A stretch of DNA of 58,251 nucleotides, the filler included, from Nemertoderma westbladi (lineage: Eukaryota; Animalia; Xenacoelomorpha), in the NCBI GenBank assembly GCA_032718475.1. It is 3 parts of 3 records of this genome, joined end to end, with 100 filler letters (N's around TTAATTAATTAA, not from the genome) between each part and the next. Parts side by side here need not be neighbours in the genome. Positions count along the whole stretch, not along the records: positions 1 to 19,565 come from JAUCBJ010007202.1; 2 more parts are not named here. One strand, given 5' to 3'. The notes beneath the pieces are model-generated. The model was not told the DNA's origin and did no database searches. It was given only the letters and a program-made list of their open reading frames with translations. The stretch's first letter is position 1; every line of letters begins with the position of its first letter. The translations under genes were made by a program, and so were the position numbers. Shown here piece after piece: positions 1-58,251 of this stretch.

Positions 1-183
1 AGCAAAGGCAAACGTATCAGTTATCCCACAAAAGCTTTTACAGATATAGGTAAGTTAACAAATACTAATGATAAGTTGATACTAATGATAAGGGTACAAT
101 ATAATAGAAAGGGAAACACATAAGTATGATTAATGACATTCAGATGTAAATAAAGTTGTTAACATTTGTTAACCTACCTATAT

Positions 184-219
184 CTGATGAAGCACCGCCA
201 GTCGGTACGAAATATATTA
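184..219 (+). ncRNA. Candidate degenerate minimal hammerhead ribozyme (Penelope pLTR-like remnant)
   Basis: CTGATGA (184-190), then A and a stem II GCACCG-ccagt-CGGTAC (one mismatch), then GAAA (209-212) overlapping palindromic ATATAT. Stem I is only ~3 bp. Confidence 0.35.
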
Positions 220-368
220 TAATACTGTTATAATCTCGCAACAAATTTAATTATATTTAGTTTAAATAATGTCGGAAAAATAAAATCGTTCCATCTATGA
301 AATGTGCCGATTTGTATTTCTCTGGCCTCTGTTTGGTAAATAAATTCTGTATTATCTATACAATTGAC

Positions 369-440
369 GCAATTTTGTCGACAGGCCGGCACAGCATCCT
401 TAAAAATGCAGCTGCAATGCAGCATGCCGATACTAGTAGT
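369..440 (+). mobile_element. Short structured dispersed element 3' end (copy 1), ending CTAG(TAG)n
   Basis: Near-identical to 9798-9888 (+) and 15162-15263 (-): GCAATTTTGT..CGGCACAGCAT.CTTAAAAATGCAGCTGCAATGCAGCATGCCGAT.CTAGTAGT. Confidence 0.75.
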
Positions 441-3400
441 TCTCCACTCCTACTACCCCTTTCTACACTCACACTACCCCTTTCTTCGCCCCTACTACCC
501 CTTTCTACACTTACACTACCCCTATATTCACTCCTACTACCCCTTTCTACACCCACACTACCCCTTTCTAAACTCACACTACCCCTTTCTTCACCCCTAC
601 TACCCCTTTCTTCACTCCTACTACCCCTTTCTTCACCCCTACTACCCCTTTCTTCACTCCTACTACCCCTATATTCACTACTACTACCCCTTTCTACACT
701 CACACTACCCCTTTCTACACTCACACTACCCCTTTCTTCGCCCCTACTACCCCTTTCTACACTTACACTACCCCTTTCTCCACTCCTACTACCCCTTTCT
801 ACACTCCCACTACCCCTTTCTTCACTCCCACTACCCCTATATTCACTCCTACTACCCCTTCCTTCACTCCCACTACCCCTATATTCACTCCTACTACCCC
901 TTTCTACACTCACACTACCCCTTTCTACACTCACACTACCCCTTTCTACACTCACACTACCCCTTTCTTCACCCCTACTACCCATTTCTTCACTCCTACT
1001 ACCCCTTTCTTCACCCCTACTACCCCTATATTCACTCCTACTACCCCTTTCTACACTCACACTACCCCTATATTCACTCCTACTACCCCTTTCTTCACTC
1101 CTACTACCCCTTTCTTCACTCCAAATACCCATTTCTCCACTCCCACTACCCCTATATTCACTCCTACTACCCCTTTCTACACTCCCACTACCCCTATATT
1201 CACTCCTACTACCCCTTCCTTCACTCCCACTACCCCTATATTCACTCCTACTACCCCTTTCTTCACTCCTACTACCCCTTTCTTCACTCCAAATACCCAT
1301 TTCTCCACTCCCACTACCCCTATATTCACTCCTACTACCCCTTTCTACACTCCCACTACCCCTATATTCACTCCTACTACCCCTTTCTACACTCACACTA
1401 CCCCTTTCTTCACCCCTACTACCCCTTTCTTCACTCCTACTACCCCTTTCTTCACCCCTACTACCCCTTTCTTCACCCCTACTACCCCTTTCTTCACTCC
1501 TACTACCCCTTCCTTCACTCCCACTACCCCTATATTCACTCCTACTACCCCTTTCTACACTCACACTACCCCTTTCTACACTCACACTACCCCTTTCTTC
1601 ACCCCTACTACCCCTTTCTTCACTCCTACTACCCCTTTCTTCACCCCTACTACCCCTTTCTTCACTCCTACTACCCCTTCCTTCACTCCCACTACCCCTA
1701 TATTCACTCCTACTACCCCTTTCTACACTCACACTACCCCTATATTCACCCCTACTACCCCTTTCTTCACCCCTACTACCCCTTTCTTCACTCCTACTAC
1801 CCCTTTCTTCACCCCTACTACCCCTTTCTTCACTCCTACTACCCCTTCCTTCACTCCCACTACCCCTATATTCACTCCTGCTACCCCTTTCTACACTCAC
1901 ACTACCCCTTTCTTCACCCCTACTACCCCTTTCTTCACTCCTACTACCCCTTCCTTCACTCCCACTACCCCTATATTCACTCCTACTACCCCTTTCTACA
2001 CTCACACTACGCCTTTCTTCGCCCCTACTACCCCTTTCTACACTTACACTACCCCTTTCTCCACTCCTACTACCCCTTTCTACACTCCCACTACCCCTTT
2101 CTTCACTCCCACTACCCCTATATTCACTCCTACTACAGCTTCCTTCACTCCCACTACCCCTATATTCACTCCTACTACCCCTTTCTACACTCACACTACC
2201 CCTTTCTTCACCCCTACTACCCATTTCTTCACTCCTACTACCCCTTTCTTCACCCCTACTACCCCTATATTCACTCCTACTACCCCTTTCTACACTCACA
2301 CTACCCCTATATTCACTCCTACTACCCCTTTCTTCACTCCTACTACCCCTTTCTTCACTCCAAATACCCATTTCTCCACTCCCACTACCCCTATATTCAC
2401 TCCTACTACCCCTTTCTACACTCCCACTACCCCTATATTCACTCCTACTACCCCTTCCTTCACTCCCACTACCCCTATATTCACTCCTACTACCCCTTTC
2501 TTCACTCCTACTACCCCTTTCTTCACTCCAAATACCCATTTCTCCACTCCCACTACCCCTATATTCACTCCTACTACCCCTTTCTACACTCCCACTACCC
2601 CTATATTCACTCCTACTACCCCTTTCTACACTCACACTACCCCTTTCTTCACCCCTACTACCCCTTTCTTCACTCCTACTACCCCTTTCTTCACCCCTAC
2701 TACCCCTTTCTTCACCCCTACTACCCCTTTCTTCACTCCTACTACCCCTTCCTTCACTCCCACTACCCCTATATTCACTCCTACTACCCCTTTCTACACT
2801 CACACTACCCCTTTCTACACTCACACTACCCCTTTCTTCACCCCTACTACCCCTTTCTTCACTCCTACTACCCCTTTCTTCACCCCTACTACCCCTTTCT
2901 TCACTCCTACTACCCCTTCCTTCACTCCCACTACCCCTATATTCACTCCTACTACCCCTTTCTACACTCACACTACCCCTATATTCACCCCTACTACCCC
3001 TTTCTTCACCCCTACTACCCCTTTCTTCACTCCTACTACCCCTTTCTTCACCCCTACTACCCCTTTCTTCACTCCTACTACCCCTTCCTTCACTCCCACT
3101 ACCCCTATATTCACTCCTGCTACCCCTTTCTACACTCACACTACCCCTTTCTTCACCCCTACTACCCCTTTCTTCACTCCTACTACCCCTTCCTTCACTC
3201 CCACTACCCCTATATTCACTCCTACTACCCCTTTCTACACTCACACTACGCCTTTCTTCGCCCCTACTACCCCTTTCTACACTTACACTACCCCTTTCTC
3301 CACTCCTACTACCCCTTTCTACACTCCCACTACCCCTTTCTTCACTCCCACTACCCCTATATTCACTCCTACTACAGCTTCCTTCACTCCCACTACCCCT

Positions 3401-4956
3401 ATATTCACTCCTACTACCCCTTTCTACACTCCCACTACCCCTATATTCACTCCTACTACCCCTTCCTTCACTCCCACTACCCCTATATTCACTCCTACTA
3501 CCCCTTTCTTCACTCCTACTACCCCTTTCTTCACTCCAAATACCCATTTCTCCACTCCCACTACCCCTATATTCACTCCTACTACCCCTTTCTACACTCC
3601 CACTACCCCTATATTCACTCCTACTACCCCTTTCTTCACTCCTACTACCCCTTTCTTCACTCCAAATACCCATTTCTCCACTCCCACTACCCCTATATTC
3701 ACTCCTACTACCCCTTCCTTCACTCCCACTACCCCTATATTCACTCCTACTACCCCTTTCTTCACTCCTACTACCCCTTTCTTCACTCCAAATACCCATT
3801 TCTCCACTCCCACTACCCCTATATTCACTCCTACTACCCCTTTCTACACTCCCACTACCCCTATATTCACTCCTACTACCCCTTCCTTCACTCCCACTAC
3901 CCCTATATTCACTCCTACTACCCCTTTCTTCACTCCCACTACCCCTATATTCACTCCTACTACCCCCTTCTTCACTCCCACTACCCCTATATTCACTCCT
4001 ACTACCCCTATATTCACTCCTACTACCCCTTTCATCACTCCCACTACCCCTATATTCACTCCTACTACCCCTTTCTTCACTCCTACTACCCCTTTCTTCA
4101 CTCCTACTACCCCTTTCTTCACTCCTACTACCCCTTTCTTCACTCCTACTACCCCTTTCTACACTCAGACTACCCCTTTCTACACTCACACTACCCCTTT
4201 ATTCACCCCTACTACCCCTTTCTTCACTCCTACTACCCCTTTCTTCACCCCTACTACCCCTTTCTTCACTCCTACTACCCCTTTCTTCACTCCAAATACC
4301 CATTTCTCCACTCCTACTACCCCTTTCTACACTCACACTACCCCCTTCCCCACTCCTACTACCCCTTTCTACACTCACACTACCCCTTTCTTCACCCCTA
4401 CTACCCCTTTCTTCACTCCCACTACCCCTTTCGTCACTCCCACTACCCCTATATTCACTCCTACTACCCCTTTCTTCACTCCCACTACCCCTATATTCAC
4501 CCCTACTACCCCTTTCTTCACTCCTACTACCCCTTTCTTCACTCCAAATACCCATTTCTCCACTCCCACTACCCCTATATTCACTCCTACTACCCCTTCC
4601 TTCACTCCCACTACCCCTATATTCACTCCTACTACCCCTTTCTACACTCACACTACCCCTTTCTACACTCACACTACCCCTTTCTTCACTCCTACTACCC
4701 CTTTCTTCACCCCTACTACCCCTTTCTTCACTCCTACTACCCCTTTCTTCACTCCAAATACCCATTTCTCCACTCCTACTACCCCTTTCTACACTCACAC
4801 TACCCCCTTCTCCACTCCTACTACCCCTTTCTACACTCACACTACCCCTTTCTTCACCCCTACTACGCCTTTCTTCACTCCCACTACCCCTATATTCACT
4901 CCTACTACCCCTTTCTTCACTCCTACTACCCCTTTCTTCCCTCCAAATACCCATTT
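441..4956. repeat. 21-bp minisatellite (~215 units, consensus CTACTACCCCTTTCTTCACTC) with a 1239-bp higher-order duplication
   Basis: Visible tandem array with 7-aa periodicity in every open frame. Rare variants recur 1239 bp apart (G at 1880/3119 and 2011/3250; AG at 2137/3376). Confidence 0.97.
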
Positions 4957-5021
4957 CAAAGGCCGCCAAATCTTGGCTTTCCAACGATATAAAGGCCGCC
5001 AAATCTTGGCTAGTCGTAGGG

Positions 5022-5318
5022 TCTTGGGCGGCTTTGCGACAGTTAGGCCTCACTGACACCCATTGGGTGTCATATGACACCCTATTATCACCCATAGGGT
5101 GTCATTGGCGCCAGACTGTCTGGGTGACACCTCCCAATTAGACTAATTAGACCCTAATTGATAGGTGGCATCAATTAATTAGTAGAATTAAACCCTAATA
5201 GGTGTCTTACGACTCCTAATTAGGGTTTAATTGATTATCCTAATTAATCAGACTGATTAGCGCCCTGACACACAATGGGTCATCAGTGTTGTCCAACTGT
5301 CGCAAAGCCGGCGCAAGA
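5022..5318. mobile_element. Foldback/MITE-like element with ~25-bp imperfect terminal inverted repeats
   Basis: TCTTGGGCGGCTTTGCGACAGTTAGG at 5022 versus CCAACTGTCGCAAAGCCGGCGCAAGA ending 5318. Inner IR: CACTGACACCCATTG / CAATGGGTCATCAGTG. Confidence 0.55.
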
Positions 5319-5679
5319 GGGTGTCATAAGTGACACCGCAGCTCTTTTATTTATTAAATACTTATTTATTTGTATTTAATTTTAATTAATTATTTGTATT
5401 TATTTAATTATACTTTATTTTAGATTTACCAATAATTAGTTTTATATATTGGTTTCTATATGACCTCATTGACTTTCATCTCGTTATACTTAGACATAGG
5501 GTATACAGCTCCCTTACTGGTAACTAATTACTCTTATCTATATCCAGACAGCTTTATCGTTGACCTTTGACCCCCAATTAGCTTTAACCAAGCAACAGCT
5601 TATTAATAATAGTTGTATCCAAGCGCCCCGCCCCCCTCTCGTGACACCTCTGATTACTAATTACTCTTACCTATATCCA

Positions 5680-6150
5680 GCCGTCTGCAGTTCCATAGTC
5701 TGCCGCTAGAGTGCGTATGATCTGAAAATTAACATCTTCTCTAACTTTGTTATTTTCATTCCGAATAGGTTTAAACTCGGTAGGCCTCTACTACGGCATA
5801 GGCCATATCTTTTGCGGAGTCATAGAGTAGTCTGAAGTTCCCCTGTCTGCCGCTAGAGGGCGTATTATTTGAAAATTAACATCTTCTCTAGCTTTGTTAT
5901 AGCTTAGCTCTAGCTTAGCTAGCAGTCCGCAAAACTATGAAGTTATATTGCTTAAGAGTTCTGAGGGGCAAGCCACGAAGCAAGATGTTTGAGACTTATT
6001 TAGATATATTATTACCTAATTTTGACCCCTCCAGTCGGTATCTATTACAATATGCGCTATATATTTTGCAGAATCACAGAGTATTCTGAAGTTCCCAGTC
6101 TGCCGCTAGAGGGCGAAATGTCTCAAAGTGAAAACCATATGGTAGCCATG
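5680..6150 (+). repeat. Fragment of the GCCGCTAGAGGGC ~150-bp-unit repeat family (same family as 39043-40315)
   Basis: Three degenerate units with GTCTGCCGCTAGAG(G/T)GCG near 5700, 5847 and 6100, in the same flanking context as the 39-40 kb units. Confidence 0.7.
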
Positions 6151-6202
6151 AATTGGTCACTAGGCAATAATACTGCATTTTGCAACGTTAGGCCTATTGC
6201 TG

Positions 6203-6294
6203 ACCGAACGAAAACTGCCCTGGTTCATGCAGGGATCGAACCCATGACATACGGGAGATGTGAATTCAACGCAACCACTACACCAAGGTGGAAC
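6203..6294 (-). mobile_element. tRNA-derived SINE head (truncated copy)
   Basis: Minus strand has A-box TGGTGTAGTGG and B-box GGTTCGATCC. Closely matches 18934-19026. Confidence 0.8.
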
Positions 6295-6321
6295 AGTAAG
6301 CTTCGAATTTGTTCGCTGACG

Positions 6322-6836
6322 TGAGGCACTGAGGCATAGACTATGCCTCGCCTCACTGAGGTATAGACTATGCCTCACTGAGGCATAGACTATGCCTCAC
6401 TGAGGCACTGAGACATAGACTATGCCTCACTGAGGCACTGAGGCATAGACTATGACTCACTGAGGCATAGACTATGCCTCACTGAGGCACTGATGCATAG
6501 ACTATGCCTCACTGGGGCATATACTATGCCTCACTGAGGCACTGAGGCATAGACTATGCCTCAGTGAGGCATAGACTATGCCTCAGTGAGGCATAGACTA
6601 TGCCTCAGTGAGGCATAGACTATGCCTCACTGAGGCACTGATGCATAGACTATGCCTCACTGGGGCACTGAGGCATAGACTATGACTCACTGAGGCATAG
6701 ACTATGACTCACTGAGGCATAGACTATGCCTCACTGAGACATAGACTATGCTTCACTGAGGCATAGACTATGCCTCACTGAGGCATAGACTATGCCTCAC
6801 TGAGGCACTGCGGCATAGACTATGACTCACTGAGGC
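6322..6836. repeat. Palindromic 22-bp minisatellite (TGAGGCATAG-A-CTATGCCTCA-C) with 8-bp ACTGAGGC inserts
   Basis: Read directly; each unit is a 10-bp inverted repeat around a single base. Confidence 0.95.
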
Positions 6837-7600
6837 TGTGACGGGATCAAGGGATCCCGACCGGTTGTCAGACTACGCGTCACCGTGGTAATGAAACAAA
6901 AGAGTTTGTTGTTATCTCTCGACACTTGGTAGTTAATTTCGATAAAATGAATTGATAATATATGTAATAGCACAGTTGATAGGTCGACAATAGCACTATA
7001 CAGGTAGGTAGGATATGTAATATGTAATGACGGTGACGGTAAAAGATGTCACCAGTCTGCACTCAAACTAATGACTGGAATAACTGAACTGGTATGAATA
7101 CATTGATAATATATCTAATGAAACATATCATATCAACATATAATAAACATATCAGTGGATGCTTTCCCCCGCTCCTATTGGCTGATAACCTACTTCATGC
7201 CTCTCACCTCTGTGGGAGTGCTTCCCCCCCTCCCCCTGCTGGTTCCGTTGGTTATTTTCCCTCTCGAGGTGGTTTGACCTCTAACCTCCCTTTGTGTGGC
7301 TTTTGGGGTGTGTGTTATCCCCGTTATTGGGTGTGATACGAGATTGGTTGTTATCAATCTCGTATCTCCAATATTGCTGAAAAAGGCGCCACTTACCAAC
7401 TTTATGGGGGTAATGAGGCGGAATTGAATCCGCTCACCACCCCCCCCATGCTATCCTCCCGGTGAGAAGATAGCATCACCTATGAGTGCGCTTCAATTCC
7501 GCTGGAACCCGATCTACTATCGGGTGTGGGCTGGAGTTCTTTTACTTGGAGTCGGCTTTCCAGGCCGTTCCCTCTGGGTATGATATTACTACCCCCTCTT

Positions 7601-7656
7601 GGTGCAACCCCAACCTATGTTGCACCAAGACATCTGGCGTCTCGGTTCGAGACAAT
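7601..7656 (+). repeat. 56-bp exact direct repeat, copy A (copy B at 9889-9944)
   Basis: GGTGCAACCCCAACCTATGTTGCACCAAGACATCTGGCGTCTCGGTTCGAGACAAT occurs identically at both sites. Confidence 0.9.
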
Positions 7657-7659
7657 ATA

Positions 7660-8960
7660 TCAATCATCCCAGGCATGGAAATCGATCAATCTGCTTACTG
7701 GGCGGAAAAGCCAACCAACCACCAAGGTTAAGGCTGAATCACCAGCCGATCGCCTCAATGGTTGGAAAGCCCACTTGAAAAGCTCCTCAATAATGACAGG
7801 GTATTGCCTGATAACTTTATAGAAGTATAAGTGTCTGAGTCTGTACTCCCAGATATTCCCATTGGCAATATCTCCTTTGCAGAAGTGAAGGCTGCTGCAA
7901 AGAGCATTAAGACCAATCGTGCCAGTGGAGTAGATGGTGTTCCCCCTGAGGTCTTTAAAATACCTGAGTGTTTAAAGCTCATCTATCCCATCATAGTAGA
8001 CATGTACCGAACAACAAGAGTCCCACAAGAAATGAAAACAAATAAGTTGGTGCCAGTGCCCAAGAAGGGCAACCTAACACTCTATGGTTCTTTTCGGGGA
8101 ATCTCATTGATCTCGATTGCTGCAAAGCTATACAATAGAATTCTATTAAATCGCATCAGGGATCCCATTGAGAGACTGCTCCGTGGAAATCAGAATGGGT
8201 TCCGTAAAGGTCGTGGGACCATGGAGCCCATTTTGGCACTTAGAAGGATAATTGAAGAATTATCAAAAAAGAAAGACAGACTGTTATATTTGTTGACTTC
8301 TTCAAGGCCTTTGATTCAGTCTCTCGCTCACGTATGTTCAGCATACTTTCATTATATAGGATTCCTGATGAAATTATTGCAGCAATCAGATCAGTATACG
8401 AGGGTTCGACAACATTTGTGTCTACTGTTGACGGTGACACAGAACCATTTTAAGTGTTATGGGGCGTCCTCCAAGGAGACACACTTGCACCATTCTTGTT
8501 CATTATTGTGGTTGACTATGTTCTACGCATGTCCTTAGATCATTATAATGATGATGGGGTGATGATAACTCCACCTACTGGCTCCAAAAGTCGAGGAAAT
8601 CCTGCCAAGAACCTAACTGATCTAGACTTTGCTGATGACTTAGGAGTACTCTCAGAATCACTAGAGGGAGCCCAATGGCTCCTCAGCTCATTATAACATG
8701 CTGCTTCTAGTGTTGGTATTTTTATTAACTCTAGAAAGACCAAAATTTTGACAGTTAACTTTGAAAGTCCGCAGCAATTCTCTGATCAGATGAGCATAAG
8801 CTCAAAGGTTAGTATGCTTGAGCATGTGGATTCGGAAGACAGGTGAGGCGAATACGTAAGGGAAAGGTATGGGCAGCCTTGAATAGGCTTTCCAGGATTT
8901 GGAAGTCACCAAGAGAAACTTAAGGTCCGATTATTTAGAGCAGCAGTAGTTCCAGTACTC
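7660..8960 (+). pseudogene. Degenerate RTE-like non-LTR retrotransposon RT fragment
   Basis: Frameshifted pieces carry RASGVDGVP, FRGISLISIAAKLYNRILLNRI, NQNGFRKGR, FVDF.KAFDS, GVLQGDTLAPFLF and LTDLDFADDL. Confidence 0.9.
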
Positions 8961-9069
8961 TACTTTATTTATTTAAAATTTTGTAAAATCATTTAGCGAA
9001 AATTAAATACTATCAATTGACATTGCTATATAATGCATAGAGATGAAAGATGTTTGGTTTGTAATAAAG

Positions 9070-9797
9070 AAGTAGGGAGATCGACGTAGACAGGGAGACC
9101 AACGTAGAGAAGTTCGCCTACCAGCGACTCCACAGACCGCGGAGATCGCTTGGGACGAAAGACGAGGTGGGACGGGAGACATTGGTACTCGGCTGCGACT
9201 ACTGTGGGAGACAGACCCATCGGGAAAGCAGCTGCCTATACCGGTTCCAACAGGGAACCTTTTGTCTCTACTGCAGAGAACCAAGTCACAGGATGGGGGC
9301 GTGTCCACGGTTGCATAACCGATGTCCAAAGTGCCACTTTCGGGGACACTACGGACGCGAGTGCGACTGGATGAACGACGAGGAGAAGTTCAAAAGATTC
9401 GAGGAGTGGGCCGACGTCGGGGCCATGACGCGCTAGCGCATGAAGGCCCAGGAGTTCAAGTGGGGTTTCTTCCTTATCAATCAGGAGACTCACATAGAAA
9501 TCATAAAGCGGAGGCTACCGTTTACCTACCAAGAGGTAGCAACGGCGGCGTCGTACGCTGGAGTGATGAACACGCAAAGGTATCTGGACAGGTGGACGCC
9601 AGAGAACCGAAGGGAGTTTAGGGATTTCTTGGCTGAGCACGTACCAAAGGCAATGAAAATGATCCTATGGGACGCCACTAGAGGGAGACAACCGGGCCAT
9701 TCTGAGGGGCCACCGGCGAGGCGATATCGGGCACTAATAACACCAGCGCCCAAGGAGCCAACGACCGGGATCAGCAAGGAAGTGGCGGCGAAGGTCC
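9070..9797 (+). pseudogene. Inverted, diverged partial copy of the LTR-element cargo ORF (triple CCHC zinc knuckle and C-terminal region)
   Basis: ORFs 9167-9436 and 9440-9802 align with 10495-11598(-): CDYCGRQTHRESSC, CLYCREPSHRMGAC, CPKCHFRGHYGREC, KRRLPFTYQEV. In-frame stop at 9434-9436. Confidence 0.9.
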
Positions 9798-9888
9798 GAT
9801 AGGGAGTTGTGGCGGTGCAATTTTGTTGACAAGCCGGCACAGCATTCTTAAAAATGCAGCTGCAATGCAGCATGCCGATCCTAGTAGT
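9798..9888 (+). mobile_element. Short structured dispersed element (copy 2)
   Basis: GATAGGGAGTTGTGGCGGTGCAATTTTG...GATCCTAGTAGT; matches copies 1 and 3. Confidence 0.8.
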
Positions 9889-9944
9889 GGTGCAACCCCA
9901 ACCTATGTTGCACCAAGACATCTGGCGTCTCGGTTCGAGACAAT

Positions 9945-10478
9945 TGTGGACTCCTCTCACACAATTTTAAATCTCCACTCCACTCTAAACTGACTCTAAC
10001 TTCTCTCTACTTTCACTCTAACTCCACTCCACTTTCGGACCTCTTTGTCCCTCACTCTGCCTCTTACTCCTCCCCCCCCCCCCCCCCCCCCACATCTGAA
10101 TCGCATCCGTACTCTCTCCACACGCCTCAACACCACCTCTCACTATCTCCCCCTATACTCAACCCTTACTCACTTTACCCCATTCACTCCTGACGAGCCT
10201 CACCCTCCCCTTCCATGCCGTCGCACTTAAGAAGTGTCAAGTGTGTAGTGCCACGTCTAGTCTCCCGTCCTCCTGTTATAGTCGATTGGTCCCCAGTCCC
10301 AGTAGCTAGTTGGAAAAAGGTTACATGACTATACTACTTACTTTGATTATATTGGGTATTGATAATATGATTACATTCTATTGATTACTACATACGTGCA
10401 TACTAATTGCACTTTTATTAAATTTGCACTTAGAAGTTCGTATTACTTCGCATGTGGTGCCTCCCAGGCATCCCCACA
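9945..10478 (-). mobile_element. 3' LTR of BEL/Pao element 1 (534 bp)
   Basis: On the minus strand it starts TGTGG (10478) and ends CCACA (9945), a 5-bp terminal inverted repeat, and follows a polypurine tract directly. The 5' LTR is not present to confirm it. Confidence 0.75.
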
Positions 10479-10490
10479 TATCCCCCTCCA
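10479..10490 (-). other. Polypurine tract (PPT)
   Basis: Minus strand TGGAGGGGGATA immediately before the LTR's TGT; the cargo ORF stop (10495-10497) lies just upstream. Confidence 0.7.
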
Positions 10491-10494
10491 AGTT

Positions 10495-13096
10495 CTAGTT
10501 CGCTCCTCCTGTCTTTGGGAACCATCTCAGTTCCTTCCCTCTGTCGGCGTCCTGTCTCGGTCGCTTCCTGGTTGTCGCCGCTCCCTTGCTCTTTGCCTCC
10601 TTAAGGTTCCTCCTTAAGGTTACTTCCCTACTGATTCCCGTCGTCGATTCCTTGGGCGCTGGTGTTATTAGCTCATGGTATCGCTTCGCAGGTGGCCCCT
10701 CCGAATGCCCCTGCTGCTTCCCCCTAGTGGCGTCCCATAGGATCACCTTCATGGCCCGCGGCACATGCTCCGCCAGGAAATCTCTGAACTCTCCCCGGTT
10801 CTCTGGCGCCCATCTGTCTAAATACCTCTGTGTATTCATCACTCCCGCATACGATGCCACCGTTGATACTTCTTGATAAGTAAACGGAAGCCTCCGTTTG
10901 ATGATTTCCAGGTGGGCCTCCCGGTTAATATTAAAGAAACCCCACAGGAATTTCTGAGCCTTCATCCGCTGCCGCGTCATGACGCTGACATCGGCCCACT
11001 CCTCGAAAATCTTAAACTTCTCCTCGTCGTCCATCCAGTCGCACTGGCGTCCGTAGTGCCCCCAGAAGTTGCACTTAGAACACCGGTTGTGCAACCGTGG
11101 ACACGCCCCCATCCTATGACTCGACTCGCGGCAGTAGAGGCAGCTCGTCCCCTTCTGGAATCGATACAAGCAGCTCCTTTCCTGGTGAGTAAGCCTCCCG
11201 CAGTAATTGCAGCCGAGTACCAACGCGTCCAGCCCCAAGTCGTCCTTCGCCCCAAGCGATCTCCTCGGTCTATGGAGCCGCAGGTAAGCAAACTTCTGGA
11301 CGTTAACGTCTCTGTCCATGTCTATGTCCTCGTCTCGCCTGGGCATCGTCTCTCCAAATACTACCCGTGGTGCCGTTCCCGGTTGCTCGCCCAAACTGAT
11401 GATGCTCCCCGCAAAATCCATCGCCGGGTCCTCATGCACCCAGGCCCACTTGCCGGGTTTATCCCAGAAGGCCCTTGCCCCGCTGGCCGTCACCACTCTC
11501 CCGCCAACCCAGTCCGTGTCTGAGTGGCCGATTCTCCTGATGGGCGGCATCCCTCCAAACTCGTCGTCATCCTCATCCTCCACTGGGAGTGGCTCCAAAC
11601 CCGGTATCCCGGTAGACCCACTGTGTCCCTTCCCACCTTGGCTCTCGCCCGTGACTTTCCATCCTTACAGTTCCCATGGCCTTCTCTTCGCGAAATCGCC
11701 CTCGGCGCCCGCTGGCATGGGCGTCGCCTGCAATCCCAATGTCGACTGTTTCGGTGATCCTTCCGTCCACCCCAACTCTCGCCCCAGAGACTCACCCGAG
11801 CTCCCTGATGTCCATTGTAAATCGTTCAAGGCCTGGGCCTCGAACCCGTAGCCCTCTCCTCTAGCTTCCGCCTCTCTTTCATCTGCCTCCCTCCTTTCTC
11901 GTCTAGCGATTTCTTCCAATTGCTTCTCCTCTTGTCTATCCGCCTCTAGCTTCTCCCACCTCTGATATGGTGTATCCACCTCCCTGTCTACTAGATATCG
12001 GCAGTTGTAGTATACCGACTCACCTTTCAGCCCCGGGTGGTCTGCCAGACCCTCAAAGGCCACGTTGAAGGCTCTTCTGTAGTTCAGGGGTGATCCAGAT
12101 AGCAGAAACGCCATTGGCTCTCTTCCGATAACCACGGCCATGAATAGGTTTAGTAAACCTATCATTATCCAATCCTCCTGCAGGATATATCGCTTCTGAT
12201 ATATCTTTATCGCTCCTCTCCGGAATTGATACACCTCCTGTTTCCCCGGCCTCGCTCCCCACTTCAGCGAGTTCGCCAACTCCGCTCCGTACTCCTCCCT
12301 GAATTTACCCCAGTCCATTGGCTTGTGGCAGACGAGCCCCATTAGCTGCCCCATCGCCACCGCTCCACAATGTCCTGTGTTCTCTGCTAGTCCCAACCCG
12401 GCTGGCCCTGTCATAGCCATGTAGACCGTTTGCATGTCCAGGAGGTTGGGGGTCTCCGGACCGATGATCCTCTCCGCATCGTCGCGGATCGCCGATCCCA
12501 CCTTTATCGTTGACTTCTCTCTTACTACGTTCTGCACCGCCCTTGGCAACCGGTTCAACTTTGGCCCGTTCTTCTTCCCATACGTTCCCAGATCGAACAG
12601 AAATATGTCCCCATTTGGCGCGGCCAAATGCAGAAGTATGGTTCTGGCCAACCCCGCCGACCCTCTCCTCGAACCCTCGTCGTCTTCCACGGTCCCTTTG
12701 TCATCTAGGACCATGTATCCTCCCCTGCTAACGGACTCTACGAACCTCTTCCAGTCCTTTCTCGGTGGTTCCCTCGGATACTTGTGTATCCCAAACTTTG
12801 CCTCGTCTCCCTACCACATAGTGGAAATGCTCGAGGATCGCATTGTCTAGCAACGGCGTCCCGTAGGTCCCGACCAGCCGCCTCTCGTGCACCTCCCTGA
12901 AATAGTCCTGCAGCGCTCGCACCTTGTGACCCTTCTCTAACCGCTCGTAGTATCCCCTCGTCTTCTCCTCCGGATGCCTCTCGGTGAAATCTACTAGTAT
13001 CTCCTTTCCACCCATTTCCGCCTTTCTCTTTCTAACAAGTTTCTCCGCCATTTCGAACGCTCCCGATCGCTCACCTACAAGGTGGTGCCTTTCCAA
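10495..13096 (-). pseudogene. Extra ORF3 of BEL/Pao element 1: DEDDy (WRN/EXD2/Mut-7-like) 3'-5' exonuclease, charged linker, three CCHC zinc knuckles; ~870 codons with one frameshift and one stop
   Basis: ORFs 11665-12714 and 10495-11598 share a frame and are split only by TAA at 11665-11667. That frame stays open to ~12810, overlapping ORF 12728-13096. Motifs: YMVLDDKG (ExoI-like), LLHLAAPNGDIFLFDL, LPRAVQNVVREKSTIKVGSAIRDD (ExoII-like), QKRYILQED (ExoIII-like), and three CX2CX4HX4C. Confidence 0.75.
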
Positions 13097-13524
13097 GGCT
13101 CAATATAGGTGAGTGATGTAGTTAGGATGGTCTGTACGGTCCGATAATGGCCTATCTCTCTCAGAATGCTAGGTTATGTGTTATATTTACCTATTTTTAC
13201 CCATTAAAGTACCAAATTTCCTAAATTCCCTAAATCTGTCAGTTACTTTTAATATCTTCTAGAATATTTTACCTACTGTTGCTATAATTTGTCGAATTTT
13301 GATTTTTAACATTAATTTTAATTCCATAACTGTGCTATTAATACTTATAATGGATTATTTATTTTAATAACCCCTATGGTTTGTATACAGGATGGACTAG
13401 CTACTCCTTACTGTGCTAGTCTGCACCAGGTAACCTCCTGGCCCTGTATCAAACATTCTGACATGTCTCAGGCGGCCTACACGGTCTGTCCTGCTGTACC
13501 CACGTGCCCCCCTCTCACTTCTCA

Positions 13525-14050
13525 CTACTAACCCTACTAACTCTCTAACTCTACTAACTCTTACTAACACTCTAACTAACTCCTACTAACTCTTACTAAA
13601 CTCTTACTAACTCTCTAACTAACTCCTACTAACTCTCACTAACGGTACTACACGTACCCTCTTACTACTAACTAACTCCTCTAACGGTACTACGTACCCT
13701 CTTACTACTAACTAACTCCTCTAACGGTACTATGTACCCTCTTACTACTAACTAACTCCACTAACGGTACTACACTACCCTCTTACTACTAACTAACTCC
13801 TCTAACGGTACTACATACCCTCTTACTACTAACTAACTCCACTAACGGTACTACGTACCCTCTTACTACTAACTCTTCTCCACTAATGGTACTACGTACC
13901 CTCTTACTACTCTTACTAACTCTCTAATGGTACCACATACCCTCTTACTACTAACTCCTCTACTAACGGTACTACGTACCCTCTTACTACTAACTCCTCT
14001 AACGGTACTACGTACCCTCTTACTACTCTTACTAACACTCTAACTAACTT
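13525..14050. repeat. 40-bp tandem repeat (CTAACGGTACTACGTACCCTCTTACTACTAACTAACTCCT) inside BEL/Pao element 1
   Basis: Units start at 13681, 13721, 13761 and onward; degenerate CTAA-rich flanks. Confidence 0.9.
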
Positions 14051-14221
14051 CTATCTTCTATCTGCCTACTTACTTACTACTACGTACTATGTACTATTAC
14101 TTTCCTTTCTCTTACTCTCTTTCTATTATGTTATTATTTTTATTATTTTTATATTTTGTGTGGGAAGGGCGTCTCGCCCTCAATCCCACCCCCCTCAGTC
14201 CAACACTTGGACGACTAAACT

Positions 14222-17200
14222 CTATGGTGCCCCTTCTAGCAGGCAACACTTCCCTACAGCCCTCCTGTAGGTCTTCCTATCTATCGCTCCTATCTTACCC
14301 CCTATCCGCACTTCCACCGATCGGACTCTTCCGTCCTCGTCGGGGTAAGTGTCTACTACTCTTGCTAGCCTCCACTGATTGTTGATGATTGTGTCATCAG
14401 TGACGATCACTAAATTACCTTTCTTTAACTCTCTAGTGGTATTTCTCCACTTGTTCCTCCTATGTAGTGTGGGTAGGTATTCCTCGACCCACCTCCTCCA
14501 GTACTCTGCGCTTATCGCCTTAGCGACTTTCCAACTCTGTCGGGAGTGTATGTCATCTGGGTCTACACCCCGCATGTCGATAGTCGCCGGCCTTTCCATC
14601 AGGAAATGACTGGGTGTCAGCACATCTAGTGATTCTGGTTCATCATTTTCTGGGTATAGCGGTCTGCTATTGATGATACCCTCGCACTTAGCTAGCACCG
14701 TCCTTAGTATATCTTCTGTCACCATGTGGGTGTTCATCAACTTCGTCATCAGACGCTTGGAACTACCCACGAGTCTCTCGTCGCATCCTAAAGTATGCGG
14801 AGCATACAGCGTCCTCCTTTCCCACTTTACCTGTCGTCTCCTCATGGCTGCCCTGACTTCCTCTCCTTCCAGGATGTCCAAGGCCTCCGCCAGCTCGTTC
14901 CCCCCCCCCCCCCACAAAGTTGGTTCCATTGTCGGAATAGATTACTGCGATCGTCCCACCTTTGCGGTCTCTGAACCTCTCTAGGGCATTGATGAATGCT
15001 GATGCGGTTGCGTCTTGGGCGAGTTCTATTCCTACCGCCTCGTGTTGTTACATACAAAGATGATTCCGCAGCGCTTCTCCGTGTGTCACATCACCTTGAT
15101 CTTTATCGGCCAGAACATATCTACGCCGCAGTGCGTGAATGGTGGGTCATGCTGTCTCACCCTACTACTACTACTACTAGGATCGGCATGCTGCATTGCA
15201 GCTGCATTTTTAAGAATGCTGTGCTGGCTTGTCAACAAAATTGCACCGCCACAACTCCCTATCACCCCTGACATTTGCTAGATTTGCCAGTTTGGTTTCC
15301 TCTTGGCGTCCTTGCCAACTCCCTTGAGGAAATCCCCGAAGGCCCTCCAGGACGCTACCAACTTCTTAGTCTTGTACCAGCTTGAGCTGAGTAGCTTATC
15401 CGTCGGGTTGTCGCATGGTTCTTCTAATTTTGGTTGCACCCCTTTGATTTCCCTCACCATCTGACTATATATCTCTTCACCTTCTGAGTCTTCTCCCTCT
15501 TCCTCTGGTGCTACTTCCTCTGAGCTCAGGTCCACCTTCTTCATTGGTGGCCAGGCCGACCTATCGTTCAGGAACTGTGGCCCGTGCTGCCACAGCACTT
15601 CCTTCTTTAAGAAAGTGTGGCGTGTCACGCCCCTCGATAAAAAGTCTGCTGGGTTCTCGTCCATTGGGCAGTAGTGCCACCTTTCCAAGTCTGTCATCGC
15701 CCTTATTTCATCAACCCTATTTGCGACAAATATAGGGTATCTTGTGTTCTCATTGTGCAGCCAACCAAGCACTACCATGGAGTCCGTCCAGTAATGTGTT
15801 TCCACTATGTTGGGAATAGTGTCCATCAAGTAGGCTGTGGCCCTTACTCCTAATCTTGCAGCTGTCAACTCGAGTTTCGGGACCAATGCTGAATCTGGCG
15901 GTGTCGACTTTGCTTTGCTGAATGCAAGTCTGGGCTTATGAGCCCCCTCTCATTGTACTAGGTAAAGTGCCGCTCCGTATGCTTCCAATGATACATCGGA
16001 GAACATGTGTAGATCCAGATCCGTCATGTCCCCATCCGGGAAATACATGCGTGGCATGCTGTACATCCCCATCTGTTCTAAACTCTCCGTCCACTTACTC
16101 CACTGCTTGCTGATTTCTTCCGGGACCTCTGTATCCCATTCATCCTTTAACTTATATACTTTCTTAAGTATCTGTTTTCCCGTGACTAACAGTGGGGATG
16201 CTAGGCCTAGGGGATCGTATATCCTTGCTATGTATGATTTATAGCCCCTCTTTGTGTGGATGACGGCGCCCTCCTGGCTCAGTTGATACTTGAACTCGTC
16301 TGTCTCCTGGTTCCACACGATCCCCAGTGCCTTCTGCTGAGAATCTACTCTCTTGTTCGCCATGTCCTGTCCCTTGGCTGTTGTGGGGTTATCCATGGTC
16401 GACTCTGGCCGTCTGTCCTCTATGGCTTTTATAAACTCCTCTGAGCTGGATTGGAACTTGGTCAGGTTAAACCCGGATCCCTTCAGGATGTCGCAAACCT
16501 CACACCCTGTATCCATCCAGTATTTGGAGCTATACTTCCCCTCTTTCCCCTCTACTGTATCTCTTACAGCCACAGTCGTCGTAAATGAGGATGACTTGGC
16601 CCCCATGTTCTGCACCACCATCTTGTACATCGGTAGTATCGACGGTTCCTCGTCGCCGTTGTACCATAGGAAGCGCTGGCTTTCACTATCCTCCTCCGTC
16701 ACACGGACTTGGTTGAACATGCCTTCAATACCACAGGAGAAGGCGTGTCTCCCATTTCTGAATCTCAGTAGGACCTCAATTCCCGAGTTATAGATATTTG
16801 GGCCCTCCAGCAGATAGTCGTTTAGGTACTTGCCGTTGGTTTTAGCCAATGTGTCAACTACCATCCGCAATTTACCTTTCTTTGGATCTAGAGCCACGTG
16901 AAGTGGCAGGTAGTAGGTCCTGTCCGTGTTCGGTTCGTCGACCGGCAACGCCACGGCCCATCCTTTTTCGACATACTTCTTTATCGTCTTATGGATGTAC
17001 TCATCCTTCTCGGGGCTCCGTTTCAACGTTTGCTTCAGTTTACAAAGCCTCGTGAGTACCATTCCCTTGTTCTCCGGTAATTTTGGTTGTTTCCACACCA
17101 TGCCTATGGTGTAGTATCGCCCCTCGTCGCATCTCATCGATTCCTTCACACTTTGTATCGCTTGTTTATCCTCTACCGAGGTTCTGACCCCAGTCTCCTT

Positions 17201-17446
17201 TAGTCCCTCAAAGTCCTGTCTAAGCAGTCTCCTGAGCTGCTCCTCTGCTCCTTCATCTTCCATCTCCCTCATAGTTCCCGCAACAATGCACCCTGATGTC
17301 TCCGACAACCTAAACGGAATCTTGGTTTTAATTGGGCCGCTTAGCGCCCATCCAAATGGTGTTAAAATTGCCATCGGGTCACGCTGTCTGTCTTCGCCGA
17401 AGACCGCCCGCCACACATCGATGACAGATTCCACTCTTCCTTGCAT
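14222..17446 (-). pseudogene. BEL/Pao pol remnants (RT, RNase H, integrase) with deletions and stops
   Basis: TPFGWALSGP, YYLPLH, KLRMVVD, LNDYLLEGPN, IEGMFNQV, ARIYDPLG, LHMFSDVS, PKLELTAA, WTDSMVVLGW, FVANRV, NPADFLSRG, PPFTHCGVD, INSRPL, LTPSHFL, YWRRWVEEYLPTL. Confidence 0.95.
15162..15263 (-). mobile_element. Short structured dispersed element (copy 3) with (TAG)5 tail, at a deletion junction in pol
   Basis: Reverse complement of copy 2 with a longer TAG tail. Flanked by RNase H-region sequence on one side and the integrase RVRQHDPPFTHCGVD on the other. Confidence 0.8.
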
Positions 17447-19565
17447 ATTCTACCTCATCTTGTTTGGGCAACGCTTGCCAATATCTGCAGTTCAGGGTCT
17501 AATGAAGTGCGTTCGAATGCAATTGGAATTTGTTGTTTGGATTACAGCCCGTCCCTATACAGTGCGCCGCGTATCGCACTTACGTTTGTACCTAGTTCCC
17601 TACTATTCTTATTGTTTGGGTTCGGCCTACTGGGCGTGTTGGGGTTATGTTTGTTTGTGTTGTTATTTTGCCCCTGTCCGCTCCATGATGTGGCCCTACC
17701 CCGGCTACATGTGGACTAGCAGTCCCCTACATCACCGCATATGGCAGCAATTGTCTAAGCTTTGGCAATGCATTTGCCGTGTTGTGTTCTGGTTTCGGCC
17801 TGTTATATTCGGTCCTTGGCCCCTTTCCCAGACTATCCTCGCTATAGACTGGGTCCGTGATCAACTCGGCTTCGTAGTTGAGGAAGTTCGACATTTCCTC
17901 TAGGCCCGGTTCCGCACCCTTCTTCTCCCTGGTGGAGAAGGCAATCTTTCTCCATTTATTGCGCAGCCAAATCGGCAGACCCTGCGCTATCGTGGTGATA
18001 TTATTAGATGCGTTGAGTTAGTATGGCGCATCTAGTGTCTTCAACAAAATTAGCGCCTTCTCGACTTTGTTTGCAAACGTCTTTATGCTAACGGGGTTAT
18101 CCTGTAGGCCACCCGATGTTATACCCCTCAGGGTTTGCCGGATGATCTTGGCTGGGTGCCCGTATTCCCTGTCTAGGGCCCGCCATGGAGTCGTGAAGCC
18201 ACCCTCGATGCCCTGATACTGCCTCACGATGTCGAACGCTGGGCCACCTGTATATACCTGTAGATATTTTAGGCACTCCGCCTGCATCAGGTTCTTAGTA
18301 CAGATTCTCCCATTGGGTGCAGTCCGCCCGTCCGGCCTGCTGTTTGATATACCATTGGGGGTAACGGCCCCCTCCATATTTCCGTGTCCCAAGACCTGTT
18401 CTCGTCCAGGGGGTTTGATGTTCTTATTTCTGTTTGAGTATATTGTTGATATTGTAATGGGGGAATGTCACCCTGCCCCCCCCCACCGAAGGTATGTTTG
18501 GTACTGGGGTTGATGTTAATATATCGGGGCCCATACACCTATCCGCAATAACTCTCCCCTCCCCTGGATATATGTTATGTCCCTGCATGTTATAGTCATA
18601 CTGTTCTGCTGGTACCAGTATAGGCCTATCCACTTCTGGCCTACCTACCGGTATATACTCCGCGACTTCCGGGTTTAATCCCGTTGTCCACACTACTCTA
18701 TTGCCTACACTATCTCTCCCAGCATGGCCTATAGTATGTGCAGTAAAGTAAAAAAGTAAAGTAAATTTTCTTCGGCCGCTAGGCCAGGGATTACGCACAA
18801 AGTCTGACGACTTATTTCCAGTGCGGTCCCCCCAGAACTTTACTCTCCAGAGGAAACTCTAGTACTCATTTAGCTACCACTTAAGGATGCAAGGCAGAGA
18901 TGCACCCTGGCTGGTCCCTTTAAAGCATTCGTGCCGAAACGAAAACTGCCCTGGCCCATATGAGGATCGAACCCACGACCTACGGGAGATGTGAATTCAA
19001 TGCAACCACTACACCAAGGTGGAACCTTAAGTAAGGCCTACAGTATGTCCTGCAGTCTGTATGTGTCCCTCCGGACCAAAGTTTAACCTTCTCGAATAGT
19101 CCAAGAAGTCCTCCCCATGACTACCGTACCCTCGATCGGCAGCTATATCCCGTCGGGAAGTTTCTCTTTGATCCCCTCTCCTATTGTTGTCCTCGTACCG
19201 GTACGCCCTGTACCCCTCTCTCGGCGTATAGTACATCTCGCCAGGTTGCGTCTCTCCGGGGCGACGGCAATCTCCCGGAGTTCGACCCCACTGGCTCTCC
19301 AACTCCATCTCTACTACCGACGGCTCGATATCCGTCCTCGCTCTCCGGTCGCTTGTAACGACGCTTCTTCTATTCTCTTCTCTTCTTCTCTCTTCAGTGT
19401 AGCGTCCCCGTTCGTGAGATCTCTCATCAACCTCCTGGTTAAACTCCACTGTTCTTCTCCCCTCTTCTGACTGGGCTCGACGTCTCGTCGCTCGCCCGCT
19501 CGCGACGCTAACCTCTCTCTCTCTAGCCGGTCGCACGCCACCTGGGATATTCCTAAACCCCCTAT
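17447..19565 (-). pseudogene. BEL/Pao gag remnants of element 1 (5' end lost in the gap)
   Basis: LKYLQVYTGGPAFDIV...WRALDREYGHP matches the BEL gag motif in element 2 (LRYLITYVRGEPLDLI...WNTLERRYGQP). Interrupted by a SINE. Confidence 0.8.
18742..19026 (-). mobile_element. Full-length tRNA-derived SINE (~285 bp) inserted in gag
   Basis: A/B boxes at the 5' end and a (TTTAC)n-like tail. Probable TSD GGCCTA(T/C)AGTATGT at 18726-18739 and 19035-19048. The gag peptide HT(V/I)G is duplicated on both sides. Confidence 0.85.
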
Positions 19566-19665
19566 NNNNNNNNNNNNNNNNNNNNNNNNNNNNNNNNNNN
19601 NNNNNNNNNTTAATTAATTAANNNNNNNNNNNNNNNNNNNNNNNNNNNNNNNNNNNNNNNNNNNN
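19566..19665. other. Artificial contig linker N44-TTAATTAATTAA-N44
   Basis: Identical structure at 35938-36037; the 12-mer gives stops in all six frames. Confidence 0.95.
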
Positions 19666-20948
19666 ATTAAAACTTGGTAATTAACGTAAATCCGTGTTTT
19701 ACACCCCTTCCCGGATCCAATAAAACTTGGTAATTAACTCGAATCCGCCTTTTACACCCCTTCCCGGATCCATTAAAACTTGGTAATTAACATGAATCCG
19801 CGATTTACACCCCTTCCCGGATCCAATAAAACTTGGTAATTAACTTGAATCCACGTTTTACACCTCTTCCCGGATCCATTAAAACTTTATAATTAACTTG
19901 AATCCGCGTTATACACCCCTTCCCGGATACAGTAACATCTGGTAATGAACATGGATCCGCCTTTTACACCACTTCCCGGATCCATTAAAACTTGGTAATT
20001 AACGTAAATCCGTGTTTTACACCCCTTTCCGGATCCAATAAAACTTGGTAATTAACTCGAATCCGCGTTTTACACCCCTTCCGAGATCCATTAAAATTTG
20101 TAATTAACGTAAATCCGTGTTTTACACCCCTTCCCGGATCCAATAAAACTTAGTAATTAACTTGAATCCACGTTTTACACCCCTTTCCGGATCCAATAAA
20201 ACTTGGTAATTAACTCGAATCCGCGTTTTACACCCCTTCCGAGATCCATTAAAATTTGTAATTAACGTAAATCCGTGTTTTACACCCCTTTCCGGATCCA
20301 ATAAAACTTGGTAATTAACTCGAATCCGCGTTTTACACCCCTTCCGAGATCCATTAAAATTTGTAATTAACGTAAATCCGTGTTTTACACCCCTTCCCGG
20401 ATCCAATAAAACTTGGTAATTAACTTTAATCCGCGTTTTACACCCCTTCCGAGATCCATTAAAATTTGTAATTAACGTAAATCCGTGTTTTACACCCCTT
20501 TCCGGATCCAATAAAACTTGGTAATTAACTCGAATCCGCGTTTTACACCCCTTCCGAGATCCATTAAAATTTGTAATTAACGTAAATCCGTGTTTTACAC
20601 CCCTTCCCGGATCCAATAAAACTTGGTAATTAACTTTAATCCGCGTTTTACACCCCTTCCCGGATCCAGTATCAGTTGGTAATTAACACGAATCCGCGTT
20701 TTACACCCCTTCCCGGATCCATTAAAACTTGGTAATTAACGTAAATCCGTGATTTACACTCCATCCCGGATTTACAAAATATAAGAATCCGCGTTTTTCA
20801 CTGCAATACGGATTGCTTATTTCAGAATCCGCATATTACACTCAGTTACGGATTGTATGTAAATCCGAATCCACCTTTTACACTCGCAAATCCGGGTCCT
20901 GATCCGTATCCGTATCCTGAATCCGGATCCGCGTTTTACACCTACCCC
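19666..20948. repeat. 53-bp tandem repeat (alternating ~105-106-bp dimer), decaying towards TTTTACACCTACCC; possibly a subterminal array of a long-TIR DNA transposon
   Basis: GGATCC at 19713, 19766 and onward, 53 bp apart; 35-aa repeat in ORF 20122-20616. Confidence 0.85.
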
Positions 20949-21242
20949 ATATATGTACTATACCATAATGTTGTGTCTTTGTGAAGATGATGATCGGTCC
21001 ACTGTTCTCTGCAGTATACCACGAGAGGGCGAAATATCTGAAAATGAAAACATTCCACCATTGCCTTGATTTCAATCCGCTTGAGCTGAAAGTTAACATG
21101 TATGTACAAAATAAACTGGCTGTTTCTTTGTGGTTTTGAGTTGACACTTAACGTTAAGTTTAATGTCAATGTCATGTGTGGTGCAAAGGACCCACTTCGT
21201 ATATAGTTGTGATATAAATAACACACATTATCCAGGTGGAGA

Positions 21243-21310
21243 GCGCAAATGGAGCATTTGCGCCATGCGAGTGCATGGCCGACGGCGTTGGCCATGTGGT
21301 ATTGTTCTAG
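21243..21310 (+). mobile_element. Helitron-like 3' terminus
   Basis: Hairpins GCGCAAATG-gag-CATTTGCGC and GCATGGCCGACG-g-CGTTGGCCATGT, then ~9 nt and CTAG. Confidence 0.5.
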
Positions 21311-21480
21311 AATATTACAGTATTATTAATGCCATGTAAAGTTAAAAGTTAAAGCCCATTTTGCTGATGGTAAACAATAAATGCCTACCTTGATTTTGTT
21401 AAGATCAGTTTTGTTTATACTTGTACTGTAGGCTAACATATATAACTATACATGGGCATCATGGAAATGTTCCAAATACT

Positions 21481-23110
21481 CTTGTTGCGCCTGTCGATTT
21501 GTATAAATCGACAGGCGCCTATAGACCCCCCCCCCCCCCCCCCCCCAATTTATTATTATTATTAAATTATTATTTATACTTCAAAAATTTGTGGCACGGA
21601 ACACATCACACGAAATGGAATTACAATAAAAGCAGGCCATTTAAAACCATTTTCAATCAATTAATTCAGCACCTTAGAAAACCTTATAATAAAAAAAATT
21701 ATTCAAATTTTTTGAATTAACAAAGGTGGTTCTGAATTAACGAGTGAGGACCCAGAGTTAATAAGGATATTCCCTGGATTAATAAAAAATAATTAATACC
21801 AAAATTAATAACAAAAGAAAACACCCAAAATACAATACCAGCAAATACAGAAATATACTCATATTAACAAATAACACAAAAATAATTATTTAATAAAAAA
21901 TTTAATATTGATCTTTTAAAGCTCTAAAATCACAAAGAAAACCCATGAAGGTGTATTCCAATTACAATTGTTCAACCCCAGTGATTTTGAAATACACCAG
22001 ACATGTCAGAGAGCATTGTAAGTATTATTTCCTTGTGCAAAAATTAATTCTTCTTGATATATTATATGCAAAATTTTCATGCATATTCAAACAATCAAAA
22101 GCGTGAAACCGGTAGTCATACAGCAATTGGATGTCTTTAGTGGGATCGGAAACACTCTAGAGAACATTTAAAAATAAACTTCATCATTCCAAAGTGAATA
22201 CTTCTTGAGATATAGCCTTTCAAAAAATTAACCAATCATAGACCACGTAGCAAAACCCGACAATCCAACAGCTATAAAACATCGTCAGTGAGTTAGGGCA
22301 TACTCCAGAGAATATTCCTAGCCTTCAAACTTCATCCCAAAGTGAAGCTAACTCGAGTTATCGTCGTTCAAAGAATTAGCCAATCAGGCGCCGTATCTGA
22401 TGACCACGGTATGGGGGTGACTTGGGACCTCAACGTGAGATTCAGAACACCATCCAAAACATATTCGCATAAAATCTTACTACAAATTGTCAAGGCCTAG
22501 GTACATTTTCAGCCTTTGAAAATTCAAGCCAATCAGGTACCAGATACAGTGACCACGGTAGATGAGTGACCTGGGACCCCAATATACATCATCAGTGAGT
22601 TAGGGCATCCTCCAGAGAATATTCCTAGCCTTCAAACTTCATCCCAAAGTGAAGCAAACCCGAGTTATCGTCGTTCAAAGAATTAGCCAATCAGGCACCA
22701 TATCTGATGACCACGGTATGGGGGTGACTTGGCACCTCAACGCGAGATTCAGAACACCATCCAAAACATATTCGCATAAAATCTTATCACTAATTGTCAA
22801 GGCCTAGGTAAGTTTTCAGCGTCTGAATATTTGAGCCAATCAGGTGCCAGATACAGTGACCACAGTACGCGCGTGACCTGGGACCCCAATGGAAGGTTCA
22901 GAGTACTGGCCAAAACATTTTCGCATCAAATTGTACCGTAAAATGTTACTGCATATCAGCAAAGTCACCTACCGGTATTTGATCAGCAAAAGATCAGGTC
23001 TGACTGTGTGATTTGGGTCTGATCATATTTTCCTTTGCATGCATAAGAAGCCCTTCAATGGTCACTATCCGCTACATTGATCTAATCCATATCGTCAGAT
23101 AGCCCGTGTT
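21481..23110 (+). mobile_element. Non-autonomous Helentron/DINE-like repeat with internal ~150-bp units (307-bp dimer)
   Basis: 5' hairpin GCGCCTGTCGATTT-gtat-AAATCGACAGGCGC followed by poly-C; 22280-22590 is duplicated at 22587-22895. Right boundary approximate. Confidence 0.55.
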
Positions 23111-24645
23111 GCTGTTATAAGATTTATTTTGATTTGGTGCGATTTGGGTAATTTTAGTTTTTTTTTGGGGTAAACTATGGTATCAATAACTTCCAGTAAA
23201 ATGCCTACGTTAAGAACATTGCTAGAAATGTCAATCATCTATAGCCTACAAACTAAGGGTAACTGTCAGCCAGTTACTGTACATGGGCAGATGGGTATAC
23301 TAAGTACAGGAGTACTTGGATATTCCTGTATTCACAATACTCAACTATATGAAGATACTGTAGGGTACATTTTGACTAAAATACGGCATCTGATGTAACG
23401 TTTTGACTAGGCCTATCTGCCAAAAGAACCTCCACTATATATGCCCTACATGTAGGCCTGCCATACCTGCACCGGTGCTCACTACAGACTGTGAAGGTAG
23501 GTACCGGCAAGAGGTGTTTGGTATATAGTTTTAGTCAGTAATGGCATACAGCAACTACTGACTTTATGATTTCATCAAGTTCATCAAACCAGGCTGATGA
23601 ATCAGCTGTACTGTATTAATTATTGCAGCCGGATTGGATAATTTATTAATTAATTTGGGGAACTTTACTAATTAGTAAAATCGTTAATTAGTTCGATTCA
23701 AAAGATTTTAGAGTAATTATCATTTGTAAAATAGTAAACTGCTTTGGTACACCTTGTGAATAAGGATTTGGTGGGCGGGGGGGCAAAACCCCCCCGGAAA
23801 TTAGGTAATTAGTTAATTACTAATTAACGGTAGGAGATACGGCATCGGCGCCAGAGACTTTTTTGTGTAGAATAAAATTCCGAACAACTTTGTGATGTTA
23901 AGTTTTTTCATAGCTCTTAGTGTTTTCGAGTTACGACGCTAATTAGTTTTCGGCTAATTAGTACTAATTAACAGTAATAGGAGGGCCATAGCGATGACTG
24001 AACTTTTTTTAGATCTTACCGAGATGAACAAAAAAAACACCGTTGCTAGGGGAAAAACCAAATACTTTTCGAGAAAAATCAATTAGAAATCTTTAATCGC
24101 TAATTACTAATTAATTAATTAACAGATTTTTTCCACAAAGACACCTAGCTATCGCGCTAGGGCCATCTACCAGATCGCGCAAACAGAATCGTTCTAGCTT
24201 TTGCCATTCTCCTGGAAAAATCCGAAAAAAATCGACCTAAAAAAGATCAAAGCAAAGTGCCTACTTGACAGGGGGTACACCATAATGCTATCTTATGAGG
24301 TTTTACTTTTGGTGTTTATGTTGGTTTCTCATGTTCCGTTAAAAAGGCTGCATTATTTATTCCTCATAAGACTCTGTCGAGCCTTTGGCTCTCCAGTGGC
24401 AGCCAGACCATCAAGCCCTTTGTTTTAACACAGATCCCCTATACTTCATAGGTCAACACACTCTGTACGCCTACGGTCAATGTTCTTTATGACAATATTA
24501 ACAAACATCCTGTCCATCGTCCACGCCACTAGCATGCATTGCCGGCTGACACAACAGTTAGCGATCATCCATGTTAATCCACAAATCATCTGCATCACCA
24601 AGTCCAGGGTCTTTAGCAGGCGTTTTGGGATTGTTAATGTCTGAC

Positions 24646-25472
24646 CAGGCTTCCACAAAATTTGAAACCTTCCGGAAACCACAATTTTTAATTGAAAAAC
24701 TTCGGAATTTTTAATTCAAATTACCGTATATAATTGATTCCAGTGTCACTATCTCCTAGAGTGAAAGCGAGCATATTGGGGGATGGTTGAATTTAAGGGC
24801 TGCATCACTTTGTTAGCTGATTTTAATTCTTATTTTATTTATTTATATCAATTTGAATATTTGAATTTGAATACTTTCCCCCATATTCAAGATCGTCCTA
24901 AATTAATTAGAGTAAACCACTGCAGTTGGCCCCTGTATGGAATCCATCTAAAGAGTGCGCTGGATACCGCAGTCGGCCGCTGCTTATGTCCAACCGAATG
25001 GTAAAGTCAACTAATAGTGAGCTGTTGATTGATATTCCTTTATTATTTTTATTTATTATTTGATTATATTTTTATTCAGCAAAATTATATAAACAAGATA
25101 CAGAAAATCCAACTTTTTTGTGGAAATAAATGATATTCAGAAGCATTTTTAATTCACTGGGCCATTAAGATATTGACTTGAAATTCAGAAATTTTGATAG
25201 TAAATTTGTTCAAAAATTTAATTTTTTTCTAACATTAGTTTTTTACTTTTCTCAGAACATGTTTTATCCCTTTTTGGTCGGTTTCTATATGAACTGCCAC
25301 ATATGGTATAATTTTGTAAATTCGATCTATTTTTGGGGGTTTAAATTATTCTTTAGGTGCATAAATTATATTTCCATTGCATCTCAGGTTTTTAGTGAGT
25401 CAAAAATCTTCGGAAGTTTTCAGAATCTTCCGGAAACCTAGTTTCCGGGTTTCCGCATTTTGTGGAACCCTG
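24646..25472. mobile_element. Non-autonomous hAT-type DNA transposon (827 bp)
   Basis: TIR CAGG(C/G)TTCCACAAAA at both ends; perfect 8-bp TSD TGTCTGAC at 24638-24645 and 25473-25480. Confidence 0.9.
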
Positions 25473-25739
25473 TGTCTGACCTGCATAGGCCTACTTTATC
25501 TCACTATCATACTGCATATCATATTAATTTGCTATCATAACAAAAAAATAGCAAAATTTTTTAAACAATTTCTAATGGTTTTTATATATAAATGAATGCA
25601 ATAAAAATGTGTGAAAATTTCATGCAAAAGCAATTGCAATTTTTTATTAATACAGCGCAATCACGACGTATTCTTTCCACGATTTAAGTTTACGATGGTT
25701 TCTAAAGTTTCTTAAAAGATAGAAAAACACGGAAAAAAA

Positions 25740-25872
25740 ACGAGGAAAAAAACGTAGAACATTTTTTTTTCAATATTCTCTCGACACTGTTTAACCTCGC
25801 TGACGCTCGGTAAATAAAATGCCTCGAGAATAATGAAAAAAAAGTTTTACTTTTTTCCCATGTAATAAATAA
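25740..25872 (-). repeat. Dispersed AT-rich foldback repeat (inverted relative at 49655-49790)
   Basis: AACCTCGCTGACGCTCGGTAAATAA...TTTTCCCATGTAATAAAT approximates the reverse complement of ATTTATTACATGGGAAAA...TTATTTACCGAGCGCAAGCGAGGTT. Confidence 0.7.
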
Positions 25873-27153
25873 TAATTATTATTACGTGAAAAATCTTTGT
25901 TAACATTAATTGAAATTATGAAATTTCCTTGCAGTGGAATTGTATAAGTTACCTTATTATTGTGAGATTTGTGATATATTTAAAAATTAGATGCGACTTA
26001 TAGTTACCGAGATTTAGCACTTTACGTGTGATAGGTTAGTGTCAATTTTATTCGTTCCCTATTGAATTGCATCATATTGTGCAATTAATTAAATTATTCT
26101 GGATTCTGGAACATCACCAATTTGATACTTACTCTTTCCTACTGTTCCTTTTGTTTGACTTGTCTTATGCAAATTTAGGTAGAATTTCATTGAATATATT
26201 TATGTTCCGCAATTAATTTATTTTGCAGTTTTTTGGTATTTAACGAGGAAAATATAGAATCCCAAAAATGTGGTTCGGATTAGTGTTTAAACGGGATCTG
26301 ACTTTTCGGGATCGGGATCGGGATCGGGATTATCACTCTCGGGATCCCGATTTTATTTCATCTTCAATTAACGATTTTAATTTTATTTATCCCGATATTT
26401 CATTACTGGATGGTTTACTGACATCCAGTAATTTTCAAATTTCAATTAAACGCTACGAAATTTGGTATAATGATAGTTCGATAACTTATTGCTGGCCTGG
26501 CCAGATTTTCAAATTTTAAAATTATTTAGCTACAACAAGTCATTAAAAATGCCTATTCAATATTTAACCATCTGTTGGCTTTATTTTTTTCATCTTTGGA
26601 ATGTAATCTAGACATCCTTAGAAACGCGTATCTAACGTACTATATTCCAGGACATGGTATATTATTGAAGTAATAAGCCATACTTTGATGGAACATTATT
26701 TGCAGTTTTAATTAAGTGAAGTGCGCTAGGGCACGACTCCTCAATGTTACCAATTAAAATACAAAAAGTAAGCTATCACACCATCAGAGCGTCCAGTACT
26801 TTGGTCTCAAAGTGCATAAACTCTTGAATGAAGGAGTTCCAGCTACGTTGTTAAACACAACCCAGTGACTAGCAGACAAAACTCTGGACTACACAACCAC
26901 AGGCTAATTGGCGAGCTACACGATGGTATGTGTTAATCAAAAAAGCAATCTACGTACCAAACATAATATAATTTGTGAAGTTGTAATGATAAATAAAGTT
27001 AGAGATTCGAAATCATATTATAAATAAAATGATATAATTATTAAAAAAATCTAATCTAATAGTAAGGCATGGGATTTAGTTACATATTCCAAGAATAAAA
27101 AATTAATAATTAAAAAAATAAATCCAACTAAATGTAAATAAAATACCCTTTAC

Positions 27154-29760
27154 CTAAAGTTTGTGCGCTAAATTAGTTGTCAGAAATATGTGCTTCATAT
27201 GGCGAAGGGATTGCTGCAGTGTTGCAGTATAACGATATGCGTCTGTGATGCCGCAGTCCTTGTAAGAAGTGACGGAAACGACAAGAAACTCAGGATAAAT
27301 CTCGTAACAGACCCCGTAGCCGTCTGGGCAGACCGGACCGAATCCAACAATCCATCCCAAGCCCCCGGTGTCCACCTTACTGGTGGACAATCGGAACCGC
27401 ATGGAGTCCAGGAATACCGGATCGCGGAACATTGGAATATCGATACCGAGATCTCTAGAGGCCGAGTTCAACCCCAGGAGATGCCGGTCAAAGCCCAAGC
27501 CCGAAATGGCTGCAATTTGGCACTCCCTGTACCTTGCGGAGGCTCTCACCAGCAGCTCCCGCAGTCTATGCCGCTCCTCCGACCCCGCTCCCTCCTCCGT
27601 CACATCCACTGCGGATCTAACGAACGCAGCTGACTCCTCCGACATAGTGCGTAGATTCTCCGTGCGTCCATGGAGGAACCCACGGGTAGAGCAGCTCTCG
27701 TAGGTCGCCGGGAACCCACCGTGTATCCGGTAGAAAGCGAGCTGAAAGGCGACCTGCAACCAGGAATCGGGGCCGAGATTCCACGATTTAATCAACTCCT
27801 TCCCATAATCCCGGAAAGTAAACGTTGTGAACGCCACGTTATCACCGGCCCGTTGGATCTCCGTTTTCGCACGAACTATCTCTCCTTTCACGTTTTCATC
27901 GACTATGAATTCCAAATGCTCAGAATCGTTATCACCACAGTCGACCCCATCCTCCCGGAAGTTGTGCGTCATGTACGAAATCCCGATGTCTCTGAGAGCG
28001 GCAAAGAACTGACTGAAGGCTGTCCCATCAGCAGCTGAGTGTTCCTGAACCTGGCCCAGACACCCATCCCTGTAAGACAAAGCTTCTAGTAGTAGAAAGG
28101 GAGTGCTTTCTTATTACCAATATAAGAATGTAATGAAATATAGATAAGACACGAAGCGAACCGTGCAAGTTGAAGTTCCAGATAGATGATATCCTATCTA
28201 GGAATGACTATTAATTACTATCATTTGTACAGAACAGGACTGCATTCAATCTCTGTCCAAATAAGTCTGTACAAAAGTTCTCCACAATGTATCTCTAATC
28301 TTCCTTGATGAAACCAATTTGAAACTGTAAAGGAAACACCTCTGAAGCTTGGTGTTGAAAGAATGCTAGTAAGCAAAAATAAAAAATGGGTCGCATTGGT
28401 CCTAATGCCATTCGCATTATCAGCTATCAGGTCATAGAGAATCGAACTGTAATGAGATAGAAAAGGTGTCTCAGCCAAAACCCGATAGGGCCTATATAAA
28501 TAAGTTGCCTAAAAGACGTACAAACTGCCTTCTATGTTTTCAACGGTAAAACTTTCGCCCCATTTTATTTAATCAATTTAAAAGTGACGTCGCGATGTTC
28601 TCATTACTAATCTGCAAGAGGTATTAAAGCGATATTTTATAATTTTCTCAAAATGAGAGGCAAAAAATAACTTGTTAGATTAATTCAATTCAGGAAAATT
28701 GAAAATTTAGGACAACAAAAAAATTTAATTTACACAATCCAGCGTTAAATAACGTTAAACAGCCTTAAATAACAACACTTCCATTAGTTCCATTACAAAC
28801 CGGTACTGGTACCTACCTGGTTATAACGATCTGTATCCCAACATCGTACCATCGGTTACAACTGTTCACCTCGGCAGAAATCCCGAACAAACAGTTAAAG
28901 AAACTCTGCCTTTGTAACTCCTCGATTCCCTCGGTATCCCATCCGGGTAGCGGGTTATCCAAACAAACAACAGCTAAGCAACCCAGAATTTTATCGAGAG
29001 AATAATAATTAGTCGGGTTCCCTTTAAGTTTATTATAAATACCGGTCCAATCGTCTCGATCTAAACTAGAAAGAACTCCCACCTCCTCTCCAGGACGTTC
29101 TATAGGATGGCTAGTTAATTTCTTTAGAAGGTAATAAATTTGGTCTATCGAGAAAGGTTCGAACTTTTCATTAAATAGATTTATTGAGTAGAACTGGTTC
29201 TTATAAGCTACTATGATATGCCTCGGTTTGGGTTGGCTATCGTCTATAGTTCGTAAGAAATCACAACCAACCCCCGGAACACAGGAACTACCAATAAGTT
29301 TATACAACTGTTCCATGCTCTGAGGAACACCTTGTTTGTGCTCGTTCTCGAGCGAGTACTGCAGTACGGAAGTGTAGTAGTTCTGTACGCCCATTATCGC
29401 TCGCGCCGCCGCCTGTATTTGTCCCTCTAGATCACGGAACGGGAATCGAACCAACGTAGAAGCGGGACTCACATATATCGGTTTTGGGACCCGGGGTTCA
29501 AGGTAGGCGGCCCTCAACCAGTAGTCTTCCAACCAGCTGTCACGTAAACCTTTTATTAGTTCCAGATGATTCTGTAATTTCACTGAATCGGGGCTCCTGG
29601 CAAAGTTTCTAGCTAAGATGGAGAATTCCTCCCATTGTTTTTTATCGGTTATCGGTTTGATAGCTCGCAGATAACCAGTAACTGTTTGTGTCAGTTTGGG
29701 TATAGGTAATTTAGGTAGTTTGTCCTGGTGACATTCGTATTTCAATCGATGAAAATCCAT
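27154..29760 (-). CDS. Choline/carnitine O-acyltransferase family protein (CrAT-like), two exons: 29760-28817 and 28069-27154, 619 aa
   Basis: LPKLPIPKL, WLEDYW, NRWYD, catalytic EHSAADG, PDSWLQVAFQLA, TYESCSTR.F.HGRTE, GFDRHL, LSTS, GFGPV..DGYGVCY. Phase-2 GT-AG intron (AG|GTAGGT...TTACAG|G) restores R-DG. Confidence 0.92.
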
Positions 29761-29878
29761 GATAGGATTTGAATTGGTACAGGTAGGGCTGTAAGGGTAG
29801 GTCTACCCTACCATATACGCGATAGAGATGACTCTCTGAGTACGGTACCCAATTCAACAACTGAATTCAACAACAGTG

Positions 29879-29892
29879 GTTGCCTAGGTAAT
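29879..29892. promoter_or_regulatory. RFX X-box-like motif upstream of the acyltransferase
   Basis: GTTGCCTAGGTAAT, one mismatch from GTTGCCTAGGTAAC, ~120 bp 5' of the ATG. Confidence 0.35.
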
Positions 29893-30181
29893 AGCAAAGT
29901 AAAGCATAAAGTAAACGTTCTCAATATCAACAATATAACACGTTCGTTTGACCATTTGGTCCTTTGAAGTAAGTAAGTGTGGCATAACGTATGGGTAACA
30001 CTACTGCACTATGGTAGCTCGAAGCCTACCGTCCACCGGACCAGAGCGCAGAGGTTTTCGGGGAATCTGACAGACCAGACACAGACCGACCGACTGAAGA
30101 ACAACAGTTTGAAACAGAGGAACCAGTATGATAAGATCGCTTACTTGTCACTCGCCCCAAAACACTATTTCGGGTAATTAT

Positions 30182-30215
30182 CAGGGCCGGATTTAGAGTG
30201 GTGGGTGGCCGGGCC
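30182..30215 (+). mobile_element. hAT-like terminal sequence (related end at ~57222-57249, minus strand)
   Basis: CAGGGCCGGATTTAGAGTGGTGGGTGGCC versus minus-strand CAGCGCCGGATTATGAGTGGTGGGTGGCC. Confidence 0.5.
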
Positions 30216-30871
30216 CGAACTCTACTGTATGGGGTTTGCACATACGCCGCCGAGCACTTCTCACAGACTATACTACAGTATACTGAAAGGCACTATGTAT
30301 TGCAAATACCTTTCAAATAAACGTGAATGTAGATGTAAATATATTAGTAGAGATGCGAGTCAGGAAATGTTTCGAAATTTCCGGAAATTTTCTATACATT
30401 TTCCGGAAGTTTCCTATTTATTAATTATTTTATTAATGCGTGCACCAACCGCCAAATATTGTGTGTGTGCAAGGTAAATATTACCTAAATAACCCGGTAA
30501 ATATTAATATTAATTAATAAGATTCCCGAATCACACAGAAAGAACCATCGAGATACTACAACTACTACTAGGTTGAGTGAGCTCGGACAGTGGAAATCAG
30601 TACCATCCAGGCTTCCCGATTCTCCATAGTTGTTAACATTTTGTTAACGACTTATTAACTTATTAAATTTATTAACTTATTAAATTTTGTTAACACAAAT
30701 CCAGTATCCCTTGATGTCGGGGATAGCCCCATGAGACAATGTCTCGTTTCCATGGGGGTCCCCTGGAAATACAGTAGTTTAAATTTAAATGAAAGAACAT
30801 AGGCCCCCTACATTAAAGTATCTCGCGCATTATAAAATATTTTACTTAAAATTCCTACAGTATAAAGGTCT

Positions 30872-31004
30872 GCGGACATGCCCCCTAGAAAGTGATGGCG
30901 GTGTCACAGGCGGACATGCCCCCTAAAGTGATGGCGGAATCAAAGGTGGACATGCCCCCTAGAAAGTGATGACGGAGTCACAGGCGGACATGCCCCCTAG
31001 AAAG
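30872..31004. repeat. ~38-bp tandem repeat (GCGGACATGCCCCCTAGAAAGTGATGGCGG...), ~3.5 copies
   Basis: Read directly. Confidence 0.85.
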
Positions 31005-31385
31005 CCCAACAAAAAGTTATAATAATTATAAACAATGGCGAATCGATATAATTATATTTATTTGTGGGGAATTATTTGCAATTATGCACTTAAACTTCCT
31101 AGCACAACATAATAATGACGCGGTGACAAACTGGATATACTGGTGGACATACATCGTAAAATGTATGGCGTAGGGACATAATGCGAAATATTGTCGCACT
31201 GCGATATATAGTTAGAAACGCTGCACGTTGCACCCAAATCCATAACTCCATAATCCATAATCCATTGTTATTAGGTTATACAGGTATTCGTGGTTAGTAG
31301 ACCCTTTGTATTAGTATTAGTGTACCGTGGTTAGTAGACCCTTTGTATTAGTATTAGTGTTCCCTTTCAATTTGGTCTGTATATG

Positions 31386-31604
31386 TTATAGCCGGTCGTC
31401 CACAGCTACGCTTTCCTTGTGTTGATTGACAGCAACGTAGATCTGGTATGACCTCGACTTTACTTCTCCAGCAGTCCAGCAGTGCCCACTGAATCTTAAT
31501 CTGCGTTCACGGAGGGTGGTTGATACAGGTGGTATTGTACCATAAAGCTCGGCGTTTGTCATGTGTTGTCTCCAGCTGATGTTTAGGGTAGCACTTAGAT
31601 ACAT
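31386..31604 (-). pseudogene. RTE-like LINE C-terminal fragment
   Basis: LNISWRQHMTNAELYG...LRERRLRFSGHCW is typical of the RTE ORF C-terminus. Confidence 0.8.
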
Positions 31605-31682
31605 ACATTAGGGTTAGTACATTAATACTATTAAACACTTATAGTTATTGTTGTTTTTGTTAACAAAGAAAACCCCTTACAG

Positions 31683-31843
31683 GAGACACTGAAGGACCTG
31701 GACAAGGATTCGGATGGGAAGGTTTCGTTTAAGGAGTACCTCGGGGAGATCTACCCGTATGATATCCAGGGAGCCGACGAACCTGAATGGCTGAAAGGCG
31801 AAGCCGAATGCTTTAAAGAAACTCGGGACTTTAATGGGGACGG
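31683..31843 (+). CDS. Single internal exon of a calumenin/reticulocalbin (CREC family) EF-hand protein
   Basis: TTACAG|GAG...GACGG|GTTAGT. Translates ETLKDLDKDSDGKVSFKEYLGEIYPYDIQGADEPEWLKGEAECFKETRDFNGDG (EF-hand plus the CREC EPEW motif). Not in the ORF track. Confidence 0.8.
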
Positions 31844-31951
31844 GTTAGTTATCGCCGAAAAATATGGCTTTATCCTTTATGTTAGTTAGTAGTGATAGGG
31901 TATGCAACGTAAGACTCTCTGTTCGATATAAGTGGATAAAATGAGAATGGC

Positions 31952-32013
31952 TGAACTGGTTAGCGCTACCGGTACTGATTAGGCTGAAACGCGTATACAG
32001 TAGCGCTGGTTCA
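31952..32013 (+). ncRNA. Candidate degenerate type I hammerhead ribozyme
   Basis: TGAACT..AGCGCTAC..GTA pairs with TAC.GTAGCGCT-GGTTCA around CTGATTA-GGCT-GAAACGCGTA. Core has G8>U and no real stem II. Confidence 0.4.
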
Positions 32014-32399
32014 ACCCCCGGTGACGTGAAACGCTCAACAAAAGCACTAATACATAACGACAATTTCTGCACTCTATTATAGTAAGCGAAAGATTTTATT
32101 TCTTTCATTATTTTTCATAAATTTAGGTGAGAGAAAGTGGAGCTTTTAGATAAAATATATATTCTCATTATGAAGATACAATACATCTCAAAGGATTCAT
32201 ACAGTAGTACCGATATACACAAATATTACCATATAATAATAAAGATGTTCGAACCAACCATCACTTCACAGTTTGTCACCAAGTGAGTAAGAAACTAAAG
32301 TAGGCCCGCCTAATCTGTACCATATATTAATTAAGTATTGCGGGGATTATAACTTGGGGAGTTTTATCCGAGGTTTACACAGAATTAGTGCCAGACTAG

Positions 32400-33656
32400 T
32401 TAGCAGAGTTTTTCACAGTTGCCCCAATTACCCGATCCATGTGTATATGGGACCATCGTAGCGCACCAAGGTACTCCGAAATTATTCAACGTAGTGCATG
32501 AGTGGTAAAGACCGCCTTTGTAGTTAAATGGGAACTTGCATTTTTCCCCGGAATTCGTTCTACCAGTTAGACAACCGCATGGAATGTATTCACAGTTGCC
32601 CCAATTACCCGATCCATGTATATATGGGACCACGGTAGCGCACCAAGGTACACCGAAATTATTCACCGTAGTGCATGAGTGGTAAACAACGTCTTGGTAG
32701 ACAAATGGGAACTTGCAATATCTATTTGGATCTTCACCAGAATTCGTCATACCAGTTAGACAACCGCCTACATAGATTATAAATATTTAAAATATATTAA
32801 AGTAAACTAATGTACATTTTCTGCGGCCGTTAAGCCAGGGATTACGCATTACGCAGGGTATTGGAAAATGCCGCTATTTTTCAAAATAAATTTTCAAAAA
32901 AGAACTGTTTTTTCTTCAAAATGATATTACAGATGAATAATTGCAAAACTAAAAAACTGCTGGAATTGTATTATATTAGACACAGTATGCTTTCTATTGT
33001 TTTGAAGACATACTAATTACCGCACCGCAGGTGGAAACATAATGTAAACTATATTAATTAGTACTTCATTAATGTCCAATTTACTTTTATTACTTTTACA
33101 CTCGAGCAGCAATGGAACCCCCCACTATCCCTAGGCACACTGTAGTACATCGGGCAGCACTAGTACTAGCGTTGCTATTTGCTCGTGTACTGCGGTTCTC
33201 GCACACATTATGTTTTGTTGTTGTACATTTGTGTATAATTAATTGAATTATTGGTCTATGGGAAATAAATAAATTCAATAAATTCAAATAAATTCATACT
33301 GACTGATAGGCTAACTGACAGATAGCCATATCTCGAGAAGTACAGTAAGACACCTTGTTATTTTTTTTCAATTTTGGAATTTTGATAAAAATCTGCTCTA
33401 GATTAAATAGAAAAAAAATGAATGAAAAAAAAAAGGTGCGTCTGTTAAGTAAGTCGTACGTGGTTGTATGTACAGTATGTGGTAAGTAAGGAAGATTTAG
33501 ATGTTGGAATGGGATGGATTCCAAATTATCCTATATATATTCCTGATCATAGCTGTTACCGGTATAGTTTTTCATAACGTGTTTACCTCTTGATGTCACC
33601 TCTCCAAACACCTCTGGTGTACAACACAGTAGTAGTAGGCCTAGAATAAATATCAT
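32400..33656 (-). CDS. Secreted protein with two tandem fibronectin type II domains; exons 33656-33587 and 32767-32400, ~145 aa
   Basis: Signal peptide MIFILGLLLLCCTPEVFG; phase-1 intron AGAG|GTAAAC...TATGTAG|GC; two CKFPF.Y....YHSCT..NNFGVPWCAT....GNWGNC units; AATAAA ~300 nt downstream. Confidence 0.82.
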
Positions 33657-33886
33657 TTTGCTTGATTGTTGTTGAACTGTAAAGGTGATGTGAATTATGT
33701 AAATTTTGAAAGTTGAGAATTTATAATATCCCATATATTCGTAAATATTGTAGGGTGTTTCTTAATAATTAATAAATTATTTAATAAAAAATAATTATTT
33801 AATAATAAATAAATTATTTAATAAATTATTAAAATTATTCCTCATAGTGCTTAGTGCTTCGGGACTGGGGCAGTAGGTTAACTCAA

Positions 33887-35937
33887 GTGACAGTGATACT
33901 GGTGAACTATTATCAGGAACCAGTGACAGTGATACTGGTGAACTATTATCAGGAACCAGTGACAGTGATAAGGTGAACTATTATTAAGAACCAGTGACAG
34001 TGATACTGGTGAACTATTATCAGGAACCAGTGACAGTGATACTGGTGAACTATTATCAGGAACCAGCGACAGTGATACTGGTGAACTATTATCAGGAACC
34101 AGTGACAGTGATACTGGTGAACTATTATCAGGAACCAGTGACAGTGATACTGGTGAACGACTTACTAAGTCGTGCGCACGACATACTAAGTCGTGCGAAC
34201 GACTTAACTAACGCGTGCGAACGACTTAGTAACTCGTGCGAACGACTTACTAAGTCGTGCGAACGACTTAACTATCTCGTGCGAACGACTTAACTCCGTG
34301 CGAACGACTTACTACTTTACTTTGATTGGCTAAATAATACTGGTAATAAAAGTACAACCTTTTTAGCGGGATTTTCAATTCAATCTACAGCATTTGTTGA
34401 TGGCATTATTGGTTGAAAATATTATTATCAATGGCTGAACGCGCTCTGTTAATATCGACGTACTTTAACTTAGGCCGACAATACAACCGACATATTGTAG
34501 CAAATTATAATATCTTTAACATATTAATTTTATTGTAACTAAGTCAGTAAATAGCTGTATTATCTACGGTCAGCGCTGTTAGATAAGCTGATTATAGTGT
34601 CAGGTGTTGTTGCTGTGTTGCTAAGCAACATTCCCATCTCACTATTGTATCGAACAGCTGTTGTCGAAATATCAGGTTTTGGGGGGGAGGTGAGATAGGT
34701 CCTACTATTTAGAGTATTGTACAATATTGTGACTAGTTAATGACTAGTGTGACTAGTGTACAATATTGCGTTAGTTAAGTCGTTCGCACGACTAGTGAAC
34801 TATTATCAGGAACCAGTGACAGTGATACTGGTGAACTATTATCAGGAACCAGTGACAGTGATACTGGTGAACTATTATTAGGAACCAGTAACAGTGATAC
34901 TGGTGAACTATTATCAGGAACCAGTGACAGTGATACTGGTGAACTATTATCAGGAACCAGTGACAGTGATACTGGTGAACTATTATCAGGAACCAGTGAC
35001 AGTGATAAGGTGAACTATTATCAGGAACCAGTGACAGTGATACTGGTGAACTATTATCAGGAACCAGTGACAGTGATACTGGTGAACTATTATCAGGAAC
35101 CAGTGACAGTGATACTGGTGAACTATTATCAGGAACCAGTGACAGTGATAAGGTGAACTATTATCAGGAACCAGTGACAGTGATACTGGTGAACTATTAT
35201 CAGGAACCAGTGACAGTGATACTGGTGAACTATTATTAGGAACCAGTAACAGTGATACTGGTGAACTATTATCAGGAACCAGTGACAGTGATACTGGTGA
35301 ACTATTATCAGGAACCAGTGACAGTGATACTGGTGAACTATTATCAGGAACCAGTGACAGTGATAAGGTGAACTATTATTAAGAACCAGTGACAGTGATA
35401 CTGGTGAACTATTATCAGGAACCAGTGACAGTGATACTGGTGAACTGTTATCAGGAACCAGTGACAGTGATACTGGTGAACTATTATCAGGAACCAGTGA
35501 CAGTGATACTGGTGAACTATTATCAGGAACCAGTGACAGTGATACTGGTGAACTATTGTCAGGAACCAGTGACAGTCATACTGGTGAACTATTATCAGGA
35601 ACCAGTGACAGTGATAAGGTGAACTATATCAGGAACCAGTGACAGTCATACTAGTGAACTATTACTGTATCAGGAACCAGTGACAGTGATACTGGTGAAC
35701 TATTATCACAGAACCAGTGACAGTGATACTGGTGAACTATTATCAGGAACCAGTGACAGTGATACTGGTGAACTATTATCACAGAACCAGTGACAGTGAT
35801 ACTGGTGAACTATTATCAGGAACCAGTGACAGTCATACTGGTGAACTATTATCAGGAACCAGTGACAGTGATAAGGTGAACTATATCAGGAACCAGTGAC
35901 AGTCATACTAGTGAACTATTACTGTATCAGGAACCAG
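33887..35937. repeat. 36-bp minisatellite (GTGACAGTGATACTGGTGAACTATTATCAGGAACCA), interrupted at ~34159-34794 and running into the gap
   Basis: Read directly; 12-aa periodicity in the ORFs. Confidence 0.95.
34159..34794. mobile_element. Foldback/MITE-like insertion with ~21-bp subterminal repeats
   Basis: About seven CGTGCGAACGACTTA.. units on the left; inverted TTAGTTAAGTCGTTCGCACG at the right end. Confidence 0.6.
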
Positions 35938-36037
35938 NNNNNNNNNNNNNNNNNNNNNNNNNNNNNNNNNNNNNNNNNNNNTTAATTAATTAANNNNNNN
36001 NNNNNNNNNNNNNNNNNNNNNNNNNNNNNNNNNNNNN
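35938..36037. other. Artificial contig linker N44-TTAATTAATTAA-N44
   Basis: Same structure as 19566-19665. Confidence 0.95.
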
Positions 36038-36038
36038 C

Positions 36039-39000
36039 TTAGGTAAAGGTAGGTAAAGCGCTAGGTAAAACTTCAGAGATACGAGCAACTTTCCAGTTGA
36101 ATCGCTTTGAGTTAGAGTCAGTGAGCATCACTAAATCACCAACGGCGAAATTTCTGTGAGGGCGGAGCCATTTCTGTCGAGTCATCAAGTTCTCGAGATA
36201 TGTTCGTTGCCAGATAGTCCAATATTGGTTGGCCAAGAACTGTGCTTTCCTCCACATGGTCTTATAATTGAGCTCATTGCCGTCATACAGCTCATGCAGA
36301 AGTCTGTTAGAGTTTGGTAAAACGGTACTACGTCGGAGTAATAAATGATTCGGCGTCAGTATTTCATTTGACGTCACATCGTCATTTAGAGGGCAAAGAG
36401 GTCTATCGTTAATTAGATACTGGACTTCGGCCCCATGGCTGGCGATGTCTGCTGGATTCTTCGTACCAGGAATATGACGCCATTGAGAGGGAGCTGTGTA
36501 GCGTCGAATTTCTTCAATTCGGTTGGCTTCGTATGTTTCGAATCTCCGAGACTCATTAGCGATCTGACACAAAACGCTTGTACTGTCACTCCAACATATT
36601 ACATTGTTTGAATGAATCTGCAGGGTGATGCTCGCAGCGAACTGTCTATGACTACGTACGAGTAAAACGGCTGACTGCAATTCAAGTCTTGGAATGGAAA
36701 CCTTCTTTAGAGGTGCAGTACGTGTCTTTGCATACACCATGGAACAAGTTATGTGGCCTGAGGGTGACACTTTACGTATGTATGATAAACAACCATATCC
36801 AGTTAAACTGGCATCGCAAAAGTGATGTAATTGTAACACATCAGTATCAGTCGAAATGGTATTGGCAAAATAATGGCGTGGTATCTGAAGATTTTCAAGC
36901 TGATGTAGTTGATTGTACCACTGTAACCATTCCGATGCTAACGATTGTTCTAGAACATCGTCCCAGTTCAATTTTAGTCCCCATAGTTTCTGAAGGAACT
37001 GTTTTCCCTGAAGAATAATGGGAGCCACGAGTCCTAATGGATCATATATAGACGCTACGCAAACAAGACAGCCACGTTTGGTCAAGGCATGGGATTTTCG
37101 TGATGGTTTAAATAGGAAGCAGTCTCGCTCAGGGCACCATACTATACCGAGAGCTCGCGAAACGGGAAGTTCATCGAAGTTCAAGTCGAGCTCAGCCTCA
37201 ACACGTTTGGACTGTGGAATGTATTTAAGAAATTCCTTCGATGATGACATGAATTTTGTTAAAGTGAATCCTCCAAGTCGCAAACACTCGATTAATCCTA
37301 GAGCCAATCGGACGGCCTTTGTAACACTCTCAGCACCCGACATTCCGTCGTCAACATAAAACTGTTTGTTGATCGCTTCGATAACATTGGGTGGAAATTT
37401 GTCCTTGTGATCCTCAGCTGATTGTCGGAGAGCGTATGTTGCCGCACACGGAGAATCTTTTTTACCAAACATATGAACTAACATCTGATAAATAATATAA
37501 TCTGCTGGATTATTAGGTTCAACATCACCCTCCCACCAGATAATATTCTGTGACTCAGAATCGCAGTCGTAAGTGCGCACTTGGTGAAACATCTGTTCAA
37601 TGTCACAAGCAAAAACTACCCTGTGCTGCCGAAATTGAAACAATACCTCTATAATGGAGTTGTAAAAATTGGGTCCCTCCATTAATTCTGAATTGAGACT
37701 CATTCCTTTATATTGTGCCGCCGCGTTATTTACCACCCTCAACTTACCAGGTTTGTTGGCGTTCCAGACGGGATGTGTTGGCACATAGTACTTACGCGGA
37801 CCATCAGGTAACAATTTTTCAGCTTCTGTAAGTCGTTGGGCATACCCTTTCGCTTCATATTCATCAAATGTGGCTTGATATTTTTTATGATCAGCCGGGA
37901 TTTTAAGTAATTTACGCTTGATCCATCTCAGCCTAGTCAAAGCTAATTGTTTATTATTTATTAGGGGTTTATCTTTGTTTAACCACAACATTCCTACGTA
38001 GTAATGACCGTCTATGAACTTTGTTGTCTCTCTTAGAATTTTCTCAGATTGTATGTCTTGTACAGATTTGTTTTGCAGTCGTGTAGGACAATAATATGCT
38101 TCAGAATCCCAAAATTTCATCAGTAAGTCATGGGTAACTTCATCTGATGGGCTATTATCATTCCACAAAGGACAACATTCTAGATGATTTACTGATACTT
38201 GAGCTTTAGAATATTTTAAGTCATCGGGATTTTCGTCAGTAACGTCATCAGTTATGTCATCATATACATCATTCAAACGCCATCTGCAAGGTTGTTGTAC
38301 ACATTCCATCTGCTCAACAAAGTCATAATTTTCACTTCTTTCAGCCTTACACGTATGGACCTCCAAATCTGCATGACTGGCGTCATGGTTACTGCTGACA
38401 TCACTTGCTACTTGTACTGACGGCAAACGCCGTCCATCACATAATGGGCCTACCAAAGTCCAACCAAATGGCGTTTTAATTGCGTGGGGGTTATTAATCT
38501 CATCATGGGAAGTGGGTCCCCATACGGATTTTAGAACTTTGTGAGCCTGGGGGTTATTCATTCCAATTATCATTGAAATACTATCAATATCTACAGTAGG
38601 ATAAGTAATGTTTACATTCTTAAGGTAAGTCAGCTGGTCTAATGACCACCTACTAGGTCTAACGTAATTTACGTGAAGATTAGGTATTAACATTACGTCT
38701 CTTAGGGATAATGTGAAGTGACAGTCCTTTTGAATAGATCTAACAACACAAGCACCCTGTTCCACTGTCTTGCCTTCACGTGTTAGTATGGTGTTAAGTG
38801 ATACATCTACAGGTTCTGTATCCATGTCTAGTAGCTCACCTACAGTCTTGTCTATTAGCGTCCCTGTGGAACCATCATCTAACAAAGCAAACGTAGTTAT
38901 TAGGCGTCCCGTTTCAGTATTCTCAACTGAGAGTGGTACTACACCAAGGAATACAGCCTTTATGTCTAACCCCTTTGGATTCAAATCATGATTTAATGCC

Positions 39001-39042
39001 ATTGTAGCTACGCTTTTGTATGCCCTATGATCTGTGGGGCGA
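36039..39042 (-). pseudogene. BEL/Pao element 2 pol (protease, RT, RNase H; integrase core deleted in frame)
   Basis: ALLDDGSTGT, TPFGWTLVGP, CDIEQMFHQV, FYVDDG, ASIYDPLG, LHHFCDAS, IPRLELQSA; NPADIASHG is followed within a few residues by INDRPL. Confidence 0.93.
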
Positions 39043-40315
39043 GCCACGAAGTTGGCGGAGCCTTAGCGAATTGACACTGTTAGGGGGTGGGTCAATTTAT
39101 GCAAATAGTTGTCGTCGTCGTCGTCGTTGTCGTCGTCATCGTTGTCGTCGTCGTTGTCGTTACGATTTTGACATGCTAATAACTTTGTCGGATTTAAAGC
39201 TGCCAAGTTGAAAATTTGTAGGTATCAATATGAGCAAAAGTTGAGATTTTTGAGAGACTTTCAGACACCATCAGTGCAATCGTCTCCCGCTAGAGGGCCA
39301 CATGTCTAAACATTAAATGCCCTCCCATTTCTTTGCTTTTAATCCGTTTAAGCTGAAACTTGGCAGATATGTATTAGACCATTAGCTGTGACTTTCAAAG
39401 GAGGCGAATCCATCTGCAGTTCTCCAGTCTGCCGCTAGAGGGCCAAAGGTCTGAAAGTGAAATCGTTGTCGTCGTTACGATTTTGACATGCTAATAACTT
39501 TGTCGGATTTAAAGCTGCCAAGTTGAAAATTTGTAGGTATCAATATGAGCAAAAGTTGAGATTTTTGAGAGACTTTCAGACACCATCAGTGCAATGGTCT
39601 CCCGCTAGAGGGCCACATGTCTAAACATTAAATGGCCACCCATTTCTTTGCTTTTAATCCGTTTAAGCTGAAACTTGGGAAGTATGTACTAGACCATTAG
39701 CTGTAAATTTCAAAGGAGGCTAATCTGTCTGCAGTTCTCCAGTCTGCCGCTAGAGGGCGAAATGTCCCGAATGTGAAATTATTCTTCCATTTAGTTATTT
39801 ATGATCTGATCCACCTGAAACTTGTCATATATGTACTAGAAGACATCCTAAGTCTTTGTGTGGACAGTAATCGGTCCGGAGTTTTCGAGTCTGCCGCTAG
39901 AGGGCGAAATGTAGGAAAGTGATAACCTTCGCGAATTCCTTGATCTTAATCTATTTAAGCTGAATTTTGGAATATACAGTACCGGTATGTACTAGACCAC
40001 ATGCCTCGTCTTTGTGAGGAAGGTGATCGATCCATAGTTCTTTAATATGCCGCTAGAGGGCTAAATGTATGAAAGTGAAAACCTTCCAACATTTCGTTAT
40101 TTATGATCCGTCAATCGGAAACTTGGTAGATATGTAATAGACCATAGGCTGTGGCTTTGTAGGGAAACTAATCCTTCCTTCTTCAGTTACCCAGTCTCCC
40201 GCTAGAGGGTTAACGTTTTCCGGGAAAATCTTCTCCTATGTTTTTATAATCCTTTCGAGTTGATACTTAGCATTAACTCATTTCACGTGCTGCGCGAAGG
40301 CCCCACTTCGTGTAT
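39043..40315 (+). mobile_element. Helentron/DINE-like non-autonomous element inserted between gag and pol of element 2
   Basis: Subterminal IR CACGAAGT..GG..GCCTT (39045-39064) / AAGGCCCCACTTCGTG (40297-40312); (GTC)n microsatellite near the 5' end; seven ~150-bp units; 315-bp internal duplication. Confidence 0.7.
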
Positions 40316-43300
40316 TAGAGAACTGACTAAACTTCATAGATGTAGTGTTAGCCGCACTATCACGTTGTATAGCATAATAGTTTCTGAAAAGGTTGTCTGT
40401 CTCTTCCTCTGTCTTACATGGTTCAGGATGCAAAACCCTAGCGTGTCGTTTTCCACATCCACTTGCTGTGCAACGATATTTAGATCTGCACTTTTTCCGC
40501 CAATGCCCTTTCCGGAGACATAACGTACATAACTTATGTTCAGCCACGAAATCATAACACGCGCGGCTACCAATATCCTGTAGTTGAGTGCACTGAGCAG
40601 TAAAGTGAATTTTTTGGCAAAATAGACATGGCGACATTTCTGCCGCTGTTGTATTTACATTAATGTCTGTGTCGTCGACTAAGTAACCATAGTCACCTAC
40701 AAGTGGGTTGTCTTGGGTAAATGGTTCGTCGTTATTTGTCTCCATTCCAGTCCATTCGTCGGTCACATGGAAACTTGACATTGTACTGGTCACCTTAGCT
40801 TCCGTGGGCATTCTAGAAGGTTTTTGTATGTCTAATACTTCCCGGCCAGGTGAAAAACCTTTAAATTTATTTCCCATTTTGCGCCTTAAAATGTCACCCG
40901 CTGCCTGAGGACCATATAACGGACATGTAGCTACATTTGCTTCCTCGTCTAGGAAAACCATAAACTCATCCATTCCGGGGTCACGCCCACACCTAATCCT
41001 AAATTTATTTACCTGCCTAGCCCAACGTATTCGTAATGGATTTGCTAAATTTGCCGCTATATTCTGAATAAATTCAGGATTATTTAAATAGTAATGACAT
41101 TGTAGGGTCTGTAAAATATCCATTGTGCGTCTTACATCGTGAGAGTACTTAAGTAGTTCTTTAGGGGAAGCTACGGGATATCTACATCGAGTGACGTCGG
41201 CAACAACTGCTTTCATTACCAATGCTGGTTGTCCATATCGTCTTTCTAATGTGTTCCATGCCATAGCATACCCGTCAGTCATGCCTTCAAAGTGTTCGAT
41301 TAAATCTAAAGGTTCTCCTCTAACATATGTTATTAAATATCGAAGTTTTACCTCATCTGAAACCTGCTTAGCATCAACCTGCGTACGAAACCTGTTTTTA
41401 AATCCTAAACATTTCTTTGGGTCTCCGGTAAAAGGTGTTGGATCTAATTTTGGGGCCTCTAATGAAAGAGCTAATTTTTCGAACAAGGCATGCTGTTGGT
41501 TTGCTGTAGTATGGTTACATTTTTGTAGCGGTCGTCGACATTTGGTAGACTTCGATGAACTATTTTTTACGTTGCTATGACTACACTTTAAGTCCTCACT
41601 ACTATTGTCAGAATAATTATCATCGTCATCTGTATGTCTATCATGGTCTGGGTCAGGGTCACCATAAGGTATGGAATGTCTGTACGGGGCTAAATCAACA
41701 TCTGGGCCAGAGTTTCCTATGCATTCCGGGTTGTCTGTGACTATACCTCCATATGCATCCTGCGGTACACATGTATTCTCAGTAGTATGTCGCCTGGAGT
41801 TAGATTTTCTGGACTTAGCCCGATTAGGCTGATCTACTGATTGTGGGTGCTTACTTATTGAGCCGACAGTACGCGATTGTGCATAAAATGCTTCGCCTCG
41901 CGGTCCTGGTGGCACTTTAAATTGTTCAGGGGGTCGTGATGGAGTAGTAGGTTGCATTTCAAACTGTGTGTATGGTCTGTCGTGAAGTCTATACGCACTG
42001 GCCACACAAGGCCTATTGTATGTCGCTCCGCTGTCTTTAGGGATTGATACATTATGTTTCTTATTAACAGGTAACTGTTGGGTACTGCACTGTGGTGACG
42101 TCATTGAATCATCAATTCGTGACGTCATTGTGCTTCCGGGTTTAGGATGGCTGTGAGGTGGATGAGAAACACTAGTAAATTGTTTATGTTCGAGCGGCTG
42201 CTGGGTTGCCATCATGGGTGTCATCATATGCTGAGCTAATTTGTTAATAGATTGCGTCACATGTGATACAACCTCATCAAGTTGCTGATGAGTCACAAGG
42301 CGGTTCTCTGGAATAGTAGACAAATTACACTTTTGTGAGTCTGTTCTGTATATCCCTTTTCCTTTACGGAAAATTGTTGTCTTTTGTGGGTCCGCAATAC
42401 GTGGTGGAAGTTGTCTAACACCTTCATCTGCCGAATTCTCTGACAGCTCATCATCATTATCTTCCTCTGTATCAGTTCTAATCATATGAGGCACTGAGTT
42501 AAAGGTTAACTTATTACGTATTAGTGATGATTCTGTACGTGTGGTGTGAGGTGTTGTAATTGTTGTCATTGTCGAAGTCGGGGGTACTACAACTTCTACA
42601 GGGTCTGCTACTTGTACAGGGTCTGCTACTTGTACAGGGTCTGCTACATCTGTAATTTCTGTGATAGCTGTAACAGGTCCATTGGCGAATGGTCTGGGGG
42701 CATCACTCCAGAATATGGATTCAGTAGGAGTGGATTGCATAGAAGGTAAAGCCAGGGACGCTATATCCACAACAGTGTCAGTCTCGATGGCTTGCTCTAC
42801 TTGCTGCCTATATTCTTCTAACTGGCGCTGGTGTCGAGCATGTTGGAGATCCTTTTGGTCTTCAAAATGTCTTATACGCTGGAAAATATCGTTTTTCTTT
42901 TGCATTTCTTTAATCCTATCACGTTCAGCTTGCTCTACCTGTAATGACTTACGATGAGCTTCATCCAACTGCCTCTTAGCTGCCTGTGAGGCTTATTCCA
43001 TCTGTCGCTTTGCTGCTTCCTCTTGAAGTTTCGCAGCTTCCTTAGCCTCGTCTACCTGCCTCTTAGCTGCTTCCATTTGTAGGTTTGTAGCTTCCTTAGC
43101 CTCTTCAACCTGCCTCTTGGCTGCTTCCATTCGAGCACTAGCTTGCGCAGTTGCAAGTCTATTCTCGACCAGAACCCGTTCCCATTCAATCTGTTGAGCC
43201 ATCATCATGTCCTCCTCGTCATGTCGCTTAGATAGAACAGAGAGGTTAGCCTCGGCTATGCGTCTCATTCGAGATGACACTGTGGTTCCAGCGTCAGATG

Positions 43301-43785
43301 CCCCCGACCCTGCTATAGAACACCTACCTACACTATTGGCCCTGATTGGTAAATTTAGTGTAGGTCTGTCTACGTCTGGGCTGGTTACAATTGGCGTAAG
43401 TGTGCGATTCACGTGCTGACTAGAATCTGTTGCAAACGGAATAGGGTAACTATCCCAGGCTAAAGAAGCAATGGGTGTACTTACGGCTGAGGTTGTTTGG
43501 GTACTTACTCGGGATGTAATTGGTTCCAACTTAGTGCTTACCCATTCTGAAAATATAGTATATCTATCCTTACACTGTACATACCTTTTCTGAGCTCGTT
43601 GATATTCATCGACAGAGCCACCCTGGACGGTCACGGCCCTAAACAGATTAGGTTCTCTGTTCGCAGAACACCGAACACTATTCCGGCCACGGAACTAGTC
43701 CAGCAGAATGCCTTTATAGAATCCTGGGATTTGGGGGACGAGAGGATCTCAGCAACTAAGCGAAAACGAACAATAGGATGTTCCT
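40316..43785 (-). pseudogene. BEL/Pao element 2 gag
   Basis: ORFs 42993-43634 and 40278-42968 share a frame, split by one stop within the EAAKRQ repeats. PFTGDP, KLRYL, AW.TLERRYG; Cys/His motifs CLFCQKIHFTAQC, CTLCLRKGHWRKKC, CTASGCGKRHARVLH. Confidence 0.9.
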
Positions 43786-45650
43786 AGACCCCCCCCCCCC
43801 CCCCCCAAAAAAAATTTATCCAGAAGACTTTTCGCCATACATAATGTGTTAAAAAAGTCTACGGTTCTCCGGCTAGGGCCAATTTGAGTCAAAAAGTCCG
43901 CTTCCCTAGCAACCATGTTGCTATGGAGATAAGTCCAGAACCGCTAATGCTACGGACTTGGGACCGGCGCCAATCGATAGGCAGCATATGGGTTTACATT
44001 CAAATGAAAAAGTTGAGAGTGATCCGATCATGATCTTGACCATGATCAGCAAAGATCAGTTTTGATCAGCAATCGGACACTCAAGGCTTGCTCCAATCGA
44101 AAAACTTAACATTACAAAAAGATTCAGCGACCCCACATTAGTCATGATTCCCGTTAAAAGATTAAAAAAAAAGGGAATTCTTCCCGGTCAAAACGCAAGA
44201 TCATGATCGCGCAAAGATCGGACGTTGTAAAATCGTAACTAAGCATTTTGGATATAAACAATTACTGTAGGAAACGTTCAGAACACCGCCCTGAATCGAT
44301 TAAAAAAAAAATTGGCCCGATCGGACAACCGGTTCTCGAGATCTGATACCTGATCATTAAAGATGATATTTTTCGGTTTTTTCAAATTTTCTCGAAAACT
44401 TTGTTTGAGACCCCCGATTTTTTTTTTACGAATCGACTTCTATGATGAAGGGGCAACTTTTGAGCATTTCGAAATTTTCAAAAAGCGATTTGATCAGGCC
44501 GCGATCAGAAAAGATCGTGTTTTCGGTTTTATTTTGAAGACCAAGTCCTGGGAGTTCACCGTATGGAAAAACTTAACATCGCAAAAAGATTCCTCGCCCT
44601 CGAATTATGGGGGGTAGCCAAAATTTGGGCATAAAAAAGTTCAAGTCTAGTGGGTCAAAACCCAAGATCATGATCGCGAAAAGATCAGTATATTTAAAAT
44701 CGAATCTAAGCATTTTTCTAATAAACATTCATTGTAAGAAATGTGCAATGGTCTATTCTGAGTAGATTAAAAAAAAAATTGGCTCGATCGGGTAACCAGT
44801 TCTCGAGATCAGCTTCCTGATCAAAAAAGATCGTGTTTTTCAGTTTTTCCCGATTTTCTCTAAAACTTTGTTTGAGACCCCCGATTTTTTTTTACTAATC
44901 GACTTCTATTAAGAAGGGGCAACTTTTGAGCATTTCAAAATTTTCAAAAAGCGATTTGATCAGGCCATGATCAGGAAAGATCATGTTTTCGGTTTTATTT
45001 CGAAGACCAAGTCCTGTGAGTTCACCGTATGAAAAAACTTAACATTACAAAAAGATTCCTCACCCTCGAATTAGGGGGGGTAGCCAAAATTTGACCATAA
45101 AAAAGTTCAATTCTAGGGGGTCAAAAGATCATGATCGCGAAATGATCAGTTTTTTCGAAATTACTTCTGAGCATTTTGGGGCAAAACTTTCAAACTAAAA
45201 AACATTCACTGGAGTGTTCTAAGTAGATTAAAAAAAATTTCGACTCAATAGGCCTACCGGTACCGGAGATATGGTCGTCCAAAGTCTGCTTCGGGTAATT
45301 CGAAAATATTTCGAAAACCCTTGATCGAATTTTTTCCTTGAAAATATGTGAATGTACAGTTAGTGGACCCGCATCTAACGATATATCACAATCCATATTT
45401 CGGATGATAGGTACCGGTGAAATCAGACTTTACCAAAAAAATTCAAAATTTACCTACTCATGTCTGACAATCTCGAAAACTATAATAGGTATGGAAATAC
45501 TTTCACTGCAAGAAATGTTCGCCTATCCAATGCGCTTCTAACTCTGTGCTCGGATTTTGCATAGTGTCAAAACCTACAACTTAACCCCCCCAGCGGAGGG
45601 AACGGAGTGACCGGAGCGCCAGTACTATCTTTCATTATTATGAAGTAATA
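43786..45650. mobile_element. GATC-rich repeat element with ~466-bp internal tandem units (DINE/Helentron-like)
   Basis: AAAAACTTAACAT..CAAAAAGATTC recurs near 44100, 44567 and 45033; starts with poly-C like the 21481 element. Boundaries approximate. Confidence 0.6.
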
Positions 45651-46434
45651 AGGGCGGTGGGTGGGGTAGGTGGTGAACACTATTTATAGGGTGGAGGGAG
45701 GGTCTAGTATATTACTTTAGGATATTTGATTTCTTTGCAATATAGTTTAGCTGCCTCAGTCTTATTTGTAATATGTTATACATTATACCAAATTATATCA
45801 AGTTTTAACATACTACATTGTCTACCTGTAGGAGAAATATACAATGTAGGGCTCATAATATATTTATAAATAGATTTAGTATATTTACATTGTATAACAG
45901 AGTTAATTGATACTATTACGGTATTATACTAAAGACGCCGCTTTGATATATCTGATCAAATGGCAATTTCTTGTATATTATCTATTTCACTATCTTGGGT
46001 ATATCATTCAATTTCTAAAACTATAATAATAAACATTTACTTCACTTCTTGTTTACTCGCATGGATATATTGATATAAAACACTTCAGTATAATATCTTA
46101 TAGGGCCAAACGCAGATTAATCGGAATAATATGTTTAATTATTGTTACAATTGGCACATTGAAGTAAGTAGTACATGAGTTTGATAAAATAATTATGAAT
46201 CTGTATCTTATTCTACTTTGTCTATATGATTACGTTATATAATAATGTTACTTTATCACTTTGGTTTAAACCGATCTCCTTTACTATTACTTACTACTTA
46301 TACCACTACTACTACTACTATTATTACTACTGCTACTGACTACTACAGAGTTATATATTATAAGAGGATGGGGTTCGTGATTATTAGTTATTATACAAGT
46401 GCCCCTCGGCTATAGAGAGTCCACCCTCGGTTGC

Positions 46435-46944
46435 TTACTGGGTCTCAAAATACTGAGACTGATGGCGGTATTGATCTACAATCTGAATCCACCTGCTGGC
46501 AAGCCTATCGACTTTTCGCCTCATATCTACAGTACACTGACCTTGTTGAGTTGTCATAGTGACCGATTCCAGCTCCGATATACCAGCCTCCATATTGTGG
46601 TATAGTTGGCCCAGTCCACGATTGATAGTCTGGATGTCGCCCTTCCTTGCTGGGACGTCGTCAGATTGGCGTTGGCGGTATGATTTCCTTCGTGCGCCGC
46701 TGGCATTCGCACCAGGGTCGGCATTCTCGCGGCGTAGTGAGCGCTGTGAGGAGTGTCTCTGACTCAAAGCGACCCTTGAGCCAGACTTCTCGCTTCTGTG
46801 AGAAAGTTGGTTGTTGTCTAAGGTTATGGTGGTTAACAGTGATGGTTCAATATCAGCTGTAGTCACTATCGTCGTAGTGGTGTCGACGTTGGTTGTCTCC
46901 TCTCTAGCAACCACTGAACCAGGGGGGCTATGAATAGTGGACAT
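46435..46944 (-). CDS. Unknown 169-aa ORF, or first exon of an unknown gene or a gag-like N-terminus
   Basis: GC-richer island in AT-rich DNA; ATG after CAAATA; stop overlaps a donor-like CA|GTAAGC. No recognisable domain. Confidence 0.35.
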   Translation of the reverse strand: MSTIHSPPGSVVAREETTNVDTTTTIVTTADIEPSLLTTITLDNNQLSHRSEKSGSRVALSQRHSSQRSLRRENADPGANASGARRKSYRQRQSDDVPARKGDIQTINRGLGQLYHNMEAGISELESVTMTTQQGQCTVDMRRKVDRLASRWIQIVDQYRHQSQYFETQ

Positions 46945-47415
46945 TATTTGTTAGCGATTATAAATATTTCGTAGGTCTGCCAAAATTAATTAATTTAATT
47001 AAATTTTTCAGATTTTTACACGGATTTTTTTAAAGTATTTATTTGTATAAACTTAAGTTACCCTCTTGACTGGCAATCTGAAAAAATAACTTTATATTTA
47101 ATTAAATGTAATAAATTTGTCAGTGATACGCCACAAATGCATATCACCTATGTTATCAATAGGGGGATTAGAGACAATATTTAGATAATAAATTGTCTGG
47201 CTAGCTAAACCTGAATGTTGCCTAGACTTAGCTATACAATGTGTGTAATATTACATAGAAATGGAAATATAGCATTAGCTTTAAAACTAATCTATTGTTG
47301 TCGGTGGTGCCTCCTACAATAGAAAAGGAGTCAGAATATAAATTATATACCTAACTTTCAAAAAGAAAATTAAGATCATTAAAAGTTGCAAATTATACTT
47401 TACGGGATTCAGACC

Positions 47416-47575
47416 TGGGGTGATATGCACCAATTTAGAATAGAATGAGTCTAATTAGTTCACTAATTAGTGTAGACTCAGTCTAGAGTTAGATCAGTCT
47501 AATTTATATATGCACCAACATTTTCCAGTCTATTCTATTCCTAGTCCAGTCTAATTAGATTAGACTGGAAGAACC
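47416..47575 (+). mobile_element. Probable left end of the Harbinger element, with subterminal AGTCTA repeats
   Basis: TGGGGTGATATGCACCAA followed by repeated AGTCTA/TAGACT motifs and a second TATGCACCAA. No matching right end found. Confidence 0.4.
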
Positions 47576-48603
47576 AATACAATGATTAGCCTCAATTGCA
47601 TCAAATCCAATCACAGATCAGCATTTTTTTTAATGATTTATCATTGGCTGCCTGTCTAACACTGCATAGATGTTACCTTAATTATTAATACTACTCCAGT
47701 ACTCTGCTGGTATTGTGTTGTGTGGTGCTGGTTTTTTACATTGTGGCTTGTACTTAGGCCTACATGTACATTGTGCAGTTGTGGGATGTTTCCTGATGTT
47801 ATACCGGCTACCGGCAGACATGTATGCTCAACTTACTCTGTTACTGTAAATACACTGAAATAGGCCTAAGCTAAATAAATAAATAGATAAATAAATGCTT
47901 AATCCCTACCGAAGAAGGCCTAGGTACTTCTGTACTTTGTAGGATAGCCTAGGCCTACACACTGACACAGGTGCTGGTCACCTCGCCGCACTGCTACTTC
48001 TCAGCAGGTCACCTCGCCGCAGATAATGTGCGGTGAGGTGACTTTGCGGTGAGGTGTCTCACTGCGAATGCCATGTCAGCATGTCGCCGCAAATGTCATG
48101 GGGTGGATGGCAGCCCTGGGCCACGTGGCACGTGGCCACGTGGGGTGTTTTTTTTCTTTAACAGTCAGTCAGTCAGTACCGTACCTATTTATTTTTTATG
48201 GAATTTTTTTCATGAGTATTTTTTTAGGCCTACCTTTTTTTTCAAGATATTTTTTACTGTGATTTTTTTAAAGATATTTTATTTTACCGGTGCCGGTTTT
48301 TTTCAAGATATTTTTTCCACTTATTTATTACCGGTATTTAAATATTTTATCAAGAGTTTTATAGTGGCAGCCATGGGCCACCATACACAGATGTAGGGCC
48401 ACCTACCTGCCTACTTCCAACTTCAGTACTTGCTACCGGTACCGGTGACACTTCCTAGCTCATTTTATTCACTTCTATCTTACTATTGAACGCAGAACGG
48501 GCAGTCTTTAGTTGCATAATTCCTAATTATAATTCGTAGTCGTAGTCCCTCTGTCTCTCTGTCTGTCCCTCCCATACAGCAGTACTAGGTCTATTAATAT
48601 GTA

Positions 48604-49461
48604 ATGATGAGTATTACTCGTGACATATCGAAGAGAATTGTATCCTTGGTTCAAGAGACATTTTATAACGAAATATCGGGTACTGATCGCGGAGGTGATT
48701 CCAATAGAAAGCGCATTAAAGCATGGGCAGAGATTGCAAAAATTATCTGTGCTGAGAATCATTCGATAAAAAAAACTCCATTGGAAATAAAAAAACACTA
48801 TTATTATGTGAAAGGTGAAGCTAAGAAGAAGGCACTTTCAGTTAAGGCATCCCATACGAAAACTGGAGGTGGACCACGTGAGAAACCAATGACCGAAACT
48901 CAGCTCCTCGTGTACGATTTTAATCGCGATAGTACTTCATTTAATGGCCTTCCATACTTTTTGGATTCGCCGGTCTCTACGACTACTTCCGCGGATAATA
49001 GGCCTACCGGTAATAATAGGCCTAGAGTTAGAGATGCTATTGTTCCCCAATGTCTCCCTCTCCCTCAAGAAACAGTACCGTCAACAGCTCCGGTTGAATC
49101 AAATTTTATCTCCAGTTTCATTGGAAACACGACCGAGACGATTGATCTTGAATGTTTAAATGATAATACGCCGTTGGCCCCGTTGCCTAATATTGTTGAT
49201 CTAGACGATCTAACCACCGGTAATAGTAGTGAAGCTGCAGATCCTAGTTCCTCTGCAGTTGGTGTTCCTACAGTTTCTCCGCAAGGTCGTAGTGCTCATC
49301 CTGGTTACCCGTCTAAAAGGCGCAAAGTAGCTGCAGGTTCAGAAGTTAAACAGTTGCAATTAGAAGTATTGTCGATGCAACTGAAAAACCAAAAACTCAT
49401 GTTTTCTACACTCGAAAAATGTAATATTGCATTGGACAAGTATCTCGAGGGGCGCTACTAA
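48604..49461 (+). CDS. PIF/Harbinger Myb/SANT-like DNA-binding protein (285 aa)
   Basis: KAWAEIAK...EIKKHY...K.EAKKK...KTGGGP; C-terminal coiled-coil-like segment; convergent with the transposase. Confidence 0.85.
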   Translation: MMSITRDISKRIVSLVQETFYNEISGTDRGGDSNRKRIKAWAEIAKIICAENHSIKKTPLEIKKHYYYVKGEAKKKALSVKASHTKTGGGPREKPMTETQLLVYDFNRDSTSFNGLPYFLDSPVSTTTSADNRPTGNNRPRVRDAIVPQCLPLPQETVPSTAPVESNFISSFIGNTTETIDLECLNDNTPLAPLPNIVDLDDLTTGNSSEAADPSSSAVGVPTVSPQGRSAHPGYPSKRRKVAAGSEVKQLQLEVLSMQLKNQKLMFSTLEKCNIALDKYLEGRY

Positions 49462-50037
49462 CAAACTAGACTGGTTGATTATTACCGATATCTTGATGTG
49501 AGCTTTAGGCATAATAAAAGGCATATGTTTTGCTTTCATTCCGAATTATTAACTAATTAATTAATAGGGCTATGACAGTATATTTGTTTTGTTCGCTTGA
49601 TTAGTCATTATCGATATTATAAGATATTATAAATAATATTTTTAATATTAATTATTTATTACATGGGAAAAAAGTATAACTTTTTCTCACTATTCTCGAT
49701 ATATGTTATTTACCGAGCGCAAGCGAGGTTAATAAAGATCTGAGAGAATAATAATGAAAAAATTGTTCTACATTTTTTCCCATGAAATTCATCCAAAAAG
49801 TTACAATTTAAGAATAAAAGAGTTAGTCACCCATCTCTATCCTTTATCCTCCATTATAATATATTCTCGATACATCCAATGGGACGGAATAAATATTATT
49901 ATTATTAAATTTAGTTTATTATAGACAACAACAAAACTCAACTCCGCCGAACTGCCATAAAATAATTATCAGCAATTAATTTGGAACCGAAGGTTACTTT
50001 CTGTAAGAATTTGATGTAGTAATAGTATTATTGACTG

Positions 50038-51054
50038 TTAATTAGGAAAGTGGGTATTTACTATGTGGTCTCTGTATGCAGCCCCTGAATTAAGCTGGAC
50101 GGGAAACTCCATTTCATCTTCATTCTCGAACAACTGCAGACCTTCTTCTTGGGGCACATTCTGACGTCGATCAATAGCAATGTTGTGCAAAACTGCGCAA
50201 GCTCCAATAATGTTAGGAACTCTATCCAACATTACCCGACATCCATCATACAGGACTCTGAAGCGCCTTTTCCAAATTCCAATGGTTTGCTCAACAAGCA
50301 CCCTTGTTTTCCTGTGTGCTTTGTTATAACGTTTCTGTGAAGCTGTTAGAGGATTGAGAAATGGGCTCATCAACCAAGATCGACAAGGATATCCGGAGTC
50401 TCCGAGAACGATTCCGGTGCAGTCTCCATTCTCAAAAGAATTCCATAATTCGGAATTTCGAAGCACCCACGAGTCGTGACAACTGCCGGGCCAACGAGCA
50501 TTGCAATTCACAATCTTCATGTTGTGATCACATGCAATTTGTACGTTGATTGAGTAAAAATTTTTTCTGTTCATGAATGAATTGTCTGCTCTCGATGGAT
50601 TCGGCATTCTTATATGCGTTCCATCAATGCAAGCTACAACTCCCGGAAATCCTGCAATTTCGAAAAATCCTGCTTGAGTTGTTTGTTTTGAAACAGCGCT
50701 CACAGGGAATTTGACGAATTCTGGAACTTTTTGGTTCAAAGCGCTGCTTACTTGGGCAACAATTCTTGACACAGAACTCTGGTGTACACCAATTGTATCG
50801 CATACACTTTGTTGCAACGAGTTTGATGCAAAGTATCTCAGTGCAATACAGACTTGTGTGATTTTTGGAATCGGACGATTCAACAATGTGCCATAACCAT
50901 TTAATTCGGGATCTAAAAGTTCGGTGATGTATCGAATGGTTTCACCATCAAAGCGATATCTTCTTAGCAATTCAGTGTCGTCAAATTCTAACAAAGGGTC
51001 GAGTATTGGTCTCGCATAACGTGGACATTCATACAGATCAACAACATCTGCCAT
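50038..51054 (-). CDS. PIF/Harbinger (HARBI1-like) DDE transposase (338 aa), uninterrupted
   Basis: RRYRF, ALRYFAS, FPGVVACIDGTHI, NRKNFYSINVQ, WPGSCHDS, LGDSGYP, RVLVEQTIGIWKRRF, ACAVLHN. Confidence 0.96.
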   Translation of the reverse strand: MADVVDLYECPRYARPILDPLLEFDDTELLRRYRFDGETIRYITELLDPELNGYGTLLNRPIPKITQVCIALRYFASNSLQQSVCDTIGVHQSSVSRIVAQVSSALNQKVPEFVKFPVSAVSKQTTQAGFFEIAGFPGVVACIDGTHIRMPNPSRADNSFMNRKNFYSINVQIACDHNMKIVNCNARWPGSCHDSWVLRNSELWNSFENGDCTGIVLGDSGYPCRSWLMSPFLNPLTASQKRYNKAHRKTRVLVEQTIGIWKRRFRVLYDGCRVMLDRVPNIIGACAVLHNIAIDRRQNVPQEEGLQLFENEDEMEFPVQLNSGAAYRDHIVNTHFPN

Positions 51055-51727
51055 ACTATATTAATAGTTGTGTGATCAATGGTGATCAATAGTGTTCAAT
51101 GTAAATTAACAGTTATTCGATGATATATTTTAAAATTGAATGTGATATCAGCTTGAGAATAATGTAAAAATTTTGATTTGTGCATTATTAAAAAAAGGTT
51201 TATTATGAATTATTACTTGTTTGACAATATTTCGTCTATGTTACTAACCAAAAAATCAAATACTGACCATTCGAAAGAGCATATGGGCATAATCAGAAAT
51301 TCGTAACATTTTTTACGAAAAATTAAGATATTTGAATGGGAATTTTTTGCTATTCGTGATTTTATTTGGATAAATTCCTTCGAAAAATGACTAAAATAAC
51401 AGAATGTTAACACTGTTAAAATACTAATATTAATACGTTAACTATCAATACTATGTGTGGCAATCAGTTTTGAAAACTTGCTAAAATTCTGGCGCTTTCT
51501 TCATGTCCCTACCTTCCATAAATTGATCAAATTTTGAATTAAACAATATCATATTCATGGTTTTTGTTTTCAAAATTTATTTTTTTAAGCTTAAGCAGAT
51601 TTTATGGGCATTCGATTTCAGTTGTTTATTTTAATTATTAAAGGTTAGAGGTAGAAGTTTTCTTAGAGTTTTCCTCTATCGATTCTTGTAGTTTTTGTTC
51701 CAAAATGTATGCACAGGTCAGAGATAT

Positions 51728-51880
51728 AATTTCACGGCATAAACTAAACGTGCTGTGAAATTTCACGGCATAACCTAAATGTGCCGTGAAATTTCACGGC
51801 ATAAACTATACGTGCTGCGAAATTTCCCGGCATAAACTAAACGTGCCGCGAAATTTCATGGCAAAACTAAACTGCCGCGA
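51728..51880. repeat. ~31-bp tandem repeat (AATTTCACGGCATAAACTAAACGTGCCGTGA), ~5 copies
   Basis: Read directly. Confidence 0.85.
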
Positions 51881-52708
51881 AGCTGATTTATTTATTAACT
51901 GTGTCCGTTGTGGGCCACCGTAATAAACAGCTTGTTATTTTCGAATTATTATATTTTGAGCACTATAAGCTCCAATAAACTTTGAGATTTTGTGTGATAA
52001 AGGTATCAAATTATCTTTGTTCCAAACAACAGCCATTAAATGATTATGCCCGATATTCGATAGTGGTGGTAGCGAGCTGTTCCCATGACCGTTATGGGAA
52101 ATAGTTTTTACGTGAAATCGAAAGTTAATAGCGTGTTAGAAAGATGTTCTAAGCATTTTCACAAACATAAAATATTATTTGACACCCTCGGCTCACCCAT
52201 AATAATGTATTGCACTAATATCAAACTTTTACAAAGTTCTTTTGCTAAATTTTATGTGGCTTACCGCTTACTCTACTTGCAGTACGTGTATATTGTAAAT
52301 GTATGTACAATACAGTATAATGTCCACTCGTTACTCAACTTTATTTACTATTATTATTATTATTAAGTTTATTGACGATAAAAATTACCAGTAAATAGCC
52401 ACAAGCAACTGACAAGAAGAGACGTAACAACGGAAAACAATGTAACAAAAACAAACAAAACAATAGCCAAATGGACGGATAATATTAAAATGACGGTACA
52501 TTAACCGACAGGCAAAATACCGGGACAAATATAAGCTTTAATTAATTTGTGTGAAATTGGGCAGTGGGCTATGAGTCGCAACAATCGTCCAAGAAAATAA
52601 TATTTAAACAAAGGCTCAAACGCGTATTTAAGTATGATTAATACTACCTAATATATATATATATATACAAATAAATAATTTAATAAGTTAATTACACGGA
52701 GATATGTT

Positions 52709-55030
52709 TTAAATTATTTCAAGTGTGTTCAAGCATCTAACTAAGAATGAACCGCACTCCTCCAAGCGGTTGGAATCAAAAAAGGTCGTAAAAGAGTTGA
52801 AATTAAGGGACGGGTGAGCCGAACGAAGCTCATCCAAAAGCGGACAGTCTCGGATCACGTGTATCTCTGTTTGTATACTCCCGCATTTACAGCGTCTATT
52901 ATCGGGGGGAATTCTGGACCAACGCCCTGTTTCAACCGCTAAATGGGTGGACATCAAACGAAAACGAGTTAGAGCTACACGTTTGCGCTCGGCCAGAGCT
53001 TCTCTGGATAAATAACAAGGTAGAGTAGTGAAATCCGGGTTCATTTGAGTGTAGATAACTCGACGGGTTGAGGTACTAATTAAAACATCGTTCCTTAGTT
53101 TATCACTATAGAAGTTTAAACTGCAGGATTCGGGGTTATTCAGAATGGAATCCACGGCTCTTCCCATAGTGGTACCAGCTTGTCGGACAAGACCTAAGGC
53201 GAAAATAACAGGCGAGTGTCTTTCCGGATTCGAAGAAATTTTCTGTAGGAATTTCCACTGTCTATTAAGGATAACCGCCTTTGGAGACGGGCGACCGAGT
53301 TCAAGCAACAGGATGTCATGACAAGTTTGATGCCGGACGTTAGCTGCGCCTTTTAGCATTGAGAAGTATTGCGATGCTACTGGTGAGAAATTGGCTCCAA
53401 TCCAACACTCGCAGGAGTAAAATATCGCTGCGTTAACTGCGGCGTCTAAAATCATAAGTTTAACCCATAGAGGACTATCTTGATTTTTATTCAGAAAGGA
53501 ATGGTACTTGGAAACATGTTTTGCCTTCTCTTTGGACTGCAAAACAACTGATCTGTTGATCCCTCCAGCCTGGGGGATACATGAACCCAGATAAATGTAA
53601 CTGGTACAGTTCTTAACAGAAAGTGATGAACAATCCCAAACTGACGAGATTAAAAATTCTTCCTTATCTAATGACGACCCGTTAATAACGATAAACTTTG
53701 TCTTTGTCTGGTTGATCGCCATATTATAATCATGGCAGAACTCGACTAATATTTCCAATTTCTGAATACAACGCTCCCGAGTTGTGGCTAGAATGACGGA
53801 ATCGTCCATGAGAAGCAATGCGTGTAAACACATCAGAAAACCATCCTCACCTAAACATTTCAAGCGATGTAATAGTGGATTAATATACAATGTAAACAGA
53901 CGACAACTTCCTGGGGAACCCTGAAGTACTCCAAGTACACTCTGAATTATCGAAGATCCTATAATGCTGGTAGTTCCAGTGTATAAACCTTGGAGTGCAC
54001 GTAACATGACTCCTCCGCATCCCATACGTTTCAACAACGAAAATAACTTTGACCGTTTCACTCGATCGTAAGCTGTAGAGAAATCTACGAAAACCAAGAA
54101 CAATTTTTTCTTTGATTCCCGGGCATAATCGATTAATAAGTTCAAGGTTAATATTTGTTCTTCACAACAGCGCCCTGCTTGAGCACCGGCTTGTTCGACA
54201 TCGGGTGAAGCCCACCTAGAAACTCTCTTAGACAAGATGGAGTCATATAATTTGGCGATGGAGTTCATAATGGATATTCCACGATAATTCAAACATAATT
54301 CCCGAGCACCGCGTTTAAACACAGCAACGAGCCGGGACTGGGACCAAGAGGGTAATGCACAACCGCTTAGAAAAATAGAATTGAATATATGCACCAAAAA
54401 TACAAGCCACTGTATCGGTAAAAATTTAAATAAACCCGGTGATACCCCATCTGGACCCGCAGCTTTATTCGCTTTTGTTTCATTGACAGATTCACGAACT
54501 TCATCAAGAGTTATGGGGGAATCCAGGAGTGGGATGTAAGGGCAGCTAGATGTATCAATATGGTCTTCCGGTTGAGAAGGGAACTCGTTTGTAGGAGTGA
54601 GGAGTTTTTGGAAATGTTCAGCGAACTCAATATCAGTGGGTGAAGACGTGGGGGATAACATGGCCGAGGTACTCGACTCAAGTCCACCTTTCCAATTGAT
54701 CCGCGCCCATACAGACTTGCTGTCCCTATTCTGAGCTAAAGAAGCCCAAACATCTGCAGTATTTTGCGACCCAGAGTTCAATGAGGACAGGGAATTAGAT
54801 TTAAGAGTTGCACTTTTAGCAGCGTCATATATAATTCTCACAAAAGTATCTGGTGTATCCAAATCGAAACTGTCTAAACTGGAGGTTAACTCGGAAGTTC
54901 TCCCATTTAAATTATGAAGAAATTCTCCAACATTTATCCTCGATTGTCTAACTGGTCTTACACACAAACTATTAGCTTGGGAAGGCCTATTCATGCAGGC
55001 ATACCGGCCGAGATCGACGGAACGCATCAA
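52709..55030 (-). mobile_element. 5'-truncated LINE ORF2 (RT plus C-terminal CCHC), open for 773 aa; RTE-X-like
   Basis: KAAGPDGV, NYRGIS, EQAG, VFVDFSTAYDRV, GVLQG, LLLMDDSV, YIYLG, RFRL..LAVETGRW...RRCKC...EIHVIRDC. No endonuclease domain seen. Confidence 0.9.
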
Positions 55031-55644
55031 AAGTTCGGAAGCAGAAAGTTCCCGGACAGAGTTAAGTACCTATTTAATAATCTATTTAATAAAATACACA
55101 AAATTCTAGAACGTTATTAACGAATTTATTTTATGAGTTGGTAGGCAACAGCGGTATATATACCGCCATATATACCGGTACAATATCTATATTGCCTAGC
55201 TAATCATACATAAACAAATTGTTCCAGAATATTGTGTATTTATTAAATAGAATAAATGGCTTGCAGCGAACAATAATTCTTGCAATCTTTGAATGTCTAT
55301 ATTTCAGCTGTTTCTTAACGAAATTCCGAAATTGTTGCATATTTGGAATCCTTGGAACGCAGGCTTTCTAATGATATCTATAAAGTGTAAAAATATCTAT
55401 AAAGTCTTTAATGTGAAGAATGGCGATGATAGGAGATGTGCAATTTCGTAAAAGACACTTTTTTAAAACACTTATAAATAAAATCTAAAGGCAAAATCGA
55501 AAATTCCGGCTTCATGGTAACAACCACGGTGAGTTGAACTAGTAGTGTTTCAAATTTCAAACAATATGATAAAGATTTGTAGAAAAATTTGGGGGGGGGG
55601 GTTCGTGTCATCAGAAAATGACACTATATTACGGGTCATGGTGT

Positions 55645-55972
55645 AATTGTTACTGCAGTAATAAATAATTGTTACTGCAGTATTAAATAATTGTTACTGA
55701 CAAATAAATTTTTTTTTACTGCAGTAACAATTATTTCTTACTGCAGTAAAAAAATATGTTTTGTTTATTACTGCAGTAATAATTATTTATTACTGCAGTA
55801 ATAATTATTTGTTACTGCAGTAACAAATATTTATTACTGCAGTAATAAATAAATTTTTTTTTACTGCAGTTACAAATAATTCATACTGCAGTAAAAAATA
55901 ATTTTTATTTATTACTGTAGTAACAATTATTTATTACTGCAGTAACAATTATTTATTACTGCAGTAACAAAT
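55645..55972. repeat. Array of palindromic TTACTGCAGTAA units (~22-31-bp spacing)
   Basis: Read directly; more than a dozen ACTGCAGT-type cores. Confidence 0.85.
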
Positions 55973-56659
55973 ATGGAGGCATTTTTCTTGTTTCATAGAG
56001 GTATTTATTCATTTACATTTTGACCCTTTAGAGACGCCATATGTTACGGGGTGATGTTGACAAATTGACACGTCATAGCAAACAATTATGATTTGATTGA
56101 ATCGTTCAACAATAATTACTGAGAAGATAATGTGTACAATGAACAGACAAAGGATGGGTTGTAATGATGACAAATAAACAGCAATCAGCGTAAAGCAGTT
56201 AATAAATAAATGATGCTTTGTGATTGCGTTAGAGGAGTTTAACCTGACAACAAAACAAACAGGCAACAGAAATAGAAATAAATCATGGGCATATTGAGCC
56301 GAATTATGTATGATTTACTGTAGGTTATTGATTATATGATAGATAAGAGAAAATAAATATAAATATAAATAAATAAATAAATACAGTACATAAACTCATA
56401 GGAATGAATTATGAATTAATTATCAGAATGACAATGATTGGCTATGAGGTGAAACAGATTATATGGCGGAACAGATACGCCTCAACTTGAAATCCTCTAG
56501 ATCGAGAGAAATCAGTTCGTATATCTCGGTATTACTATTTCGTCTGGGCCCTTATTCTTAAATTGAACTAAACCGTCGTCGCGTCGTCAAGGATATCCCT
56601 CGTACTGAAGTTGACTCGGTAGCACTAAGGTAGGGTGTCCTGCTCCGTAGTCAATCATA

Positions 56660-56990
56660 AACCCTGGTCCGTTATTGCTTATAAAACCCAGCCTGTAGTC
56701 GCTATGGGACCCGGTCCAGTAGTTGCTAGGGATACTGGTCCGTTGTTGATTACTATTATTATTATTATTAATATTGGCTTTTATTCCCGTATATGGATAT
56801 ATAAAGAGGAATATAATAGGTATATGATAGGGAACCCAGTCCGTTGTTGCTAGGGAAACCGGACCGTTGTTGCTTAGGAATCGGGTCCGTAGTTGTGGTT
56901 GCAAGCAGGGAATCAGTTCCGTTCTCGCTAATGAATCCAGTAGTCGTTTCCAGCTGAGGAACTCCATCCGTTGTCGTTATGGACTGGAGG
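56660..56990. repeat. Degenerate ~23-bp repeat (GGTCCGTTGTTGCTAGGGA..)
   Basis: Recurrent TCCGTTGTTG / GCTAGGGA pieces. Confidence 0.55.
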
Positions 56991-58251
56991 AGCTCCCTTC
57001 CGACACCGCTAACTAACCGCGGCAGTGAAGCAGCTTATCAGGCAGTTGTCAGGAGGCAATGGGCTGCTCATGCTTAACCTTTTAATGTTTTGCAATAAAT
57101 AGATTGAAAAGTTAGGGTAATGAAAACGAGAGAAACTGTCTTTCAGTATAGTGTAGTCGTTGATAATGATGTGCAAACCCCATACAGTAGAGAATAGGCC
57201 CCCACCACTGACCCGCCCAAGGCCACCCACCACTCATAATCCGGCGCTGAGTAACGTGATTAAAACGTAATTTTAATCACGCTTGTATTTGGATGCGCGT
57301 AAAAATATTTCAATTTATGAACAAAAAACATAACTTTTAAGAACAAAAGTTTATTTACTTAGTTTTAAAAACACAAGTTGCTATACAATGATAAAACTTG
57401 ACGTTTTTTCGGTATGTATAGACTTATTAGATATGACAATTGCTGGCTTAGACGACGACTTCCTTACCTGTTTTTTTTCTATTTGTATAATTAAACTACA
57501 CAATCCCAAATATATCACTGGAAATAATATAATGTAATAATCACATAGCAATGGTATACTATTCCTTGGCGTTACTCAAATATATAGAATTGTATATAAT
57601 ATCTAAAACATCAACATTTGGCTTATCTGCCAAATCCCGGCGAAAAATGTTATCAAATAAATTTTCACAGAATTTAAACAAGGGGCACTTCGTGTCCCTG
57701 CTTAAATAAAATGATAACTACTTACGGTTGAACAGATAGGAACATGTTGTTTCTCTGTTTCCAATGAATTTTACTTGCTTGATATTGGTCTGTCAAAAAT
57801 ATATTTCATTCAACCCAAAATTATATTCAAGAGACCGGATCATGCTGAAAGTGGTGTTTATTATGCGTTCCTATTACTTTATTGAATTGTACTGTATAAT
57901 ATCTAGCATTCACGACTCCCTCTGGGAAAAGCAACTCTTTACCATAATATCTTACAAATCATTTCCTGTAATAATGAAAATAAAAATTAATAATGAAAAT
58001 TACTGCCAAGATCTTTGTTTATTTAGACCTTTACTTGGTAACTGAAGTAAATTCATTGCATATTATGCGAACTTTAAACCCGATTTCCAATAACAATTTC
58101 TTACAATATACACAAAAATAAAAATAAAATATATATGTATATGTATAGATAGAATATAGTATATTATATTGCCTACTGCAGCGTAAACTATACAAATAAT
58201 ATAATAATAATATTCATGAGAAAAAAACTATTTCATAAATAATATCTGAAA

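Follow-up and report, generated by a model that had tools for sequence, protein, structure and literature searches.

A third gene encoding an exonuclease-fold domain and zinc knuckles lies behind pol in BEL/Pao retrotransposons

The window analysed here is the whole stretch of 58,251 nt of DNA from Nemertoderma westbladi (assembly GCA_032718475.1), of which positions 1-19,565 correspond to JAUCBJ010007202.1. Its minus strand carries a BEL/Pao retrotransposon, a type of element that usually encodes gag-pol and occasionally env. A third reading frame, here called ORF3 (13099-10495, minus strand), is located between the end of the integrase and a polypurine tract (PPT) that is followed by a long terminal repeat (LTR). 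Read along the minus strand, and ending with one plus-strand feature, the locus contains the following.

18021-18467, minus strand: part of BEL/Pao gag (DUF1759; E = 6.5e-7).
15281-17449, minus strand: BEL/Pao pol, reverse transcriptase (RT) and Peptidase_A17/RNase H region, broken (E = 5e-27 and 1e-5).
14225-14941, minus strand: C-terminal part of the BEL/Pao integrase (DUF5641; E = 4e-26).
13100-14221, minus strand: non-coding spacer that separates pol from ORF3 and contains a 40-bp tandem array (13628-14027).
12731-13099, minus strand: N-terminal piece of ORF3, with its first ATG at 13051, ending at a frameshift near 12810.
12010-12756, minus strand: DEDD-fold 3'-5' exonuclease domain of the EXD2/WRN/Nibbler type, predicted from a family HMM, hhalign, fold comparison and the ESM atlas.
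11863-11970, minus strand: charged helical segment (predicted helix, residues 281-316).
11665-11667, minus strand: in-frame stop private to the window copy.
11560-11580, minus strand: acidic tract, assigned by sequence, in a low-confidence linker (pLDDT below 50 for residues 321-531).
10849-11214, minus strand: three CCHC knuckles, then a conserved helical motif of the type F..[WF]AD.G..T..R....GFF (pLDDT 74-87).
10480-10489, minus strand: polypurine tract, assigned by sequence.
9945-10478, minus strand: 3' LTR of 534 bp, TGTGG..CCACA, with its partner LTR absent from the window.
9076-9783, plus strand: inverted partial second copy covering the zinc-knuckle half of ORF3, with 80% identity to the main copy.

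The first-pass annotation had placed ORF3 inside the element, and its surroundings bear this out, with DUF5641, Peptidase_A17 (matched twice) and DUF1759 upstream on the same strand and the PPT and LTR downstream. The BEL/Pao Gag-Pol set of DUF1759, Peptidase_A17, RT and integrase with DUF5641 is present in the window and also in intact relatives, and the window element has a PPT and TG..CA LTR at its 3' end. The element is cut at the gap at 19566, which hides the 5' LTR. The outer edge of the 3' LTR coincides with the end of a 57-bp match to 7600-7656, and a small hairpin opens this LTR. In a correction to the earlier description, ORF3 is parted from pol by a 1.1-kb non-coding, tandem-repeat spacer, which shows no similarity to the 3' LTR. 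Directly after the pol stop (14221-14120, minus strand) is a G-rich hairpin and then an A-rich tract with AATAAA, a possible internal polyadenylation signal.

ORF3 is open on the minus strand at 13099-12731, 12810-11668 and 11664-10498. Its stop codon occupies 10495-10497 and the purine tract starts six bases on. Both lesions reported earlier were found, namely the frameshift near 12810 and the stop codon at 11665-11667. All the exonuclease-like motifs quoted in that description were recovered in the read-through translation (X at the stop), as were the three canonical CX2CX4HX4C knuckles (residues 534-590), the acidic tract and, as a helix predicted with pLDDT of about 80-93, the charged helical segment. 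The N-terminal piece has no significant match to the homologues described below, so it is assigned to ORF3 because it is adjacent and because host contigs cover 12731-13099.

Contigs from three host runs cover pol, spacer, ORF3 and LTR in many variant copies, with no listed contig spanning the whole stretch; their depth was not used as copy number. All host contigs at 11665-11667 carry another letter than the window stop, and contigs making up about 98% of the total depth differ from the window at its aberrant Exo I codon, indicating that the window defects are private decay. The window ORF3 is a broken, decayed copy of a third gene.

The remainder of the window is rich in repeats. A short repeat that ends in a (TAG)n tail and is present in very high copy number occurs at 9798-9891, 15170-15263 and 369-440, and one of its copies breaks pol at the site of the missing integrase zinc-finger region. 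A second BEL/Pao element (36042-43694, minus strand) appears in the RT tree as the sister of the first element, and a gap at 35938 hides its third-gene position. Other features are a long 21-bp tandem array (270-5141), a 53-bp array (19666-20771), a decayed LINE-type RT (7831-8535, plus strand), a carnitine acyltransferase in two pieces (27157-29802, minus strand), a Myb/SANT and DDE_Tnp_4 pair that is presumably Harbinger-like (48598-51060), and another RT frame (52712-55069, minus strand).

The exonuclease part of the window ORF3 escapes detection by Pfam, NCBIfam and single-sequence PDB searches. Against PF01612 (DNA_pol_A_exo1; gathering cut-off 23.6 bits) the window gives no match, the best homologue reaches 23.3 bits and none of 20 locus domains passes. 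Word-index protein searches found no match even with an alignment and are judged insensitive here. A HMMER search of 1.84 billion representatives found 34 proteins, 18 of which are long enough for both domains; these 18 and the window protein were put into one alignment. The resulting whole-protein profile ranks TbRND and EXD2 first among PDB entries, followed by WRN and Egalitarian, and its match to TbRND extends over both domains (E = 1.5e-12). An exonuclease-only profile from 20 loci, with the window left out, matches EXD2 (E = 1.4e-13) and does not find TbRND at E = 0.1, while a zinc-only profile finds nothing in the PDB at E = 0.01. Since the single-domain profiles miss TbRND, the shared layout may be convergent. 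The window domain is linked to the 20 locus domains by an hhalign comparison in which they are independent of the window (probability 96.6, E = 6e-10), and to the family HMM with E = 8.5e-40, a profile of which the window row is itself part. The ESM atlas places it with DNA_pol_A_exo1 clusters at 0.93 and with unnamed basidiomycete clusters at 0.94-0.95.

An AlphaFold model built from the 19-row alignment has a mean pLDDT of 54.7, with the exonuclease and zinc parts mostly at 65-90 and the linkers low. Foldseek matches this model to EXD2 and TbRND. In VIA-align comparisons the predicted domain resembles Nibbler (Z = 11.4, r.m.s.d. 4.1, 184 aligned), WRN (Z = 11.1, r.m.s.d. 3.6, 161 aligned) and TbRND (Z = 10.3); these top scores are tied within about 1, and the top rows are all of DEDD type. 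The DnaQ/DEDD fold on which the first-pass annotation had staked its claim is thus found in the model, confirming, at the level of predicted structure, membership of the DEDD/DnaQ exonuclease superfamily with its RNase H-like DEDD fold.

A degenerate zinc-motif scan of metagenomes yielded at least 120 loci, 80 of them with flanks, and about 300 are estimated. A small number of related assemblies contributed many of these loci, and the counts therefore refer to element families rather than hosts. Homologues nearly always lie directly behind BEL pol, as membership of these elements would predict: same-strand BEL pol is upstream in 30 of the 34 listed loci with at least 4 kb of upstream sequence, and in 25 of the 28 with at least 6 kb. 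The four exceptions among the 34 are a chance match (L071), a locus whose upstream region is filled by its own long ORF (L005), a decayed fragment (L012) and a repeat-flanked derivative without pol (L022). The last of these is a unit of ~5.7 kb (about 5187-10931) that has the exonuclease and zinc parts and is interrupted by a stop, and it is likely to be a non-autonomous derivative. The placement of ORF3 between integrase and LTR is borne out by L023, in which pol, exonuclease and knuckles are flanked by two 95% identical LTRs accompanied by a TGG-type primer-binding site. Six contigs of 10-11 kb among the listed loci close on themselves, and all six upstream ORFs tested contain Peptidase_A17 and DUF5641. 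The exonuclease and then the zinc domain occur in one frame in 66 proteins, 46 of them from listed loci, separated by a linker of 28-428 residues. Variants include two loci in which the zinc domain has no detected exonuclease (L047 and L059) and a homologue with the zinc-knuckle domain twice (P0002).

No fused exonuclease or zinc domain was found in 120 database BEL polyproteins, a related-locus search with P0021 and P0015 as queries found none, and the zinc-motif scan of viral contigs gave no matches. The scan of prokaryote genomes gave 12 matches. Six have no exonuclease match and are judged to be chance. The other six (L123, L124, L127, L128, L130 and L132) are real copies on short contigs, one with a BEL integrase upstream, and are likely to be eukaryotic contamination of two bacterial metagenome bins. 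ORF3 belongs to a family of third genes that dozens of BEL/Pao elements carry between the integrase and the end repeat.

Codon comparisons indicate that the ORF3 gene is under purifying selection, with dN/dS ranging from 0.04 to 0.52 across domains and pairs. Values are 0.12-0.52 for the exonuclease (12 locus pairs, 11 measurable and one saturated), 0.04-0.38 for the zinc domain (11 locus pairs, 10 measurable and one saturated) and 0.114 between the two window copies over 241 codons. dS is lower in ORF3 than in RT, which higher GC3 accounts for in eight of nine loci; we ascribe to the same bias the long antisense frames, which are mostly in the mirror phase. That dN/dS is far below 1, and that the gene holds the same position in 30 of 34 listed loci, argues against ORF3 being a functionless captured host gene or a separate element nested beside pol in the window. 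Such a reading would suit the broken window copy, the 5' LTR that is not visible and the absence of pol from L012 and L022. However, no LTR was found between pol and ORF3 in the window and no named cellular protein with the exonuclease and knuckle layout was among the 34 HMMER matches, leaving this reading largely refuted and very improbable.

Distances between exonuclease domains track those between RTs (Mantel r = 0.951, n = 21 elements, 0 of 2,000 permutations). The ORF3 and RT trees agree, as would be expected if ORF3 is a part coupled to replication, although co-descent is also expected from simple linkage in one RNA genome. The window pol is at most 34% identical to database proteins and falls outside 23 metagenome elements, beside the second BEL element of the window and fish, echinoderm, cnidarian and Schistosoma proteins, these references being without clade labels. 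A single origin of the ORF3-bearing elements is neither demonstrated nor rejected: we count two changes on the tree with an AU P value of 0.176, both window rows being long branches and the ORF3 status of the comparison rows being unscored.

The alignment of 81 exonuclease domains, near-duplicates included, contains 69 rows that are complete at the five catalytic columns. Four catalytic acids are kept in 41 of these (33 strict DEDD; the Exo III tyrosine in 36 of the 41), and D, E and D are invariant in the 20-row active set, suggesting that catalysis is selected in most lineages. The DEDDy assignment made earlier thus holds for the fold and for the motifs of the family (D-x-E in Exo I, D in Exo II and YxxxD in Exo III) and fails for the full catalytic set of the window copy, which is without the Exo I glutamate and has YxxxE in Exo III, a glutamate common to five homologues. 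The set is also missing from one supported clade of 17 rows, whose homology is clear (hhalign 99.8) and which is still conserved, with dN/dS of 0.12-0.34 in four pairs. A whole clade thus keeps the gene without the catalytic residues, suggesting that binding, and not cutting alone, is under selection. The DEDD domains of Egalitarian and EXD1 are inactive. These RNA-binding domains of host proteins are among the fold matches and provide a model for the inactive clade; the inactivity of EXD1 is stated in the available text of PMC5408684.

The conserved inactive clade and the presence of Egalitarian among the matches could mean that the ORF3 product acts chiefly as an adaptor for RNA transport or for targeting, in the manner of Egalitarian, or as a tether linked to integrase, and can dispense with nuclease activity. 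Readthrough of the kind considered below would join the module to the integrase C terminus, and basic NLS-like motifs are in excess (found in 54 of 66 proteins, where shuffling predicts 27.7), as would suit either role. But the four acids are kept in most complete rows, with catalysis apparently selected in those lineages, and Egalitarian ranks no higher than active nucleases. We consider this reading distinctly unlikely.

At 10 of 37 pol/ORF3 junctions, ORF3 is in frame behind a single stop, which is always TGA and is followed by C in nine; the other 27 lack this direct in-frame continuation past the pol stop. Of the 16 inactive-clade junctions, 12 have TGA-C, compared with two of the 21 others (L029 and L076), both of which are catalytically intact and in frame. 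In four TGA-C elements (L002, L033, L037 and L062) the frame is not open into the domain. Downstream of the stop, the inactive clade shows a bulged hairpin composed of a 9-bp stem, a 7-nt bulge containing TCGG and a 5-bp upper stem, beginning about 9 nt after TGA-C (L007:1234-1289, L034, L037, L065, L066, L068 and others). A pattern derived from this hairpin has 11 matches in 525 kb, every one at a pol end. Covariation, assessed on six of 12 aligned sequences picked for equal length, changes 10 of 14 pairs on both sides (reached by none of 500 shuffles), and slid controls fall to 36-48% paired. Because the structure was read from the same related sequences, the covariation counts as support and not as a probability. 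TGA-C and the hairpin together are a candidate new readthrough element. The in-frame stop and conserved 3' structure are found in relatives only: in the window element the pol stop is TAG, followed by the 1.1-kb spacer, with no readthrough junction. At the junctions of L006 and L043 a start codon lies two bases behind, or overlaps, the pol stop, an arrangement that would allow termination-reinitiation.

The first-pass annotation had offered two roles for an element-encoded RNA-binding exonuclease, the processing of the element's own RNA or cDNA and the trimming or counteraction of piRNA or siRNA. The evidence leans to the former. With roughly even confidence, we propose that this conserved BEL/Pao third gene encodes an RNA-binding, 3'-end-trimming factor of the element's own ribonucleoprotein particle. 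In this proposal a flexible linker joins the EXD2/WRN-type exonuclease domain to three zinc knuckles, which would hold single-stranded RNA and pass its 3' end to the nuclease, as in the trypanosome RNase D. The substrate would be the element's genomic RNA, its primer or its cDNA ends. Elements with TGA-C and the hairpin would add ORF3 to Gag-Pol at a low ratio by readthrough and so package it, the window lineage would make ORF3 from a separate message, and in the inactive clade the binding role alone would remain. Because ORF3 tracks pol and, in some elements, is arranged for fusion to Gag-Pol, the substrate is most probably in the element's own particle; the profile that ranks TbRND (exonuclease and CCHC) and EXD2 first is consistent with RNA binding and trimming. 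Against this stand the window element and the four closed frames, neither of which fits readthrough, the precedent of Tca2, in which UGA and a predicted structure gave no readthrough in yeast according to the available text of PMC2194720, and the separate grouping of the window pol, which allows module exchange. Small-RNA trimmers and DNA exonucleases also have tied Z-scores, so RNA rather than DNA is a tentative choice of substrate.

In the foremost competing reading, ORF3 would instead be a suppressor of small-RNA silencing that trims or sequesters piRNAs, siRNAs or their precursors, with the inactive clade acting by binding alone, a role also raised for rotifer DEDDy ORFs in the available text of PMC5408684. 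The 27 junctions that are not in frame behind the pol stop are accessory-gene-like, and the NLS-like excess would fit this reading too. The structural matches include four small-RNA factors, Nibbler, EXD1, RICE1 and TbRND. However, the gene is under strong purifying selection and descends strictly together with RT, with no sign of an arms race or of free exchange, readthrough would yield little free protein, and mature piRNAs have a protected 3' end. We regard silencing suppression as unlikely. That ORF3 substitutes for env, whose position it occupies, is hardly credible given the nuclease fold and a hydrophobic stretch above threshold in only five of 66 proteins.

A bolder picture, which we put forward tentatively and with some doubt, has a deep BEL/Pao branch in which an EXD2-like nuclease, equipped with a zinc clamp for RNA, serves as third core enzyme. 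This enzyme would be packaged with Gag-Pol via an undescribed readthrough hairpin and would edit reverse-transcription intermediates or destroy host small RNAs, and one clade would have become a pseudo-nuclease along the path taken by host EXD1 and Egalitarian. The third gene was missed by Pfam and NCBIfam, is under selection across many divergent families and follows pol. It provides a large natural series of active and inactive forms with which to address the reason that LTR elements encode DEDD nucleases, left open by the rotifer report. It also offers a candidate recoding signal that can be tested by a simple reporter. Should the target be small RNA, an animal retrotransposon would here encode a counter-defence that works through a nuclease.

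What is new is a third gene of exonuclease and knuckles in BEL/Pao elements, together with a candidate recoding signal; DEDDy third ORFs as such are known from rotifers. The openly accessible literature searched contained no BEL/Pao exonuclease gene and none with knuckles, although Repbase entries, subscription papers and supplements may mention one. Juno and Vesta are Ty3/gypsy-like. The rotifer precedent cited in the first-pass annotation is real: an ORF for a DEDDy-type exonuclease follows pol in the LTR elements Juno and Vesta and in Athena/Terminon elements as well, its function left open (available text of PMC5408684, PMC6431247 and PMC6338049). The main text of PMC5408684, as far as available, mentions knuckles for gag and pol only, and BEL is absent from it. 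Compared by description only, the rotifer ORFs are low in copy and judged recent, whereas the BEL ORF3 is deep and pol-linked and has an inactive clade and a putative readthrough junction.

Among host proteins, EXD2 is closest by sequence and Nibbler (Mut-7) and WRN by predicted fold, but EXD2, WRN and Nibbler are host genes that are not mobile and are without this knuckle domain. TbRND (PDB 7C42/7C45) likewise has a DEDD exonuclease followed by CCHC knuckles, which bind the RNA body and are required for 3' trimming or cleavage (available text of PMC7797062). TbRND is a cellular protein that trims guide RNAs, and it has a short linker and four knuckles, whereas the BEL ORF3 has three knuckles with a conserved helical cap and a linker of widely varying length. 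For the junction, the available text of PMC2194720 describes suppression of the stop between pol and env in SIRE1, UGA-C in Sindbis virus, and a stop, spacer and structure in MuLV. The BEL junction resembles these in its in-frame stop between pol and a third gene, the C after UGA and a structure a few bases behind, and it differs in the bulged hairpin with an invariant TCGG bulge and in its nuclease-fold cargo.
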